Source of the DNA: Rhodospirillaceae bacterium
Lineage (GTDB): Bacteria; Pseudomonadota; Alphaproteobacteria; Rhodospirillales; Rhodospirillaceae
Length of the DNA: 64,000 nt
Assembly: GCA_050250575.1 (NCBI GenBank)
Contig: JBFWOJ010000018.1
Coordinates: forward strand, 5,816-69,815
Direction of reading: 5' to 3'
In this document: in pieces, positions 1-64,000 of the stretch
Position numbering within the stretch: the first letter of the stretch is position 1
Layout of the letters: every line of letters begins with the position of its first letter
The notes under the pieces: generated by a model
The model's input: the letters and a program-made list of their open reading frames with translations, nothing else
Database searches by the model: none
Told to the model about the DNA's origin: nothing
Position numbers and translations under genes: made by a program

Positions 1-497
1 TGATCCGGGGCATTCCCCGCCTTGAGGCCATGGTTGAGCAGAAACAGCAGGACCTGGATATGATGGCCGGCCGGCTGGTCACGGGGCCCTCCGGACTTAT
101 TCGCACCAAGGGCCATGAGCTCGCCGTCTTGTCGGCCAAGCTCAATCTCGACCGGTTCGGGCGCGACCTTATGCGCCATGGCCAGGAGATTGAGAACTTG
201 GCGCAGCGCTTCGCCCGTGCGGGCGCCCGTGCCGTGACCGACTGCACGGCCAAGCTCGAATCCCTCGCGGCACGCTTGGAGTCCAGCTCGCCTTTGAGCC
301 CATTGAAACGTGGTTATGCCTTGGTGCGCGACGCGGCGGGCGCTCCCATCCTTTCCACGGCCGGGGCCACACCGGGCGCGCTCGTCGAGATTGAGTTCGG
401 CGATGGCAAAGTCGGCGCACGCGTGGAAGGTGGCGGCGCACGGCCGCAAACCAAACCGGCCCGCAAACCGGATCCCGGCCAGGGGACGTTGTTATGA
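1..497 (+). CDS. xseA: Exodeoxyribonuclease VII large subunit, C-terminal part (5' end lies outside the window)
   Basis: The frame is open from nt 3 with no stop. The helical C-terminal region and the tail LSPLKRGYALVRD...GALVEIEFGDGKVGARV resemble XseA C-termini. The stop overlaps the next gene's start. Confidence 0.75.
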   Translation, partial: IRGIPRLEAMVEQKQQDLDMMAGRLVTGPSGLIRTKGHELAVLSAKLNLDRFGRDLMRHGQEIENLAQRFARAGARAVTDCTAKLESLAARLESSSPLSPLKRGYALVRDAAGAPILSTAGATPGALVEIEFGDGKVGARVEGGGARPQTKPARKPDPGQGTLL

Positions 498-1306
498 GGC
501 TTGCGCTGCTGTTCGGCGTTCTTCTGACCAGTCCGGCGCTCGCCCTCGATGTCACGATTGCGGGAAAGCTGGAACAGGGCGGCCTGGTCATCGGCACGGC
601 GCCCCCGGGATCGGCGATCACCGTGGGTCAGCGCCGTTTTCCCGCCGCCGCCGACGGTACGTTCCTGGTCGGTCTTGGCCGCAACGCGCCGGCCATACTC
701 GAAGTCAAAGTCTCCGCGCCGAACGGCGAGAGCGAAACGCTTACAGTTGCCGTGGCGCCGCGGGAATGGAAGATCGACAAGGTCGACGGTGTGCCGCAGA
801 ACCTGGTCACGCCGGATCCTGCGACGGAAAAAAGAATCGCCGAAGACAGCAAGCTGCTACGGCTCGCCCGCGCGAAGTTCTTTTCCGAACCCCTCTACGC
901 CACCGGCTTCATACGCCCTGCCGAAGGCCGCATCTCCGGCGTCTACGGCAGCCAGCGCATCCTCAACGGCGAGCCGCGCAACGTTCACGCCGGCCTGGAT
1001 ATCGCCGCGCCGACCGGCGCCCCGATAAAGGCTGCTGCCGACGGCATCGTCACGCTCGCCCAACCCGGCATGGTGCTGTCCGGCGGCACCGTGCTCATCA
1101 ACCACGGCTACGGTCTGCAGACGAGCTACATCCACATGAGCCGGCTTGACGTGGCGGAAGGACAGCGGGTGAAGCAGGGCGAGGTCATCGGCGCCATCGG
1201 CGCCACCGGCCGCGTCACCGGGCCGCACCTTCATTTCTCGGTCTTGTGGTTCGACACCAGCCTCGATCCCACGACGATCCTCGCGCTTCTGCCGGGGAAA
1301 GACTGA
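494..1306 (+). CDS. Secreted M23 (LytM-type) metallopeptidase
   Basis: There is an N-terminal signal peptide (MRLALLFGVLLTSPALA). M23 motifs are present: HAGLDIAAPTGAPIKAAADG and GATGRVTGPHLHF. Confidence 0.9.
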   Translation: MRLALLFGVLLTSPALALDVTIAGKLEQGGLVIGTAPPGSAITVGQRRFPAAADGTFLVGLGRNAPAILEVKVSAPNGESETLTVAVAPREWKIDKVDGVPQNLVTPDPATEKRIAEDSKLLRLARAKFFSEPLYATGFIRPAEGRISGVYGSQRILNGEPRNVHAGLDIAAPTGAPIKAAADGIVTLAQPGMVLSGGTVLINHGYGLQTSYIHMSRLDVAEGQRVKQGEVIGAIGATGRVTGPHLHFSVLWFDTSLDPTTILALLPGKD

Positions 1307-1374
1307 AGCGCGGTTTGTCTTCCGCTGGCCGGTGCTTATCTCAAAGGTAAGAAAGCCTTCCGAGGACAACTCCC

Positions 1375-2187
1375 GTGAGAACAGCACTCGCTCTTTTGCT
1401 TCTTTTCAGCTCTGCACCCGCCTCTGCCTTTGACGTCAGCATCGAGGGGCGATTGGAGCAGGGCGGTTTGGTGCGGGGAACCGCACCCCCGGGCTCGACG
1501 GTGCAATTTCGCAAGCACACGATCCCTGTTGCGCAGGACGGGACTTTTATCCTCGGCCTCGACCGGGATGCGCCGGCGACGGCGGAAATCGTCATCAAGA
1601 ACGGCAGGGAAACCGAGACGCGCACCATCGGAATCGCAAAGCGCGCCTGGGATCAGGAGCGGATCGACGAAGTCCCGCAGAACCTGGTGACGCCCGATCC
1701 GAAGACCGCCAAACAGATTGCCGAAGACAGCGCGCAGCTGCGCAAGGCGCGCGCGCGCCTTGTAGAGGAAGCGCACTATCGCACCGGATTCATCCGTCCC
1801 GCGGAAGGCGGGATCTCGGCAAAGTTCGGCAACTCCCGCGTCCTCAATGGTGAACACACCAACTTCCACGCTGGGCTCGATATCGGTGCGAACGAAGGCG
1901 CGCCGGTGCGCGCCGCAGCCGACGGCGTCGTCGCGCTTGTCGATCCCGACATGGTGCTCTCCGGCCAAACCGTGATGATCGATCATGGTTATGGTCTCAA
2001 GTCGACGTACATCCACTTGAGCAAGATCAGCGTGGCCGACGGCCAGCAGGTGAAGCAGGGCGAGGTCATCGGCGCCGCGGGTGCTACGGGCCGTGTCACG
2101 GGTCCGCACCTGCACTTCGGCCTGTCCTGGTTCGACGAACGCATCGACCCCGAGGTCGTGCTTGCCGCCTTGCCGGCGAAGAAATAG
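1375..2187 (+). CDS. Secreted M23 (LytM-type) metallopeptidase, tandem paralogue
   Basis: It has the same length (270 aa) as the upstream gene and is collinear with it. It has a signal peptide and the motifs HAGLDIGANEGAPVRAAADG and GATGRVTGPHLHF. Confidence 0.9.
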   Translation: MRTALALLLLFSSAPASAFDVSIEGRLEQGGLVRGTAPPGSTVQFRKHTIPVAQDGTFILGLDRDAPATAEIVIKNGRETETRTIGIAKRAWDQERIDEVPQNLVTPDPKTAKQIAEDSAQLRKARARLVEEAHYRTGFIRPAEGGISAKFGNSRVLNGEHTNFHAGLDIGANEGAPVRAAADGVVALVDPDMVLSGQTVMIDHGYGLKSTYIHLSKISVADGQQVKQGEVIGAAGATGRVTGPHLHFGLSWFDERIDPEVVLAALPAKK

Positions 2188-2260
2188 CTAGGCTCTCAGG
2201 TCTGTGCGGAATTGCGCGCGGCGATCAGATTTGTCGGCGCTATCTGTTCCCGGGCCGTCG

Positions 2261-3241
2261 TTAACTGCGTGTCCAAAGACGGTCGAGGAACGTGTCGAGT
2301 TCCGCCGGCTTCTCCCACGCTACATCTGCCGACAATACGTTCACCTGCTGACGCTGATCCGGCGCCAGGCGCACCGCGTCCTTTTCGGTGGTCACGGGTA
2401 CCGCGCCGATCGAATACGCCTCGTCGAGGATCGGCTGGATGTCGGTGACATCGAAGGCATAGTGGTCGTCGAAGGGATGGAAGGCGCTCACCCGCGCGCC
2501 GACCTCCACCAGCGAATGATAGAACTTTTCCGGATCGCCGATGCCCGCGAAGGCGACCACACGTTCGCCCGCGAGACGCGCGCGCTCGGGCCCCGGCACA
2601 AAATGCGCACGCAGCACCGGAAGGACGCGAGAGAGTTCCACGGCCAGACCGAGGCGATCCTCGCCCATGACGACCGCCGCTTGTGCGCGGGCGAGACCGC
2701 TGCGAATCGGCTCGCGCAATGGGCCGGCGGGAAACAGCCGCCCGTTTCCGAATCCCGTACGCCCATCGATCACGATCAGCGAGAGGTCTTTGGCAAGGCT
2801 CGCGTGCTGATGGCCGTCGTCCATCACCAGCACGTCGGCGCCGTCCGCCACGGCTGGCCCGGCCGCTTTGCTGCGGTCGCGTGAGACCCATGTCGCGCCG
2901 TTGCGGGCGTGAAGCAGGGCCTCGTCGCCCACCGCCTCGAACGTGTGGATGCGCGGGTCCACGCGCACCGGGCCCTTCAATTGACCGCCGTAGCCGCGCG
3001 TGATGACGGCAGGTGTTTTGCCGCGCGTTTGCAGCCGCCGGACAATGGAGGACACCACCGGCGTCTTGCCGGTTCCACCGGTGGTGAGATTGCCCACGCA
3101 GATCACCGGCATGCCGGCGCGCACCGACGGGGGCCGCAAGGCGCGGCGCGCGGTTATGCTGCCGGCGATCTGACCGAAGGGTTCGAGGAACCGCGCGAGC
3201 GGATTGTCGGTCTGCCAGAAATCAGGCGCGCGCATCGGCAA
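2261..3241 (-). CDS. lpxK: Tetraacyldisaccharide 4'-kinase
   Basis: The N-terminus reads APDFWQ and is followed by the P-loop VICVGNLTTGGTGKTP. The size (326 aa) is typical. Confidence 0.9.
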   Translation of the reverse strand: MPMRAPDFWQTDNPLARFLEPFGQIAGSITARRALRPPSVRAGMPVICVGNLTTGGTGKTPVVSSIVRRLQTRGKTPAVITRGYGGQLKGPVRVDPRIHTFEAVGDEALLHARNGATWVSRDRSKAAGPAVADGADVLVMDDGHQHASLAKDLSLIVIDGRTGFGNGRLFPAGPLREPIRSGLARAQAAVVMGEDRLGLAVELSRVLPVLRAHFVPGPERARLAGERVVAFAGIGDPEKFYHSLVEVGARVSAFHPFDDHYAFDVTDIQPILDEAYSIGAVPVTTEKDAVRLAPDQRQQVNVLSADVAWEKPAELDTFLDRLWTRS

Positions 3242-3935
3242 GTTCCCTAGGCCGAGGGGCAGGTGCGATGGGTGCGTGCCCGACCAGGCGGTCGGCCTCG
3301 GCGCTGACGCGGTTTAGCTCGGCTTCCAGCTGCGCGCGTGCCGTTTCGCCGCCCGTGCCGACGGAGATCGGCGGTCCCCACACCATCGCGCCTTCGCCGA
3401 AGGGAAGGGCGATGATCAATTTGTCCCAGGTGTTCATCACCACCCGCCGGCTGACAGAAACCGCAGCGGGCAGGATCGGCGCACCGGAAAGGCGGGCGAG
3501 CGCGATCGCGCCGTCGGAGGCGTGCATGCGGGGCCCGCGCGGGCCGTCGGGCGTGATGCCCACGGACACGCCGCTCTTGATCAGGCGTACCAGCGCGCGC
3601 AGGGCTTCGCTGCCGCCCCGCGTCGACGAGCCGGCCACCGTCTGGATGCCAAAATGCTTCACCGTGCGTGCAATCAATTGCCCGTCGGGATGGGAGGAAA
3701 TGAGCATGTGAAACGGCTGCCGCGACGGCCAGCAATAGGGCATCATCGCCAGCCGATTGTGCCAGAAGGCGACGATCACCGGCCGATCGCCGGCCCAGGC
3801 CGCCCGCGCGGCGTCGTCGCCCACGGCATGCCAGCGTGTCGTCCGCCGCACCAGCTCGATGTGCGCCGCCAGGGTTGCTCCGACCATGCGTTGCACGGCG
3901 GGTTTGCGGCCGACGCGTTTGAGAAGTTTGCCCAA
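3222..3935 (-). CDS. DUF374 / lysophospholipid acyltransferase-like protein
   Basis: The sequences FWHNRL...LISSHPDGQLIAR...GITPDGPRGP are typical of the DUF374 gene found upstream of lpxK in alphaproteobacteria. It overlaps the lpxK start by 20 nt. Confidence 0.8.
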   Translation of the reverse strand: MGKLLKRVGRKPAVQRMVGATLAAHIELVRRTTRWHAVGDDAARAAWAGDRPVIVAFWHNRLAMMPYCWPSRQPFHMLISSHPDGQLIARTVKHFGIQTVAGSSTRGGSEALRALVRLIKSGVSVGITPDGPRGPRMHASDGAIALARLSGAPILPAAVSVSRRVVMNTWDKLIIALPFGEGAMVWGPPISVGTGGETARAQLEAELNRVSAEADRLVGHAPIAPAPRPRELADARA

Positions 3936-4003
3936 AAGAAACCCGTAAGAGTGTACTCTAGGACAATATTAGGCGTTGTGTCGTCCTGCCACCCGAGAAA
4001 CAT

Positions 4004-4345
4004 ATGGGCTTTGCGCGAATTTTGGGTCTGATCGTGATGGCGCTGGGCGTGGTGATCGCCGCCCTGACGTTGTTGCGCACCGGCCCCGTCGATGTCTCGG
4101 CGCCGGAGGCGGAAGTTGCACCCGGTCCGGTGCCTCCAGTTCCGGTCGCCGCGCCGCGGCGCGCGCGCGAGGCCGAAGTGATGTCGCCTGCCGATATGTC
4201 GAGCCCTGCCGTGCTCACCGCCCGGGAGGCGGAAGAGGCCCAGCGGCGGTTCGAGAAAGAGGCGGATGAATCGCACATGATGGTGCCCGACATGGACCCG
4301 GCGGAGATGATGCCGCCGGACGTCGCGCCGCCGATGAAACAGTAA
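4004..4345 (+). CDS. Small membrane-anchored Pro/Ala/Glu-rich protein (hypothetical)
   Basis: It has one N-terminal TM helix (ILGLIVMALGVVIAALTLL) followed by a low-complexity tail. No family was recognised. Confidence 0.45.
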   Translation: MGFARILGLIVMALGVVIAALTLLRTGPVDVSAPEAEVAPGPVPPVPVAAPRRAREAEVMSPADMSSPAVLTAREAEEAQRRFEKEADESHMMVPDMDPAEMMPPDVAPPMKQ

Positions 4346-4349
4346 CGCG

Positions 4350-5402
4350 CTACTCTGCGGGGGCGGCGGTCGCCGCGATCGTGCGTTCAGGGAAAAACGA
4401 CCCCGGGGGGAATGGCCGCACGTTATCGAGAAACTGCGCGGTGCTCGCGGCCCATGAGTATTTCTCGGCGTGGCCGCGGCAGGCTTCGGACGAAACCTTC
4501 AGCGCTTCGCGCACGGCCAGGGCGAGGTCTTGATGCAGGCAGCCGACCGGCGCGTCGCCGATCACGTCGAGCGGACCGGCGACCGGATAGGCGGCCACCG
4601 GTACGCCGCACGCCAAGGCTTCCAACAGCACCAGGCCGAAAGTGTCGGTCAGGCTTGGGAACACAAAAACGTCGGCGGCGGCGTAGTAGCGGGCGAGCTC
4701 CTCGCCTTCCTTCATGCCGACGAAGTGCACGTCAGGATATTTTTTCGAAAGTTCCGCCATCTGCGGGCCGTCGCCCACCACGACCTTGCTCTTGGGTTCG
4801 GCCAGGGCGAGAAACGCTTCGATGTTCTTCTCCACCGCGACACGGCCGCAGTAGAGCGCGATCGGACGGGGCAGGTTGAGGAAACTCTTGTCGCGGGGGC
4901 GAAAGAGCTGCGTATCCACGCCGCGGCTCCAGCGTTTGATGTTCGAGAAACCGTTGCGCGTGAGTTCGTTCTCGACGGTTTGCGTGGCCACCATCACCGC
5001 CTGAGACGGGCCATGGAACCAGCGCATGCCTTTGTAGGTCCATTTCGCCGGGATCGGCGTGCGAGCCTCCACATACTCCGGAAACTTGGTGTGGTAGGCG
5101 GTGGTGAAAGGAATCCCTCGGCGTACGCAGTACCTTCGTGCAGTAAAGCCGAGGGGGCCTTCGGTCGCGATATGCACGACACAAGGCCGGAAGCTCTCGA
5201 TGGTCCGTGCCATCTTGCGGCCGGGAAACAGCGCAAGACGGATCTCCGGATAGGTCGGGCACGGCACGCTCCTGAATTGGTCGGGCGTGATCATCACCGG
5301 CTCATAGCCCCCGTGCATCAGATGCTCGCGCAGCGTCGAGAGCGTGCGGACGACCCCGTTCACCTGCGGATGCCACGCGTCGGTGACGATAAGGATGCGC
5401 AT
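4350..5402 (-). CDS. Glycosyltransferase, GT4 (GT-B fold) family
   Basis: The N-terminus MRILIVTDAWHPQVNGVV is present. The C-terminal EX7E-like region reads FVFPSLTDTFGLVLLEALACGVPV. Confidence 0.85.
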   Translation of the reverse strand: MRILIVTDAWHPQVNGVVRTLSTLREHLMHGGYEPVMITPDQFRSVPCPTYPEIRLALFPGRKMARTIESFRPCVVHIATEGPLGFTARRYCVRRGIPFTTAYHTKFPEYVEARTPIPAKWTYKGMRWFHGPSQAVMVATQTVENELTRNGFSNIKRWSRGVDTQLFRPRDKSFLNLPRPIALYCGRVAVEKNIEAFLALAEPKSKVVVGDGPQMAELSKKYPDVHFVGMKEGEELARYYAAADVFVFPSLTDTFGLVLLEALACGVPVAAYPVAGPLDVIGDAPVGCLHQDLALAVREALKVSSEACRGHAEKYSWAASTAQFLDNVRPFPPGSFFPERTIAATAAPAE

Positions 5403-5408
5403 ATGTGG

Positions 5409-6266
5409 CTAGCTCGCTGTCTCTTGGATGAGAGCCGTGAGATCGGGAAGCGGGCGCGGAGGTTCGCTGTGGCCCTCTTCCTCGACCGCGGACTCGGTCA
5501 GCGGTGCGCCGCGCATCTCGGCCCAATCGATGATCTCCCAGCGCCCATCGTAGTGCTCGGCAAGCGCAGTGCAGCTCTCGACCCAATCGCCGTCGTTGAG
5601 GTAGGCAATGCCTTCGATAGAGCGGATCTCGGCGTGATGGATGTGCCCGCACACGACGCCGTCGGCGCCGCGGTCATGGGCCATGCGCGCCATCGTCTCC
5701 TCGAAATTGGAGATGAACTGGACCGCGTTCTTGACCTTGTGCTTGAGGTATTTGGACAAGGACCAATACGGCAGGCCCATCATGCGGCGCAGCGCGTTGT
5801 ACCAGTTGTTCAGCGTCAGCGCGGCAACATAGGCGTGATCGCCCAGGATCGCCAGCCACTTTGCGTATTTCATCACGCCGTCGCATTCGTCGCCGTGCAT
5901 GACGAGGAAGCGCTGGCCGCTGGCGGTGACATGGATGTCGTCGCGCAGCACCTTGATCTGGCCGAATTCGTGATCGAGGAAGTCGCGGCCAAAAGAGTCG
6001 TGATTGCCGGGAATGAAGATGACCTCAGTGCCTTTGCGCGCCTTACGGAGCACCTTTTGCACCACGTCGTTGTGAGCTTGCGGCCAGAACCAGTTCTTCT
6101 TCAGGCGCCAGCCGTCGATGATGTCGCCGACGAGATAGAGCTTTTCCGATTCTGTTTGCTTGAGGAAATCGAGGAGAAAATCGGCTTTGCAGCCGCGCGT
6201 GCCCAAATGAATGTCGGAGATGAAAAGTGTACGGTACCGAAGCGGGCCAGCGATATCGCGCAACAC
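5409..6266 (-). CDS. LpxH-like calcineurin-type metallophosphoesterase (UDP-2,3-diacylglucosamine diphosphatase family)
   Basis: The motifs are ISDIHLG, VGDIIDGW, GNHD, MHGD and GHIH. It lies 6 nt upstream of the GT4 gene on the same strand. Confidence 0.8.
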   Translation of the reverse strand: MLRDIAGPLRYRTLFISDIHLGTRGCKADFLLDFLKQTESEKLYLVGDIIDGWRLKKNWFWPQAHNDVVQKVLRKARKGTEVIFIPGNHDSFGRDFLDHEFGQIKVLRDDIHVTASGQRFLVMHGDECDGVMKYAKWLAILGDHAYVAALTLNNWYNALRRMMGLPYWSLSKYLKHKVKNAVQFISNFEETMARMAHDRGADGVVCGHIHHAEIRSIEGIAYLNDGDWVESCTALAEHYDGRWEIIDWAEMRGAPLTESAVEEEGHSEPPRPLPDLTALIQETAS

Positions 6267-6409
6267 ATTCTCCTAAAACGTTACATGCGCGCTCTCCATC
6301 TATGTGAGGCCCCCTCGGCTGCCTAGGGGGCGAGCCCCTGTCTTCATGATCTCTTCACGGCGATGAAACAGAAGTGTCACTTCTTGGTGGAGTCTTGATA
6401 CTGTAAGGC

Positions 6410-7333
6410 GTGGAACCCATGAAAAATGCCGGCTCTGCGGGGGATTCCGCCAAATCGCCCCGTCACATATTTGCAATATTCAATCCGGCCGCAGGCCGGA
6501 ATCGGCGTCAGAAGTTCGACGCCGTGGTGAACCTCCTGCAAAAGGCAGGCTGCGCCGTGACCGTGCGCGCGACCGAGGCGCCCGGTCACGCCGAAACACT
6601 CGTGCGCAATCTTGCCCCCGGGGACTACGATCTCGTCGCCGCGGCCGGTGGCGACGGCACCATCAATGAAGTCGTCAATGGCCTTTCGGGAAAAGGCATC
6701 GGTCTTGGCATTATTCCGCTCGGCACGGCCAACGTCGTCGCCGACGAGATCGGCCTCAGGAAAGACATTCCCCTCGTCGCCCGCACGCTCGCGGAAGGGG
6801 ACATGCGTTCAATCCGGGTCGGCGTCGCGAACGGCCGCAGGTTCGTGATGATGGCGGGCGTGGGCTTCGACGCCAATGTGGTCAGCCGTGTTTCGCTCAA
6901 CCTCAAAAAGTTGTTGGGACCGCTCGCCTATGTTTGGACCGCGGGCATGCAAGGTTTCCGCGATCCGTTCGCACGTTGCGCCGTCATGATCGACGGCGCG
7001 CCTTACGCGACCATTTCGGTCGTCGCGTGCAATGGACGGCGCTACGGCGGCCCGTTCGTCGCCGCACCCAAAGCCGATCTTGCCGACGACAGCTTCGAGA
7101 TCATTCTCATGAAGGGTCGCGGGCCGCTGAGCGTTACGCGTTACGGCGCTTCGCTCGTCTTCGGCAAAGTTGCGATGTGGCCGGATGTGGAGGTGATTAC
7201 GGGGCGGGAGATCGTGATCGACGGCGCTGCCGGTCAGGCCGTACAGGCGGACGGCGACATCATCGCCGCGTTGCCGGTGAGAATCTCCCTCGATCCTGAG
7301 CCTGTGAAACTCGCGTTTCCGGTGGTTGTCTAA
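6410..7333 (+). CDS. Lipid kinase, diacylglycerol-kinase catalytic-domain family (YegS/BmrU-like)
   Basis: It has the GGDGTINEVVNGL motif and the IPLGTANV motif. It is divergent from the LpxH-like gene. Confidence 0.85.
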   Translation: MEPMKNAGSAGDSAKSPRHIFAIFNPAAGRNRRQKFDAVVNLLQKAGCAVTVRATEAPGHAETLVRNLAPGDYDLVAAAGGDGTINEVVNGLSGKGIGLGIIPLGTANVVADEIGLRKDIPLVARTLAEGDMRSIRVGVANGRRFVMMAGVGFDANVVSRVSLNLKKLLGPLAYVWTAGMQGFRDPFARCAVMIDGAPYATISVVACNGRRYGGPFVAAPKADLADDSFEIILMKGRGPLSVTRYGASLVFGKVAMWPDVEVITGREIVIDGAAGQAVQADGDIIAALPVRISLDPEPVKLAFPVVV

Positions 7334-8673
7334 GTTCCCGCGACCGTCATCCCATCGATCCGCACCGTCGGCGCGTCGATGCCGAATTGCAGCTCGAGAT
7401 CGTCTGCGGGCGTCAGCTGCTTGAACATGTCCTTCATGTTGCCGGCGACGGTAACTTCGCTGACGGGAAAGGCGCGTTCGCCGTTTTCGATCCAGAAGCC
7501 GACGGCGCCGCGGCTGTAGTCACCGGTGACCATATTGACGCCCTGGCCGACGAGGTCGGTGACATAAAATCCTTGTTTGATGTCGCTCATGAGGCCCTGC
7601 GGCGTGTGTCTGCCGGCGGCGAGGTAGACATTGGTCGCCGACGGACTGGGCGGACCGCCGGTACCGCGCGCCGCATGCCCGGTCGGCGCCAGCTTCAATT
7701 GCCGTGCCGAGCGCAGGTCGAGGATCCAGGAGGTGAGCACGCCGGCGTCGATCAGGTTGCGGCGCGCGTTGGCGATCCCCTCGGCATCGCACGGCTTCGA
7801 GCGGAGGCCGCGATGCCGGTGAGGATCTTCGACGATGGTAATGTGCTTGCTGAACACCTCCGTGTTCATCGCGTTCTTCAAGAACGTGGTTCCGCGGGCA
7901 ACGGAGGCGCCGTTGATCGCCGACAGGAAGGAGCTGATAAGCCCACGGGCCACGCGCGGATCGAAGATGATCGGGACTTTCTGGCTCGGCATCTTACGGG
8001 CGCCGAGCTTCTTGACGGCGCGCTCTCCTGCCGTTTTGCCGATCTCCTCGGGCGTGCGCAGATCGGCGAAGTACACGGCGGAGCTGTAATCGTAATCGGT
8101 CTCCATGCCTTCGTCGGCGGTTCCGGCAAGAACCGAGACGCTCAGCGACGAGCCTGACGAAGCATAGCTGCGCTGAAACCCGTTCGAAGCGACGATGGCG
8201 ACGCTGGAGCGGCCCCACGAGCCGGAGGCGCCATCGGAGTTGGTGACGCCATTGACCGCGCGCGCGGCTTCCTCGCAGGCCTTGGCACGTTCGATCAAAG
8301 TTTCCGCACTCACCTCGCTCGGATCGCAGATATCGAGCTGCGGCAGGGCGGTCGCCAACTGCTCGCGCGTCGCAAGACCGACGAACTCGTCTTCGGGCAC
8401 GGTTCGCGCCATGGCCACGGCCCGCTCCACCAGCTCCTTGAGCGCGTCCCTGGACCGGTCCGCGCTTGAGACGATCGCTTGGCGCTTGCCGACGAGAACG
8501 CGCAAGCCGACATCGCCGCCTTCGGAGCGTTCGAGCTGTTCCAGCTTGCCGAGCCGATACGTGATAGAGACCGAGGTACCGTCGGCGACGATGGCATCGG
8601 CTTCGTCCGCACCGGCCCTACGGGCGTCCGCGATGAGGTCAGAGAGAAGATTGAGAAGCGGATCGGTTGCCAT
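7330..8673 (-). CDS. pmbA: TldD/PmbA-family metalloprotease (PmbA-like)
   Basis: The full-length family pattern runs to the C-terminus ...FPVSEVTVAGNMKDMF...GIDAPTVRIDGMTVAG. I chose the start at internal M40 (MATDPLLNLL), which gives about 447 aa. The longer ORF reaches 8790. Confidence 0.8.
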   Translation of the reverse strand: MATDPLLNLLSDLIADARRAGADEADAIVADGTSVSITYRLGKLEQLERSEGGDVGLRVLVGKRQAIVSSADRSRDALKELVERAVAMARTVPEDEFVGLATREQLATALPQLDICDPSEVSAETLIERAKACEEAARAVNGVTNSDGASGSWGRSSVAIVASNGFQRSYASSGSSLSVSVLAGTADEGMETDYDYSSAVYFADLRTPEEIGKTAGERAVKKLGARKMPSQKVPIIFDPRVARGLISSFLSAINGASVARGTTFLKNAMNTEVFSKHITIVEDPHRHRGLRSKPCDAEGIANARRNLIDAGVLTSWILDLRSARQLKLAPTGHAARGTGGPPSPSATNVYLAAGRHTPQGLMSDIKQGFYVTDLVGQGVNMVTGDYSRGAVGFWIENGERAFPVSEVTVAGNMKDMFKQLTPADDLELQFGIDAPTVRIDGMTVAGT

Positions 8674-8982
8674 TTCTACGAGGTCCGGAAGGGAAAAAGC
8701 CGCGGCGGGAGACCACTTGTACTGTGCGCCGCGCGGGGCCGGAAGATTTTTCGTCAGGCCGTGCAATCGTGCAACACACCGGCGCAACACATTGGCGCGT
8801 CATGATTTAGGCGCGCGGTGCGCCGTGGCCTTCACGCCGCAAAAGTTGAACGCCGCTGCCGCCCTTGCGACTGGGCACGGAACGAGTTTTGTGGACCGGG
8901 GTTAGTCACCTCGTCCGCGGCATGGCGCCGGCAACAAGGGCCTGACGCGGATACACAGGGACAACGTTCGGAGGAACTCTTC

Positions 8983-9642
8983 ATGTATCGACGCTTCTTT
9001 GCTGTGGCCGCTGCGGCCGCCGCCTTCATGTTCGCGGGCGCTGCCTCGGCCCAACAAACATCCGTCGGCGTATCGGCCGGCACAACCGGTCTTGGTCTGG
9101 ATCTTGGTTACGACCTCAATGATGCGTTCGGTATGCGGGCCAACGGCAACTGGTTCAGTCTGTCGAAGGACGTGGAGTCGGACGGCGTCAATTACGACGG
9201 CAAGCTGAAGCTCAAGTCGCTTGGCCTCCTGGCCGACTTCTATCCGTTCGAAAGCGGTTTCCGCGTCACCGGCGGTGCCTACTACAACGACAATCACGTC
9301 CGGTTGAACGCGACGCCCACGGGCAACGTCAACATCGGTGGAACCAGTTACACCCCGGCGCAGATCGGCTCGCTCAACGGCGACGCCGACTTCAACGAGT
9401 TCACGCCGTACGCGGGCATTGGTTACACCACGAACCGCGGTGAACCCGGACTCTCCTTCGTCGCCGACGCCGGCATCATGTTCCAAGGCCGTCCCGAAAT
9501 CACGCTGGTCGGCACCGGACCGATCGCCTCCAGCCCGACTTTCCAGGCCGATCTCGCGCGCGAACGCGATCAGATTCGTGATGATCTCAAGTGGACGAGG
9601 TTCTACCCCGCGGTGCGCGTGGGCCTCGCCTACCGGTTCTAG
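8983..9642 (+). CDS. Outer-membrane beta-barrel protein (small OMP / OmpW-Opa-like)
   Basis: GGAGGA lies at 8970-8975, upstream of the ATG at 8983. The signal peptide is MYRRFFAVAAAAAAFMFAGAASAQQ. The sequence alternates in beta-strand fashion and ends in the C-terminal aromatic YRF. Confidence 0.8.
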   Translation: MYRRFFAVAAAAAAFMFAGAASAQQTSVGVSAGTTGLGLDLGYDLNDAFGMRANGNWFSLSKDVESDGVNYDGKLKLKSLGLLADFYPFESGFRVTGGAYYNDNHVRLNATPTGNVNIGGTSYTPAQIGSLNGDADFNEFTPYAGIGYTTNRGEPGLSFVADAGIMFQGRPEITLVGTGPIASSPTFQADLARERDQIRDDLKWTRFYPAVRVGLAYRF

Positions 9643-9732
9643 GCGCGCGGCCCCGAGAAGCCGATGCCGCTTTTCGCAGTAGGCCTTGCGCCAAATTATT
9701 GAATTACGCGCCTTGATCTCCTGGAAACTGAA

Positions 9733-9764
9733 AGGCCCCGACCTCGTGTCGGGGCCTCTTTTTT
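9733..9764. terminator. Rho-independent terminator between convergent genes
   Basis: The hairpin is AGGCCCCGAC-ctcgt-GTCGGGGCCT, followed by CTTTTTT. Confidence 0.65.
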
Positions 9765-9766
9765 GA

Positions 9767-10210
9767 CTATTCGTTGATCTCCGGCTCCACCAGGTGCTTC
9801 AGATTTTGCAGCGATTCCTGCCAGCCGAGATAACAGGCTTCCACCGGGATGACGTCTGGGATGCCGTCCTGGGTGATGTCGATCTCCGTTCCAACCGCCA
9901 CTTTTTTGAGGACGATCGTCACGCTCATCTCGCCCGGTAGATTGGTATCATCGAATTTGTCGGTGTATCGCAGTCGCTCGCCGGGAACGAGTTCGAGATA
10001 TTTGCCGCCGAAAGAGTGACTGTTGCCGGTGGTGAAGTTGCGGAACGACATTTTGTAGGTCCCACCGACCTTGGGTTCGTGATGGTGAACCGTGCAGGTG
10101 AACCCGTTTGGCGGCAGCCATTTCGCAAGCGCGTCGGCTTCCTGGAACGCGCGGTAAAGCTTCTCGGGCGAGGTGGTGAAAACACGGTGGAGACGGACGG
10201 TTCCGGGCAT
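9767..10210 (-). CDS. SRPBCC (AHSA1/START-like) domain protein
   Basis: It is 147 aa. The pattern RVFTTSPEKLYRAF...WLPPNGF...GGTYKMSF is typical of Aha1-like SRPBCC proteins. Confidence 0.8.
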   Translation of the reverse strand: MPGTVRLHRVFTTSPEKLYRAFQEADALAKWLPPNGFTCTVHHHEPKVGGTYKMSFRNFTTGNSHSFGGKYLELVPGERLRYTDKFDDTNLPGEMSVTIVLKKVAVGTEIDITQDGIPDVIPVEACYLGWQESLQNLKHLVEPEINE

Positions 10211-10452
10211 GACGTTTTCCTCTTTTCAGTCGATGCTCTTTCGCGATTCCAGGCGCAGATTCCGCAAACGCAGCAGTCGGCGCCGACGAACCATACCGCG
10301 CTTTCGATCCGTGCTTTAAGCCGGCGCGGGCGGCCGCGCGGACCGCGGTCGTGCGCGCTAATAAGGGCAAGGTTTGCGCGCTTTCAGGGTGTTGTCTATG
10401 GGCGGGACGGTGTGGTGTGCTAGGGTTCAGCCGTCCCCGAGGAGGTTCGCAA

Positions 10453-11517
10453 ATGAATCTTCGCTACGCGGTCGTCACTGTTTCGTTTCTCTTTTCGAGC
10501 GTCGCACCCTTCGGCGCCGCCGCGGCGGGCGACACCTGTCAGCCGGACGTCTTGCACAGCTTGCCGCTCGTTGCATTCCGGGATGGTCGAGCGGGTTTGC
10601 CCGTGACTTTCGGCGAGAAGCAGGGCGCTCTGGTCCTCGATACCACCGCGGTCGCGCAAGGTGGCGATGCGGCGCGCAAGTCCGTGCCCGTAACTGGCGG
10701 CCTCGAGACTATGACCGCCGTACGCTCGAACTACACCGGCATCGCCGGCACGTTGACGCAAAAGACAGTCGACGAACTTGGTCTGAGCCCCACTGAAACC
10801 GGCGCGCGGTACGGCGGCGCGGGGGGCGGACGACGGGAACTCAAAGTCCTCGTTCCGGACTTCGCCATTCAAGGGCAGAGCCCGTCATCGACGGAATTCC
10901 TCATCTCCACCGGCGACAGCCGGCTCTCGGAATATGCGGGCACCTTCGCGATCAATAATTTCCGCCAGTTCGATTTCGATTTCGATCTCGATTTTCCCGG
11001 AAGGGGCGCGCGGCTGATTGCGCGCGGAAAGTGCGCCGGCGCACCGGCGGACTGGAGCGCGTCGCCCGTCGCGCGCGTAAGCTTCAGTCTGGACGGCAAC
11101 GGGTACCTGGAGATCCCGATCACCTTGGACGGCAAGGAATTCGCGGCGCTGCTCGATACCGGCTCGCCGTCGACGACGCTCGACTTCGGGTCGGCGAGCC
11201 GAACATTCCGCATCAAGGACACGGATGCCGACCTGAAGGCCGTCACGCAAACCGCCGAGGGCCGCACGGTCTACAGCCGCCCCTTCACATCCATCGCCTT
11301 CGGCGACGTCGCGGTCGCCGGTCCCCAGATCCTCCTCGTGCCCGGGTTCAGGGGTAAAAGCGAAGGGGCGCCCACCGGCTCGCGCGTCGATCGCGATCGC
11401 CGCGGCGCTTTGCCGCCGGTGATCGTCGGCATGTCGGTGCTCAGGCAGCTTCGCCTATACTTCGCCTTCGACGAGCGCGTGATCTATATCGCGCGGAGCG
11501 ATGCTGCGGCGAAGTGA
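10453..11517 (+). CDS. Secreted two-lobed retropepsin-like aspartic protease family protein (putative)
   Basis: GGAGG lies 7 nt upstream of the ATG at 10453. It has a signal peptide. It carries LVLDTTAV in the first half and ALLDTGSPSTTLDF in the second half. Confidence 0.55.
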   Translation: MNLRYAVVTVSFLFSSVAPFGAAAAGDTCQPDVLHSLPLVAFRDGRAGLPVTFGEKQGALVLDTTAVAQGGDAARKSVPVTGGLETMTAVRSNYTGIAGTLTQKTVDELGLSPTETGARYGGAGGGRRELKVLVPDFAIQGQSPSSTEFLISTGDSRLSEYAGTFAINNFRQFDFDFDLDFPGRGARLIARGKCAGAPADWSASPVARVSFSLDGNGYLEIPITLDGKEFAALLDTGSPSTTLDFGSASRTFRIKDTDADLKAVTQTAEGRTVYSRPFTSIAFGDVAVAGPQILLVPGFRGKSEGAPTGSRVDRDRRGALPPVIVGMSVLRQLRLYFAFDERVIYIARSDAAAK

Positions 11518-11578
11518 GCGATGTCGAGCGCGCGTACAATGGCAACCCGCTGAACGGGGCGCCGGGTCGGCATTGGCG

Positions 11579-13084
11579 TCACTTCCAAATCGGCTTGCCC
11601 GACCCCGGCAGTCCGTAGCTCGCCCACTTCTGCGTGACGAGTTTCACGATCTCCTCGCTCATGGCAATCTTCTCGCCCCACTCGCGCATGGTCTCGCCCG
11701 GCAGCTTGTTCGTCGCATCGAGGCCGATCTTGCCGCCGAGGCCCGGTACCGGTGAGGCGAAGTCTAGATAATCGATCGGTGTATTCTCGATCACGGTGAT
11801 GTCCCGCGCCGGGTCCATGCGCGTGGCCATCGCCCACATCACGTCTTTCCAGTCGCGCGCGTTGATATCGGCGTCCACCACGATGACGAACTTGGTGTAG
11901 ATGAACTGGCGCAAGAAACTCCACACACCCAGCATCACGCGCTTGGCGTGGCCGGCGTAGGACTTCTTCATGCTCACCACGGCGATCCGGTAACTGCAGC
12001 CTTCGGGCGGCAGCCAGAAGTCGACGATCTCGGGGAATTGCTGCGTCAGCAGCGGAATGAACACTTCGTTCAGCGCTTCGCCCAGAATGCTTGGCTCGTC
12101 GGGCGGCCGGCCGGTGTAAGTCGAAAGGTAGATCGGGTTGCGGCGCATGGTGATGGCCGAGATCTTGAACACCGGGAATTTCTCGACCGCATTGTAGTAG
12201 CCGGTGTGATCTCCGAACGGGCCTTCGTCGCCGTAATCGTCGAGCATGACGTGGCCTTCGAGCACGATCTCGGCGTCGGCCGGTACTTTGAGGGGCACCG
12301 TCTTGCAGTCGGCGAGCTCGACCTTCCTTCCACGCAGCAGACCGGCGAACTGATATTCCGACAGCGTGTCCGGGACCGGCGTGACGGCGGCGAGGATCGT
12401 GCCCGGATCGGCGCCAATCACGGCTGCCGCGGGAAGCGGTTCGCGTTTCTTCGTCTTCCAGCGATCGTAGTGCCCCGCCCCGCCGCGCTGCTTCAGCCAA
12501 CGCATCAGCGTCGTATCGCGGCCGGTCACCTGCATCCGGTAGATGCCGAGATTGTAGACGTCCCGTTTGTCGTCGCCCGGCCCTTTTGTGACGACAAGAG
12601 GCCAGGTGATGAGCGGGCTCACGTCGCCCGGCCAGCAGGTCTGGACCGGAATTATGTTGAGATCGATCTGATCGCCGGTCAGCACGATCTCCTGGCACGG
12701 CGCGCTGCCCACCGTCTTCGGTTTCATCGCCATTACGGTCCGCAACAGCGGAAACAGCTCGAGCGCTTCGCGCCAACCACCCGGAGGCTCGGGCTGTTTC
12801 AGGAAGGCCAGCGTCTCGCCGACCTCGCGCAACTGGTGCGGCTCGCGGTCCATCCCCCAGGCCACGCGCTCAACCGTGCCGAACAGATTCGCCAGCACCG
12901 GCATGGCATACGGCCCGTTCGGTCCCACCACATTTTCAAATAGGAGGGCCGGCCCCCCTTCCGCCAGGACTCGAGTCTGGATTTCGGTGATCTCGAGGTG
13001 CGGGGAGACCGCCGCTTTCACGCGCACAAGCCGTCCCTCCCGCTCGAGGCGGGTCATGAACTCCCGAAGGGACTGATAGGGCAT
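11579..13084 (-). CDS. ubiD: UbiD-family decarboxylase (4-hydroxy-3-polyprenylbenzoate decarboxylase)
   Basis: The N-terminus reads [20 protein letters not shown]. UbiD-like sequence runs the full length. The start is set at M16 of the ORF (about 501 aa). Confidence 0.9.
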
Positions 13085-13425
13085 GAGCGCGGGCCAGCCT
13101 AGGGCTCGAGGAAAGGGATGGTTGTCCAACCACTTAACGATCCAGTTTGGAAGCCGTCAAGCAAGCGTTCCGGCAGCATCGACGCGCAACCGCTAAGGGA
13201 ATTAGTTGCTCTGCCTTGTCGTTCGAGAGCTGTAGTCCTAAGATACGCACCGTTAATCGGGCGTTTGCATTTTTCGGATAACCCGCTGAATGGTCGCGAA
13301 AAACGCGATCCAAAAATGACACCGGCGGCGGTAGGAGCACCGGCCAAACCGGAAATGTCATCGAAATGTGGGTCGTCGCGCACTCCTTAAATATGGCGTG
13401 CCGGCGAGAAGGGCGGAGAGGGTTA

Positions 13426-15159
13426 ATGGACGGCGATAGTGGGCGCAGTGCGGCAAGCGGCCTCGAGCGGCTGATCGAGATCGGGCTCGCGCTTTCGGCC
13501 GAACGTAATCACGACCGCCTGACCGAGCGCATCCTTCTCGAGGCGATCGACATCACCCGCGCCGACGGCGGCACGCTCTACCTGCGTACCGAAGAGAACA
13601 CCTTGAAGTTCGTCATCGTGCGCACGGGCTCGCTGAAGATCGCTATGGGCGGCACCACTGGGATTCCCATACCGTTCCCCCCCGTGCGCATGTACAAGGC
13701 CGACACCAACGAGCCGAATTTCAGCAACGTCTCGGCCGCCTGCGCCCTCAAGAAAGAAGCCATCAACATCGAGGACGCCTATACCGCCGAAGGCTTCGAC
13801 TTCTCCGGCACCAAGAAATTCGACCAGGGCACGGGCTACCGCTCGAAATCGTTCCTGTGCATTCCACTCAAAAACTATTCCGAAGAAGTCACCGGTGTGC
13901 TGCAGCTCATCAACGCGCAGGACGCCGGGGGCAACGTTATTCCGTTCTCGAAGGAAGTGCAGCGCACCGTCGAAGCCCTGGCCTCACAGGCCGCCGTCGC
14001 TATCGACAACCAGAACCTGATCGAAGCGCAGAAAGCCCTGATGGACAGCCTCATCAAGGTGATGGCGCATGCGATTGACGCCAAGTCGCCCTATACCGGC
14101 GGTCACTGCCAGCGCGTGCCCGAGCTCACCAAGATGCTGGCCAGCAAGGCGCAGGCCGCGACCGAGGGGCCGTTCAAGGATTTCAAGCTCGACGAACAGC
14201 AATGGTACGAGTTGCACGTTGCCGCGTGGTTGCACGACATCGGCAAGGTCACGACGCCGGAATACGTGGTCGACAAGGCGACCAAGCTCCAGACCATCTA
14301 CGATCGCATCCATGAGATCCGTACGCGCTTCGAGATCCTGCGCCGCGACGCCGAGATCAAGATGCTGAAGTCGATCGCCAAGGGAAAGAACGCGCGCATC
14401 GAGCGTAAGAAGTTCAAGGACCGCTGCGAAGAGCTGAAGAAGCAGTGGGAGTTCGTGGCCGAGAACAATCTCGGCGGCGAATTCATGTCGGCCGAGAAGC
14501 AGGAGAAGGTGAAAGAGATCGGCAGGCAGAAGTACTACCGCTACTTCGACCGTAGGCTCGGTCTGTCGTGGACCGAGAGCAAGCTCCTGGACAAGGCTCC
14601 GCCGCCGCCGGAAGGTTGGGAACAGCTCATGGCCGATCTGCCGGAGCACGCCGAGGCCGAATACCATCTCGGCGAAGTCCTCAACATGTGCATCCAGCGC
14701 GGCACGCTCAATGACGATGAGCGGCGCAAGATCAACGATCATATCGTGCTGACGATCGAGATGCTGAAGGAGATGCCCTTTCCGAAGCACCTCAAAAAGG
14801 TGCCCGAGTATGCCGGCGGCCACCACGAGAAGATCGACGGCACCGGCTATCCCAACAGGCTCACCGGCGATCAGATGAGCTGGCCGGCGAAGATGATGGC
14901 GGTCGCCGACATCTTCGAAGCGCTGACCGCCGCGGACCGCCCGTACAAGAAGGCGAAGACGCTTTCGGAAAGCCTCAAAATCCTGTCCTTCATGAAGAAG
15001 GACAAACACGTCGATCCGGATTTGTTCGAACTGTTCTTAAGGTCTGGGGCTTACCTCGAATACGCCGAGCAGTTCCTGAGACCCGAGCAGATCGACAAGG
15101 TGGACATCAACCAGTACCTCCAGCCGCCACAGCCCAAACCCGCGCAAGCGGCGGAGTAA
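13426..15159 (+). CDS. GAF-domain HD-GYP phosphohydrolase (c-di-GMP phosphodiesterase family)
   Basis: It has an N-terminal GAF-like region, then HDIGKV and GGHHEKIDGTGYP. The start is uncertain: ATG 13426 follows a GGAGAGG, and the ORF opens at 13366. Confidence 0.85.
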   Translation: MDGDSGRSAASGLERLIEIGLALSAERNHDRLTERILLEAIDITRADGGTLYLRTEENTLKFVIVRTGSLKIAMGGTTGIPIPFPPVRMYKADTNEPNFSNVSAACALKKEAINIEDAYTAEGFDFSGTKKFDQGTGYRSKSFLCIPLKNYSEEVTGVLQLINAQDAGGNVIPFSKEVQRTVEALASQAAVAIDNQNLIEAQKALMDSLIKVMAHAIDAKSPYTGGHCQRVPELTKMLASKAQAATEGPFKDFKLDEQQWYELHVAAWLHDIGKVTTPEYVVDKATKLQTIYDRIHEIRTRFEILRRDAEIKMLKSIAKGKNARIERKKFKDRCEELKKQWEFVAENNLGGEFMSAEKQEKVKEIGRQKYYRYFDRRLGLSWTESKLLDKAPPPPEGWEQLMADLPEHAEAEYHLGEVLNMCIQRGTLNDDERRKINDHIVLTIEMLKEMPFPKHLKKVPEYAGGHHEKIDGTGYPNRLTGDQMSWPAKMMAVADIFEALTAADRPYKKAKTLSESLKILSFMKKDKHVDPDLFELFLRSGAYLEYAEQFLRPEQIDKVDINQYLQPPQPKPAQAAE

Positions 15160-15224
15160 ACGGAATCCTCGCGGCCTGACGGCCGCAAGCATGACGAAGT
15201 GCTCCCGGCGATTCATTAAAACCT

Positions 15225-15686
15225 CTAGAGGCGCTTCTCCATCTTGAAGTTGTCGTAGGTCTGTCCGCTGACCGTGACCTTCTGCGGTGTAACAACGACA
15301 AATCCGCGCGCTTCGAAGAAGGGCCGCGCCGTAAGACTGACTTCGGAGTGGAGACTCGCGACACCTCGACGCCGAGCTTCCTCCTCGAGGGCGCTCAAGA
15401 GGGCGCTGGCCACGCCGCGTCTTAGATAGTCGGCGTGGACGTACATACAGTCCACATACCCGGCGGCGCCGAGGTTGGTGAACCCTGCAAGGAATCCTCC
15501 CACGAAGCCGACCCATGTGGAGGTCGTCTCTCCGAAGCGGCGCGCTTGGACGATCGGGTCCTGAGAATTTGCCACCCAGGCGTCGATCTGTGCCGGCGTG
15601 TAGTGCCGCGAGGCGACACCGCGGATCGCGGACCGCCGCACCTCCATCAACGCGAGGAGGTCGTCGGCACAGAACCGCCTTACCAT
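15225..15686 (-). CDS. GNAT-family N-acetyltransferase
   Basis: It is 153 aa. The acetyl-CoA motif region is YVHADYLRRGVASALLSALEEEARRRG. Its start overlaps the ubiA stop by 1 nt. Confidence 0.85.
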   Translation of the reverse strand: MVRRFCADDLLALMEVRRSAIRGVASRHYTPAQIDAWVANSQDPIVQARRFGETTSTWVGFVGGFLAGFTNLGAAGYVDCMYVHADYLRRGVASALLSALEEEARRRGVASLHSEVSLTARPFFEARGFVVVTPQKVTVSGQTYDNFKMEKRL

Positions 15687-16711
15687 TACTCCGGGCACAC
15701 CAGCTCTTCCGGATTGTTGACGTAGCGGATGCAGGCGGGCTTTTCGCCGAAGAACGTCGCGTCGACCCAGCGGGGCACGCGGTAGGCAAGGTTGTGCGCG
15801 AGCAGCGCGGCCAGGATTAGAAGGCCGAAATCGCGGTTCGACTTGAAGATACGAAGGCAGGTCGTGGGGCTGTCGATCGCGAGCGCCTTGATCTGCCAGG
15901 CGAGGTGTCCGGCGGCGAAGCACACCAGCACCTTGGGCCACGGGCCCACCATCAACGGCCATGAGGCGGTGAGGATCAAAGCGAACGCGAGCACATAGCA
16001 CGCCGCCACGAACGGCCGTGTCGCCTGCCCGAGGGCGAGGGCGGAGGACTTCACCCCGATCAGCGCATCGTCATCCTTGTCCTGGTGGGCGTAGATCGTG
16101 TCGTAGCCCAGGGTCCAGAAGAAACACCCCGCGTATAGGATCAATGCATCTGTCTGGATGGTGCCCCGGGCGGCCGCCCAGCCCAGCAGGGCGCCCCAAT
16201 TGAACGTCAGCCCCAGCCACGCCTGCGGCCAGTAGGTAATTCGCTTCATGAAAGGATAGATCGCGATCAGGATCAGCGAGGCGCAGCCGACGCCCACCGC
16301 ATACCAATTGAACTGGAGAAGGATGGTGAGCCCGCCGGCAAGCTGCACCGCGAGGAACACAAACGCGGCGCGTACGCTGATCTCCCCGGCCGGAATCGGA
16401 CGGGTGCGGGTACGCGCTACCTTGGCGTCGTAGTCGCGGTCGACGATGTCGTTGAGCGTGCAACCCGCGCCGCGCATCAGCACGGCTCCCGCCAGGAACA
16501 GGATCATCAGCGTCGTATTGGGCTCGCCGCGCCCCGCAAGCGTGATCGACCACCAGCCGGGGATGAGCAGGAGCCAGAAGCCGATCGGCCGGTCGAGGCG
16601 CATCAGGCGCGCGTACGCCCGCAACCGGCGCGGCAGCAACCGGTCGATCCAACCTCCCTGGACGATGTCTGTACTTGAAGCGGTGGGGCTCATGGAGGCT
16701 ACACTATGCAA
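15686..16711 (-). CDS. ubiA: 4-hydroxybenzoate polyprenyltransferase
   Basis: It has the NDIVDRDYDAKVARTRTRP motif, multiple TM segments and a second Asp-rich motif, YAHQDKDDD. The start may instead be M7 (16693). Confidence 0.9.
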   Translation of the reverse strand: MHSVASMSPTASSTDIVQGGWIDRLLPRRLRAYARLMRLDRPIGFWLLLIPGWWSITLAGRGEPNTTLMILFLAGAVLMRGAGCTLNDIVDRDYDAKVARTRTRPIPAGEISVRAAFVFLAVQLAGGLTILLQFNWYAVGVGCASLILIAIYPFMKRITYWPQAWLGLTFNWGALLGWAAARGTIQTDALILYAGCFFWTLGYDTIYAHQDKDDDALIGVKSSALALGQATRPFVAACYVLAFALILTASWPLMVGPWPKVLVCFAAGHLAWQIKALAIDSPTTCLRIFKSNRDFGLLILAALLAHNLAYRVPRWVDATFFGEKPACIRYVNNPEELVCPE

Positions 16712-17461
16712 ATGTCCAAGCCTGCCGCACCAAAAATCCGCCTCTTCGTCGACGGCGCTCTTTCCCTAGGCGCGTCCGTAGCCGCAAGCGAGGCGCAGGC
16801 GCATTACCTGCTTCATGTCATGCGGCGCGCTTCGTCCGATCCGGTGGCATTATTCAACGGACGCGACGGCGAATGGCGCGCGAAGGTGCAGATGCCCTCG
16901 AAGAAACACGTCGTCTTCGAGGTCGAGGAACAGCTTCGTCCTCAATCCCCAAGTCCCGATCTTTGGCTCGCTTTCGCGCCGGTGAAGCGCATCGATGCGG
17001 TGGTTGAGAAGGCGAGCGAGCTCGGCGCCGCGGCGCTGCTTCCGGTGATGACGCGGCGCACGGATGTCAGCCGTATCAACTTCGACCGGATGCGCGCGAT
17101 CGCCATCGAAGCCGCCGAACAATGCGAGCGGCTGTCCATCCCGGTGATCCAACCGGCGCAGGATTTCGACTCTTTCCTGCGCGGCTGGCCGGCGGCGCGC
17201 CGGCTGTATTTCCTGGACGAAACCGGACAAGGCGCGCCCATCGCACGCGCGTTACAGGAAGAAGTCACGCAATCGTGCGCTTTTCTTGTGGGTCCCGAAG
17301 GCGGCTTCACGGAATCGGAGCTTGACGCTCTCAGGCAAGTCCCGTCTGCTAAGGGCGTCAGCCTCGGTCCTCGCATCTTGCGCGCGGAGACGGCCGCTTT
17401 GGCGGCTTTGGCCTGTTGGCAGGCGCTGCGCGGCGATTGGGCAGGCTTAGCCGAGGGCTAG
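16706..17461 (+). CDS. rsmE: 16S rRNA (uracil1498-N3)-methyltransferase
   Basis: The motifs are IRLFV...AHYLLHVMR...LFNGRDGEW and the C-terminal LVGPEGGFTESE...LGPRILRAETAA. Confidence 0.85.
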   Translation: MQMSKPAAPKIRLFVDGALSLGASVAASEAQAHYLLHVMRRASSDPVALFNGRDGEWRAKVQMPSKKHVVFEVEEQLRPQSPSPDLWLAFAPVKRIDAVVEKASELGAAALLPVMTRRTDVSRINFDRMRAIAIEAAEQCERLSIPVIQPAQDFDSFLRGWPAARRLYFLDETGQGAPIARALQEEVTQSCAFLVGPEGGFTESELDALRQVPSAKGVSLGPRILRAETAALAALACWQALRGDWAGLAEG

Positions 17462-17521
17462 CCGCCCGCGCGCCGATACCTTAAGTAACCCGCCACTCCT
17501 CCTTCAGGGCGTTTCCCGTAC

Positions 17522-18886
17522 ATGACGTCGTTCCGTTCCGAAAAAGCCGATCCGATCACGTCAAAGGCACAGCTCGTCGAGACGCTCGCGGCCGGGTCGA
17601 AGCCTAAGGACCAGTGGCGCGTCGGCACCGAACACGAAAAGTTCCCCTACTATAAGGAAACGTTCCGGCCCGTGCCCTACGACGGCGACCGCGGAATCAG
17701 GGCTCTGCTCGAAGGCCTCACGCGCTTTGGCTGGGAAGGCGTCCCCGAGAACGGCAACCTCATATCCCTGCGCAGCAAGGGGAAGGGCACTGTTTCGCTG
17801 GAACCCGGCGGGCAGTTTGAGCTCTCCGGCGCGCCGCTGGACAATATCCACCAGACCTGCGGCGAGATCGCAGAACACCTGGCGCAGGTGAAGACGGTCG
17901 GGGATGAGCTCGGCATCGGCATGCTCGGCCTCGGCTTCACCCCGAACTGGACACGCGAGGACATTCCTTGGATGCCGAAGGGCCGCTACCAGATCATGCG
18001 CGACTATATGCCCAAGGTCGGCACCATGGGCATCGACATGATGACCCGCACCTGCACGGTGCAGGCCAACCTCGATTACGGCTCCGAAGCCGACATGGTG
18101 AAGAAGCTGCGTGTGGCGCTCGCGCTGCAGCCTCTGGCCACCGCCCTGTGGGCCAACTCGCCCTTCACCGAAGGCAGACCCAACGGCGCCCTGTCGCTGC
18201 GCGGCATCATCTGGAAGAACACCGATCCGGCGCGCACCGGCCTGCTGCCGTTTGCCTTTGAAGACGGCATGGGCTTCGAACGCTACGTCGATTACCTGCT
18301 CGACGTGCCCATGTATTTCGTCTTTCGTGGCCGCCACATCGACGTTGCAGGAAAATCGTTCCGCGACTTCATGGCGGGCAAGCTGACCGCGCTGCCAGGG
18401 CAGATCCCGACCATCGCGGACTGGTTCGATCACATGTCGACTGCGTTCCCGGAGGCCCGGGTGAAAAATTACATCGAAGTCCGCGGTGCGGACTGCGGCT
18501 CGCGCCAACGCCTCTGCGCCCTACCTGCCTTCTGGGCGGGCCTTTTGTACGACACCAGCGCTCTGGACGGCGCCTGGGACCTGGTCAAGGCTTGGAGCGC
18601 TGAGGAACGTGCCTCGTTCTACCGCGATGCGCCCACGCAGGGCCTGAAGACGCGCGTGGCCGGTCGCACGGCGCAGGACCTCGCGCGCGACGCTCTCGAT
18701 CTCGCCGAAGTCGGCCTGAAAGCGCGCAACCGGGTGAATTCGCAAGGCCAGGATGAAGCGAAGTTCCTCACGCCGATGCGCGAAATCGCCGCCTCGGGAA
18801 TAACGCCGGCCGAGCACATGCTTGATCTCTATCACGGCGCCTGGCAGGGCGACGTCACTAAGGCCTATCAGGCCTTCAGCTACTAG
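17522..18886 (+). CDS. gshA: Glutamate--cysteine ligase, plant/alphaproteobacterial type (GCS2)
   Basis: It is 454 aa. The motifs are GTEHEKF...SLEPGGQFELSGAP...RTCTVQANLD, the characteristic GshA type 2 pattern. Confidence 0.9.
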   Translation: MTSFRSEKADPITSKAQLVETLAAGSKPKDQWRVGTEHEKFPYYKETFRPVPYDGDRGIRALLEGLTRFGWEGVPENGNLISLRSKGKGTVSLEPGGQFELSGAPLDNIHQTCGEIAEHLAQVKTVGDELGIGMLGLGFTPNWTREDIPWMPKGRYQIMRDYMPKVGTMGIDMMTRTCTVQANLDYGSEADMVKKLRVALALQPLATALWANSPFTEGRPNGALSLRGIIWKNTDPARTGLLPFAFEDGMGFERYVDYLLDVPMYFVFRGRHIDVAGKSFRDFMAGKLTALPGQIPTIADWFDHMSTAFPEARVKNYIEVRGADCGSRQRLCALPAFWAGLLYDTSALDGAWDLVKAWSAEERASFYRDAPTQGLKTRVAGRTAQDLARDALDLAEVGLKARNRVNSQGQDEAKFLTPMREIAASGITPAEHMLDLYHGAWQGDVTKAYQAFSY

Positions 18887-18896
18887 GACACCTCCG

Positions 18897-19286
18897 ATGG
18901 CCGGCAAGAAAGCGAAACGAAAGATCAGGGCGAGGCGGCCCCCCCCGCGCAAGCGCAAACCCGCACCGGGCGGCGCAAAAGGCAAGACGGCGAGAAGCTT
19001 CAAATCCCTGACCGAGGTGCGCAAGGCCATCGATGCCATCGACTGCAAGCTCGTGCCGCTTCTCGTCGAGCGGTTGTCGTATGTCACCCAGGCCGCGCAG
19101 TTCAAACCGTCCATGGAGGGCGTGATCGTGCTCGACCGGGTCGAGGAAGTGGTCGAGAACGCGAAGCGGCTTGCCGCCGCCGCGGGCGGGAACTCCGCCA
19201 CGATCGAAGTCGTATATCGTGCTCTGATTGATGCCTTTACCGCCGACGAGCAGCAGCGCTGGCGCGAACTGCACCCTCGTTCCTAA
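18897..19286 (+). CDS. Chorismate mutase (CM_2 / AroQ-fold) family protein with polybasic N-terminal tail
   Basis: The motif LTEVRKAIDAIDCKLVPLLVERLSYV is typical of AroQ helix 1. The ATG at 18897 is the only in-frame ATG upstream of that motif. Confidence 0.65.
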   Translation: MAGKKAKRKIRARRPPPRKRKPAPGGAKGKTARSFKSLTEVRKAIDAIDCKLVPLLVERLSYVTQAAQFKPSMEGVIVLDRVEEVVENAKRLAAAAGGNSATIEVVYRALIDAFTADEQQRWRELHPRS

Positions 19287-19821
19287 GTCCCAGGAGGCCG
19301 GTCACCGGTCGCGCCGGATGATTCATCCAGGCGCTATGGGTTTTCTGCGAAGCTTGGTCGATCTCCGTCCAGTCTTCCTCAGCCAGATGTTCGAGCGCCA
19401 GCCGGAACACCACCGTCTCTTCGTCGCGCATATGGTCGCGCTTCAAGGTGATGAAGCTGCGTGCGCTTGCGCAAAACGGCAAGCGCCACTTCGGCGGATC
19501 GAGAAACAGATTGCGCATCATCATCGCGAGTTCGCCGATACCCTCGACAATGCGTTCGTGCTGCGCGACGCCCCCGCCCCGCGCGGCCGCTTCTGGCGCG
19601 CGAAGCTTGAGTTTGGTTACAAGGCTCTCTTCGATCGGGTGATGATAGCTTTTTGGGAAGTGGGCGAAATACTGCACCCCTCTGCCCAGGACGTCCGAAT
19701 TCGCCTCATGGTATTGCGCCACCGAATTCACCTCGCGTTCGAGCGCGTTCAAGGCGAGGCGTATGTCGATGTGGTCCTGCGCCAGGCGGCGTAAGGCCTC
19801 GGGATAGTGCGTCCGGCTCAT
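19237..19821 (-). CDS. Hemerythrin (HHE cation-binding) domain protein
   Basis: His/Glu-rich helical repeats are present (DHIDIRLA...YHHPIEE...HERIVEG...DHMRDEE). The start is chosen at MSRTHYPE. Its 3' end overlaps the convergent chorismate mutase gene by 50 nt. Confidence 0.6.
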   Translation of the reverse strand: MSRTHYPEALRRLAQDHIDIRLALNALEREVNSVAQYHEANSDVLGRGVQYFAHFPKSYHHPIEESLVTKLKLRAPEAAARGGGVAQHERIVEGIGELAMMMRNLFLDPPKWRLPFCASARSFITLKRDHMRDEETVVFRLALEHLAEEDWTEIDQASQKTHSAWMNHPARPVTGLLGLRNEGAVRASAAARRR

Positions 19822-19974
19822 GGGGCGGAGCTTAGGCGCGCTGCCCGCCCGCGCCTTGACGCGCGTCAACAACCGACTGCGCGGAACAAAAGCCTTTATG
19901 CCCGGTTGCAAGGAGGTCGCGACCTGGGGGAACCTTAGCATCTTCGTTCTGAGCCGAATTGAGCTAGGTGAAAC

Positions 19975-21033
19975 ATGTTCGCGATTCGCAAAATCGGAGT
20001 CCTCACCAGCGGCGGCGATTGTGCCGGCCTCAACGCCGTGATCAGGGCGGTGACCGATGCGGCGTCCAACCGCGGCTGGGAGGTGGTCGGCCTGCGTAAC
20101 GGTCACCTCGGGCTCCTCAATGACCCGCCCGATATTCTGCCGCTGACCGCCGATACGGTCCGCGGCGATCTCCTGCGCGCCGGCGGCACCGTGCTCGGCA
20201 CCACCACCAAGGGCGACCCCTTCAAGTTCCCGGGACCCGACGGGACCACCTCCGACCGGTCCGAGGACGTGCGCGCCGCCATCCGCAAGCTACGCCTTGA
20301 TGCTCTGGTCGTGATCGGGGGCGACGGCTCTATGCGGCTGTTCGACCGGCTCCTGGTCGGCGTCGGCATCCCCTGGGTGGGCGTGCCGAAGACGATCGAC
20401 AACGATGTGCCGGGCACCGAGTTCGCCGTCGGCTTTTTCACCGCCGTGGAGATCGTCGGCCAGTCCCTGGACCGGCTGGCCTCCCACGCCGCCAGTCACC
20501 GCCGGATCATGGTGCTCGAGGTCATGGGCCGGGATTCCGGCTTTATCGCCCTGTTCGGCGGCATCGCCGGCGGCGCCGACGTCATCTTGATGCCGGAGTT
20601 CGCCTACGACCTCGATGCCGTCGCGGCGCACGTGCGCAAGATCACGCACGACCGGCCGAGCCCGGTGTTAGTGGTCGTGGCCGAAGGCGTCGCCAGGCCC
20701 AAGGAGGAGCGCCGCAAGGGCACGAACGTCGGCATAGCCATCGCTAACGGTCTGCAGACCCGCACCGGCTTCGATGCCCGCTGTACGGTCCTCGGGCACG
20801 TCCAGCGCGGCGGTACGCCGGCCATGTTTGACCGCTTGCTCGGCTCGGCAATGGGCGCCCGCGCCGTCCACGTGCTTGCCGCGGGCCAGAACCAGCGCAT
20901 GGTGGCTTGGCGCGGCGGTCTTGTCACCGACGTGCCGCTCGCGGACGTCGTGACCGGCCCGCGCTTCGTGGCGCGCGACAGTCAGCTGATTCGTACCGCG
21001 CGGCGCCTCGGCACCTACGTCGGCGAACTCTAA
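19975..21033 (+). CDS. pfk: 6-phosphofructokinase (PfkA family; ATP or PPi dependence not decidable from sequence)
   Basis: The motifs are IGVLTSGGDCAGLNAVIR, VIGGDGS, PKTIDNDV, MGRDSG and LGHVQRGG. Confidence 0.9.
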   Translation: MFAIRKIGVLTSGGDCAGLNAVIRAVTDAASNRGWEVVGLRNGHLGLLNDPPDILPLTADTVRGDLLRAGGTVLGTTTKGDPFKFPGPDGTTSDRSEDVRAAIRKLRLDALVVIGGDGSMRLFDRLLVGVGIPWVGVPKTIDNDVPGTEFAVGFFTAVEIVGQSLDRLASHAASHRRIMVLEVMGRDSGFIALFGGIAGGADVILMPEFAYDLDAVAAHVRKITHDRPSPVLVVVAEGVARPKEERRKGTNVGIAIANGLQTRTGFDARCTVLGHVQRGGTPAMFDRLLGSAMGARAVHVLAAGQNQRMVAWRGGLVTDVPLADVVTGPRFVARDSQLIRTARRLGTYVGEL

Positions 21034-21047
21034 AAGGTTACGGTGCG

Positions 21048-21455
21048 TTAACCCGGCGCGCTGTTCAGCGCCGCCATGACCGCGCCGACGAAGCCGCCGA
21101 CCAGCAAGATCGCCGTGGGGATGAAGCTGAGGCCAAATCCCAGGCTGCGGTTCACGCCGGCATAATAGCGGAAGGCGTAGATCACGCGTCCGATCGGCCA
21201 GAAGACGCCGATCGCCGCGGCAGGCGAATCGCCCCACGCCGCCGCGAAAAGCACGAGCGCCGGAACGAATATGGCGAGCTGCTCGAGGGTGTTGCCCTGA
21301 ACGCGAAGCACGCGCTCGAACTCTACCGGCCCCGTCATCGTCGGCGCGCTGATCTTGAATTTGCCGCGCGCGCTGCCAACGCGCATGGTGACCCAGAAGT
21401 AAACGAAAAGCCCTAAACACAGCACAATTGCGGTGTACGGATAGCTCCCGATCAT
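21048..21455 (-). CDS. MAPEG-family membrane protein (glutathione-transferase-like)
   Basis: It is 135 aa with four hydrophobic segments. The pattern is FERVLRVQGNTLEQL...GRVIYAFRY. Only the 3' end of the 727-aa track ORF is coding. Confidence 0.75.
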   Translation of the reverse strand: MIGSYPYTAIVLCLGLFVYFWVTMRVGSARGKFKISAPTMTGPVEFERVLRVQGNTLEQLAIFVPALVLFAAAWGDSPAAAIGVFWPIGRVIYAFRYYAGVNRSLGFGLSFIPTAILLVGGFVGAVMAALNSAPG

Positions 21456-21714
21456 GATGGTCTCCCCCGAGATGCGCGCGCGGCAAAACGCCGCGCGCGG
21501 CGCTCGCGCGCCGCATCGACTCTCCGGCGCGGGGAGGCTGGAGTCAAAAAAATTGCGCTGCGGGACATTTTTTCTTGATTTCCTGCACAGAAGGCGTAAA
21601 TGCGAACTCAGACGTACGCGCACGTGCCTAAAGCAAATCGCCGTTAAGCAACGACGTAAGCGTCCTTTAGTTGGTTGGACTTGTTGTTTGTCTGATTGAT
21701 AAAGGAGGCCGTGC

Positions 21715-21849
21715 ATGCCCCTTCCGAAAGTACAGAAGCGTCCTCGACGAGCCGCCTGCGTTCCGGCGGCCCTCGTTAATTGCCGGCATATCGCCTGGGA
21801 CGGCCACGATCTCGTGGTCATCTCCAGGTTCGACGTGATCCGGGGTTGA
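21715..21849 (+). CDS. Candidate 44-codon leader ORF upstream of ornithine decarboxylase
   Basis: AAAGGAGG (21701-21708) lies 6 nt before the ATG at 21715. The peptide is MPLPKVQKRPRRAACVPAALVNCRHIAWDGHDLVVISRFDVIRG. It is too short for the ORF track and I know of no homologue. Confidence 0.3.
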   Translation: MPLPKVQKRPRRAACVPAALVNCRHIAWDGHDLVVISRFDVIRG

Positions 21850-21950
21850 GAATCAATCCTGACAATCGAACGGTCCCGGGGCGGGTGCCCGCCGGGAACT
21901 GAGGTTATTTGCGCCGTCGAAAACGGCCATGCTGGGGAATAGCGAGAGAA

Positions 21951-23342
21951 ATGTACGAAGAAAAGTCGCGTAACAACGTCGCAAAACTGATCACCGCCGA
22001 CGCTCCGGAGCACCTCTATCGCTCCGTCGACGACGTCGCCAAGCGCCTCAAGCCCGAAGGCCCGGTGCAGTGCATTTTCCCGGCGTCGATCCGCAGCCAG
22101 GCTGAGAAGTTCCTGACCCAGTTCCCGGGCCAGGTCCTTTACGCCGTGAAGTGCAATCCGGGCGCCGAGTTCCTGCGCCACATGTTCGCCGCGGGCGTAC
22201 GCCAGTTCGACGTCGCCTCGCTCGACGAAGTGCGCCTGGTGAAGGGCCTGTTCGGCAAGGCCGCCCAGCTCCACTTCATGCACCCGGTGAAGAGCCGCGA
22301 GTCCATCCGTACCGCCTATAAGCTGGGCGTGCGCACCTTCTCGCTCGACACCGCGGGCGAGCTCCTCAAGATCCTGGAAGAGACCAAGAGCGCGAAGGAC
22401 CTCAACCTGTTCATCCGCCTCGCGGTGACGGGCAACGGCTCGGCGGCTTACGACCTGTCCGGCAAGTTCGGCGCGGCGCCCTCCACGGCGGCCGATCTGC
22501 TCCGTCACGCCCGCAAGGTCGCGCACAAGGTCGGTGTCTGCTTCCATGTCGGCTCTCAGTGCATGGACCCGGCCGCTTACAAGCTCGCCATCGCCCGGGC
22601 GATCGAAGTGGTCGCAAAGGCCCGCGTGAAGATCGACGTCCTCGACGTGGGCGGCGGCTTCCCGGCCACCTACCCGAACATGACCCCGCCGGCGCTGGAG
22701 AATTACTTCGCCGCGATCACCGAGGCGGCCCAGCCGATGGTGGAGCAGGGCACCGAGCTGTGGTGCGAACCTGGCCGTGCGATGGTCGCGGCCGGCGGCG
22801 CCATGCTTGTGCGCGTGACCCTGCGCAAAGGCCGGCGGCTGTATATCAACGATGGCACCTACGGCAGCCTGTTCGACGCCGGGGCCCTCAATTGGCGTTT
22901 CCCGGTGCGGCTGGTACGTCCGCTGTCCCGCTCCGGCAAGAACTCGAATGCGCCCAACACCCGTACGCCGTCCGAGAAGCTTGTGGCTTTCACGTTCTAC
23001 GGCCCGACCTGCGACAACCTGGACAAGATGAAGGGTCCCTTCATGCTCCCGGAAGACACTCAGGAAGGGGACTGGATCGAAATCGGCATGCTGGGCTCGT
23101 ACGGCTCGACCATGCAGACCCGGTTCAACGGTTTCCACTCCTCGGCGACCGCGACGGTGTGGCCGGAGGCGGCCCCGTTCGCCGCCGAGCGTCCGCGCCG
23201 CGGGGTGACCTTGCGGGTTGTACCGAAGCAACCGGCCGAAGGGCCCGCCCAGCTCGCGCTGGAAGCGCCGCAGCGGTCTGCGCCTGCGGATGAATTGGCC
23301 GCGGACGGCAACATCCGTGCGGAATCCCTTGAGCTAAAGTAA
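21951..23342 (+). CDS. PLP-dependent ornithine/lysine decarboxylase (alanine-racemase-fold, group IV)
   Basis: It has YAVKCNP (the PLP lysine), HVGSQ, GGGFP and EPGR motifs. A ~60-aa C-terminal extension is present. Confidence 0.85.
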   Translation: MYEEKSRNNVAKLITADAPEHLYRSVDDVAKRLKPEGPVQCIFPASIRSQAEKFLTQFPGQVLYAVKCNPGAEFLRHMFAAGVRQFDVASLDEVRLVKGLFGKAAQLHFMHPVKSRESIRTAYKLGVRTFSLDTAGELLKILEETKSAKDLNLFIRLAVTGNGSAAYDLSGKFGAAPSTAADLLRHARKVAHKVGVCFHVGSQCMDPAAYKLAIARAIEVVAKARVKIDVLDVGGGFPATYPNMTPPALENYFAAITEAAQPMVEQGTELWCEPGRAMVAAGGAMLVRVTLRKGRRLYINDGTYGSLFDAGALNWRFPVRLVRPLSRSGKNSNAPNTRTPSEKLVAFTFYGPTCDNLDKMKGPFMLPEDTQEGDWIEIGMLGSYGSTMQTRFNGFHSSATATVWPEAAPFAAERPRRGVTLRVVPKQPAEGPAQLALEAPQRSAPADELAADGNIRAESLELK

Positions 23343-23423
23343 GCACCGTTCCAAGTTAAGTTCTGGGGGGCGGCGCGCTTGCCGCCCCTTCATTTTGCCT
23401 TCATCTGAAAGGATGGCCGACCC

Positions 23424-24530
23424 ATGGCTGCGTCCAAGACTTCGAAATCCGCGAAAAAGAGCAAATCTTCGTCCAAGGCGCCGGCCGCGGTCGGCTCCAA
23501 GAAGGGCGACAACCGCAAGGCCATGCTGCTGTCGAAGCCGGTCGAGCACATCGACATGACCTCCTTCGACGCGCGGCCGATCATCGATTCCATGCGCAAG
23601 ATGTCGTTCACCTCGCGCGACACCGCGCGCGCGGCCGAGATCTTCAACATGATGCTCGCCGATCCGAAGTGCGCGGTGATTCTCACGCTTGCGGGCTCGA
23701 CGTCGGCCGGCGGGTGCATGCAGGTCTATGCCGACATGGTGCGCTTCGGCATGGTCGACGCCATCGTCGCCACCGGCGCGTCGATCGTCGACATGGACTT
23801 CTTCGAGGCCATGGGTCACCGCCATTACCAGGGCTCGCAGTTCAACGACGATAAGGACCTGCGCGACCTTTACATCGACCGCATCTACGACACCTACATC
23901 GACGAGGAGGAGCTGCAGCGCACCGACCGGACGATCGGCGAGATCGCCGACAGCCTGCCGCCGGGGCCGTACTCGAGCCGCGCCTTCATTCGCGAGATGG
24001 GCCGTTGGCTTAAGACCCAGAAGAACCGCAAGAAGAATTCGCTGGTCGAACTCGCCTATGATCACGATGTGCCGATCTTCTGCCCGGCCTTCACGGACAG
24101 CTCGGCGGGCTTCGGGCTTGTGCTCCACCAGGTGCGCAATCCCAAGAACCACATCACGATCGATTCGATCGCGGACTTCCGCGAGCTCACCGACGTCAAG
24201 ATCAAGGCGGGCGGCACGGGCCTGTTCATGATCGGCGGCGGCGTGCCGAAGAACTTCGCCCAGGACACGGTGGTGTGCGCCGAGGTGCTCGGGATCGAAG
24301 CGGAGATGCATAAGTACGCGGTACAGATCACCGTGGCCGATGTGCGCGACGGCGCCTGCTCATCCTCGACGCTCAAGGAGGCCAACTCGTGGGGCAAGGT
24401 CGACAGCTCGGTCGAGCAGATGGTGTTTGCCGAAGCGACAAGCGTTGTTCCTCTGATTGGGTCCGACGCCTATCACCGCGGTCACTGGAAGAAGCGCAAG
24501 GCCCGCAAGTTCGCGCAGCTGTTTAAGTAG
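23424..24530 (+). CDS. Deoxyhypusine synthase-like protein (candidate homospermidine synthase)
   Basis: The DHS-family pattern is LTLAGSTSAGG...ATGASIVDMDFFEA...IGGGVPKNF...SSTLKEANSWGK. It has a Lys/Ser-rich N-terminal tail. Confidence 0.85.
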   Translation: MAASKTSKSAKKSKSSSKAPAAVGSKKGDNRKAMLLSKPVEHIDMTSFDARPIIDSMRKMSFTSRDTARAAEIFNMMLADPKCAVILTLAGSTSAGGCMQVYADMVRFGMVDAIVATGASIVDMDFFEAMGHRHYQGSQFNDDKDLRDLYIDRIYDTYIDEEELQRTDRTIGEIADSLPPGPYSSRAFIREMGRWLKTQKNRKKNSLVELAYDHDVPIFCPAFTDSSAGFGLVLHQVRNPKNHITIDSIADFRELTDVKIKAGGTGLFMIGGGVPKNFAQDTVVCAEVLGIEAEMHKYAVQITVADVRDGACSSSTLKEANSWGKVDSSVEQMVFAEATSVVPLIGSDAYHRGHWKKRKARKFAQLFK

Positions 24531-24558
24531 ACGCGCTGCACGGCGTCAAAAGTTAAAA

Positions 24559-24591
24559 GGGCGGCACCCGGAGGAGGTGCCGCCCTTTTTT
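24559..24591. terminator. Rho-independent terminator (bidirectional position)
   Basis: The hairpin is GGGCGGCAC-ccggaggag-GTGCCGCCC, followed by TTTTTT and preceded by AAAA. Confidence 0.7.
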
Positions 24592-24635
24592 GATGCGGAG
24601 CGGGTGGGGTCGCGAGAACACTATCTCCGCGTTGC

Positions 24636-25481
24636 TCACCGAGGAGTCAGTAGCTCCTTGACCGATGCGACGATCACGTCCGGTGCTTGTGTGTGTAGGT
24701 TGTGGTTGGCCCCGGCGGCGACCACGTGCTTGCCGTTTGTCACCGATTTCGCCAGCAGTTCGTGGGAGAGCCGGAAGACGTCGATCTGGCGCGGGTCGCG
24801 GAACGGCGGCACTTCCGCGGAGACGACGATCAGCGGAATCTTGACCGGAATTTGTTGAGCGTAGACCGCAACGAATGGTGCGTTGCCGGTCTCATCCATC
24901 CTGTTGAAGGCGAAATCGCGTGGGGTTTTGGGATTGGCCTTGGCCCTCGGGGTCATTTCAGCGCCCATCGCGAGCATTGTTGCAGGCGTGTTGGGGTCGA
25001 GAAATAACAGCCCTATCACCGCATATGGATCGCGCGCGGCCCATGTCTGGATGATAAATCCACCATACGAATGACCGACCAAGAGAACGCGCTTGCCAAG
25101 ACCAAGGGAGTTTACGGCGGCGCGGATGGCATCGGTTTCAGCAACGATATCGTATGCGCGCGTGGGGAGCGGACTTTTTCCGAAACCCGGCCGGTCGTAG
25201 GCGATCACTGTCGCGCCTGTTTCCGCCGCGATGCGCGGCTGAAGATCTTTCCACTGAGAAGAATCGTGTCCGCCGCCTGACTCGAGGAAGATTGTCGGTA
25301 AGGAGGGATCGCCAACCTTTACGACGACATTGAAGGCATAGCCATTCGCTTCGACGATCTGCGGGCCGTCAATCGGAGAGCGCGCCTGAATGTCAGCAGC
25401 TTGCGCGTCAACGACGATTGACGCGAGAAGAAGCAGCAACAAGCCCAGATACGACCAGAAGCGCATTGGAGGGAACCTCAA
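24636..25481 (-). CDS. Secreted alpha/beta-fold hydrolase
   Basis: It has a signal peptide, the nucleophile elbow VGHSYGG, and a C-terminal His region (GANHNLH). Confidence 0.8.
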   Translation of the reverse strand: MRFPPMRFWSYLGLLLLLLASIVVDAQAADIQARSPIDGPQIVEANGYAFNVVVKVGDPSLPTIFLESGGGHDSSQWKDLQPRIAAETGATVIAYDRPGFGKSPLPTRAYDIVAETDAIRAAVNSLGLGKRVLLVGHSYGGFIIQTWAARDPYAVIGLLFLDPNTPATMLAMGAEMTPRAKANPKTPRDFAFNRMDETGNAPFVAVYAQQIPVKIPLIVVSAEVPPFRDPRQIDVFRLSHELLAKSVTNGKHVVAAGANHNLHTQAPDVIVASVKELLTPR

Positions 25482-25504
25482 GTCCAGTCCGGCATGTTGA
25501 GAGC

Positions 25505-26689
25505 CTATGGTTGATCAGCCACACCCGGCGCACCGAGTATCGCGAAGACCTGTTCAGCAAGTATCAAGAGGTCGATGTGCGGATCGCCGCGGTTTGTGAG
25601 CAAGGCCAGGCCGACCTGACGCCCGGGAATGAACGCGATGTAAGCGCCGAATCCGGGTGTGGCTCCCTGTTTGGTGACGAGCGCGGCGTCGGGTGCCGGC
25701 TGCGGGGGATCGAGACGCGTGACGGGCGTGGCTTCGCGGATCATCACGGTGCCGTTGCCGGTTCTGAAGGCTTGCGAGGAAACAGGGAGCGGATACCACT
25801 CCCAGATCAGGGCTTGTTTCATCGGCCCGGCCTGGAAACGGCCGGTAGTCGCGGTTGCTAAGGCGCGTCGCAACGTGGGGTCGGTATTGACCAGTCCGAG
25901 GTTTGCTTCCACGAAACGCAAAAGATCTCCGGCCGTTGAGCGGACGCCAAACGCTTCTGCGGCAAGGGGGAAATCTTCCAACGCCGGCATCCGTGGGACG
26001 GGCTGACCGTCGCGAGAGTAGCCTTGAGCGTAGTTCTGCACCTCTTCTTGCGGCACATCATGAAAAGTGTGCGTGAGACCGAGGGGGCTGGATATCTTAT
26101 CGCGGACCAATCGGGAGAACCTGCCCTTTAGCGCTCGTGCTGTGGCAAGACCGAGCAAACCGATGCTCGGATTGGCATAGCTGCGTGTGGTTCCCGTCGG
26201 CGATGCAGGCACCCAGTTGCGGAAATAGGCCACCATATCGTCGTTCGTCCGCACATCACGAGGCAATGTTTGCGGAAAACCGCCGGTGGTATGTGTTGCC
26301 AAGTCAAGCAACGAAACATGATCGAGGTGAGTGCCGCTGATTTCCGGTACGTGTCGGCTCGCTGCGTCCTCCCACCGGAGGGCCCCGGTTTCGGCGGCAT
26401 AAGCAGCGAGGATCGCGGTGAACGTCTTACTGACCGATCCGATTTCGAAGATCGTGCGGTCATTGACCTTGGTTCCCGTCTCCCTCGAAGCAACCCCATA
26501 GAAGAGAAGCTGCCGCCCGGCGGGTGTCACCACGCCGATCGCGAGGCCGGGCGCATTGGCGCGCTCCATGAACGCTTGTGCCGCGGCATTGATTCGAGGC
26601 TCGTCATAAACCTGCGCGTAGGCAGGGGGGTGCGAGAAGATAAACAGCCCGGCCGCGAGCTTGAAAAAGCCGACGCGAAGACCGTTCAT
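25505..26689 (-). CDS. Class C beta-lactamase-like serine hydrolase (AmpC family)
   Basis: It has a signal peptide from M73 of the ORF. The motifs are FEIGSVSKTF (SxSK), YANPSIGL (YxN) and TKQGATPGFGAYIAFIP (a KTG box reading KQG). Confidence 0.8.
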   Translation of the reverse strand: MNGLRVGFFKLAAGLFIFSHPPAYAQVYDEPRINAAAQAFMERANAPGLAIGVVTPAGRQLLFYGVASRETGTKVNDRTIFEIGSVSKTFTAILAAYAAETGALRWEDAASRHVPEISGTHLDHVSLLDLATHTTGGFPQTLPRDVRTNDDMVAYFRNWVPASPTGTTRSYANPSIGLLGLATARALKGRFSRLVRDKISSPLGLTHTFHDVPQEEVQNYAQGYSRDGQPVPRMPALEDFPLAAEAFGVRSTAGDLLRFVEANLGLVNTDPTLRRALATATTGRFQAGPMKQALIWEWYPLPVSSQAFRTGNGTVMIREATPVTRLDPPQPAPDAALVTKQGATPGFGAYIAFIPGRQVGLALLTNRGDPHIDLLILAEQVFAILGAPGVADQP

Positions 26690-26919
26690 GGGGTGTCGCT
26701 CGATCGAGGCGCGCCCACCAGCTCCAGCCGCGCCGACTCGCCGACGTTTACAACCAGATTGAAGATGCTCCCGGCGGGCTCTGATTTGCCAATCGAGACC
26801 GCCCACGAGCTGCCGGCGCACGAATTCATTCCGATCAGGCAGAAGCCGCCGACAATCAGGAGCGAAACAATGCGTGTAATCCCGGGATCCATAGGGATCT
26901 CCCAACCAATCGTATCCGG

Positions 26920-27639
26920 CTAGATGCTGTCCGGCATATTGACCTTGCCGGCGCCCATGATGTCGAAGTCGTGACGCTCGGGGCGGGTGACAAGATCGAC
27001 ATTTCCGGCGCCCATGATCGTCACGTCGGCGTCGTCCGAGGGCGCGGCCTCGGCCTTACCGGCGCCCATGATCGCGAGCTTGAGGCGTTTCGTAGCCAGC
27101 TTGCCGACCCGAGCCTCCCCGGCGCCCGCAATCGTCAATTTCAGGCTGTCGATGCGGCCGTCGGCTTCAACCTTGCCGGCGCCTGCGACGGTCAATTCAA
27201 GATCGGCCTGTTCGATGCCTTCCATGCTGAGCTCGCCGGCGCCGGCCACGGTGATTTCGCGGAAGTCGACTCCCGGCAGTGTGATTTCGATCTTATCGTC
27301 GATATCGCCGCACACGTGCACCGCGCCGTCATGAAGGCGAATGTTCGCGAGATCGTCTGCGTCGCCGCTGATGACGACCTCGGTGCCTTCACCTCGGCGC
27401 CAACGCGTTTCCGCCGGAACGGCAATGACGACTTTACTGCTGCCGTCCCAGGCGATTCGCCCTTCGGATCCGGTTACGTTGGGAGCCTCACCGTCGCAAT
27501 CGTCGCCGCGGAACCCGTCTTTGAAGAGGCGGTGCGACCAGCCGAGGTCGCGATTTCCATCGCTGATCGATGCGCCCATGGCGAAAGTCACGACGCCGAT
27601 CGTGATGCCGCCGAGGGCGATCCAGCCAAGCGTTTTCAT
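26920..27639 (-). CDS. DUF2807 / head-GIN-domain (beta-helix repeat) protein, membrane anchored
   Basis: It has an N-terminal TM helix. Six repeats of the (A/M)GAG type are present (TVAGAGEL, TVAGAGKV, TIAGAGEA, IMGAGKA, IMGAGNV, IMGAGKV). Confidence 0.75.
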   Translation of the reverse strand: MKTLGWIALGGITIGVVTFAMGASISDGNRDLGWSHRLFKDGFRGDDCDGEAPNVTGSEGRIAWDGSSKVVIAVPAETRWRRGEGTEVVISGDADDLANIRLHDGAVHVCGDIDDKIEITLPGVDFREITVAGAGELSMEGIEQADLELTVAGAGKVEADGRIDSLKLTIAGAGEARVGKLATKRLKLAIMGAGKAEAAPSDDADVTIMGAGNVDLVTRPERHDFDIMGAGKVNMPDSI

Positions 27640-27656
27640 GAAAGTCCCTTTTTCTT

Positions 27657-28238
27657 TTAGGAGTGTGACGGCGCGGCATCGCCGCGCTCGAGGAGCGTGT
27701 AATGAAGGCGCGCGAACTTCATGAGAAGGCGTACGCACGCATCCACCAGCCAAATCAGGAAGGCGCCCCCACCGACGCCGAAGGCGATGAAGCTCACGCC
27801 GAACAGCCCGGTTGCGAGCTTATTGAACATCAGATCCGGACCGCCGAGATCGAGGATCGACACCAGCATCGCGATGCCGACGAAGAAGAGCACGACCGCG
27901 ACAAGGCCCGCGATGGCGATGAAGAGCAGGAGAAAGCCCAGCACCGGCAGGAGGATGATGAAGTCCATGGCAATGAGCGCGACGAAGCCCGCCACCGCTG
28001 CCGCGAAGGCGCCCGGGCTGCGCTGGCGCTCCCAACGCTTGAAACCGGCTTCGGCGCGGAGCTCGCGGGCAAGGCGCACGGGATCGCCGAGCGCGCGGGC
28101 GATATCGGCTTCGTTCCGGCCCGCTGATTCGCCCGCCGCGAAATATTCAGCATAGTCGGCGACGATGTCGTCGATCTCGGCCGGGGGAAGCCCCTGGAGC
28201 CGGGTGCGCAAAGTTTCGAGAAATTCACTTCTGGTCAT
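27657..28238 (-). CDS. DUF1700-like membrane protein (PadR-associated)
   Basis: The N-terminus is MTRSEFLETLRTRLQGLPPAEIDDIVADYAEYF, followed by TM helices. An ATGA overlap links it to padR. Confidence 0.75.
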   Translation of the reverse strand: MTRSEFLETLRTRLQGLPPAEIDDIVADYAEYFAAGESAGRNEADIARALGDPVRLARELRAEAGFKRWERQRSPGAFAAAVAGFVALIAMDFIILLPVLGFLLLFIAIAGLVAVVLFFVGIAMLVSILDLGGPDLMFNKLATGLFGVSFIAFGVGGGAFLIWLVDACVRLLMKFARLHYTLLERGDAAPSHS

Positions 28239-28597
28239 TCGGCAACTCCGAGAATTCGTTCCTCTGCCGCGATCCCGGCGTCGGCGAGGATGCGCGCAAC
28301 GTCGGCCGAGAAAGTCCGCCATTCCGCCGCCTGCGCGGCGAGGGCGGCATGTCCGGCTTTGGTCAGCTGGTAATATTTGCGAGGCGGGCCGCTGCTCGAC
28401 TCTTCGAGGTAGGTTTTCACCAGGCCTTCGGTCTGCATGCGGCGCATCAGGGGGTAGATCGTGCCTTCGCCCATGCCGATGTCGTCGGCCAGGCGGCTGG
28501 CGATGTCGTAGGCGTAGCCGTCCCGTTTCGCGAGAAGCGCCATGACGCACATCTCGAGAACGCCTTTGCGCAACTGAACCTGAAGTGATTCCGACAT
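28235..28597 (-). CDS. PadR-family transcriptional regulator
   Basis: The motifs are LRKGVLEMCVMALLAKRDGYAYDI...GTIYPLMRRMQTEGLV...RKYYQLT. Confidence 0.9.
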   Translation of the reverse strand: MSESLQVQLRKGVLEMCVMALLAKRDGYAYDIASRLADDIGMGEGTIYPLMRRMQTEGLVKTYLEESSSGPPRKYYQLTKAGHAALAAQAAEWRTFSADVARILADAGIAAEERILGVAE

Positions 28598-28609
28598 GAA
28601 GGGACGCTT

Positions 28610-28658
28610 CCTTGCACTGATAGGTACACGTTATAGCATGATACCTTGTTATGCAAGG
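28610..28658. promoter_or_regulatory. Imperfect inverted repeat upstream of padR (candidate operator)
   Basis: CCTTGCActgatAGGTA-N15-TACCTtgttaTGCAAGG. Twelve of 17 arm positions pair. It lies 13-61 nt upstream of the padR start. Confidence 0.3.
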
Positions 28659-28702
28659 TAGTAATTTGTCCGGATTTTTGGCAATGCACCGCGTTGATTT
28701 CG

Positions 28703-29404
28703 CTATGGATTTCTAGAAATCGACGCCCGCGCCAGCTTGAGCGCGGTCGGGCCGGTGACATACCCGACGATCGAGGCGTAATGCAAAGTAGCGCCCGCAA
28801 CGACCAGGCCGTGCCAGATCGGGATTTGGTAGGGAATGGCCGGACCCATGAAAACAATCCCGCCGATCGTATAAAGCACGCAACCGGCCGTCAGCAGCCA
28901 AAGCCCGGGCGCCGGAACTGTCGCGCGCAAGGGGCCTCGCACAAAAACGAAGACCCAGCCGAGGGCGAGATAGGCGATGAACGACAATTGCTCGAAGTAC
29001 TCAGGCGCCGTGAGCTTGAGGACGATGCCGATGTTCGTTGCCGCCCACACCCCGGCGAACAAGCGTTGGCCTGCGGTGCCGCGCACGCCGAGGAGCGCCA
29101 GCGGCGAATAGGTTCCCGCGATCATCACGAAGATGGCGGCATGATCGATTTGCCGCAGGATGTGCCGCTGCGGATGATCGACGAAAAGATTGTACGCCGT
29201 CGAGCAGATCAGCATCGTGATGAGTCCAAGCCCATAGAGTGCAAGACTCAAGGGAAGGAAGTGGCGCTCCGGGCAGTCGCCCATACAGCGGGCCCGTCGT
29301 ATGGCAAGATAAGCCATCACCAGGCAGGCAATGAACGCGACCGCAGCGCTTGCCCCGTTGAGGATCGCATCTGCGAACCATTCGGCGCCGTGGTCACGAG
29401 GCAT
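28703..29404 (-). CDS. Hemolysin III / PAQR-family membrane protein
   Basis: It has seven TM segments. The motifs are STAYN, QIDHAAIFVMIAGTYSP and the C-terminal HGLVVAGATLHY. Confidence 0.85.
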   Translation of the reverse strand: MPRDHGAEWFADAILNGASAAVAFIACLVMAYLAIRRARCMGDCPERHFLPLSLALYGLGLITMLICSTAYNLFVDHPQRHILRQIDHAAIFVMIAGTYSPLALLGVRGTAGQRLFAGVWAATNIGIVLKLTAPEYFEQLSFIAYLALGWVFVFVRGPLRATVPAPGLWLLTAGCVLYTIGGIVFMGPAIPYQIPIWHGLVVAGATLHYASIVGYVTGPTALKLARASISRNP

Positions 29405-29586
29405 GGCAACAACCCGAAGAGGTGTTCATCTTTCCTCCTAATGGGAGATGAACGCGGAGAGTTCCCCCGCGGCGGCCGAAATCACAAAGAAGCCCGATTT
29501 GCCGCCAAGAACGTGCGAAAACGCCTTTTCGCTTTCGCGGCGCGGTGTTATCGCCTTCCGAGATGTGGGCATAACGGAGCGAGGCA

Positions 29587-30555
29587 ATGGCCTTTCGGAA
29601 GATTTGTATCGTCGGTCCGGGCGCGGTCGGCGGCATGATGGCGGTGCTGCTCAAGCGCGCGGGCGTCGAGGTCTCGACCTTGGCGCGGCCGGCGAAAGTC
29701 GCGGCGATCAAATCCAAGGGGCTTACCCTTTTGTACGGCGGAGAGACGATCCATACGTCACTGCCGGCCGCGTCGGACCCGAAGGAACTCGGCGTCCAGG
29801 ACCTTGTCGTCGTCACCTTGAAGAGCAACGCCCTCGTGTCCGCCGCGCCGAACATTGCGGCTTTATGCGGTCCGCATACGCAGGTCATGTTCGCGATGAA
29901 TGGCCTGCCGTGGTGGTTCTTCGAGGGCTTCGGCGGTCCGCTTGCCGGGCGTCCGATCAAGGCGATCGATCCGGACGGCGTGCTCGCGCGCACGTTTCGC
30001 ATCGAGCAAGTCGCGTGGGCGGTCGTCAATTGCAGCGTGATCGAACGTCCGGACGGCGTCATCGATCACACCCGCGCGCAGCAGCTGATCTTCGGCCGCC
30101 CCGACAACAGCATGCGGGATTTGGACGACATCGCCGCGGTGGTGCAGAAGGCGGGGTATAAGACGGTCCTCAGCCCCAACGTTCGCACGGACATTTGGGG
30201 CAAACTGGTCGTCAATGCCTGCGGCAATCCCGTCAGCGCTTTGACCGGCGCGCTGCTTGGCGAGATGTACGACGACCCCTTGGTCCGTGAATGCCAGGAA
30301 GGCATCGCCGAGGAGGTTCGGACTCTCGGTCAGAAATTCGGTCTCGAGACCGCCGCCAACCCGGTGCAGTTCCAGAAGGGTACGCTCGTGCGCACATCGA
30401 TGCTTCAGGATCTCGAGCGCGGCCGGCCGCTGGAGCTTGGGTCGATCCTGGAGGCGGCGGTGGAGATCGGCGAGGCCGCAAACCATCCCATGCCGCTGAC
30501 CCGTGCGATCTTCGGTTTGACGCGATTGCGCGCCGCAACCGCCCGCGCCGTCTGA
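29587..30555 (+). CDS. panE: 2-dehydropantoate 2-reductase family (ApbA/PanE) oxidoreductase
   Basis: It has the Rossmann motif ICIVGPGAVGG, plus TLKS and a C-terminal ...SMLQDLERGRPLE. Confidence 0.8.
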   Translation: MAFRKICIVGPGAVGGMMAVLLKRAGVEVSTLARPAKVAAIKSKGLTLLYGGETIHTSLPAASDPKELGVQDLVVVTLKSNALVSAAPNIAALCGPHTQVMFAMNGLPWWFFEGFGGPLAGRPIKAIDPDGVLARTFRIEQVAWAVVNCSVIERPDGVIDHTRAQQLIFGRPDNSMRDLDDIAAVVQKAGYKTVLSPNVRTDIWGKLVVNACGNPVSALTGALLGEMYDDPLVRECQEGIAEEVRTLGQKFGLETAANPVQFQKGTLVRTSMLQDLERGRPLELGSILEAAVEIGEAANHPMPLTRAIFGLTRLRAATARAV

Positions 30556-30660
30556 AGCGTGCCCAATTGACTGGTTTCGCGTAGACTGCCTGATCACGCC
30601 CTCGGGGGAACCGTTATCGATACCCACTCTAGACCGCCGTCCGAGATTCGAGACCGCCGG

Positions 30661-33120
30661 CTGAGCCAGCTTCGCGCAGGTCTCGCCGCCGGCCATTACC
30701 GCGTTCTCTCGGTCGACATCTTCGATACGCTCGTCTGGCGCCGGGTGCCGGAACCGGAGGATATGTTCCTCCTGCTGGGCCGCGCGCTTGCCGAGGGCGG
30801 GAAGCTTGCGTCGCACGTTTCGTCCATCCAGTTCGCCGAACTGCGCCGCGCCGCGCAACGCGCCGCACGGGACAAAGCGGAGGCTGCGACGGGTTATCGC
30901 GAGATCCGCCTTGCGGATATTTACGCCGGCTTGCCCGACGCCTTGTTCGTGCGGAACTTCGATGTGGCTGCGCGCATCGCGGCCGAGCTTTCCCTCGAAA
31001 AGACGTTCTTGCTTCTCGATGAGGATCTCGCGGCCCTGGTGCGATTTGCGAAGGCTTGCGGCGCGAAAGTGTTCTTCGTTTCCGACACCTACTTCTCGGC
31101 CGCGGAGATCTGGGAGCTGCTCGCCGCGGCTGGGTTCCGCGATAGGGCTCTTGTCGACCGGCTCTATGTGTCTTGCGAAGCCGGCCGGCCGAAATACCGC
31201 GATCTCTTCGATGGCGTGCTCGCGGATGCGGGCGTGCCGCCGGCCGCGTTCGCTCATGTCGGCGACAATCTGGATGCCGACATTCATCCCGGGCGCCATC
31301 GCGGCTTGCAAACCACGCACTACGACAAATGGGCCTTCGCGCCCCGCGTCCAGACCGAGGAGTTCACCGACGATCTTGCGCTCCGCGCGCAGCTCATTGG
31401 CGGCGCCGGCGATTTCGGACTGACCGGCCTGCGCGGCCGGCTGTTCCATCGCGCACCCGAAAGTCTCGGCGAGGGGCTTCACTTCTATTGGAGCTACGGC
31501 GCCGCCGTGCTGGCGCCGGTCTTCGCGGGGTTCGCGCGCTGGGTGCTGTCCCAGGCCAAAGGGCAAACGGTCTACGGCGTCATGCGCGAAGGCCGCTTCC
31601 TGGGCCGCGTCCTCGCCCGCACCGCCGCCGATCTCGGCGAGAAGGTCGAGGTGCGCGAATTGTGGCTTTCACGGCGCGCCGTGATCCGCGCTGCCGTCTA
31701 CGAAGACGGCCTGCGCTTCCTGCCCGATGCGATTTCGCTGTCGCCCGGCCACACGCCCGAGGAATGTGTCGCCAGCCTCGGCCTCTCGGTTGACGACATC
31801 AAAGCGGTGATGCCAGATTTTGATTTCGGCCGCTCCGACAGCCTCAATCGGCTCGCCAATGCCGTCGCGGCGAACTTGAAGCTCAAGGACAAGGTGGTCA
31901 TTCGCGCGGCGCAGCTGCGCCGTAATCTCCTCAAGGGCCTCGCGGCGAGCGTGGATCTCAAGAAACCCTTTATCCTGATGGATCTCGGGTACGCGGCGAC
32001 CATACAGGCGGTCCTCGGGCGCATCCTGAAACGCGAAGGCTTCCCCGCGGCGATCACCGGGCTCTATCTCGCCGCCAATGAGAAAGGCCTCCATAACACG
32101 CGGGAAGGGGCCGACATCCGCGCGTACTTGAACGAGAACGGGTACGGCGGCCTGACGGCTGCGCTTCTGTCGCGCACGCCGGACGTGCTCGAGCACGCCT
32201 GTATGTGCCCCGAAGGCAGCCTCGCCGACTTCGACGATGCCGGCGCTCCCGTATTGCTTGCCAACCAGCGCGGCGCCGCGCAGATCGAACAGATGCAGGC
32301 GTTGCAGATGGGCATTCTCGAAGGCGTGTCGGCGGTCAACAAGCTGCTCGGGGGTCTTGCCGACACACCGGCCGACCAGCCGCAGCTCAAGGCCCAGATC
32401 GAGCGCATCATTCAGGCGGCGCTGTTGCACCCGACGGCACAGGAGGCCGATACCATCGGCGCATGGCATCATGAAGCCAACTTCGACCTTAGCGATCTGC
32501 GGCGGCTGAAGGATCTTTCGTTCGACGCCGCGGCGCTCCAATACCAAGGCTGGCCTGCGCTGCAGCAGATCGGCCGCCAACAGGTGTATTGGCCGGCCGC
32601 GGCCTTCGCGTCCGCGGCCCCGTTTTTCGGCGAGGTCCTCGCCGCCGGGGCGCGCAAAACCTACGCCGCGGATCACCTCACGTCCGGCCCCGCGCTCGGC
32701 GCCCTGACCATCACGCCCGACCTTGGAATTGGTTTCGATGCGCGGCGGGAAGGCGTGGTGCCACTGACGGTCAACGCGTTCGGGCGCGGCGAGATCGCAG
32801 TGACGGTCAAGCCCGCCAACGCCGAAGCCTATCAGCGCCTGCGACTCAAACTGCCGGGTGTGCGCGCCATCTTCAGCCTCGATCATTTCAGCGCCGCGTT
32901 CGCCGGCGAGCGCGAGCATCGCGTCGTCGATTTGCTCTCGGACGGCGCGCGTCGCATCATCTGGACGAATGCCGAAGCAGGCCCGGACAATACCCGCACG
33001 ACGACGAGCCAAGGCACGGCGCTTGAAGTCGATATGTCGGGCGACGTGCCGCCGTGGTTGCACGTGCTGACGCTGCGACTGCGATTCAAATACCTGCGTC
33101 TCGACGATCTTTTCCGGTGA
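30661..33120 (+). CDS. Large HAD-superfamily-domain protein (N-terminal HAD hydrolase plus ~550-aa unknown C-terminal region); start codon unresolved
   Basis: The HAD motifs are I SVDIFDT (30709-30729), II FFVSDT, III GRPK and IV VGDNLDAD. Motif I lies upstream of the first ATG/GTG/TTG (GTG 30745). The frame is open from 30571. Confidence 0.7.
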   Translation: MSQLRAGLAAGHYRVLSVDIFDTLVWRRVPEPEDMFLLLGRALAEGGKLASHVSSIQFAELRRAAQRAARDKAEAATGYREIRLADIYAGLPDALFVRNFDVAARIAAELSLEKTFLLLDEDLAALVRFAKACGAKVFFVSDTYFSAAEIWELLAAAGFRDRALVDRLYVSCEAGRPKYRDLFDGVLADAGVPPAAFAHVGDNLDADIHPGRHRGLQTTHYDKWAFAPRVQTEEFTDDLALRAQLIGGAGDFGLTGLRGRLFHRAPESLGEGLHFYWSYGAAVLAPVFAGFARWVLSQAKGQTVYGVMREGRFLGRVLARTAADLGEKVEVRELWLSRRAVIRAAVYEDGLRFLPDAISLSPGHTPEECVASLGLSVDDIKAVMPDFDFGRSDSLNRLANAVAANLKLKDKVVIRAAQLRRNLLKGLAASVDLKKPFILMDLGYAATIQAVLGRILKREGFPAAITGLYLAANEKGLHNTREGADIRAYLNENGYGGLTAALLSRTPDVLEHACMCPEGSLADFDDAGAPVLLANQRGAAQIEQMQALQMGILEGVSAVNKLLGGLADTPADQPQLKAQIERIIQAALLHPTAQEADTIGAWHHEANFDLSDLRRLKDLSFDAAALQYQGWPALQQIGRQQVYWPAAAFASAAPFFGEVLAAGARKTYAADHLTSGPALGALTITPDLGIGFDARREGVVPLTVNAFGRGEIAVTVKPANAEAYQRLRLKLPGVRAIFSLDHFSAAFAGEREHRVVDLLSDGARRIIWTNAEAGPDNTRTTTSQGTALEVDMSGDVPPWLHVLTLRLRFKYLRLDDLFR

Positions 33121-33124
33121 GCCC

Positions 33125-34003
33125 ATGACGAACCGCTTGTGCATGGTCACCACCAATTTCAACTACGGCGCCTATCTCGACGACTGCATGCGCTCGATCG
33201 TGAACGCAAAGGGCTTCGAGCGCGTCGACTATGTGGTGATGGACGGCGGATCGACCGACAACTCCGTCGACATCATCAAACGCTACAACGGCAAACTCGC
33301 GCATTGGCAGTCGCAGAAGGACGAAGGCATGTATCATGCCATCGAGCAGGGCTTCGCCAAGTCCAACGCTGCCTATATGGGGTGGTTGAATTCGGACGAT
33401 CAGCTTGCGCCTTGGGCAATCCAAACGGTGCTCGACATCTTCGACCAGTTGCCCGAGGTGCAGTTCATCACCTCGCGCTTCCCCATGCAGGCGCGCAAGG
33501 ACGGAACGGTGGTCAAGACCACCATCCTCGCCGGCGTCGACAACTGGGGATTTTTCAACGGCGAGCATATCCGCACGCTCGGACTTCCTTCCACCGGCTG
33601 GATCGTCCAGGATTGCACCTTCTGGCGCCGTTCGCTGTGGGACTCCTGCGGCGCGTCGTTCGATCATACGCTGAAGCTCGCCGGCGATTTCGAGCTCTGG
33701 GCGCGGTTCATGATGAAGACCGACCTTCACATCGTGCCGGTGCCGCTCGGGATCTACCGCATCCAGGGCGCCAACAAGGCGATGGTCGGGCGGGAGGCCT
33801 ACCGCGACGAGTGTGTGAAAGTCCTGCAGCGTTACGCCGCCATCATTCCTACCGACGTCCAGAGGCTCGGCGAGCGGGTGGTCGCCAAGAAGCTCGCGGC
33901 GGTGGGACTTTCCCACCTCATCGGCGAAAAGCAGCGCACCGCCATCAAGACGATCGCTTTCGACTACGAGCAGAACCGTTATTTCACGTACGACGAACGC
34001 TGA
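33125..34003 (+). CDS. GT2-family glycosyltransferase
   Basis: The motifs are MVTTNFNYGAYLDDCMRSI...VVMDGGSTDNS...NSDD (DxD-like). Confidence 0.85.
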   Translation: MTNRLCMVTTNFNYGAYLDDCMRSIVNAKGFERVDYVVMDGGSTDNSVDIIKRYNGKLAHWQSQKDEGMYHAIEQGFAKSNAAYMGWLNSDDQLAPWAIQTVLDIFDQLPEVQFITSRFPMQARKDGTVVKTTILAGVDNWGFFNGEHIRTLGLPSTGWIVQDCTFWRRSLWDSCGASFDHTLKLAGDFELWARFMMKTDLHIVPVPLGIYRIQGANKAMVGREAYRDECVKVLQRYAAIIPTDVQRLGERVVAKKLAAVGLSHLIGEKQRTAIKTIAFDYEQNRYFTYDER

Positions 34004-35133
34004 TGTCCGAGAGCGACGCGAGAAGCCTCCATCCCGACACCATTCTCATAGCCCGTTCGCCCGGCGAAACGCGCTACGCTCTCATGGCGGAGGAAACGAT
34101 GCTCGCGATCGTGCACCGGCGCGATGCGGATGTGCAGCCGGGCGCGGTCTACCACGGCCGGGTCAAAGCCCAGGTGCCCGGGGTGGGCGCGGTGTTCGTG
34201 GATTATGGCGATGCGCTGCCGGGCGTGCTGTATGTGAAATCAAGCCCTCCGGAAGGCAGCGCGGTCGCCGTCACGGTCGCGGTACCGCCGCGGCCGGGCA
34301 AGGGCGCCGAGCTCAAGCCGGCGAAGGCGGCCATCGCCAGCGGCGCGAAGCTTCCTATGCTCGCGGCGGCGGCGCCGGAACCGGTGGCCGACTGGATGGG
34401 ACGCTATGGGGCCTCCATTCGCGCGATCATCTGCCAGCCGTTGCGCGAGGTCGCGCGGGTGCGGGCGCTGCTCGGCGATGACGCGCCAGTCGAGTCCCAT
34501 TCCGCCGACGCCGATCTCTTCGCCGCCTTCGGCGTCGATGAGGCGATCGAGGCCGCGCTTCGGCCCGAAGTCAAGCTGCCTTCCGGCGGTTCGATCATCA
34601 TCGAGCACACCCGCGCGCTGACCGTGATCGACGTCAATTCCGGCGGATCGGATCCCGCGCGCGCCAACTTCGAGGCCATGCAGGCGATCGGCCTCGAGCT
34701 GCGCCGGCGCAATGTCGCCGGCCACATCCTGATCGATGCGATCCCCACCCGGGCGCGCGCCTCGCTGCCGCGCCTGCTCACCAAGGCCCTGTCCCCCGAC
34801 CCGAACCCGGCGCAGGTCGTCGGCCTCACGTCCCTCGGACTGGTGGAGATGACGCGCCAGCGCACCGGTCTTTCGCTCGCGGAGACATTGATGGAGAGGG
34901 GCGAGCTCAGCGCCGCCAGTGTGGGCTATCGCGCGTTGCGGACGGTGGTGCGTGCGGCCGCGAGAAGCGGCGTGCCCCAATGGACGATCGATGCCGCCGC
35001 CGACGTGGCCGCCGCGTTGCGCGGGCCGCTGGCCCGCGCCCTTTCCGAAGCGCGCGATCTCGCCAAGACCGAGATCCAGGTCGCGCCGCGGCCCGAGTTC
35101 CGGCGCGAACAGATTGACATTCGCCCGGCTTGA
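34003..35133 (+). CDS. Ribonuclease E/G-family protein (short, RNase G-like)
   Basis: It has an S1-like N-terminus (GAVYHGRVKAQVPGVGAVFVDYG). The catalytic region reads IIIEHTRALTVIDVNSG and GHILIDAI. Its start shares one nucleotide with the GT2 stop codon (TGATG). Confidence 0.8.
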   Translation: MSESDARSLHPDTILIARSPGETRYALMAEETMLAIVHRRDADVQPGAVYHGRVKAQVPGVGAVFVDYGDALPGVLYVKSSPPEGSAVAVTVAVPPRPGKGAELKPAKAAIASGAKLPMLAAAAPEPVADWMGRYGASIRAIICQPLREVARVRALLGDDAPVESHSADADLFAAFGVDEAIEAALRPEVKLPSGGSIIIEHTRALTVIDVNSGGSDPARANFEAMQAIGLELRRRNVAGHILIDAIPTRARASLPRLLTKALSPDPNPAQVVGLTSLGLVEMTRQRTGLSLAETLMERGELSAASVGYRALRTVVRAAARSGVPQWTIDAAADVAAALRGPLARALSEARDLAKTEIQVAPRPEFRREQIDIRPA

Positions 35134-35164
35134 CGCCGCCGCGCGCCAACCCGACATTGCCGCC

Positions 35165-35386
35165 ATGAGCGCAGATTCTTCTTCCCCCGGCGACAAGCCG
35201 CCTGCGGTGCGCGTGACCGCCACCAAGTGCGCGCGGTGCGGTCAGCCCGTGCAGGCGCGCTACCGGCCGTTCTGTTCCCAGCGCTGCGCCGATATCGACC
35301 TCGGCTCCTGGTTCGGCGAGCGCTACCGGGTGGCCACCGAAGAGGCCCCGCCCGAAGCGCCGCCCAAAGGCGAGGACGAACGCTGA
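35165..35386 (+). CDS. yacG: DNA gyrase inhibitor YacG (zinc finger)
   Basis: The pattern CARCGQPV...RPFCSQRCADIDLGSWF is the YacG signature. Confidence 0.8.
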   Translation: MSADSSSPGDKPPAVRVTATKCARCGQPVQARYRPFCSQRCADIDLGSWFGERYRVATEEAPPEAPPKGEDER

Positions 35387-35392
35387 GGCCGG

Positions 35393-35417
35393 CGGCTTTT
35401 CCCGCAAAAAGCCGTTT
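35393..35417 (+). terminator. Weak hairpin after yacG
   Basis: The hairpin is CGGCTTTT-cccgca-AAAAGCCG, followed by TTTAT. Confidence 0.35.
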
Positions 35418-35508
35418 ATGCTCAAGTTGTTAGTCGCAAAAGCCGTGTCTGGACACCCGCGGCCATCTCTAATATAAAGCGCGCCTCTCCAAGAGGTCTG
35501 ACCTCACC

Positions 35509-35584
35509 GCCCAGGTAGCTCAGTTGGTAGAGCAAGGGACTGAAAATCCCTGTGTCGCTGGTTCGATTCCGGCCCTGGGCACCA
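35509..35584 (+). tRNA. tRNA-Phe (anticodon GAA)
   Basis: The acceptor stem GCCCAGG pairs with CCTGGGC. The D-loop is AGCTCAGTTGGTAGAGC, the anticodon loop is CTGAAAA and the T-arm is GGTTCGATTCC. CCA is encoded. Confidence 0.95.
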
Positions 35585-35586
35585 TT
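35570..35586 (+). repeat. attL core (direct repeat copy 1)
   Basis: CGGCCCTGGGCACCATT, which overlaps the 3' end of tRNA-Phe. Confidence 0.75.
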
Positions 35587-35699
35587 TCTCCTTTCCGCAG
35601 TCGTCCGTAGTCGTTCGCCGACGTCGAACTTAGCCAATAAAACCGGGCCTTTCTGCGTTCGCAGTTACCCGCCCACGTTGGTGGGCAGCCGGACGACTT

Positions 35700-35812
35700 G
35701 TTGGTATTGCCGTTGGTATCGGACGCAGTGTCCGAAATCGATACCAACAGACTCCCTGTTTCGGAGTCATACCCGCGACGGAGAAGACGGGTGTTGGTAC
35801 GGCGCTACCAAC
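35700..35812. repeat. GTTGGTA heptamer cluster between attL and int (candidate arm-type / operator sites)
   Basis: GTTGGTA occurs at 35700, 35712 and 35793, and TACCAAC at 35742 and 35806. The pair at 35712-35721 and 35739-35748 forms a 10-bp inverted repeat. The pair at 35793-35812 forms GTTGGTA-cggcgc-TACCAAC. Confidence 0.5.
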
Positions 35813-35832
35813 ATACCACGAGGTCGCAGGAA

Positions 35833-37038
35833 ATGCTTACGGACGTGGCCATTAAGGCCGAGAAGCCTGGCTCCCAGCCCCGCAAGATCGCAGATGGTGG
35901 AGGGCTTCATCTCCTCATCAATCCGAACGGCAATAAGCTTTGGCGATTCTCGTACCGCTTTGGTGGAAAGCAAAAGACGATGGCTATGGGGGTCTATCCA
36001 GCGACAAGCCTCAAAGAGGCGCGAGACAAGCGCGACGACGCCAAGAAGCTCCTGGAGAAAGGCGTTGACCCGTCTGTCCAGCGGAAAGAGGACAAGCTGT
36101 TCGCCACGGCTGACCGAAGCTTCAAGACCATCGCAGAGGAACTTATTGAGAAATACCAGACCGAGGGCTCTGCGCCTAAGACGATCAAAAAGATGCGTTG
36201 GATCCTGAGTCTCGTGTATCCGGATATCGGCAGTCTCCAGATTGAACAAATAACTCCTCCCATGCTCCTGGCCTCGCTTCGGAAGATCGAAGCTAAGAAA
36301 CGCTACGAGAGTGCCCGGCGCTGCCGGAGTACCTGCGGGCAGGTCCTTAGGTACGCGATCGCGACTGGCCGGGGAGGGCGGGATCTATCCTTCGATCTTC
36401 GCGACGCTTTGATCACTCCTCAAGTCAAACACCGGGCGACAATTGTCGATCCCGCAAAGATCGGCGGCCTGCTCCGTGCCATCGATGGTTACGACGGCAC
36501 ATTCACCACGAAACTAGCGCTGCGCCTGGCACCGCTGGTCTTTGTGCGTCCGGGTGAGCTGCGTCACGCGGAATGGCCCGAGTTTTCTATCGAAACTGAA
36601 TGGCGCATTCCGGCGGAGAAGATGAAAATGCGCCGTCCGCACCGCGTCCCTCTTTCAAGACAGGCGCGCGAAATCATTCGTGAGGTGAAGGAAATTGGAA
36701 TCAACAGCCGGTATCTCTTTCCCTCGGTCCGGAGCAACGGTCAGCCAATGTCGGAAAACACCGTCACCGCCGCACTCAGACGTATGGGCTATTCCGGCGA
36801 CGAAATGACCGGCCACGGATTCAGGGGAATGGCTTCGACCTTGCTGAATGAAATGGGCAAGTGGAATCCGGATGCGATTGAGCGTCAGTTGGCCCACGTC
36901 GAAGGTAATGATGCTCGTAAGGCCTACATTCATCTTGCCGAGTTCTGGGATGAACGCGTTCAAATGATGCAAGCGTGGGCAGGCTACCTCGATCGACTTC
37001 GAGATGCGCTGCCGACGCAGGTGCTGGCAACAGAATAG
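35833..37038 (+). CDS. int: Tyrosine recombinase, P4-like integrase (DUF4102 N-terminal arm-binding domain)
   Basis: The N-terminus is MLTDVAIKAEKPG...GGGLHLLINPNGNKLWRFSYRFGGKQK. The catalytic residues are in ...GELRHAEW...HRVPLS...TGHGFRGMAST...LAH...AY. Confidence 0.9.
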   Translation: MLTDVAIKAEKPGSQPRKIADGGGLHLLINPNGNKLWRFSYRFGGKQKTMAMGVYPATSLKEARDKRDDAKKLLEKGVDPSVQRKEDKLFATADRSFKTIAEELIEKYQTEGSAPKTIKKMRWILSLVYPDIGSLQIEQITPPMLLASLRKIEAKKRYESARRCRSTCGQVLRYAIATGRGGRDLSFDLRDALITPQVKHRATIVDPAKIGGLLRAIDGYDGTFTTKLALRLAPLVFVRPGELRHAEWPEFSIETEWRIPAEKMKMRRPHRVPLSRQAREIIREVKEIGINSRYLFPSVRSNGQPMSENTVTAALRRMGYSGDEMTGHGFRGMASTLLNEMGKWNPDAIERQLAHVEGNDARKAYIHLAEFWDERVQMMQAWAGYLDRLRDALPTQVLATE

Positions 37039-37395
37039 TGCTGAGCCTGAATCGCTTTTTTACTACGTCTGAGAGAAAACTCAAAAAAACTCTCGCCATC
37101 TATTTACAAGCGGTATGGCGATCACCTAGTCTCACGCGGCGTACGTTGAACTGCCCCATCTGGCCAAATCAATAAAGCCCTATCGGCGTACGTGGGAATT
37201 TGAACAGCAGGCGATCTAACTGGCGTCCGCCTTCAGGCGCGATGCCAACTGTTGTTTGGCGGTGGGGGCCGCAGGGTCCATGGCGTTGGGGAATTGGCGC
37301 GCTTCCGATAGGGGCGCGTTCTAATGTCTCGATGGAGAAAAACATCTGCGCCGCGCGCAGGCCGGCAGCACTCCGCCACGCATTCCCAGTTCAAG

Positions 37396-40300
37396 ATGTC
37401 GCGGCGTGCTTTCGTGGGCGGCGCTGGCGCGTCGGTAGTGCTGGGGCCTGAAGTTTTCGCCGCCGCGGCGCCGCCGGAGTTCGTCGATACCGGGACCGGT
37501 TTCAGACTCGAATATGACGGCCAAGGCTGGATCGTCGACCAGCGGCTGTTTGTTGGAAGCCCCAAAGCCCGCTTTAATAAGAAGAAACAGACGATGTCGC
37601 TGCGCAGCGCCACCTATCCGGGCACCTCGCTGCGTGCCGATTTCGATGCTGAACTCTTCGAGAGCGGCTCCGTCTGGATGATCAGGATTCTCTTTAAGAG
37701 CGCGCAGGCGCCGATCGAAGCACCGCTCTCCGAGTGGATGATCTCCGCGGTCCCACGGACGGGACTGGCGGCGAACATCAAGGAAATCCGCATCGGTCGG
37801 TCGGCCCTGCGAGTCCCGAAAACCGCGCCGCGGCCTGACTTCACGATACGTGGGGACTTCCGGGTGACGCTTCGCCAAGGGCAAGCGCTCGGTCCCGTGC
37901 GATTCGACACCGAAGGGCTGCTGGGTCTTCCGATCGCCGTCGAATCAGCCGCGTTCATGCCCTCTGCCGCGGACGATCCGCGCACTACGGTCACGCTCGA
38001 GGTTGCCGAGTGCGTTGGCTTGCGCGTCGGCGAGGTGGGCCGTGACGTGCGGATCACTGCCGACATGTGGGCGCCGTCGTTCAGGGTGCTCGCGAAGGGT
38101 AAGGGCTCTAAAGCTACTGCCAAGATTGATATTTGCGCCCCCGACGGCGTGATCGCCGTTCAGTCTCGCGGCGCGGGCCCGGCCGGCGCGCGCATCCAAT
38201 TGGAGAAGCCCCAGTTCACCGCTGACACCGATGCCTGCCGACGCGACGTGCAGATCGTCGGGGAGGTTGCGCGGCGCGCTTTCGGCTTAGAGACGTCCGG
38301 ATTCTCGGTGATGCTCCAGGGCAGTGGCGAGCGGGTCGACTATCGTTTCACCAACACACCGCTCGAGCGCATCACCTTCCGCTTGCCTTTGATCGGGGCG
38401 AGCGTGCCGATGTCCGACGCCGTCACCGCCGTCACCGCCGACATCATGTACCCGCCGACCAGCTGCGATATCGTCGTGCGCGATGACTTCGTCGAGCCGC
38501 GGGTGCGAGACGATTGCGCAACGTCCATCTGGATCGGCGAGTCGAGTCAGCTCGATCTTCCGCTCGAATCGGGCGACGTCCGCGTGCGGCGCAGCCTCGA
38601 CCTGTTCGATCTGCGCTTCAATTTCCTTCACTACGCCCTTCGTGTCCGGGGCGGCGAGACTCGCATCCGTCAGCGTTGGTCGCACCCGGTCGGCTGCCCA
38701 GTGCAGAAAGTGGGAGATCATGCCGCGCCGCGGATCATCGTTCGCTTCCCGCCCCAGAGTATCCTCGAAGAGGCGTTCAAGCCGCCCAGCGATACAGCAA
38801 CAACCACCAAGCCGGATCCGACAAACCATTGCTACGTGCCACATGAGCGGCATGAGGTCTCATCGGCGCTCGCAAAAACCCGCGTCGCCGGACCAACGCG
38901 GCTGGTGTTCGAAGACAAGTCGGCCGAAAGTGCATGGACCGACCGCCTCTTCACCGTCGATTTCCTCACCGAGTGGTCCGACCTTGCTTTCATTGTCAAC
39001 CGCCGTGCACTGAGCCGGAAGGCGACGCTCGAGGACCAACTCCGGCTGGTCGGGATCGACCCAAAGACCTCGCGCGAGGATGCGCGGGTGAAAATAATCC
39101 AGTCGATTGGCACGCCGGCGGCTGACGAATCCTCCATCGAGGCGGTTTACCGCATGCTGATGTCGCCCGACGCCCAGGCGAAGTGGAAAAGCCGGCGGCG
39201 CCTGGACCCGCAAAGCCCCGAAATTTGGCATACCGATCTCGCCAATCCCGACGAAACCGCGATGCGCGTCTTGTATGCGCGCGACATGGATCTCGGGTTT
39301 CTCACCGGCAATGGCGTATCGTCCCTGCCCTCACAACTGTGGGCCAGTTCCCTCAGCGCAGACGACCGCCGCCAGCTCGCGGCGCTCACATCATTCTATG
39401 GCTTGGCCGCGCTGCGCCGGCTGGTCCAAAACGCCAGCGCGGGCACCTGGGGCGATGATCCCAACGGCATGGTCTTCATGCCGCCGGGAAAGGACTTTTA
39501 CGAGTATCTGACGAAGCCGGATGGCACCGATGTGCCCCAGGAAGCGGTGATGATGCCGAAACCGTTTTCCCGCGCCCGCCTCAGCCTGTCGCGCTCAGCG
39601 ACCCTTGACGCCGCGTGGCATGGCGAGCCGGCGGCGGGTTACGACAACGGCCTCCGGCCTCCATTCTTCAAGCCCTCGTTCACGATCGAGCGTTATCTCC
39701 ATCGATTGCGGGAGGGCCGCGATGTCTTTGTCGAAGTCACCTACAAGGGCTTCCTCTTGCCGCTGGGTCATCGCGCCGCGCTGCTCAAGGTGACGCAACG
39801 CGAGATTCATCCGGCCGCGAACACGGACAAGACCGATCCCGTCGGCTACCTGATCCAGCACTACTACATCGTCTGCCGCAAACCGCTGAAGCATTACCCC
39901 GCCTACAATCAGCCGTTCCGCACACACGAGTTCTCGCCGAAGTCGATCGAGCTCTTGACCACGCAAACGCCCGATCTGGACGACCCGCGCTGGCCGGAAG
40001 GGGCGTTCGCGGATCCAAACCCAGCGGAATACAAGAAGGATGTGTGCCGCCCGCCTCCCGGTCCTGGTGGAGTGGTGGGCGTGTTCTGGCCCGTCCTGCT
40101 CCACGTCCCAGGTCACACGGGGACGGATCAGAAGGGCCGCGAGGTGATTTTCGAATACAAGGTCGATGGCGCCGATACCCCAGCGCGCTCGCCGCTGCTC
40201 TTTGTCGACAACGCCGCAGCGCACGACCCGGACGTCATGAAAATGGTCGTCCAGTATTATAACGACAAGATCATCACTTCGCCCGATTTCTCGCTTTTGC

Positions 40301-43300
40301 GGCCGCTCGCTTATCCCGATACCTTGCGCATCATGGACCATCAGGGTGTGCCGCGCCGGTATGCCGCCGAGACTAAGGCCGGTGAGTGTACCTTCGAGAC
40401 CACGTCCTGGCTCATGAGTGTGCGCGGCCGCGTCCTGCCCGAACGCGGCACGGCCACCGGCGGCGGTCCTGTTCCTGTGCACGAGGTCGAAGACTTCCGC
40501 ATGGACGCCTTCATGGAAGGCAAGGATCAGCCGCCATTCTACCCGGTGATGAGCAAGGCCGCGGTCTCGATCGAGCCGATCAATCGTCTTATCGGCGACC
40601 GCCAGAAGATGATCGAGGTCGCCTTCAACCCCACCTACGTGCGCGAGGGGTTTGATCCCGGGCGCAATCCCTCGGAGATCTATCTTGATCTGCTCGCACC
40701 CATCATCCATCTCGATGTCGCCGCGAATGGCCGGTCGACCGGCGGCGTCGCCAAGCCGAACATCGCCCTCGCGGCGTTGTCGCGGCGCAACGGTCCCATG
40801 GGCGGCCGTGCCGGGCCGCCGCGTCCGAACCCGCAAAACCGTTCGCTGCCTTTGGCGCGCAATGTGACGTCGCGCAAGCAGCTCGTCCTGGGCGGGAACC
40901 ATACGCGCAGCGCATCCGTCCAAAGCGCCATGGCGGGATCCTTCGACCCGATGGAAGCCTTCGGGAGCGCACTCAACGAGGCGAAGCTACTTGGTATCAT
41001 CCCCCTCAAAGACATTCTGAAAGTGGTTGCCGTCGGCCTCGCGCCGAAGCTCAAGGAAAAAACTCAATATCTCACCGGCTTGGCCGACGACACAGAGGCG
41101 GCATTTGCAAAGGGGCTGAAGGCCGCTGGTCAGGCCGTGCGGGATTTCGTTCAGGCCGAAATGACGCAACTTGACGACGGCCTTCGCAAGATGGCTGGTG
41201 GCCAATCCAGTGCCGCCGAGATGTATCCGGAGCTGTGGACCAGCTTCAAAGCTGTGGTCGCCGCAGCCCATACGGCAGCGGATTTGAAGGAGAATCCACC
41301 GCCGTCATTCGTCGAACTTTTCGCACTTGCCGACAACATCAATGCCGCCGTTCGGGACGCCATTGCCGAGGTGCGCAAATTTGCCGAAGACCCGATGCCC
41401 GGCAACCTCGCCGACGCGGTCCAACAGATCCAAGTCATCTGGAAGTCGCTTCGCGATGTGACCAGCGACCCGTTTGCGGCGTTCCGCACCTACTTCGAGA
41501 ACTTCCTCGGTAAGCAAGGTGTGCTCACAACGGTCTGCGATTTTGCCATAACGGCCGGCCTGTTCGAGCAGATCTTCGGTCCGGCGGAGGTCGAGGGCGG
41601 TCCCGGCGGTATCGACTATTTCCTCGAACTGGCGCCGGTCGATACCTCCGTTTCGCCCAACGCGGCTGCCGCCAGACACGAGCAATGGCATGCCGCCTGC
41701 CGCCGGTTCTTGCGCAATCCGAAGGACGTGATGCCGCGTCTCGAGCGCGCGGTGTTCTATCCCACGATTGGCGGTCCGCTGGCCCGGGCGGTCGAAACTC
41801 TGAAAGCGCTGAAGGCCGATGCTGACAAGCAGGTCTCGGTCTCGCGCCGTCAGCTCGCCGAAAAGATCGTCACGGTCCTGCGCCAGGGCGAAGCAGCAGT
41901 CGAGGCGGAAGCCTTGGCGTTTGCTGGCGCCGCCGTCTCCGAGCTCATCGATGCCATGCTCCTCGGTGCGACGAGCGAGAGTCCGCCAAATGTCGAGGCG
42001 GTAGTGAAAGCCATCAAGGGCGATCTCGGAAAGATCGTCGAAAAGCTGAAGACCGACCTTGCTGCAGCGACCACTAAGGCGGCGGAACGGGAGGCTGAAT
42101 ATCGCAATGCGGCGGATGCGGCGCTGGCCGGCACCGATGCCAACATGTATGAGCTCTATTACAAGGAGGTCGCGAAGGCCAACGTTCAGGCGCTCCGGAT
42201 CGAGGCCTTCACCCGGCTCCTCAACCTTATGGCGAAGCCGGATAATCTCGAAAAAATATCGACAGAACTCGAAAGAGCCTTGCGCGCGCTTGTGGATCAG
42301 GCCGTACGCGATGCCCAAGCCGCCGCGGTTGCCTTTGCGAAAACGCAGGCCGAAGGCTTTGCCAAGCGTATCACCGCCGTCGGCCAGGCGCTGGTCGAAC
42401 ACGCGAGCGCCTCCGGTTTCCTCGCCGAGACTGCCGATCTCATCAATCAACTTGCCGGCGGGTGCGAAGCCTTCTCGGCAAAGCTTCTCGCTTTCGCGGC
42501 GTGGATCACCGGCGGCGCAGTACGCGATCTTCAGGCCGCCGGTCAGGCCGTGCTACGCATCGACCAGAAATTCACCGAATTCGCGTTGACGGTTGAAGGT
42601 CTAACGCAAGTGCCCGAGGGTGTTCGCGCCGGCCTGTCGCAGGCTGTTTCCGCAGCCATGACGCCGGTTCAGCGCCTCGGCGCGGTGTACGAAAAACTTG
42701 TTCGCGCCCATCAGGCGGTCGTCAATCATAAGCCGGCGAACGTCTGTATAGACGCCGCCGCTTTCCTTGGCCCCACCGCGCAGGCGCTCGAGCTTCGGCG
42801 CGCGCTTCTCGACACCACGGCGGCTGCGGTCGCGGCGCTCGCCGATATCCGCAGGGTGATCGCGCAGTCGCCGCAGTTGGCGACCGCAATCGTCAATGCG
42901 GCGGTGCTGGACCTCGCAAGTGAGCTGATTCAACTCCTCGACGACGTTTCTATCGTTCGCAGGCTTGCCGCGACCCTTACGCCGCCGGCGCTGGCGGAAG
43001 CCGCCGCGCCGTTCAACACTATCGTCACGGAGTTCGACCTCAACACCAACTTCGCGGAAGAGCTTCGCGTCATGCGCGAGGAAGCGGCGCGGCTGACGGA
43101 CGATCTTGACAGTTTGAAAAAGAACGTTGCGGCGGACGTCGCCAATATTGTCCTGGCGACCGACCACATGCGCCGATTGACCGACTTTGCTGCCAAGCAG
43201 GAGAAGCGCCTGGCCGCGGTCATCCTGCAAGCCTCTCTTGCCGCGGACGGGCTTGTCACCGAAGCAAAGAATAGGGCCGCCGATACGCTGCTGGCGATGG

Positions 43301-44814
43301 GCGCCGCGCTCACGCGCATTCACGACGATGCTATCAAGGTGGTGACTACGCTGCGCGACGGGATCGACAAGTTGCCGGCCTTGCAGCTCGTCCTGTCGCC
43401 GAAGGTCAAAGTTGGGCTGAACGCGACCCTGGACGCGCTGACGGTGGATCGCGGCTTGGTGGATGGCCTCACCGCGGATGGCAAAGCCAAGAATTTCGGC
43501 CGCGCGCGGGATCTCATGCGCGCCTGGCGCCAGGGCCCGCCCGCCCTGGTCACCGCTCTCGCGTTCGTCGAATCCATCGTCAACGCTGTCGCCACCGGCA
43601 ACATCCGCGCACTGATCGATGTCGATGCAATCGAAAGGCAACTGCGCGCGGAGATAGAGAAGCTTATCCCCGCGAAGATTTCGCTCACCTATGACTTCGA
43701 CGCGGAGCTTCCGGGCTATCCCAGCGGTAACGAGGTGTTCGCCATCTCCGACCGCACGAGTAGCCCCGACGGTAGCGGCCCGCTGATCAACGACCTTGTA
43801 ATCAACACCAGGATTGAGATCGACGTCATCAAACAGACACGCACGGTCTCCGCCGAAGGCCGGATACGTCCTTTCAAAGTTCATCTTCTTGGCAACTCGC
43901 CCGATCTCGTCACCATCCTGTTCAAGGGGGCCCACTTCACCGCTGCCCCCGGGAAGAACCCGGATTTTGTTGCCGACATCGAGCGGGTCGAGATCGGAAA
44001 GGCGCTCAGTTTCCTGTCTGCTTTGGCTAGCCTTACCTCTGGGGGCGGGGGCAACAAGGCAGCGAACGGATTTTATTACGAATATCGTCTGCTGCCCCCC
44101 GAGGTCGAAGTCGGATACCGTTTCAATAAGCCCTATCTCGTGCTCGGCGCGCTGGTTTTCCAGAACATTGGCTTTGCGGTTTCGGCGCACCTTCCGTTTG
44201 ACAACCGCAACGCCGAGTTTCGTGTCTCATTCGCGACCCGCGAACGGCCTCTGCTGATTTCATGTGGCGTATGGGGAGGTGGCGGCTTCGTGGGCATCCG
44301 CGCCGACGCTCGGGGCGTCCTGGCGTTTGAAATTCAGCTCGAATATGGCGCCGTTGTAGGTGTCTCGTTCGGCCCCCTCGATGGTTCAGGAAGGTGCTGT
44401 GCAGGCTTGTATATGCTGTCTTACAAGGGTGGCGGCCGCCGCTTCGAAGGGTTTGTCAACGCCGTTGGTGAAGGGCACGTCGCCTGCTTCGGCGCTTCCT
44501 TTCTGCTCGAAGTGCGGACGGTACAGACCGAACGCAGCTCAATGCAAGGTTCATCCACCTACGGCTTTAGTTTTGATCTCGGCTTGACCTCTTACTCCTA
44601 CAGCGTCACCGCGCAATACGAGACCCAGGGGGGCGGCAACGGCGCCAGAAAGATGAGGCCGCAGGGGATTGCGCGGGATTCGTCACGCGCGGCCGCCGCG
44701 TCTGGAGGAAAAATCCCCTCCGCTAGTGGACCTGTCATCCGCAACAATCTGCCGAGCAAACACCACGATTGGCGCGCCTATGCCACGCGCGTGCGCATCC
44801 ATCGGAAAGCATGA
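37396..44814 (+). CDS. Giant protein of unknown function (~2472 aa); Tat-like N-terminus, beta-rich N-terminal half, ~900-aa Ala-rich helical region, beta-rich C-terminal domain
   Basis: The ORF is uninterrupted for 7.4 kb, with GC-rich third codon positions like the host genes. The start is chosen at MSRRAFVGGAGASVV, and the ORF opens at 37324. No family was recognised. Confidence 0.8.
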   Translation: MSRRAFVGGAGASVVLGPEVFAAAAPPEFVDTGTGFRLEYDGQGWIVDQRLFVGSPKARFNKKKQTMSLRSATYPGTSLRADFDAELFESGSVWMIRILFKSAQAPIEAPLSEWMISAVPRTGLAANIKEIRIGRSALRVPKTAPRPDFTIRGDFRVTLRQGQALGPVRFDTEGLLGLPIAVESAAFMPSAADDPRTTVTLEVAECVGLRVGEVGRDVRITADMWAPSFRVLAKGKGSKATAKIDICAPDGVIAVQSRGAGPAGARIQLEKPQFTADTDACRRDVQIVGEVARRAFGLETSGFSVMLQGSGERVDYRFTNTPLERITFRLPLIGASVPMSDAVTAVTADIMYPPTSCDIVVRDDFVEPRVRDDCATSIWIGESSQLDLPLESGDVRVRRSLDLFDLRFNFLHYALRVRGGETRIRQRWSHPVGCPVQKVGDHAAPRIIVRFPPQSILEEAFKPPSDTATTTKPDPTNHCYVPHERHEVSSALAKTRVAGPTRLVFEDKSAESAWTDRLFTVDFLTEWSDLAFIVNRRALSRKATLEDQLRLVGIDPKTSREDARVKIIQSIGTPAADESSIEAVYRMLMSPDAQAKWKSRRRLDPQSPEIWHTDLANPDETAMRVLYARDMDLGFLTGNGVSSLPSQLWASSLSADDRRQLAALTSFYGLAALRRLVQNASAGTWGDDPNGMVFMPPGKDFYEYLTKPDGTDVPQEAVMMPKPFSRARLSLSRSATLDAAWHGEPAAGYDNGLRPPFFKPSFTIERYLHRLREGRDVFVEVTYKGFLLPLGHRAALLKVTQREIHPAANTDKTDPVGYLIQHYYIVCRKPLKHYPAYNQPFRTHEFSPKSIELLTTQTPDLDDPRWPEGAFADPNPAEYKKDVCRPPPGPGGVVGVFWPVLLHVPGHTGTDQKGREVIFEYKVDGADTPARSPLLFVDNAAAHDPDVMKMVVQYYNDKIITSPDFSLLRPLAYPDTLRIMDHQGVPRRYAAETKAGECTFETTSWLMSVRGRVLPERGTATGGGPVPVHEVEDFRMDAFMEGKDQPPFYPVMSKAAVSIEPINRLIGDRQKMIEVAFNPTYVREGFDPGRNPSEIYLDLLAPIIHLDVAANGRSTGGVAKPNIALAALSRRNGPMGGRAGPPRPNPQNRSLPLARNVTSRKQLVLGGNHTRSASVQSAMAGSFDPMEAFGSALNEAKLLGIIPLKDILKVVAVGLAPKLKEKTQYLTGLADDTEAAFAKGLKAAGQAVRDFVQAEMTQLDDGLRKMAGGQSSAAEMYPELWTSFKAVVAAAHTAADLKENPPPSFVELFALADNINAAVRDAIAEVRKFAEDPMPGNLADAVQQIQVIWKSLRDVTSDPFAAFRTYFENFLGKQGVLTTVCDFAITAGLFEQIFGPAEVEGGPGGIDYFLELAPVDTSVSPNAAAARHEQWHAACRRFLRNPKDVMPRLERAVFYPTIGGPLARAVETLKALKADADKQVSVSRRQLAEKIVTVLRQGEAAVEAEALAFAGAAVSELIDAMLLGATSESPPNVEAVVKAIKGDLGKIVEKLKTDLAAATTKAAEREAEYRNAADAALAGTDANMYELYYKEVAKANVQALRIEAFTRLLNLMAKPDNLEKISTELERALRALVDQAVRDAQAAAVAFAKTQAEGFAKRITAVGQALVEHASASGFLAETADLINQLAGGCEAFSAKLLAFAAWITGGAVRDLQAAGQAVLRIDQKFTEFALTVEGLTQVPEGVRAGLSQAVSAAMTPVQRLGAVYEKLVRAHQAVVNHKPANVCIDAAAFLGPTAQALELRRALLDTTAAAVAALADIRRVIAQSPQLATAIVNAAVLDLASELIQLLDDVSIVRRLAATLTPPALAEAAAPFNTIVTEFDLNTNFAEELRVMREEAARLTDDLDSLKKNVAADVANIVLATDHMRRLTDFAAKQEKRLAAVILQASLAADGLVTEAKNRAADTLLAMGAALTRIHDDAIKVVTTLRDGIDKLPALQLVLSPKVKVGLNATLDALTVDRGLVDGLTADGKAKNFGRARDLMRAWRQGPPALVTALAFVESIVNAVATGNIRALIDVDAIERQLRAEIEKLIPAKISLTYDFDAELPGYPSGNEVFAISDRTSSPDGSGPLINDLVINTRIEIDVIKQTRTVSAEGRIRPFKVHLLGNSPDLVTILFKGAHFTAAPGKNPDFVADIERVEIGKALSFLSALASLTSGGGGNKAANGFYYEYRLLPPEVEVGYRFNKPYLVLGALVFQNIGFAVSAHLPFDNRNAEFRVSFATRERPLLISCGVWGGGGFVGIRADARGVLAFEIQLEYGAVVGVSFGPLDGSGRCCAGLYMLSYKGGGRRFEGFVNAVGEGHVACFGASFLLEVRTVQTERSSMQGSSTYGFSFDLGLTSYSYSVTAQYETQGGGNGARKMRPQGIARDSSRAAAASGGKIPSASGPVIRNNLPSKHHDWRAYATRVRIHRKA

Positions 44815-44815
44815 C

Positions 44816-47800
44816 ATGCCCCTAGCAACAAATCTTTTCTGTCTACCGCTCGCCGACGGCATGAAGTCGGACGGCACCCTTCGCATCAGCATCATGGTGA
44901 TGCCTGAGCCGTCGGCGTCCGGAGCATTCCACATGGACAACGAGGCATTGCCGAGCGCCGTCCGCACGGCGGGTACTCCTACAATTTATGTCTTCGACCG
45001 CAATGGCGACCGTATGCCAGTGAAAGGCGTCGTCATTCACGACAACTGGCCGCACAATACCGTCGAAAAAGCCGATGCTCTGTGGCTTAGGCTCTTCCCT
45101 AAAGCCAAGGCTCAGGATCTCTGGGACACGCTTGTGGGGACTGCGTCGGCCGGCGCGCACATTTTAAATCGCAATGACGCAGCCGCGCGCGGCTTTGTCC
45201 TCGCAGGAAAACACGCGGTTTCCGTCCGCGGCGGCCGGCACTATGACCACGCCGGTATCAGTCGGGATCTCGAAGAGGTCAGGGTGGCCGATAGCGCCTG
45301 GCGTCTCGGCGTCGTCGCGGCGGCGTGCCATCTTCAGGAATTGCAGACTCAAAAAGGCGCCAACCAAGATACGCTCAACGGACTAACGTCGTTGCCGGCC
45401 GTTGCCTCCGCGGCTGCTGCGCCGTTCCGCGATGTCGGCCTGATCTTCCGCCGCGCCATTGCGCCGCTGTTCGAGTTCGCGGAACGCCGGTTCGACTCCA
45501 TGGCGCGGGTCGCGCACTTCGTTGCGCCGAGTGTGGAAGATGCGTCGCGCACGTTGTTGTTTGCCGATCTGGACAAGGCGTCCAAGGCCGCGATCAATGT
45601 TGACCGAACCTCACGGCGCCTCGAGGCCGACTACCCCGCGCTTTTCGGCAGCCTGCAGCGAACGCTGGCGGAGACGAAACGACCGAACGTCCTGACATCA
45701 TTGTCGCTTACGCCGAACAGTCTTAAGGCGGCGACACCTCATTTTGCCAAAAAGCTGCTGGCCCACGGCGAGGCAAATCCGATCGAGCAGAAGCAGTCGC
45801 ACGAGCGCGATGTCAAGGTTACCGACAAATATGAGCAGGTCCGCCGTAAGCTGGCCGGGATACGCTCGTTTCCCACGGTCGCCAAGTTTCTCGGCATGAT
45901 TGTCGATGTTGAGATATCGGCCGCGGACGCGGCAAGTTTCCCCGCCAGCGGATTCATCGGCGCCACGTTCGGTACCACCCGGCCGCCCGATATGGGTTCC
46001 GCGCGCGAACTTACAGCCTTCGCTCTCGATCGCGCGCAAGGAATGTTTTACGTCCGCGAAAATCCGCGGTCGGCCGAAGACGGAAATCCCCTGTTGAATT
46101 TCTATAGCAATGACTATCCGTTGCAACGCGGTCTGGCGGTTGGATCGCAATTCACCGTCGGTTCCGACGATCCGGTGATGCATCTTTATTCAACCGCGCA
46201 GCAGATGATGTCCGAGAGCGAGGCCCTTGCCAACGGCGCCCTGCCGCAGAGTCTGTCTTCGAAGCTTCCCGAGGTGCAGAACCGCGGGCTCCATGTGCTT
46301 TATCGCGAGGCCTTCTTTCAGTCGAGCGCCTTCGCCCAGCGCGCGGTCGAGAACGTCATTCGTCGCACGAAAGGCGAGACGATTTATCACTATGCCGAGG
46401 ATCTCATCATTGGCGTGAGGCCCGACGTTCGGCGCACGCGTACGCCCGCCGCGCCAGCTCGCTCCGAGGCAGCGAGTGCCACGCCAGTGGCCGACGAGTT
46501 CCTGCCGCTGATGATCCGTACCTTGTCGTTTCACGACATCCGCAGCGCTTATGGGCGCAATCCCGACGTGGATGACGGCTGGCATCCCTATCCCGAGTTC
46601 CAGGATCGCGATCACGGCGTCGCTCGCGCGCTTCCGAAGCTGGTTCCCAACGGAACTGACAAACAGCTTTCGCCGGCGCAGACCGTCCTCACCTGGATGG
46701 GTGATCCTCTGGGCGTGCCGGCACCGCAGATCGATAAGGACGGAAACGAAATATACGAAGTGCCTGCCTCTGCCGACGACTTCGATCTCGGCCACACCTA
46801 CGACGTCCCGATCAGTCTGCTGCCCCCGCCGGTTCTGCGGGTCGGCGACTCATACGAGTTTGGCATGCGCGCCGTCATGCCCCACGGCGGCGACATCGGG
46901 TTCGACAAGGCGGTCGATCTCTATGATAAGACGGCGCAGGCGCCTTTTGCAGGGGAAGGCTTTGCGACGGCAGCGTTCCCCTTCCTTTATCAGGGCGACC
47001 TGAAGTCCCCTATCGTCCTTCTGCCGCACAACGATCCCTTCCTCAATCCCGCGATCAAAGCGCCGCCGCTGGCGCGTGACGACCGCATCGTGCTGCGCAG
47101 CGGATCATCGGGCCAAACGAACTACATTCGGCGCATCCTTGTTCCGCCCAAGGTCAATCCGGATGTCGCCGAGCAATTCGGTCTTTTTGATCCGTACACA
47201 GACACAGACGATGTTAGCCCGCCCAGCGCCTTTCTTGCTTATCAGCGGGTCGAGGGGACCGGCGCGTTTCCCGACGTCGCAAATCACGCGATCCAAACCA
47301 ATGTAAATCGCAGCCCCGTCGCCGGTGGCGTGCTTGCCGTGGCCAAGCCGACCAAAGCGGAAATACCCGCCTATTACCCGCATCCTTTGTCGCGCACCGC
47401 GATGATGCTGTTCGAACGCAATCTTCGCGTTCCGACGCCCTACACCGACCAACCGGTCGAGATGAGTTTCTGGAACGCGGACGAGACACCTTTCAACGCG
47501 CGCCCGGTGGTTCTGGACTTTTACGCCAACAAAGATGTCAAGGGCGCGGAGGTACAGGCCGGCTTTTCCACAACTCTTGGGGGCAAGGGGACGCCGCCGG
47601 TCACCGCTCACGTCATCAATGTTGCGCCGGCCGAATTTGCGACTCTCTGGTACTGGGTACCGGACGCCAACGAAACCATAACGAAACGCGCGCGCACGCG
47701 CGCGATCGTCAGTCGGCTTGGCAAGGTGTTGGCTTCGAGCGCACACACAATCGCTTTAGCTAAGAATCTTGGCTTCGATTCCGAGGGCGACGCCGACGAT

Positions 47801-55509: not shown

Positions 55510-55707
55510 AACGTTTGCTCCGTTCTGGGCCGAGTACAGGCTACTTCGGCGTCAGACGGCAGACGATCAGGGAATCCCTGGGTCGAGGGTTGGACAATCG
55601 CTATCTCGATAGGCTGTCTGAAGGCGGGCCCGCTTCGGTGTCTTCGAAAGCGAGTTCTCCGATGAACAGGCGCATGGTGAAACCAATTCGTAATCACCGC
55701 CACGCCT

Positions 55708-56242
55708 TAAACTTGGCGCAAGGTTGCGTCAGCCGGAAGCGTTCCTATTTGAAGCAGCCGCGCCAGCGTGATGGCGAGCATGACTGCCGCCTGTTTTCCT
55801 ATGAACAACCCGGCGGCAACTCCCTGCGTAACAGGAGCCATGATCGTGCTCATGGAGAGACCGGCTATCGGCACGCCTGCGTTTACAAAGGCAAAGCAAT
55901 ATCGGTCGCCGTCGGGGTCGCCCAGCGGCGAGGTTACCGCCGGCTTGCAGATTCAAAATCACATAGATGGCGGCCGGGCCGGCCATGCCTCCGAGCACGG
56001 CGAAAATCGGTAACGCGGCCTGCCGGATACTGCTGAGTTCGCCCTCCAAGATTTCAGTGAATGACCGTTTTCGGAAGCACGAACTTGCCGACGGAGATGG
56101 CGATTGGTCCCGACAGAAGTCCGGAATAGGCCACTCCTAGCGGCGAATTCGCCAGAAGTAGTGCTGCTGCGGCGGCGCCGATCAGGACAAAGCCGGCCGC
56201 TGATTCGCGTTGAAGGAAGTCGCCGATGTCGGAGTTAGCCAA
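55708..56242 (-). pseudogene. nhaA: Na+/H+ antiporter NhaA remnant (frameshifts plus large internal deletion)
   Basis: NhaA-like segments appear in three different frames. They are FLQRESAAGFVLIGAAAAALLLANSP, LEGELSSIRQAALPIFAVLGGMAGPAAIY, GWATPTATDIA, and then directly FAFVNAGV...GLFIGKQ...LP. Confidence 0.65.
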
Positions 56243-56768
56243 GAGACCTCTTCGAATCTTTGTCTTCCTGCAACAACGACGCTGAAGGGTTTTCTACTGT
56301 TCTGTCGACGGCGCCGATATCAAGTACCGGCGATGCGTCCAGGAAAGCCGCATTCATCAGATGCGCCACGCGCTCCAGTGCCGAAAGAATATACGTCTGC
56401 TCCCAATCGGCAAGCCGGCTGAAGTTTTCTAGAAAAACCGCTTGAAGCAGTTTTGGTGCTTGGTCCAAAACGTCTTTACCTTGAGGCGAAAGCCTCACGA
56501 ACACTTGACGACGGTCCAACTTGCCCTTTTGGCGTTTCACCAAGTGACGCTCTTCGAGGCGGTCGACGATGACCGTGACGGTCGCTTGGCTCAGGTTCAC
56601 CTGTTTGGCGATCTCGCCGATGGAAAGCTCCCGATCGGGCTCGAGGAGCTGCAAGACCAGCAGTTGAGACGTGGTGAGCTCCGTCTCTCTGGCGAGATGC
56701 TTGGCGCTGAAGTCCGTCGCGCGAATTATTCGCCGCAGGGCGACCAACACTGCGTTTGCCGGCTCCAT
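56235..56768 (-). CDS. MarR-family transcriptional regulator
   Basis: The winged-helix region reads LTTSQLLVLQLL...SIGEIAKQVNLSQATVTVIVDRLEERHLVKRQ...DRRQV. Confidence 0.85.
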   Translation of the reverse strand: MEPANAVLVALRRIIRATDFSAKHLARETELTTSQLLVLQLLEPDRELSIGEIAKQVNLSQATVTVIVDRLEERHLVKRQKGKLDRRQVFVRLSPQGKDVLDQAPKLLQAVFLENFSRLADWEQTYILSALERVAHLMNAAFLDASPVLDIGAVDRTVENPSASLLQEDKDSKRSLG

Positions 56769-57125
56769 GATTCTTTCTCCAGGCTCGCAAGCAACGCTAT
56801 GGACAAGCTCAACTTAATTCAACGAGCGATCCTAAATACTTAGGGAAATTAAGAAATAAATCGCGGCTGGCAGATAGATCTTTGAAAATTCAAAGCGTTT
56901 TCGTTGACTCCAGCGTAGTGCTCCGATAATTTCCTTTTATCGTCAATGTATTTTTCTCGTTGGCCTGCCCGCGGTCGTCCTGTCTGACGCCGCTCCTCCT
57001 TCGCGCTCACCACTCGTGACCGCCGCCTCGAGAAGCTTCTATCCGCTCACCTCTTGCTGCTGAGCGGCTTATCGAGCGCCCGGTTGTCGGGCCCCAAAAT
57101 TGGGAAGCGTAAGGAGGTGCACAAA

Positions 57126-57428
57126 GTGCCCAAGCTCATAGGCATTTCCGCGGTTGTCGGATTCTTTCTCAGCCTTGCCTTTCTCACTGCAGTGTCCTTT
57201 TACGCCATCACGCTGCGCGCGGCTCTCATTAACTGCCGGCAGACGCAAACAACGCTCAGCAATCAAGTTGTTCGGTGCGAAAACCGGATACATGCGGTTA
57301 GTGCGCATGCCGAGCAACTCACCGTGCAGATCGCGCGGGAGAAGAGCAATGCTCGCGCTCTTGAATCAAGACTGGAAGCCGCCGGTGCGTTGCGACGCTG
57401 CGCGTCGCTGGGGCTCGGGCAGTCATGA
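57126..57428 (+). CDS. Small membrane-anchored coiled-coil protein (hypothetical), first gene of the mscS-otsAB operon
   Basis: AAGGAGG (57111-57117) lies 8 nt before the GTG at 57126. It has a TM helix (LIGISAVVGFFLSLAFLTAVSFYAI) followed by helical sequence. Its stop overlaps the mscS start (ATGA). Confidence 0.45.
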   Translation: MPKLIGISAVVGFFLSLAFLTAVSFYAITLRAALINCRQTQTTLSNQVVRCENRIHAVSAHAEQLTVQIAREKSNARALESRLEAAGALRRCASLGLGQS

Positions 57429-58564
57429 ACGAGGTAATCCGCGTCGTGGAATTGATTCCTGACTGGGCCGCCGGTGTCGGAATCTTCATTCTCGCCGTTG
57501 CAACCGCCGCTCTCGTCTACCTGACAATCGCCAGGGTGATCGCGTTAGCGACCAAACGGCGCGCCACATATCTACATTCCGTCTTTCATCGCGTGCGGCG
57601 GATCGTAGGTCTTGGTCTCATTCTGATAGCGATCAATCTCGCGGTCCAATTACCTTATTTTCCGGAGCGCGTCAGCGCATTGACGTCCAAGTTCCTCAGC
57701 GTCGCCGTTATTCTGCTTATCGGGTGGGCGGCAACGATCGCGGTGGACGTGGCCAGCAACCTCTATCTGCGTCAATACAAGAACGAAACAGCTGACAGCA
57801 TCCTAGCGCGAAAGCACTTCACGCAAATTCGCGTGCTTCGGCGCACTATCGACGTTCTCATCGGAATAGTGACGATCGCCGCCGCCTTGATGGCGTTCGA
57901 GCCGGTGAGACAGTTCGGCGTAAGCTTGTTCGCATCCGCGGGCGCTGCTGGGCTTGTCGTTGGACTAGCGGCACGCCCGGTCCTCTCTAATCTTATAGCC
58001 GGAATCCAGCTCGCAATTACCCAGCCTATCCGCCTAAACGATGCCGTGATCGTGGAAGGTGAATGGGGAACTATCGAGGAGATCACAAGCACCTATGTTG
58101 TGATCAAAGTCTGGGATTTGCGCAGGTTGATCGTGCCCTTATCCTATTTCATGGAAAAGCCTTTCCAGAATTGGACCCGAGAATCGACACAATTGGTGGG
58201 CGCTGTCTATCTTCGCGTCGACTATGCCGTTCCGGTTGATCGCATACGAGCGAAACTTCAGGAAATAGCCCAAGCGTCATCTCTATGGGACAAGCAAGTC
58301 GTCAATCTGCAAGTCACGGACATGAAGGACAACACGGTCGAACTGCGCATGCTGGTTAGCGCCGCGACCAGCGGCGACGCATGGAATCTTCGCTGCGAGG
58401 TGCGTGAAAAGATGCTGACCTTCCTTCAAAACGAATATCCCGACAGCCTTCCGCGGCAGCGCGTCGAACTTATGGACGCCGAATACCATCAACGAGGGCA
58501 GCGAGACGAAGATACCTTGGAGTGGCCGCGGTCCAAGATCCTGTTGCGCGGGAATGGAGCCTGA
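57425..58564 (+). CDS. mscS: Mechanosensitive ion channel, MscS family
   Basis: It has TM helices followed by GLAARPVLSNLIAGIQLAITQPIRLNDAVIVEGEWGTIEEITSTYVVIKVWD. Confidence 0.9.
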   Translation: MNEVIRVVELIPDWAAGVGIFILAVATAALVYLTIARVIALATKRRATYLHSVFHRVRRIVGLGLILIAINLAVQLPYFPERVSALTSKFLSVAVILLIGWAATIAVDVASNLYLRQYKNETADSILARKHFTQIRVLRRTIDVLIGIVTIAAALMAFEPVRQFGVSLFASAGAAGLVVGLAARPVLSNLIAGIQLAITQPIRLNDAVIVEGEWGTIEEITSTYVVIKVWDLRRLIVPLSYFMEKPFQNWTRESTQLVGAVYLRVDYAVPVDRIRAKLQEIAQASSLWDKQVVNLQVTDMKDNTVELRMLVSAATSGDAWNLRCEVREKMLTFLQNEYPDSLPRQRVELMDAEYHQRGQRDEDTLEWPRSKILLRGNGA

Positions 58565-58570
58565 CCACAT

Positions 58571-60796
58571 ATGCGTTTCATTGTGCGTTTTGCTCTTCCG
58601 CTTCTCGTCGCGCTTGCCGCCCTCTCTGCTGCGCTGACGCCGATCGCCGACAATCTGATCAGCCAATGGTTCCAGAGGGATCTGCAGTTGCGGTCTCGGC
58701 TTATCTTCAATGCGATTGAGCCGTCCCTCCGTCATCTTCTCAATACCGAGGATACTGACCAAATCGCGAGGCTCTTTAACGCTATCGCAGAGGATGAGCG
58801 CGTCTTGGCGATAGCATGGTGCGGCAACAATGAGGCTCGTCGTGTTTTTAGCAGAGCTTGGCCCGAGAGCATCGCATGCCCCGCCCGCGACGACGCCCCT
58901 ACCTCAAGATCCATCAAAAATGGGTCTGGGACTGTTCTTTCCGCAACGTTTCGCATGGGCGAAGACACTGAGCCGCTTGGCAAGCTCGTCGTTCTGCATG
59001 ATTTGAGCTTTGTAGAGAGCCGGACAGATACCGCCGGATTGTACCTGATGGGCTTCCTGGGGCTCGTCAGCTTGGTCGCAGCGGTCATCACGATGATCAC
59101 GGCTAGGTTGACACTTCGCGGTTGGCTTAAGAGCGTTCGCCACCTTGTGTTCGCGGGCCCGGCGGAGGAGTCACACGACCCGGCGATCGCGCCGATGGTC
59201 AGAGAGATCCGTCAGCTGATCCGCGAATTAGATTACTCGAGTCCCGGCTCTACTCATATACGGGTGGATTGGTCTCCCGAAGCGCTTCGCAGGGTCATCG
59301 CCACGGAGCTGACCGGAGGCCAAGTGATAGTGGTGTCGAACCGCGAGCCCTACATCCATAATAAGGGCGCGGACGGCCGCGTCTCGCTTCAACGGCCGGC
59401 CAGCGGAATGGTGACTGCTCTTGAACCTGTTATGCGCGCATGCGGCGGGACGTGGATAGCCCATGGCAGCGGCAGCGCCGACCGGGATGTCTCCGACAGC
59501 AATGATCGCGTAGCCGTTCCGCCGCATGATCCTTCTTACACGCTGCGGCGTGTGTGGCTCAGCGAGGAGGAGCAGGACGGCTATTACTACGGATTGGCTA
59601 ATGAAGGATTATGGCCGCTGTGCCACATCACGTTTGTTCGGCCCATTTTTAGAGAGCCCGATTGGGAATACTATCATGCGGTAAATAAAAAATTCGCTGA
59701 CGCTGTAGTGGCGGAGGCAGCGCGGCCCGACCCCATTGTCCTCGTTCAGGACTATCATTTTGCGCTGCTGCCCCGGATGATCAAGGAGCGATTGCCGCGC
59801 GCAACGATTATTACCTTTTGGCACATACCATGGCCAAATGCTGAGCTTTTCGGGATCTGTCCCTGGCGGGAGGCCATCATCGATGGTCTCCTCGGCAGTT
59901 CCGTTATCGGCTTTCACACCCAGCTACACTGCAACAACTTTATCGAAGCAGCCGACCGATTCATCGAATGTCACATTGACCGCGAGGATTCCTCGGTGTC
60001 GGTGTCGGGAAAGGCGGCGTATATCCGTCCTTACCCAATATCAATAGCGTGGCCTCCAGAATCCATGGAAGGACAGGCGTCCGTTGCCACGTGTCGCGAG
60101 CGTATTATCGCGGAATACGGATTACCTGCCCAAGTGCAACTGCTCGTCGGCGTCGAGCGCTTCGATTTCACTAAAGGAATCCCCGACCGGTTCCGGGCGG
60201 TCGAGATTCTACTAGAGAGGCACCCGGAACTCATCGGCAAATTCGTGCTGCTGCAGGTCGCCGCCCCTACGCGAAGCAAGCTTGCGGCTTATGCGGAAAT
60301 CCAGCGTGAAGCCATTAAGGTCGCCGCGGATGTCAATCAGCGATTTGGAACTCATGGATACCAGCCGATCATTCTTGTCGCCCGTCACTACGAACCGGAG
60401 CAAGTTTTCGAGCTCTATCGTGCCGCCGATGCATGTATCGTGAGTAGTCTTCATGACGGCATGAACCTTGTCGCTAAGGAGTTTGTCGCGGCGCGGGACG
60501 ACAATCGCGGCGTACTCATTCTCAGCAGCTTCGCCGGCGCGTCGCGCGAGCTCATGGAAGCACTCATCGTAAATCCATTCGACGCGCGTGTCTCAGCGGA
60601 AGCCATATACCGAGCCATGCAAATGCCGGTGGGGGAGCAGGAACACCGTATGCAGCTGATGCGTCAAATGGTTAGCGAAAATAACATTTACTATTGGGCC
60701 GGACGCATGCTGCTGGATGCCGCCAGGATTCGGAAGCGCCAACAATTAGAGTCCACCATCGCGAGTGCCGGAAATGGAGTGCGTCTCAGTGCTTGA
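58571..60796 (+). CDS. otsA: Trehalose-6-phosphate synthase (GT20) fused to an N-terminal two-TM sensor-like domain
   Basis: The GT20 core runs from VIVVSNREPY (about aa 255) and includes LWPLCH, VQDYHF, FWHIPWP, GVERFDFTKGI and LHDGMNLVAKEF. The N-terminal ~250 aa carry TM1 (aa 5-25) and TM2 (about aa 155-178). Confidence 0.9.
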   Translation: MRFIVRFALPLLVALAALSAALTPIADNLISQWFQRDLQLRSRLIFNAIEPSLRHLLNTEDTDQIARLFNAIAEDERVLAIAWCGNNEARRVFSRAWPESIACPARDDAPTSRSIKNGSGTVLSATFRMGEDTEPLGKLVVLHDLSFVESRTDTAGLYLMGFLGLVSLVAAVITMITARLTLRGWLKSVRHLVFAGPAEESHDPAIAPMVREIRQLIRELDYSSPGSTHIRVDWSPEALRRVIATELTGGQVIVVSNREPYIHNKGADGRVSLQRPASGMVTALEPVMRACGGTWIAHGSGSADRDVSDSNDRVAVPPHDPSYTLRRVWLSEEEQDGYYYGLANEGLWPLCHITFVRPIFREPDWEYYHAVNKKFADAVVAEAARPDPIVLVQDYHFALLPRMIKERLPRATIITFWHIPWPNAELFGICPWREAIIDGLLGSSVIGFHTQLHCNNFIEAADRFIECHIDREDSSVSVSGKAAYIRPYPISIAWPPESMEGQASVATCRERIIAEYGLPAQVQLLVGVERFDFTKGIPDRFRAVEILLERHPELIGKFVLLQVAAPTRSKLAAYAEIQREAIKVAADVNQRFGTHGYQPIILVARHYEPEQVFELYRAADACIVSSLHDGMNLVAKEFVAARDDNRGVLILSSFAGASRELMEALIVNPFDARVSAEAIYRAMQMPVGEQEHRMQLMRQMVSENNIYYWAGRMLLDAARIRKRQQLESTIASAGNGVRLSA

Positions 60797-61586
60797 GAAG
60801 ATTCCACTGCCTCAACCGCATCTCCGGCCGTGGGCGCTGTTCCTCGACGTCGATGGAACGCTTCTGGAACTCGTCGATCATCCGGACAAGGTTCGCGTAC
60901 CCGAAGAGCTCCCGGGGCTGCTTGGCCAACTGCGAAATTTGCTCGGCGGAGCCACCGCGTTGGTGAGTGGACGTAGCTTGCAGACCCTGGACACGCTATT
61001 TGGCCTGAGGGCGTTTGACGCCGCCGGATGCCACGGGGCCGAGTTTCGATTGAACGGTAAGGAAGCGCCTCCTGCGGCGGATCAAACATTGGTCGCACGG
61101 ATCGCGCGCCGCTTGATCGAAGAAACGTTTGGCCTGAAAAATATTTTCGTCGAAATCAAACCACAGTCCGTAGCGCTGCACTTCCGTATCTCTTCCGTTG
61201 ATCCCGCCGAAGCGCTATTGGCGATGGAGCGCGGTTTGGCGGTTGCTCCCGGCGAATTTCGAATACTTAGAGGAAAGAACGTTTTCGAAGCCGTCGGGTG
61301 TCATACCGGTAAGGATATCGCGGTGGCGCGATTCCTTCTGGAGGAGCCCTACTTTAATCGAACGCCGGTTTTCATCGGTGACGACGTCTCCGATGAGGCG
61401 GCGTTTGCGGAAGTTAATCGCCGCGGCGGGCTTTCAATTCGTGTCGGGGAGCGAGCTGATTCTGTGGCGCAATACTGCATTGCGGATGTCAAGACGACTT
61501 CAATGTGGCTTCGCGACTGGCTGCTTCCGCGGCTCTGCCAGATGCCACCCATTGCACCTCAGCGACACTATCTTCAAATGGTATAA
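60765..61586 (+). CDS. otsB: Trehalose-6-phosphate phosphatase (HAD)
   Basis: The motifs are FLDVDGTLL, VSGRS, GKD and IGDDVSDE. It overlaps the otsA 3' end. The start could be 60765 or 60774. Confidence 0.85.
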   Translation: MPEMECVSVLEKIPLPQPHLRPWALFLDVDGTLLELVDHPDKVRVPEELPGLLGQLRNLLGGATALVSGRSLQTLDTLFGLRAFDAAGCHGAEFRLNGKEAPPAADQTLVARIARRLIEETFGLKNIFVEIKPQSVALHFRISSVDPAEALLAMERGLAVAPGEFRILRGKNVFEAVGCHTGKDIAVARFLLEEPYFNRTPVFIGDDVSDEAAFAEVNRRGGLSIRVGERADSVAQYCIADVKTTSMWLRDWLLPRLCQMPPIAPQRHYLQMV

Positions 61587-61600
61587 GTTGGCTACATGCC

Positions 61601-61969
61601 GTGATTCCGCGGCACATTCGACAATTTCTTGCGACTACGATTTCGTCTACCTGGGCGCTTGATTTGATGTGCCTGTTGAAGTCCACCGCACCGCGCGTTT
61701 GGTCGGTGCCCGAGCTGACAGCCGAATTACGCGCTTCCGTGCCGCTCGTCGAAGAGATCCTCGACACGCTCGGTCGGAGGGGCATTGCTGCCAGGTCAGG
61801 GTCCGACGGCTACCGCTACGATTGCAAAGATCCTCGCACAGATAAAATCGTCTATGAAATTGTGCGGATTTATAAGGAGACGCCGGTGGCCTTGATTAAG
61901 GAGGTAATTAGGGCTCCCAATCAAAAGATCCATACGTTCGTCGATGCATTCCGATTGAAGAAGGATTGA
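61601..61969 (+). CDS. Small hypothetical protein, possibly winged-helix
   Basis: The sequence is WSVPELTAELRASVPLVEEILDTLGRRGIAAR. The start is inferred at GTG 61601 (the track ORF opens at 61505, inside otsB). It is tightly linked to the next gene. Confidence 0.4.
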   Translation: MIPRHIRQFLATTISSTWALDLMCLLKSTAPRVWSVPELTAELRASVPLVEEILDTLGRRGIAARSGSDGYRYDCKDPRTDKIVYEIVRIYKETPVALIKEVIRAPNQKIHTFVDAFRLKKD

Positions 61970-61971
61970 AG

Positions 61972-62232
61972 ATGCTGCAGCCGAGCGTCTATCTCTTATG
62001 CATGATCGCGAGCCTTGTGTGTCTATTTCTACTGACGCGGGGCTATTTGCGGACAGGGGTGAGATTTCTATTCTGGAGTGCGCTTTGTTTCGTTGGTTAT
62101 GCGGTGAACAACCTGTTTCTTTTCTTGGATGTAGTCCTCTTTCCCGACGTAAATTTGTTAATAGCCAGAAATGTGGCGACTCTTTTTGCAATTACCGTCC
62201 TGTTTTACGGACTGATCTGGGAGAGCGACTAG
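61972..62232 (+). CDS. Small 3-TM membrane protein
   Basis: It is 86 aa with three hydrophobic segments. AAGGA lies 6 nt upstream of the ATG at 61972. Confidence 0.5.
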   Translation: MLQPSVYLLCMIASLVCLFLLTRGYLRTGVRFLFWSALCFVGYAVNNLFLFLDVVLFPDVNLLIARNVATLFAITVLFYGLIWESD

Positions 62233-62244
62233 AGGAGGATGCTT

Positions 62245-62508
62245 ATGCAATCGGCGATTTACGGAGCTTTTGCGGCAAGTCACCTTATTGCTGCAGCTTT
62301 TTTCCTCAGGTTTTGGTCACGGACCAAGGCGCCGATGCTGATGTTTTGCAGCATCGCATTTTTGTTGCTCGGGGTGAGTTATGGCCTCCTGTGTTTCACT
62401 AATCTCAGTTTAATAGAACCGAGCGGTGTTTATCTCGTTCGCCTGATTTCCTTTATGGTGATCATCACCGGAATCGCGTGGACAAACATACATCGTTCGT
62501 CGAACTAA
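62245..62508 (+). CDS. Small 3-TM membrane protein, tandem paralogue-like
   Basis: It is 87 aa with three hydrophobic segments. AGAGGAGG lies 6 nt upstream of the ATG at 62245. Size and topology match the preceding gene. Confidence 0.5.
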   Translation: MQSAIYGAFAASHLIAAAFFLRFWSRTKAPMLMFCSIAFLLLGVSYGLLCFTNLSLIEPSGVYLVRLISFMVIITGIAWTNIHRSSN

Positions 62509-63096
62509 GAGCCCCAGCCATTCCCGCAAAAATACCTATCGTGCTTCGCCACACTAGCAATGAGGAATAATGTTTCTCACCGTGCTGGTGCTGGCAAGGC
62601 CACACCTCCAATGGTACTGCGAATTAGTTCGCGAATGAGACCTCTTACGTGCCTTGGTTGTCTTTGCGCAGCTCGCAGCAGGAACGGTGCGCACACGTTA
62701 GCTGCTCTATTTGCGTTATGGATGCGGACTCCCGTAAGAGAGTCCCGTCTTACGGACACTTTGACATCAAGCAAAGGTGGGTCTGTCCCCAAGAGGCGCG
62801 GCGTTGGAACGGCGACAGTCGAGGTTTGATCCCCGCTCGACTGCGCCGTTCGACGTCTCGGTTGCATGCACTGTCCGCGTGACATGCGTGACTGCAGGAG
62901 TGACGACCAGAAGCAACGGCAGCTGGCATTTATAGCGGTCCTGCTCGCAAACACCTGTAATTCTCCTGTTTTCTTCACCGAGCGCGCTGAATGGGATAGG
63001 GATCTCCTTATGGGGGGCCACCTGTCTTCGCGCTAAGCTCAACACACGGAGCCGTACCGGTCGGCCTTACGGCGCCGGGCAAACGGATTTCTTCAG

Positions 63097-64000
63097 GTGA
63101 AAACCAGCGTTCTTCCGTCCGAACCCTTCGGACCGCACCTCTCTTCAGTCACATCGAACCGGCTTGCCACCTCCTTGCTGTTCCTCGCGCTTATTGCGCT
63201 CGACCGACTATCAACTCTCACGCCAATTCATCTTCAGCCCGTTGCCCCCTGGAATCCACTCGTCGGCATTTGCGTCGCGATAGCCGTCGCCGATCGACGA
63301 CGTGGCGTTTTGCTTGCGTTTACCGCCGCTATGCTCAGTGGGCTGGTCGCCAGTCATACTCCTATCTCGATGATGCTCGCGGCGCTCAATGGTTTGGTAG
63401 CTTCCGCACTGACCGGCGGGATTTCTACATTGGCGCGCCGCGTCAGCCGAAGATCGTCGCACTATCTGGTGAAAAACAGAGTCGTCAGTGTAATGCTGGT
63501 ATCACCATTCATAGTTGCCCTCGTCGGCATCCCTTTTACTGGAGCGCTGGCAATTTTGCGGATCATTGCCGCTGACGAGATGGCCATACATTTGATGCGC
63601 TTTTGGGTGGGAGTAGTGGTCGCTATCGTGATTTTCGTCCCACTCCTTACCATGTACTGGGTTCCGGGCCCGAGAGAGCCGCTGACGTTCGTTCGCACTT
63701 TCGAGGCATTAGCTCAGGCCGCGGTAGTTATTGCAGCCGTCTGGCTTGGGTTCGGCGAAAACCCTCAGACGGCAAGCCGTTACCTGTTCGTTGTCTTCCT
63801 GCCAATGATATGGATTGTGCTTCGCTTTGGTGTACGTGGCGCGATAGCGATGAATGCGCTCGTGCAGACGGGCATGATAACCTCCCTACTGCTCGCGGAA
63901 CACGAAGACGTAAATGCTACGCTTTTCCAGGCGCTGGTGCTGGTGCTATCAGCCTCGGGTATTTTATTTGGTCTCGCTGTCGATCAAAGCAAGTCCGTAT
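63097..64000 (+). CDS. MASE1-domain membrane sensor protein, 5' part (continues beyond the window)
   Basis: The frame is open from the stop at 63034 to the window end, and the first start codon is GTG 63097. It has multiple TM segments and LFVVFLPMIWIVLRFGVRGA, typical of MASE1. It is absent from the ORF track because no stop falls in the window. Confidence 0.65.
   Translation, partial: MKTSVLPSEPFGPHLSSVTSNRLATSLLFLALIALDRLSTLTPIHLQPVAPWNPLVGICVAIAVADRRRGVLLAFTAAMLSGLVASHTPISMMLAALNGLVASALTGGISTLARRVSRRSSHYLVKNRVVSVMLVSPFIVALVGIPFTGALAILRIIAADEMAIHLMRFWVGVVVAIVIFVPLLTMYWVPGPREPLTFVRTFEALAQAAVVIAAVWLGFGENPQTASRYLFVVFLPMIWIVLRFGVRGAIAMNALVQTGMITSLLLAEHEDVNATLFQALVLVLSASGILFGLAVDQSKSV

Follow-up and report, generated by a model that had tools for sequence, protein, structure and literature searches.

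The window, that is, the whole stretch of 64,000 nt of Rhodospirillaceae DNA that we analysed, carries a giant gene (A) directly followed by a second one (B), and the A-B pair belongs to an undescribed and unannotated two-gene family. We propose, with moderate confidence and reasoning from sequence, that the window protein is a long-form A subunit and that the A-B module is an extracytoplasmic complex targeted by the twin-arginine (Tat) pathway and encoded on an island at tRNA-Phe. The twin-arginine motif at the N-terminus of A is a conserved feature of the family and not a chance match.

The A-B gene pair and its family

The ORF of protein A is uninterrupted from position 37324 to position 44814 of the + strand. 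Read from the ATG at 37396, it gives a product of 2,472 aa and 268 kDa (37396-44814; MSRRAFVGGAGASVVLGPEVFAAAAPPE) that starts with MSRRAFV, in agreement with the earlier note, which had described a protein of ~2470 aa opening with a twin-arginine motif. The product has 100% identity to a 'hypothetical protein' deposited from a Rhodospirillaceae MAG, and the deposited annotation starts at 37396. With either of the two possible start codons (37324 or 37396) the RR pair is within the first 30 residues. The parts of protein A and the partner gene, to which we refer below, are the following.

37324-37395, + strand: possible 24-codon N-terminal extension (MSRWRKTSAPRAGRQHSATHSQFK), from an in-frame alternative ATG at 37324, with no stop and with AGGGG 9-14 nt upstream
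37396-37467, + strand: putative twin-arginine (Tat-type) leader, residues 1-24 (MSRRAFVGGAGASVVLGPEVFAAA), recognised by the conserved motif and hydrophobic stretch and matching the TatP pattern RR.[FGAVML][LITMVF]
37480-38577, + strand: N-terminal beta-rich domain, residues ~29-394, shared by the mid-size and long members and missing from the ~1,000-aa minimal forms
38578-41031, + strand: conserved family core, residues 395-1212, mixed beta/alpha (BLASTP to residues 75-774 of the short form P0204, E 7e-46)
41032-43662, + strand: Ala/Leu-rich, predicted helical insertion, residues 1213-2089 (~880 aa), between core and C-terminal domain, delimited by alignment to short forms and by composition
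43663-44640, + strand: conserved C-terminal Gly/aromatic-rich beta-meander domain, residues 2090-2415 (BLASTP of residues 2154-2379 to P0204 848-1064, E 3e-22)
44641-44814, + strand: C-terminal tail, residues 2416-2472, with a conserved W..Y helix (DWRAYATRV; W2459 and Y2462 nearly invariant) and then the stop
44816-49759, + strand: partner gene B, ATG one base past the A stop, encoding 1,647 aa (180 kDa) predicted to be without signal peptide or transmembrane segment

The junction between the two genes reads TGAcATG, with GGAAAG upstream, and the two products together amount to 448 kDa. In a short-form pair the two proteins have ~1,130 and 1,350 aa. B is homologous to the gene found 3′ of A at other loci (E 2e-18, 1e-14 and 1e-10). 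Among 84 loci, A was present in 83 and B in 82, while no third recurrent gene and no typical neighbourhood was detected, the flanking genes of one locus being unrelated to those of the next. Across seven loci, B was predicted to have neither signal peptide nor transmembrane segment. The earlier note had missed that A is one half of a two-gene module, near-obligate (82/84) and extremely widespread.

As far as can be judged from the predicted signals, a leader-bearing A with an adjacent signal-less B has the gene arrangement of a Tat hitchhiker pair. Precisely, FdnGH, HybOC, DmsAB and PaoABC likewise combine one subunit having a [ST]-R-R-x-F-L leader with an adjacent partner without signal. However, these known pairs are redox enzymes that contain cofactors and reach ~142 kDa at most, whereas A and B are of 268 and 180 kDa, respectively, no cofactor or redox domain was detected in them, and one third of the family is without the leader.

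A first word-indexed homologue search returned only 10 relatives and the family looked rare, because the low-complexity helical tract swamped the candidate list. The exhaustive profile search raised the number of representative clusters (50% identity) to at least 6,212, and the family was found in at least 566 species genomes, patchily distributed over more than 15 phyla. Searched at full length, A and B had no match in Pfam, NCBIfam, PHROGs or PADLOC (in the last case, only the neighbouring subtilase was matched, by a generic model), and no nuclease, ATPase, NTPase or other enzymatic domain was detected in either with Pfam and NCBIfam. When recurrent weak matches were sought in Pfam at E<=5 for 42 A and 33 B proteins, we obtained only TAT_signal, in two A proteins. 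No relative turned up among the PDB chains when A, B and their alignments were used as queries, by sequence as well as by profile, and for B there was none in Pfam either; a literature search for a description of the family or for giant Tat cargoes returned nothing relevant.

The twin-arginine leader

S-R-R-A-F-V at residues 2-7 of the window protein matches the TatP pattern, which covers 97% of the TatP training signals and which, taken by itself, wrongly picks 15% of the cytoplasmic proteins that have an N-terminal RR. The AF2 model places a helix at residues 3-15. The earlier note had allowed that the motif might be fortuitous, as it would be if homologues started at a different Met lacking RR. 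The reverse was found: all six long homologues (23-33% identical to the window protein) keep [ST]-R-R-x-[FV]-[LIV] followed by a hydrophobic stretch, and the TatP pattern occurs near the N-terminus of 53 of the 64 long forms and of 172 of the 265 family proteins considered (0.06 expected per 110 residues). RR together with a hydrophobic stretch was counted in 166/261 family proteins, against 0.03 expected. The logo of the family leader is L-x-[LVI]-[ST]-R-R-x-[FLM]-L-G-[LG]-A-G-A-A-A, with S/T at -1 in 91% and L at +4 in 78% of the leaders, and the hydrophobic stretch (12-15 residues, Ala/Gly/Leu) is kept across phyla at 25-30% overall identity. Long n-regions are usual in the family, since the median RR position is 33. 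By a scan independent of start codons, the leader was present in roughly 45-50 of 80 genome loci, including actinobacterial, chloroflexal and archaeal MAGs.

In the leader of the window protein the h-region (AFVGGAGASVVLG) is Gly-rich and weak, the best 19-residue Kyte-Doolittle value within the first 100 residues is 1.46, and the leader has V in place of the consensus L. Cleavage might occur at V-F-A/A-A-A, but the family conserves no site of this kind. We used the curated cut-offs of Pfam PF10518 (TAT_signal, 22.7 bits) and TIGR01409 (16.7 bits), and here the Tat signal suggested for this protein was not fully borne out: both profiles leave its leader unscored from either start, and only relatives reach or approach the threshold. 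With TIGR01409, 7 of 10 family leaders score 14.3-17.3 bits, three of them at or above the cut-off, and with PF10518 two relatives score 14-17 bits. An RR leader is missing from about a third of the family, which nevertheless keeps B (Cohnella, Bacillus, Cyanobium, Geobacter, Bradyrhizobium erythrophlei and many ~1,000-aa minimal forms), and for this reason the basic function of the family cannot depend on Tat export. [quoted passage not shown]

If the leader is functional, A would fold in the cytoplasm and would be targeted by it to the Tat translocase, and would then be either released beyond the inner membrane or held there by the hydrophobic stretch of the leader. B would most likely travel bound to A, by the hitchhiker route of Tat cargo pairs. 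In a 2026 review (PMC13186574), FdnGH, with 142 kDa and ~6.4 nm, is listed as one of the largest Tat cargoes known. We advance only tentatively the stronger form of the proposal, according to which the Tat translocase exports folded giant A subunits (1,000-3,300 residues, ~120-350 kDa), possibly with a bound partner of 150-200 kDa, i.e. 2-3 times the largest accepted cargo mass, and A-B would be a new extracytoplasmic two-protein machine in hundreds of species, from Acidobacteriota to rhizobia.

The same data can be read in the opposite sense, namely that the RR leader does not drive export and that A and B are cytoplasmic, the leader being vestigial or a site for a folding or assembly factor. 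A precedent is the cytoplasmic nitrate reductase NarG, which carries a remnant Tat leader. The leaderless third of the family, the B proteins without signal in the seven loci, the failure of the curated HMMs on the window protein and a size far above that of known Tat cargo all agree with this, as does a second and more general N-terminal motif, RLNLxALR, upstream of RR, by which the N-terminus may serve another purpose. A vestige, however, would not keep its S/T, its L and its hydrophobic stretch of 12-15 residues across phyla, some leaders pass a curated threshold, and one relative has exchanged the leader for a Sec-type signal. We consider a cytoplasmic module unlikely, though well worth keeping in view.

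Domain architecture of protein A

The composition of the window protein bears out two regions that had been noticed on first inspection, an Ala/Leu-rich tract poor in Pro and Gly and a Gly/aromatic, beta-type C-terminus. Residues 1201-2000 have 14-26% Ala and 7-16% Leu and, from residue 1501 on, 1-4% Pro and 0-8% Gly, while residues 2201-2400 have 15-17% Gly and 13-15% aromatic residues. The bounds of the tract, initially placed at 40945-43680, were refined to 41032-43662 by alignment to a short family member. No strong transmembrane-helix-like segment was found in the protein, just five 19-residue windows exceeding a Kyte-Doolittle value of 1.6.

Residues 1200-2060 align to just 24-77 residues of the short forms, and the length of the linker between core and C-terminal domain is bimodal in the family, with 0-250 aa in 201 proteins and 560-1,100 aa in 62 (878 in the window protein). 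Judged from these alignments, the helical tract is a discrete, poorly conserved and subfamily-specific insertion. In this respect the first description, in which the tract was part of the body of the protein, has to be abandoned, the conserved parts being the 'beta-type' core and the Gly-rich C-terminus. The possibility that the tract belonged to a known repeat family had been raised as well; no such family was matched in Pfam or NCBIfam, Pfam gave no match to the tract as such, and the internal-repeat analysis found no strong repeats, only weak and compositional ones. Its hydrophobic periodicity is nearer to 3.6 than to 3.5, which leans towards amphipathic helices in a bundle rather than a coiled coil. 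In an exported A, the insertion could be a stalk or spacer that holds the C-terminal beta domain off the core.

Upstream of the tract, W45 and F52 of the N-terminal domain are invariant in the family alignment A1, as is R399 just beyond, at the start of the core, which is where the minimal forms begin. AF2 modelled strands at residues 29-110 of the N-terminal domain (pLDDT 60-80), with low confidence elsewhere. The core has many invariant columns and motifs that include FPPQ..E, AGP(S/T)RL.F, GRD..V.V.YKGFL.P.GHRA, ADQPPFYP and AKLLG.I.L. The AF2 model of window residues 1-1200, built with 12 sequences, was poor (pLDDT 48) and a Foldseek search from it was meaningless. For the fold we considered the AF2 model of the short form P0204, which has an overall pLDDT of 79.8 and a pTM of 0.69, with pLDDT mostly 85-98 over the region equivalent to the core.

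The C-terminal domain has invariant Gly, Phe and Pro columns. In the P0204 model it consists of about 20 long antiparallel strands, strictly dyad-amphipathic, with tight turns on both sides, and the model ends in two helices (equivalent terminal helices, residues 1113-1129). A CC pair reported near the C-terminus (GSGRCCAGLYML) is present but is not kept by the homologues, which have QVST, RLVA, RICA, RVTV, RIQV or RLMA there. Foldseek searches of PDB and BFVD with the P0204 model gave likeness to porins, LptD, ushers, SlpA and phage tail proteins, all at low TM-score; the top PDB match was the trimeric outer-membrane protein SlpA (8ae1, E 2e-4), followed by porin-type barrels with a probability of up to 0.99. 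For the porin and SlpA matches the TM-score was at most 0.31 and the rmsd ~20 Å, hence we regard the porin likeness as that of a generic beta-meander.

These matches bear on a further reading, in which A is an envelope-spanning tether similar to SlpA/OmpM, with an uncleaved leader in the inner membrane, the tract across the periplasm and the C-terminal beta domain at the outer membrane. Beyond the Foldseek ranking, the long antiparallel amphipathic strands resemble those of SlpA/OmpM, SlpA too joins a long coiled coil to a C-terminal beta domain, no signal-peptidase site is conserved after the leader, and the long forms come so far from diderm Pseudomonadota (Rhodospirillaceae MAG, Bradyrhizobium, Sinorhizobium and a MAG labelled Pseudomonas sp.). 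On the other hand, apart from the low structural similarity, an SLH domain was not found, every turn is tight, on either side, and A shows neither of the two marks of an outer-membrane barrel, that is, occurrence in outer-membrane organisms only and an aromatic C-terminal strand. In fact, the C-terminal domain is equally conserved in monoderms (Bacillus, Cohnella, Actinomycetota), which have no outer membrane and thus weaken an outer-membrane anchor, and the chain ends in helices. Outer-membrane barrels, moreover, normally cross the inner membrane unfolded via Sec, and a tether would leave B unexplained. We consider this reading improbable.

Two other kinds of giant proteins were compared with A-B. 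Tc toxins (TcA with TcB-TcC) resemble it in having adjacent proteins of ~2,500 and ~1,500 aa, in that the larger protein combines beta-rich regions with a long helical one and has a beta domain at its C-terminus, and in their presence on mobile elements. The helical tract is, however, optional in A and Tc toxins have no Tat leader; no Tc domain (VRP1/TcA shell, TcB-binding, RHS/YD-repeat cocoon) was matched with Pfam or NCBIfam in the 42 A and 33 B proteins even at E<=5, and no Tc structure was among the 50 best Foldseek matches listed. Giant adhesins and autotransporters share with A the very large size, the beta-rich character, the N-terminal export signal and the C-terminal beta domain, but A has no Ig-like, cadherin, haemagglutinin or autotransporter domain and no tandem repeats, its signal is of Tat type and not of Sec type, and it has an obligate giant partner.

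Island context and possible role

In the window, A-B comes first among the cargo genes of an integrative island at tRNA-Phe and has the integrase directly upstream. The elements of the window that surround the pair are the following.

35509-35584, + strand: tRNA-Phe (ARAGORN)
35698-37038, + strand: P4-type tyrosine integrase (Pfam Arm-DNA-bind_3, Phage_int_M and Phage_integrase; NCBIfam PRK09692)
49781-50569, + strand: YkuD-like protein (Pfam YkuD, 23.3 bits, just below the cut-off), context only
50630-52366, + strand: S8 subtilase (Peptidase_S8, E 2e-30), context only

The second attachment repeat of the island (tRNA 3′ end) was not found in the 64-kb window. The YkuD-like and subtilase genes do not recur next to A-B elsewhere. 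Other copies of A-B are on plasmids of Sinorhizobium, Agrobacterium, Rhizobium, Ruegeria and Bacillus, some of which are conjugative, and none was present in 50,697 phage records. Natural carriers of the pair include S. meliloti HM006, on accessory plasmid A (WP_088202867.1 and WP_153428730.1), A. vitis and B. canariense. The copy of S. meliloti adjoins a WYL protein and a large N-6 DNA methylase.

A self-contained two-gene module that is found in unrelated neighbourhoods, patchily over more than 15 phyla, beside an integrase at tRNA-Phe or on conjugative plasmids, and in S. meliloti next to the genes just named, could also be a conflict system of mobile elements, i.e. an anti-phage defence or an inter-bacterial toxin cassette, its location being secondary. 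To this we assign little probability: neither A nor B matches PADLOC or has one of the enzymatic domains sought, no small immunity-like gene was seen in the 84 loci, export leaders are unusual in defence proteins, and the phage records are without copies. That the tract makes A a receptor of the methyl-accepting chemotaxis type, or another known coiled-coil receptor, can hardly be credited at all, because the only point in its favour is the name 'methyl-accepting chemotaxis protein' given by NCBI/UniRef to the Bradyrhizobium homologue P0006, which we rejected as most likely a compositional artefact, while the window protein has no MCPsignal, HAMP or other Pfam/NCBIfam domain and no transmembrane helices and the tract is missing from most of the family.

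Returning to an exported A-B complex, the amphipathic beta-meander, the export leaders and the patchy distribution on islands and plasmids hint at an action on envelope or membrane, and we speculate that it is toxin-like or that of a surface structure.

Tat cargo is thought to be limited to roughly 140-150 kDa and 6-7 nm, and this limit shapes the pore and membrane-weakening models of translocation. If the leader works, A proteins would far exceed every known Tat cargo in size, and a conserved, canonical-looking Tat leader on proteins of 120-350 kDa offers a direct natural test of the size limit, with copies on plasmids of tractable, culturable bacteria (Sinorhizobium meliloti, Agrobacterium vitis, Rhizobium, Bradyrhizobium). 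With the family defined, annotation could be extended to thousands of 'hypothetical proteins'. A and B take 7-15 kb of coding sequence and are kept across many lineages; the pair must therefore do something important.

The twin-arginine leader of protein A

The giant protein of the window (A, a name also used for its homologues) is encoded by a single open reading frame on the + strand (37324-44814). From the ATG at 37396 it has 2,472 residues, a mass of 267.9 kDa and the N-terminus MSRRAFVGGAGASVVLGPEVFAAAAPPE, in agreement with the earlier note, which had read one frame of about 2,470 residues; it is identical to a deposited 'hypothetical protein' of a Rhodospirillaceae MAG. An alternative in-frame ATG at 37324, with AGGGG 9-14 nt upstream as a plausible ribosome-binding site, would add 24 residues. 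These residues (37324-37395) are basic and would place the arginine pair at positions 27-28, nearer to the family median of 33; whichever start is used, the pair lies within the first 30 residues. Antisense frames on the - strand inside the gene region (37321-44190), at 39595-40923 (442 aa), 41305-42450 (381 aa) and 42601-44190 (529 aa), are of the stop-poor kind usual in high-GC coding sequence and are unlikely to be genes.

The earlier note had also pointed to a twin-arginine motif that might be fortuitous. A hydrophobic stretch preceded by the pattern [ST]-R-R-x-[FV]-[LIV] was present in each of the six long homologues recovered first (identity 23-33%). Of 261 family proteins, 166 had RR and a hydrophobic stretch in their first 110 residues, with 0.03 expected from the interiors of the same proteins. 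The RR-aligned logo was L-x-[LVI]-[ST]-R-R-x-[FLM]-L-G-[LG]-A-G-A-A-A, with S or T at position -1 in 91% of the leaders and L at +4 in 78%; several seeming exceptions start inside the hydrophobic stretch (e.g. MLGLAGAAAV...) and are probably mis-called. The default TatP pattern, RR.[FGAVML][LITMVF], covers 97% of the TatP training signals and, used alone, has a false-positive rate of 15% on cytoplasmic RR proteins (PMC1182353). It was found in window A (RRAFV), in 172 of 265 family proteins and in 53 of the 64 long forms (those with a helical insertion), against a background of 0.06. Seven of ten tested leaders scored 14.3-17.3 bits with TIGR01409 (cut-off 16.7; three at or above it), and the leader of window A was scored neither by this model nor by Pfam TAT_signal. 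A start-codon-independent scan of 80 genome loci recovered the leader in roughly 45-50, including Acidimicrobiia, Solirubrobacterales, Dehalococcoidia and a Nitrososphaerales MAG (a textbook SRRQFLK). The leader is absent from roughly one third of the family, e.g. in Cohnella, Bacillus, Cyanobium, Geobacter and Bradyrhizobium erythrophlei. Judged from these comparisons, A carries a conserved Tat-type leader, a predicted export signal of a known kind, and the motif is no chance occurrence.

In mid-size members (N-termini of P0015-P0181), M-[RK]-x-x-R-L-N-L-x-A-L-R lies about 22 residues ahead of the S/T-R-R leader. A related start is kept in RR-less members, as MSIELNTTFLKQQ in Bacillus and Cohnella and MPLNLTLLRGD in B. 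erythrophlei. This second element, absent from window A, could be a distinct recognition signal; it was located at three genome loci:

L046, 6771-7250: second conserved N-terminal element
L083, 6663-7150: second conserved N-terminal element
L089, 5952-6251: second conserved N-terminal element

Two other members, P0258 (1,291 aa) and P0068, have a Sec-type signal peptide and then a cohesin domain in place of the RR leader, which hints at modular N-termini and a location outside the cell.

Domain organisation and fold of A

Domain limits were taken from the alignment of window A to P0204, a short form of 1,130 residues without the long tract:

Residues 395-1212: core (P0204 75-774)
Residues ~1213-2089 (~880 aa): insertion (P0204 ~10-residue linker)
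Residues 2154-2379: C-terminal domain (P0204 848-1064)

A has a core and an amphipathic beta C-terminal domain, both conserved, and an optional helical spacer. The linker between core and C-terminal domain is bimodal (n=263), of 0-250 residues in 201 proteins and 560-1,100 in 62; therefore the helical tract is a discrete module, present as an insertion in one subfamily. The composition described in the earlier note was recovered, since residues 1201-2000 contain 14-26% Ala, with Pro and Gly scarce past residue 1500, and residues 2201-2400 contain 15-17% Gly and 13-15% aromatics. The CC pair of window A was not conserved among the homologue sequences, and window A showed no convincing transmembrane helix. 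The tract itself is poorly conserved, with a hydrophobic periodicity nearer 3.6 than 3.5 and no strong internal repeats. In the more distant P0014 (2,125 aa) the similarity to A is confined to the C-terminal beta domain (E 9e-16), which is preceded by a helical tract of its own of ~600 aa; this arrangement may have arisen more than once or be a movable unit.

AF2 gave a poor model for residues 1-1,200 of window A (12 sequences, pLDDT 48) and a good one for P0204 (52 sequences, pLDDT 79.8, pTM 0.69). In the latter, the N-terminus is disordered and has a short helix, of low confidence, at the RR leader; then come a beta sandwich, a linker rich in Pro and Ala, and a core of mixed beta/alpha structure that is modelled with confidence. 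The C-terminal domain has ~20 long antiparallel strands with tight turns and two closing helices. Across the family the C-terminal strands are strictly dyad-amphipathic. Foldseek returned only generic likeness (TM-scores <=0.31 and rmsd near 20 A among the matches listed), to porin-type barrels, LptD, ushers and SlpA in the PDB and to phage host-specificity and tail proteins in BFVD. The C-terminal domain is equally conserved in monoderms, so it is no mere outer-membrane anchor.

The A-B pair, its spread and its setting

The stop of A and the start of the partner gene B are one base apart (TGAcATG). B proteins adjoining A elsewhere are homologous to window B (E 2e-18 to 1e-10), and among 84 loci A was found in 83 and B in 82, with no third gene recurring in more than six and with direct neighbours functionally unrelated between loci; A is part of an obligate pair. 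In seven loci B was free of signal peptides and transmembrane segments; its start, PNGIxDGxLRLSV, is conserved, and neither Pfam nor the PDB gave a relative. Beside long-form A, in five cases only (the window, L001-L003 and L088), B has 1,560-1,910 residues vs a median of 1,342, which hints that A and B expanded together.

A first search with window A gave 10 matches and the family seemed tiny, an artefact, because the Ala-rich tract saturated the word index. With a profile from A4, an alignment of the conserved parts only, an exhaustive search of 1.84 billion representatives returned 6,212 proteins at E<=1e-3 and 3,352 at E<=1e-30; a word-indexed search with the same profile returned 2,334 at E<=1e-10. 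Among the 120 matches listed, all source names were 'hypothetical protein' and only one protein had a Pfam domain (cohesin). Scanning one genome per species confirmed at least 566 loci, among others in Acidobacteriota, Aminicenantes, Armatimonadota, Chloroflexota, Actinomycetota, Bacillota, Cyanobium, Nitrospirales, Verrucomicrobia, Bacteroidota, Ignavibacteria, Geobacter, Bradyrhizobium, Caulobacteraceae and two archaeal MAGs. The latter (L033 and L071, labelled Nitrososphaerales and Methanomassiliicoccaceae) may reflect real transfer or binning contamination; the Nitrososphaerales member, with its canonical SRRQFLK leader, passes TIGR01409. The family had no match in Pfam, NCBIfam, PHROGs, PADLOC or PDB sequences, and a literature search found no paper describing the pair. 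A-B is a real, widespread, unannotated two-protein system; in sequence, profile and fold it fits none of the described families.

The module is borne on mobile elements. Plasmid copies occur in cultured Sinorhizobium meliloti, Agrobacterium vitis, Rhizobium ruizarguesonis, Ruegeria and Bacillus bombysepticus, with none in 50,697 phage records. The setting in the window is as follows:

35509-35584: tRNA-Phe, directly upstream of A-B
35698-37038: P4-type integrase, directly upstream of A-B
37396-44814, + strand: gene A
44816-49759, + strand: gene B
49781-52366: YkuD-like protein, then S8 subtilase, after gene B
52981-53445, - strand: rve_3 transposase remnant, lower-GC region
57425-61586: otsA/otsB trehalose genes, lower-GC region

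An island at tRNA-Phe carries A-B as its first cargo; within the window neither a second copy of the tRNA-Phe 3' end nor the far end of the island was found. GC falls from ~0.63 to ~0.56 after roughly 50 kb, and the lower-GC region (50000-64000) also has a MarR regulator and an MscS-like channel. The YkuD-like protein (L,D-transpeptidase fold) is just under the Pfam cut-off, the best NCBIfam match of the subtilase is a type VII secretion mycosin model far under threshold, and neither is a conserved partner. At other loci the neighbour of A-B is phage-lysozyme-like (L002), an M35 peptidase (L001) or, on a Bacillus plasmid, a papain-like protease. Wall-active or proteolytic neighbours may form a loose theme, though not a conserved one.

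On the conjugative plasmid accessoryA of S. meliloti HM006 (L088, NZ_CP021832.1 86916-110000), a long-form A of 2,277 aa with the leader LTRRTFVAGIGIATVAP is accompanied by a B of 1,560 aa. Next to them are a WYL-domain protein, an N-6 DNA methylase of 1,058 aa and a group II intron; the setting resembles a defence island, and the host is tractable.

Proposed working of the pair

We propose that A would be directed to Tat as a folded protein and that B most likely rides with it; this is how a signal-less partner of an adjacently encoded Tat-leader subunit is usually explained. The helical insertion would be a stalk setting the C-terminal domain apart from the core, and the complex might, more speculatively, act on the envelope or membrane. 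The main objection to Tat export is size: A has 268 kDa and A+B 448 kDa, and FdnGH (142 kDa, ~6.4 nm) is among the largest known Tat cargoes (2026 review, PMC13186574). The rival reading to which this objection belongs is that the leader, conserved as it is, gives no export and the pair is cytoplasmic. A second is that A is an envelope tether anchored in the inner membrane. The third is that the pair is a cassette for defence or a toxin, with its location of secondary importance; the L088 setting speaks for this and the lack of a PADLOC match against it. With export of A through Tat as the proposed reading, the commonest N-terminal feature of the family opens the size limit of Tat transport to a direct test in hosts that can be cultured.

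Follow-up and report, generated by a model that had tools for sequence, protein, structure and literature searches.

A giant protein encoded on a tRNA-Phe island is the putative second half of a rare and widely scattered two-gene family

Several described systems resemble in part the two giant genes considered here, Gene 1 (G1) and Gene 2 (G2). In the hitchhiker pairs of the twin-arginine (Tat) pathway, e.g., HybO-HybC, DmsA-DmsB, FdnG-FdnH and PaoA-B-C of E. coli, the leader is carried by one subunit, and its neighbour, translated together with it, is signal-less, as in G1-G2. The T6SS and other polymorphic effector cassettes (with the YkuD-fold Tlde1, M23 or lytic transglycosylase enzymes) share with G1-G2 the arrangement of large conserved genes followed by a variable hydrolase slot, the location of the unit on mobile DNA and the envelope as target of the slot enzymes. 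The eCIS module Afp11-Afp12-Afp13, with its eBAP5/DUF6519 anchor (PMC12923769), also has two large adjacent genes and Ig-like beta-sandwich content, and a DUF6519 gene comes next in one of the G1-G2 loci. Bacterial alpha-2-macroglobulin (E. coli YfhM, ~1,650 aa) is similar to G2 in length, in consisting mostly of beta-sandwich domains, in its envelope location (predicted for G2) and in a thematic link to proteases. Finally, the Tc (ABC) toxins have the same gene order and roughly the same sizes of the first two components.

We have analysed a stretch of 64,000 nucleotides from a Rhodospirillaceae bacterium (hereafter the window), in which the following features delimit and make up the locus.

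35509..35584, + strand: tRNA-Phe (GAA), found by ARAGORN; its 3' end (35565-35586) is the attL of the island
35698..37038, + strand: P4-type tyrosine integrase (Pfam Arm-DNA-bind_3 6.5e-28, Phage_int_M 8.3e-27, Phage_integrase 3.5e-18)
37324..44814, + strand: G1, 2,496 aa from ATG 37324, homologous to a Mesorhizobium G1 (2e-96)
44816..49759, + strand: G2, 1,647 aa, with neither signal peptide nor TM segment; in the family, always 3' of G1
44834..44911, + strand: conserved N-terminal motif of G2, LFCLPLADGMKSDGTLRISIMVMPEP, from the N-termini of 70 homologues, the alignment consensus and profile-relative starts
48683..49315, + strand: most conserved C-terminal module of G2, residues ~1290-1500, from the conservation profile, motif tables and AF2 model
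49781..50569, + strand: YkuD-like protein of 262 aa with the sequence SAGCIHL (Pfam YkuD 1.1e-4, 23.3 bits against a cut-off of 23.4)
50630..52366, + strand: S8 subtilase of 578 aa without signal peptide (Pfam Peptidase_S8 2e-30, PADLOC "subtilase" 1e-8)
52898..52919, + strand: attR, where the 3' end of the tRNA-Phe is repeated (found by repeat search), closing an island of ~17.3 kb

The two att sites form a direct repeat identical at 20 of 22 positions, and between them lie the integrase, G1, G2, the YkuD-like gene and the S8 gene, and nothing else. The G1-G2 pair of the window is the cargo of this 17.3-kb tRNA-Phe island. A scan for promoters and terminators gave promoter-like sites at chance level and 26 terminator-like sites against 15.7 expected, all of them weak, scattered matches, with no convincing terminator-like site at any operon boundary.

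The G2 ORF described in an earlier note on this DNA was re-found at 44816-49759 on the + strand with its 1,647 aa, and so was the gap of 1 nt that separates it from G1 (ATGACATG at 44811-44818, where the G1 stop TGA occupies 44812-44814 and the G2 ATG begins at 44816). Its description as a protein lacking TM segments, low-complexity tracts and a signal peptide also stands: no 19-residue window has a Kyte-Doolittle value of 1.6 or above, no 30-residue window is of low entropy, and neither a signal peptide nor a hydrophobic segment was detected. The Pro/Asp/Val richness claimed for G2 is mild at most (A 12.5, L 8.4, P 7.8, V 7.6, R 7.1 and D 6.7%), and the many short beta-like stretches do not account for the whole protein, as residues ~82-358 are predicted, with low confidence, to be helical. 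Two in-frame start codons do precede 44816, at 44669 and 44780, but the first is TTG rather than GTG. The N-terminal motif of the family, V.PDG....LR.S....P....WP, opens at about residue 8 of the product started at 44816, and its location at 44834..44911 places the start near that position. The homologues begin 0-10 residues before the first position aligned to the profile, and GGAAAG is found 6 nt 5' of the ATG. Together with the position of the motif, these observations favour ATG 44816, which is the best-supported candidate start, with ATG 44780 (adding 12 aa) as a conceivable alternative.

G2 had been taken for an orphan, and this label has to be dropped. An exhaustive phmmer search of 1.84 billion representatives gave 447 cluster representatives matching G2 at E<=1e-3, mostly of 1,400-1,800 aa (with 170 and 72 at the stricter thresholds of E<=1e-10 and E<=1e-30), i.e., a large, very divergent and unannotated family. 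Less sensitive approaches recover little of it. A word-indexed homologue search, too insensitive for this purpose, found one relative with G2 alone and three with a profile of 116 sequences, and a search for related loci gave no match with a two-sequence alignment but worked with an alignment of the C-terminal module from five sequences. An HMM built from 116 members recovers 165 ORFs in the loci examined. The motifs used to define the family are the N-terminal V.PDG..LR.S, AEDLxxGYRxDV, LVHAV.KPL, TSRF, VTRWGxDP and WYxDI...RLxLARYQP...LS.P, and the G2 of the window (P0001) has all of them, with a G1 homologue immediately 5' at 37324-44814.

Wherever upstream DNA is present, in genomes and metagenomes alike, a G1 homologue is found directly 5' of G2 on the same strand (~90 loci from many phyla), so that homologues do always neighbour a G1 homologue. 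The coupling of both genes, suspected from the 1-nt gap, is a trait of the whole family: the spacing is between -8 and +30 nt in 60 of the 87 non-redundant loci, the Mesorhizobium pair has stop and start overlapping as TGATG, and four natural fusions (P0107, P0118, P0130 and P0131) join both proteins in single chains of ~3,700 aa. These fusions are just 35-42% identical to each other and are one old clade; each has an N-terminal Tat leader and contains an entire G2 part, which begins at residue ~2230-2280 and runs to the last residue. The pair is present in Pseudomonadota, Actinomycetota, Acidobacteriota, Chloroflexota, Verrucomicrobiota, Armatimonadota, Saccharibacteria and Symbiobacteriaceae. 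These sequences belong to a two-gene family of giant proteins, undescribed, rare and widely scattered, of which G2 is the constant second half. A universal third gene was also considered and rejected, the clusters of neighbours being lineage-specific, and the idea that G1 and G2 are paralogues was ruled out by hhalign (probability 0.2%).

Neither protein falls within a curated family or matches the sequence of a solved structure in any of the collections searched. No family of Pfam, NCBIfam or PADLOC matched G2 at E<=1, PHROGs gave none, and G1 was likewise without matches in these collections or among PDB sequences. Sixteen diverse G2 and 20 diverse G1 members had no relevant Pfam match at E<=0.01, and the search of PDB sequences returned chance matches only with the single proteins and none with profiles of G1 and of both G2 halves. 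Thus, among the curated families searched, none of known function clearly matches G2. The AlphaFold2 models of G2 (pLDDT 71-80) predict that a large body of mixed alpha/beta structure precedes a series of beta-sandwich domains. Foldseek comparisons of both halves with PDB gave just Fab or Ig-like matches, and those of the C-half with BFVD just herpesvirus gC and phage Ig-like ones, all at TM ~0.1, which for these models we read as Ig-like beta-sandwich noise, none of it meaningful. The C-terminal peptide that had earlier seemed part of a conserved module (residues 1409-1461; 49040-49198) is indeed within the most conserved module of the family, defined by VTRWGxDP and GxWYxDIxI...PFVRLxLARYQP...LS.P, and contains Q1449 and S1459, two of the three residues invariant in 116 members. 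The predicted core of this module is a beta-sandwich with pLDDT 92-97 (residues 424-476 of the AF2 model). In spite of the similarities listed above, G2 differs from bacterial alpha-2-macroglobulin in having no A2M, MG or thioester Pfam match at E<=1, no lipobox or signal peptide and no match in PDB, including Foldseek comparisons with solved A2M structures; those proteins are recognised by MG domains, a bait region, a CxEQ thioester domain and a lipoprotein signal.

G1 is much less constant, ranging from 900 to 3,000 aa across the family, with short forms of just 900-1,400 aa. Mapped against these, the G1 of the window has two conserved parts, core 1 at ~420-1250 and a Gly-rich C-core at ~2150-2450. 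Between them is a helical insert, variable and rich in Ala (~1250-2100), and core 1 is preceded by an N-terminal extension. Its translation likely starts at ATG 37396, which would yield the Tat-type leader MSRRAFVGGAGASVVLGPEVFAAAAP, and SRRAFVGG is found in the leader of this protein (37324..44814). Taking as Tat leader a motif of the S/T-R-R-x-F-L-K type followed by an h-region, twin-arginine leaders were found in all 10 complete long-form G1 proteins (e.g., those of L001, L004, L005 and L041, plus five more) and in all four fusions. As in hitchhiker pairs, G1 has the motif SRRAFVGGAGASVVLGP and G2 has no signal or hydrophobic segment, and no convincing TM segment appears in G2 or in the fusions. 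The genome encodes TatC and also two Omp85 proteins, the latter indicating that the host is diderm. Therefore, long-form G1-G2 proteins, including the pair of the window, appear by their leaders to cross the membrane already folded via Tat. Export of the pair in pre-folded form remains a proposal from sequence, and there are differences with the described hitchhikers: cofactor-binding domains were not detected in G1-G2, the proteins are several-fold larger (270+180 kDa, and 400 kDa in the fusions), and most family members, the short forms, are leaderless. Export signals are missing from 52 of the ~58 complete short-form G1 proteins, so that what the family does at its core cannot depend on Tat.

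In the long-form loci the gene 3' of G2 is a small hydrolase, the class of which (judged by eye) varies from one locus to another: M35 in L001, L075 and L142, M10-like in L010 (and also upstream in L001), SLT in L016, M23 in L112, C70 in L083, and the YkuD-like and S8 genes in the window. SLT, M23 and YkuD-like enzymes are peptidoglycan-active classes and M35, M10, C70 and S8 are proteases. Sec-type signals are visible on five of the slot hydrolases; unlike those of other long-form loci, both enzymes of the window are without signal peptide, and the YkuD (L,D-transpeptidase) catalytic-domain match of the first is borderline. In several long-form loci the downstream gene is either unrecognisable or missing. 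In short-form loci, hydroxylases and glycosyltransferases take the place of hydrolases. A YkuD-like gene after the close relative L115 was discarded as spurious, the protein with the weak match being OM beta-barrel-like.

Our best reading is that G1 and G2 form a module that is mobile, rare, phylogenetically very widespread and undescribed, with G2 as its obligate partner subunit. Its mobility is indicated by the island of the window with its integrase, by homologues on conjugative plasmids, by the absence of the gene from 40 relatives, 24 of them of the same genus, and by its presence in four of 400 other genomes of the phylum. What this partner does can be proposed tentatively. We lean, with less than even confidence, to G2 being a signal-less protein co-exported with G1 as an envelope complex that acts with lytic or processing enzymes. 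With a leader on long-form G1 and no signal on G2, both would associate in the cytoplasm and be carried by Tat across the inner membrane as one unit, G2 as the hitchhiker, to give a periplasmic or envelope complex of ~450 kDa. The class-switching hydrolase encoded after G2, usually with a Sec signal, would open the cell wall for the complex or process it. Against this reading, a cargo of 270+180 kDa or a fusion of 400 kDa would far exceed any known Tat substrate, most short-form G1 proteins are leaderless, the two hydrolases of the window have no signal peptide, and some long-form loci have no recognisable hydrolase. The stronger claim, that long-form G1-G2 (or the fused chain of ~400 kDa) is a genuine and by far the largest Tat cargo and a new envelope machine deploying an exchangeable lytic enzyme, we regard as unlikely.

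One alternative would be that G1+G2 is a cytoplasmic module of conflict or anti-phage defence carried by mobile elements, the Tat-bearing long forms being a derived side branch and proteases such as the S8 subtilase possibly serving as effectors or activators. Most G1 proteins have no signal at all, the pair of the window sits on an integrative island, and conjugative plasmids carry homologues, in one case beside a type-I-like N6 methylase and a WYL gene and in another beside dpdE-J. The distribution is patchy as well (~1% of genomes). The S8 protein also matches the PADLOC "subtilase" model at 1e-8. However, PADLOC is blank for G1 and G2 themselves, 36 members showed no domain of an NTPase, nuclease or sensor, the accessory hydrolases of the long forms bear Sec signals and target the envelope, and in Achromobacter the pair keeps the same chromosomal context across many species, unlike typical defence islands. 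On balance we find this explanation improbable.

Another alternative would be that the pair is a platform for delivery or display of polymorphic lytic effectors against neighbouring bacteria, with the gene after G2 as swappable payload. YkuD-fold, M23 and lytic transglycosylase enzymes are antibacterial effector types. The presence of non-homologous M35, M10, M23, SLT, C70 and YkuD-like hydrolases in one slot, and a module that is mobile and strain-specific, would be explained in this way, but we consider it just as doubtful as a role in defence. No recurrent small immunity-like gene was found 3' of the hydrolases, nuclease, lipase or NAD-glycohydrolase payloads were not found among the neighbours scanned, most candidate payloads have their own Sec signal and would need no carrier to leave the cytoplasm, and short-form loci have hydroxylases and glycosyltransferases instead. 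G1-G2 also differs from T6SS cassettes, its loci having no T6SS, Rhs, PAAR or VgrG components, no recognisable immunity genes, and hydrolases that mostly have Sec signals of their own.

That G1 and G2 are very divergent baseplate and fibre parts of a phage-tail-like or contractile injection apparatus seems very improbable. In a Rhodanobacter MAG (L008) a gene begins 16 nt 3' of G2 that encodes DUF6519, i.e., eBAP5, the domain by which eCIS tail fibres are anchored to the baseplate (PMC12923769), the G2 C-half weakly matches Ig-like phage baseplate and tail proteins in Foldseek, and the helical insert of G1 varies in length. But in a scan of 114 non-redundant genes downstream of G2 DUF6519 was seen only once, TM is ~0.1 and rmsd >15 A in the Foldseek matches, the PHROGs search was empty, and no Pfam baseplate, sheath or tube family was found in G1, G2 or the sampled neighbours. 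The island has no other tail gene and no Baseplate_J, gp25, sheath or tube gene, and Foldseek comparisons with PDB gave no fold match to solved CIS baseplates. A remote analogue of Tc toxins, in which a ~2,500-aa A component is followed by a ~1,500-aa B component, has the sizes and order of the two genes and their mobility in its favour and nothing else, and both sequence and fold effectively refute it: VRP1, the TcA/TcB binding domain, SpvB and RHS/YD are absent from G1 and G2 at E<=1 and from 36 relatives at E<=0.01 (Pfam), neither the neuraminidase-like domain of TcA nor the RHS cocoon of TcB/TcC was found, PDB sequence and fold searches gave no match, there is no third (C) component, and G1 varies from 900 to 3,000 aa, its short forms having just 900-1,400 aa.

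Returning to the paired module as the preferred reading, the G1-G2 family is previously undescribed, and a gene pair present in so many phyla with no assigned family, fold or function shows a true gap in the inventory of bacterial machinery. For annotation, a supposed orphan now belongs to a family that diagnostic motifs can define. Experimentally, the changing hydrolase after G2 gives access to function, whether this is antagonism, processing or the remodelling of the cell wall. Should the conserved twin-arginine leaders work, the pair would raise the size limit known for Tat several-fold and be a direct system to test it, and if the reading as a large Tat cargo is true, G1-G2 would represent a mobile apparatus of a new type, serving in the envelope or in antagonism.

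No description of gene 2 (G2) or of gene 1 (G1), the gene directly upstream of it, was found in the papers and database families searched, and G2 gave no match at E ≤ 1 against Pfam, NCBIfam or PADLOC. A word-indexed search returned a single relative, a Mesorhizobium protein of 1,712 aa with 23% identity. The label of orphan used in an earlier note is wrong, as residues 300-1499, run exhaustively with phmmer against a set of 1.84 billion cluster representatives, matched 447 proteins at E ≤ 1e-3, of which 170 reach E ≤ 1e-10 and 72 reach E ≤ 1e-30; most have 1,400-1,800 aa, and the top one is 39% identical. The family is highly divergent (20-40% identity to the window protein in an alignment of 116 full-length members), with fixed motifs that run from an N-terminal V.PDG....LR.S...P....WP through AEDLxxGYRxDV, LVHAV.KPL, TSRF and VTRWGxDP to a last block, GxWYxDIxI....PFVRLxLARYQP....LS.P. 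The C-terminal peptide that had been suspected of being a conserved module (residues 1409-1461) sits inside this last block and contains two of the three residues invariant in the 116-member alignment, Q1449 and S1459, so the hunch was right.

The position of the ORF and its junction with G1 are as first described:

37324-44814, + strand: G1, 2,496 codons, stop TGA at 44812-44814
44816-49759, + strand: G2, 1,647 codons

At the junction, ATGACATG, one base separates the G1 stop from the ATG of G2 at 44816. This ATG is the best-supported start, judging from the sequence. The N-terminal family motif begins at residue ca. 8 of its product (LFCLPLADG...LRISIMVMPEP), homologues start 0-10 residues ahead of the first profile-aligned position, the Met of the closest relative aligns to this Met within one residue, and a GGAAAG precedes this ATG by 6 nt. 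Of the two earlier in-frame starts proposed, ATG 44780 is in frame, would add 12 aa and is a less likely candidate, while the supposed GTG at 44669 is a TTG, to which the frame is indeed open; a start there would extend the protein by 49 residues that are not conserved and overlap G1. This open stretch (44669-44815, 49 codons, in the +1 frame relative to G1) may be explained by stop-poor, high-GC DNA, and no sign of frameshifting between the genes was seen in the window, although natural G1-G2 fusions occur elsewhere. An untranslated or decaying ORF appears to be excluded, since the reading frame runs uninterrupted through its 1,647 codons and none of the family motifs has been lost. Nowhere in the protein does a 19-residue window reach a Kyte-Doolittle hydropathy of 1.6 or a 30-residue window show low entropy, in agreement with the claimed lack of transmembrane and low-complexity segments; its description as Pro/Asp/Val-rich has to be toned down, with only mild enrichment in Pro and Asp (A 12.5, L 8.4, P 7.8, V 7.6, R 7.1 and D 6.7%).

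Two scans, one of genomes and one of metagenomes, with a five-sequence alignment of the C-terminal module provided 66 and 80 loci, respectively. The genomes include Actinomycetota (Streptomyces, Actinomadura, Herbihabitans), Chloroflexota, Acidobacteriota, Verrucomicrobiota, Armatimonadota, Saccharibacteria, Symbiobacteriaceae and many Pseudomonadota (more than 10 Achromobacter species, Methylobacterium, Elioraea, Rhodanobacter, Undibacterium, Arenicellales). These loci show G2 to be a constant partner of G1, as a same-strand G1 lies directly upstream wherever there is DNA upstream of G2. Of 87 non-redundant loci, 60 have the G2 start at -8 to +30 nt from the stop of G1, and overlapping junctions (-8, -4 and -1) are common; that of Mesorhizobium is TGATG. 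The direct contact is broken mainly in a Streptomyces-type group, where a further gene stands between the two, as it does in other actinobacterial loci:

L063, 5169-7322: 718-aa WD40 beta-propeller protein
L047, 5767-7467: 567-aa protein with four TIG/IPT domains

In L063 a Rv2525c-like glycoside-hydrolase-like protein also follows G2. No universal third gene was found among the neighbours of the sampled loci. Four representatives, of ca. 3,700 aa each, are G1-G2 fusions, with a Tat-type leader first, both G1 cores, and a complete G2 part from ca. 2,230-2,280 to the C-terminus. They share just 35-42% identity among themselves, which means that the fusion arose long ago and is no artefact of assembly. 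None has a convincing internal transmembrane segment, from which it follows that G2 would be located together with G1. The two proteins are not paralogues (hhalign probability 0.2%). In Methylobacterium indicum (L012, 12161-17101, - strand) an opposite-strand 1,647-aa ORF, not recognised by the G2 profile, lies 1.4 kb past G2.

The window's pair is carried by an island of ca. 17.3 kb, in the order tRNA-Phe, P4-type integrase, G1, G2, a borderline YkuD-fold protein of 262 aa and an S8 subtilase:

35509-35584: tRNA-Phe
49781-50569: YkuD-like protein, Pfam 23.3 bits, just below the 23.4 cut-off
52898-52919: end repeat, copy of the tRNA 3' end, 20/22 identical

G2 was present in none of 40 related genomes (24 of the same genus) and in four of 400 others evenly sampled across the phylum, and homologous pairs are carried by conjugative plasmids of Sinorhizobium meliloti and A. 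vitis. In the A. vitis copy G2 is broken into two ORFs of 1,262 and 592 aa. In more than 10 Achromobacter species (L031-L064, e.g., L038 2150-11059) a leaderless short-form pair keeps the same chromosomal neighbourhood, near QueF-like and cytochrome-c-peroxidase-like genes (named by eye from the sequences), and its behaviour in this genus is that of vertical inheritance, not of island cargo.

Two cores of G1 are conserved (residues ca. 420-1250 and 2150-2450 of the window protein). Its short forms (900-1,450 aa) lack the N-terminal ca. 420 residues and the Ala-rich helical middle (ca. 1250-2100). A classical twin-arginine leader is found on each of the complete long forms looked at: the window protein (SRRAFVGGAGASVVLGP, from Met25, nt 37396), Mesorhizobium, the S. 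meliloti and A. vitis plasmid copies, a Fimbriimonadaceae MAG, and five more from Arenicellales, Undibacterium, Roseomonas, Methylibium and Methylorubrum podarium. All four fusions have one too, as do only six of about 58 complete short forms; the leaderless ones begin right at a conserved VLRPDDLL...FPPQS motif. The genome of the window encodes TatC and two Omp85 proteins, so the organism is a diderm and has a Tat system.

In long-form loci G2 is repeatedly followed directly by the gene of a small hydrolase, whose class differs by locus:

L001 (Mesorhizobium), L075, L142: aspzincin M35
L010: M10-like (in L001 also upstream of G1)
L016: lytic transglycosylase SLT
L112: M23
L083: C70
window: YkuD-like and S8

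Five of these hydrolases carry Sec-type signal peptides; the two of the window have none, and in this the YkuD-like protein differs from housekeeping L,D-transpeptidases; its His...SAGCIHL arrangement resembles the L,D-transpeptidase His/Cys site. Short-form loci have other accessory genes in place of hydrolases: a P4H-like 2OG-Fe(II) oxygenase as the next gene after G2 (in 15 loci, six of them non-redundant), GT2 and GT4 glycosyltransferases, a PF11397 GlcNAc transferase (two non-redundant neighbours) and Rv2525c-like glycoside-hydrolase-like proteins. In Acidobacteria-type loci (L018, L019, L082, L089, L091, L094-L096, L101, L134 and others) the oxygenase (e.g., L089 1147-1761) starts at about 0-17 nt from the stop codon of G2, with GT2 upstream, GT4 downstream and a further gene of ca. 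320 aa. This oxygenase, the glycosyltransferases and PF11397 suggest hydroxylation and glycosylation of a protein substrate.

The simplest reading of the long forms is that leader-bearing G1 and the signal-less, co-translated G2 would fold and associate in the cytoplasm and pass jointly through Tat, a Sec-exported hydrolase acting in the same compartment, either on peptidoglycan, making room for a complex of ca. 450 kDa, or on the complex itself. To our knowledge this size far exceeds any known Tat cargo and, as most members are leaderless, we consider the reading plausible but somewhat short of probable. For the latter reason the family's core activity has to be possible inside the cytoplasm as well. 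The pair could be a cytoplasmic conflict or defence module, adjoining as it does an N6 DNA methylase and a WYL gene in S. meliloti HM006 accessoryA (L004) and a dpdE-J 7-deazaguanine DNA-modification cluster in A. vitis CG957 (L005), but we find this unlikely. We give equally little credence to a platform for exchangeable antibacterial effectors, the varying hydrolases being the candidates.

Structure was predicted with AlphaFold2 for each half of G2, with alignments made from the fetched loci. The C-terminal half (985-1647; pLDDT 79.5, pTM 0.79) is nearly all beta, with the conserved module at pLDDT 92-97. The N-terminal half (1-1000; pLDDT 71.1, pTM 0.77) comprises:

residues 1-80: small beta domain
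residues 82-358: helical region, low confidence
residues 360-950: mixed alpha/beta body, confident

Neither half had a Foldseek hit in the PDB at E ≤ 1e-3, and all that came up were Fab/Ig-like structures with a TM of ca. 0.1; these searches used half-proteins, and single-domain remote similarity could escape them. Profile HMMs of both halves and of G1 had no hit among PDB sequences at E ≤ 10, and Pfam scans of 20 G1 and 16 G2 members and a PHROGs search gave no relevant match. A very divergent tail-like apparatus is most improbable, even with Ig-like herpesvirus gC and phage baseplate/tail proteins as top BFVD matches of the C-terminal half (TM 0.1-0.17, rmsd >15 Å) and, as the sole case found, a DUF6519 gene beginning 16 nt downstream of G2 in a Rhodanobacter MAG (L008 10907-12454, one internal TAG); a catalogue of 2026 lists DUF6519 as eBAP5, an eCIS tail-fibre baseplate-anchor domain (PMC12923769). 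A Tc-like complex is effectively refuted by sequence and fold.

The original observation on G2 was thus largely right, apart from the orphan label. G2 is one subunit of a mobile, two-protein family that is categorically undescribed and, with joint passage through Tat as the favoured reading, the family would bring an unusual and testable prediction on protein export.
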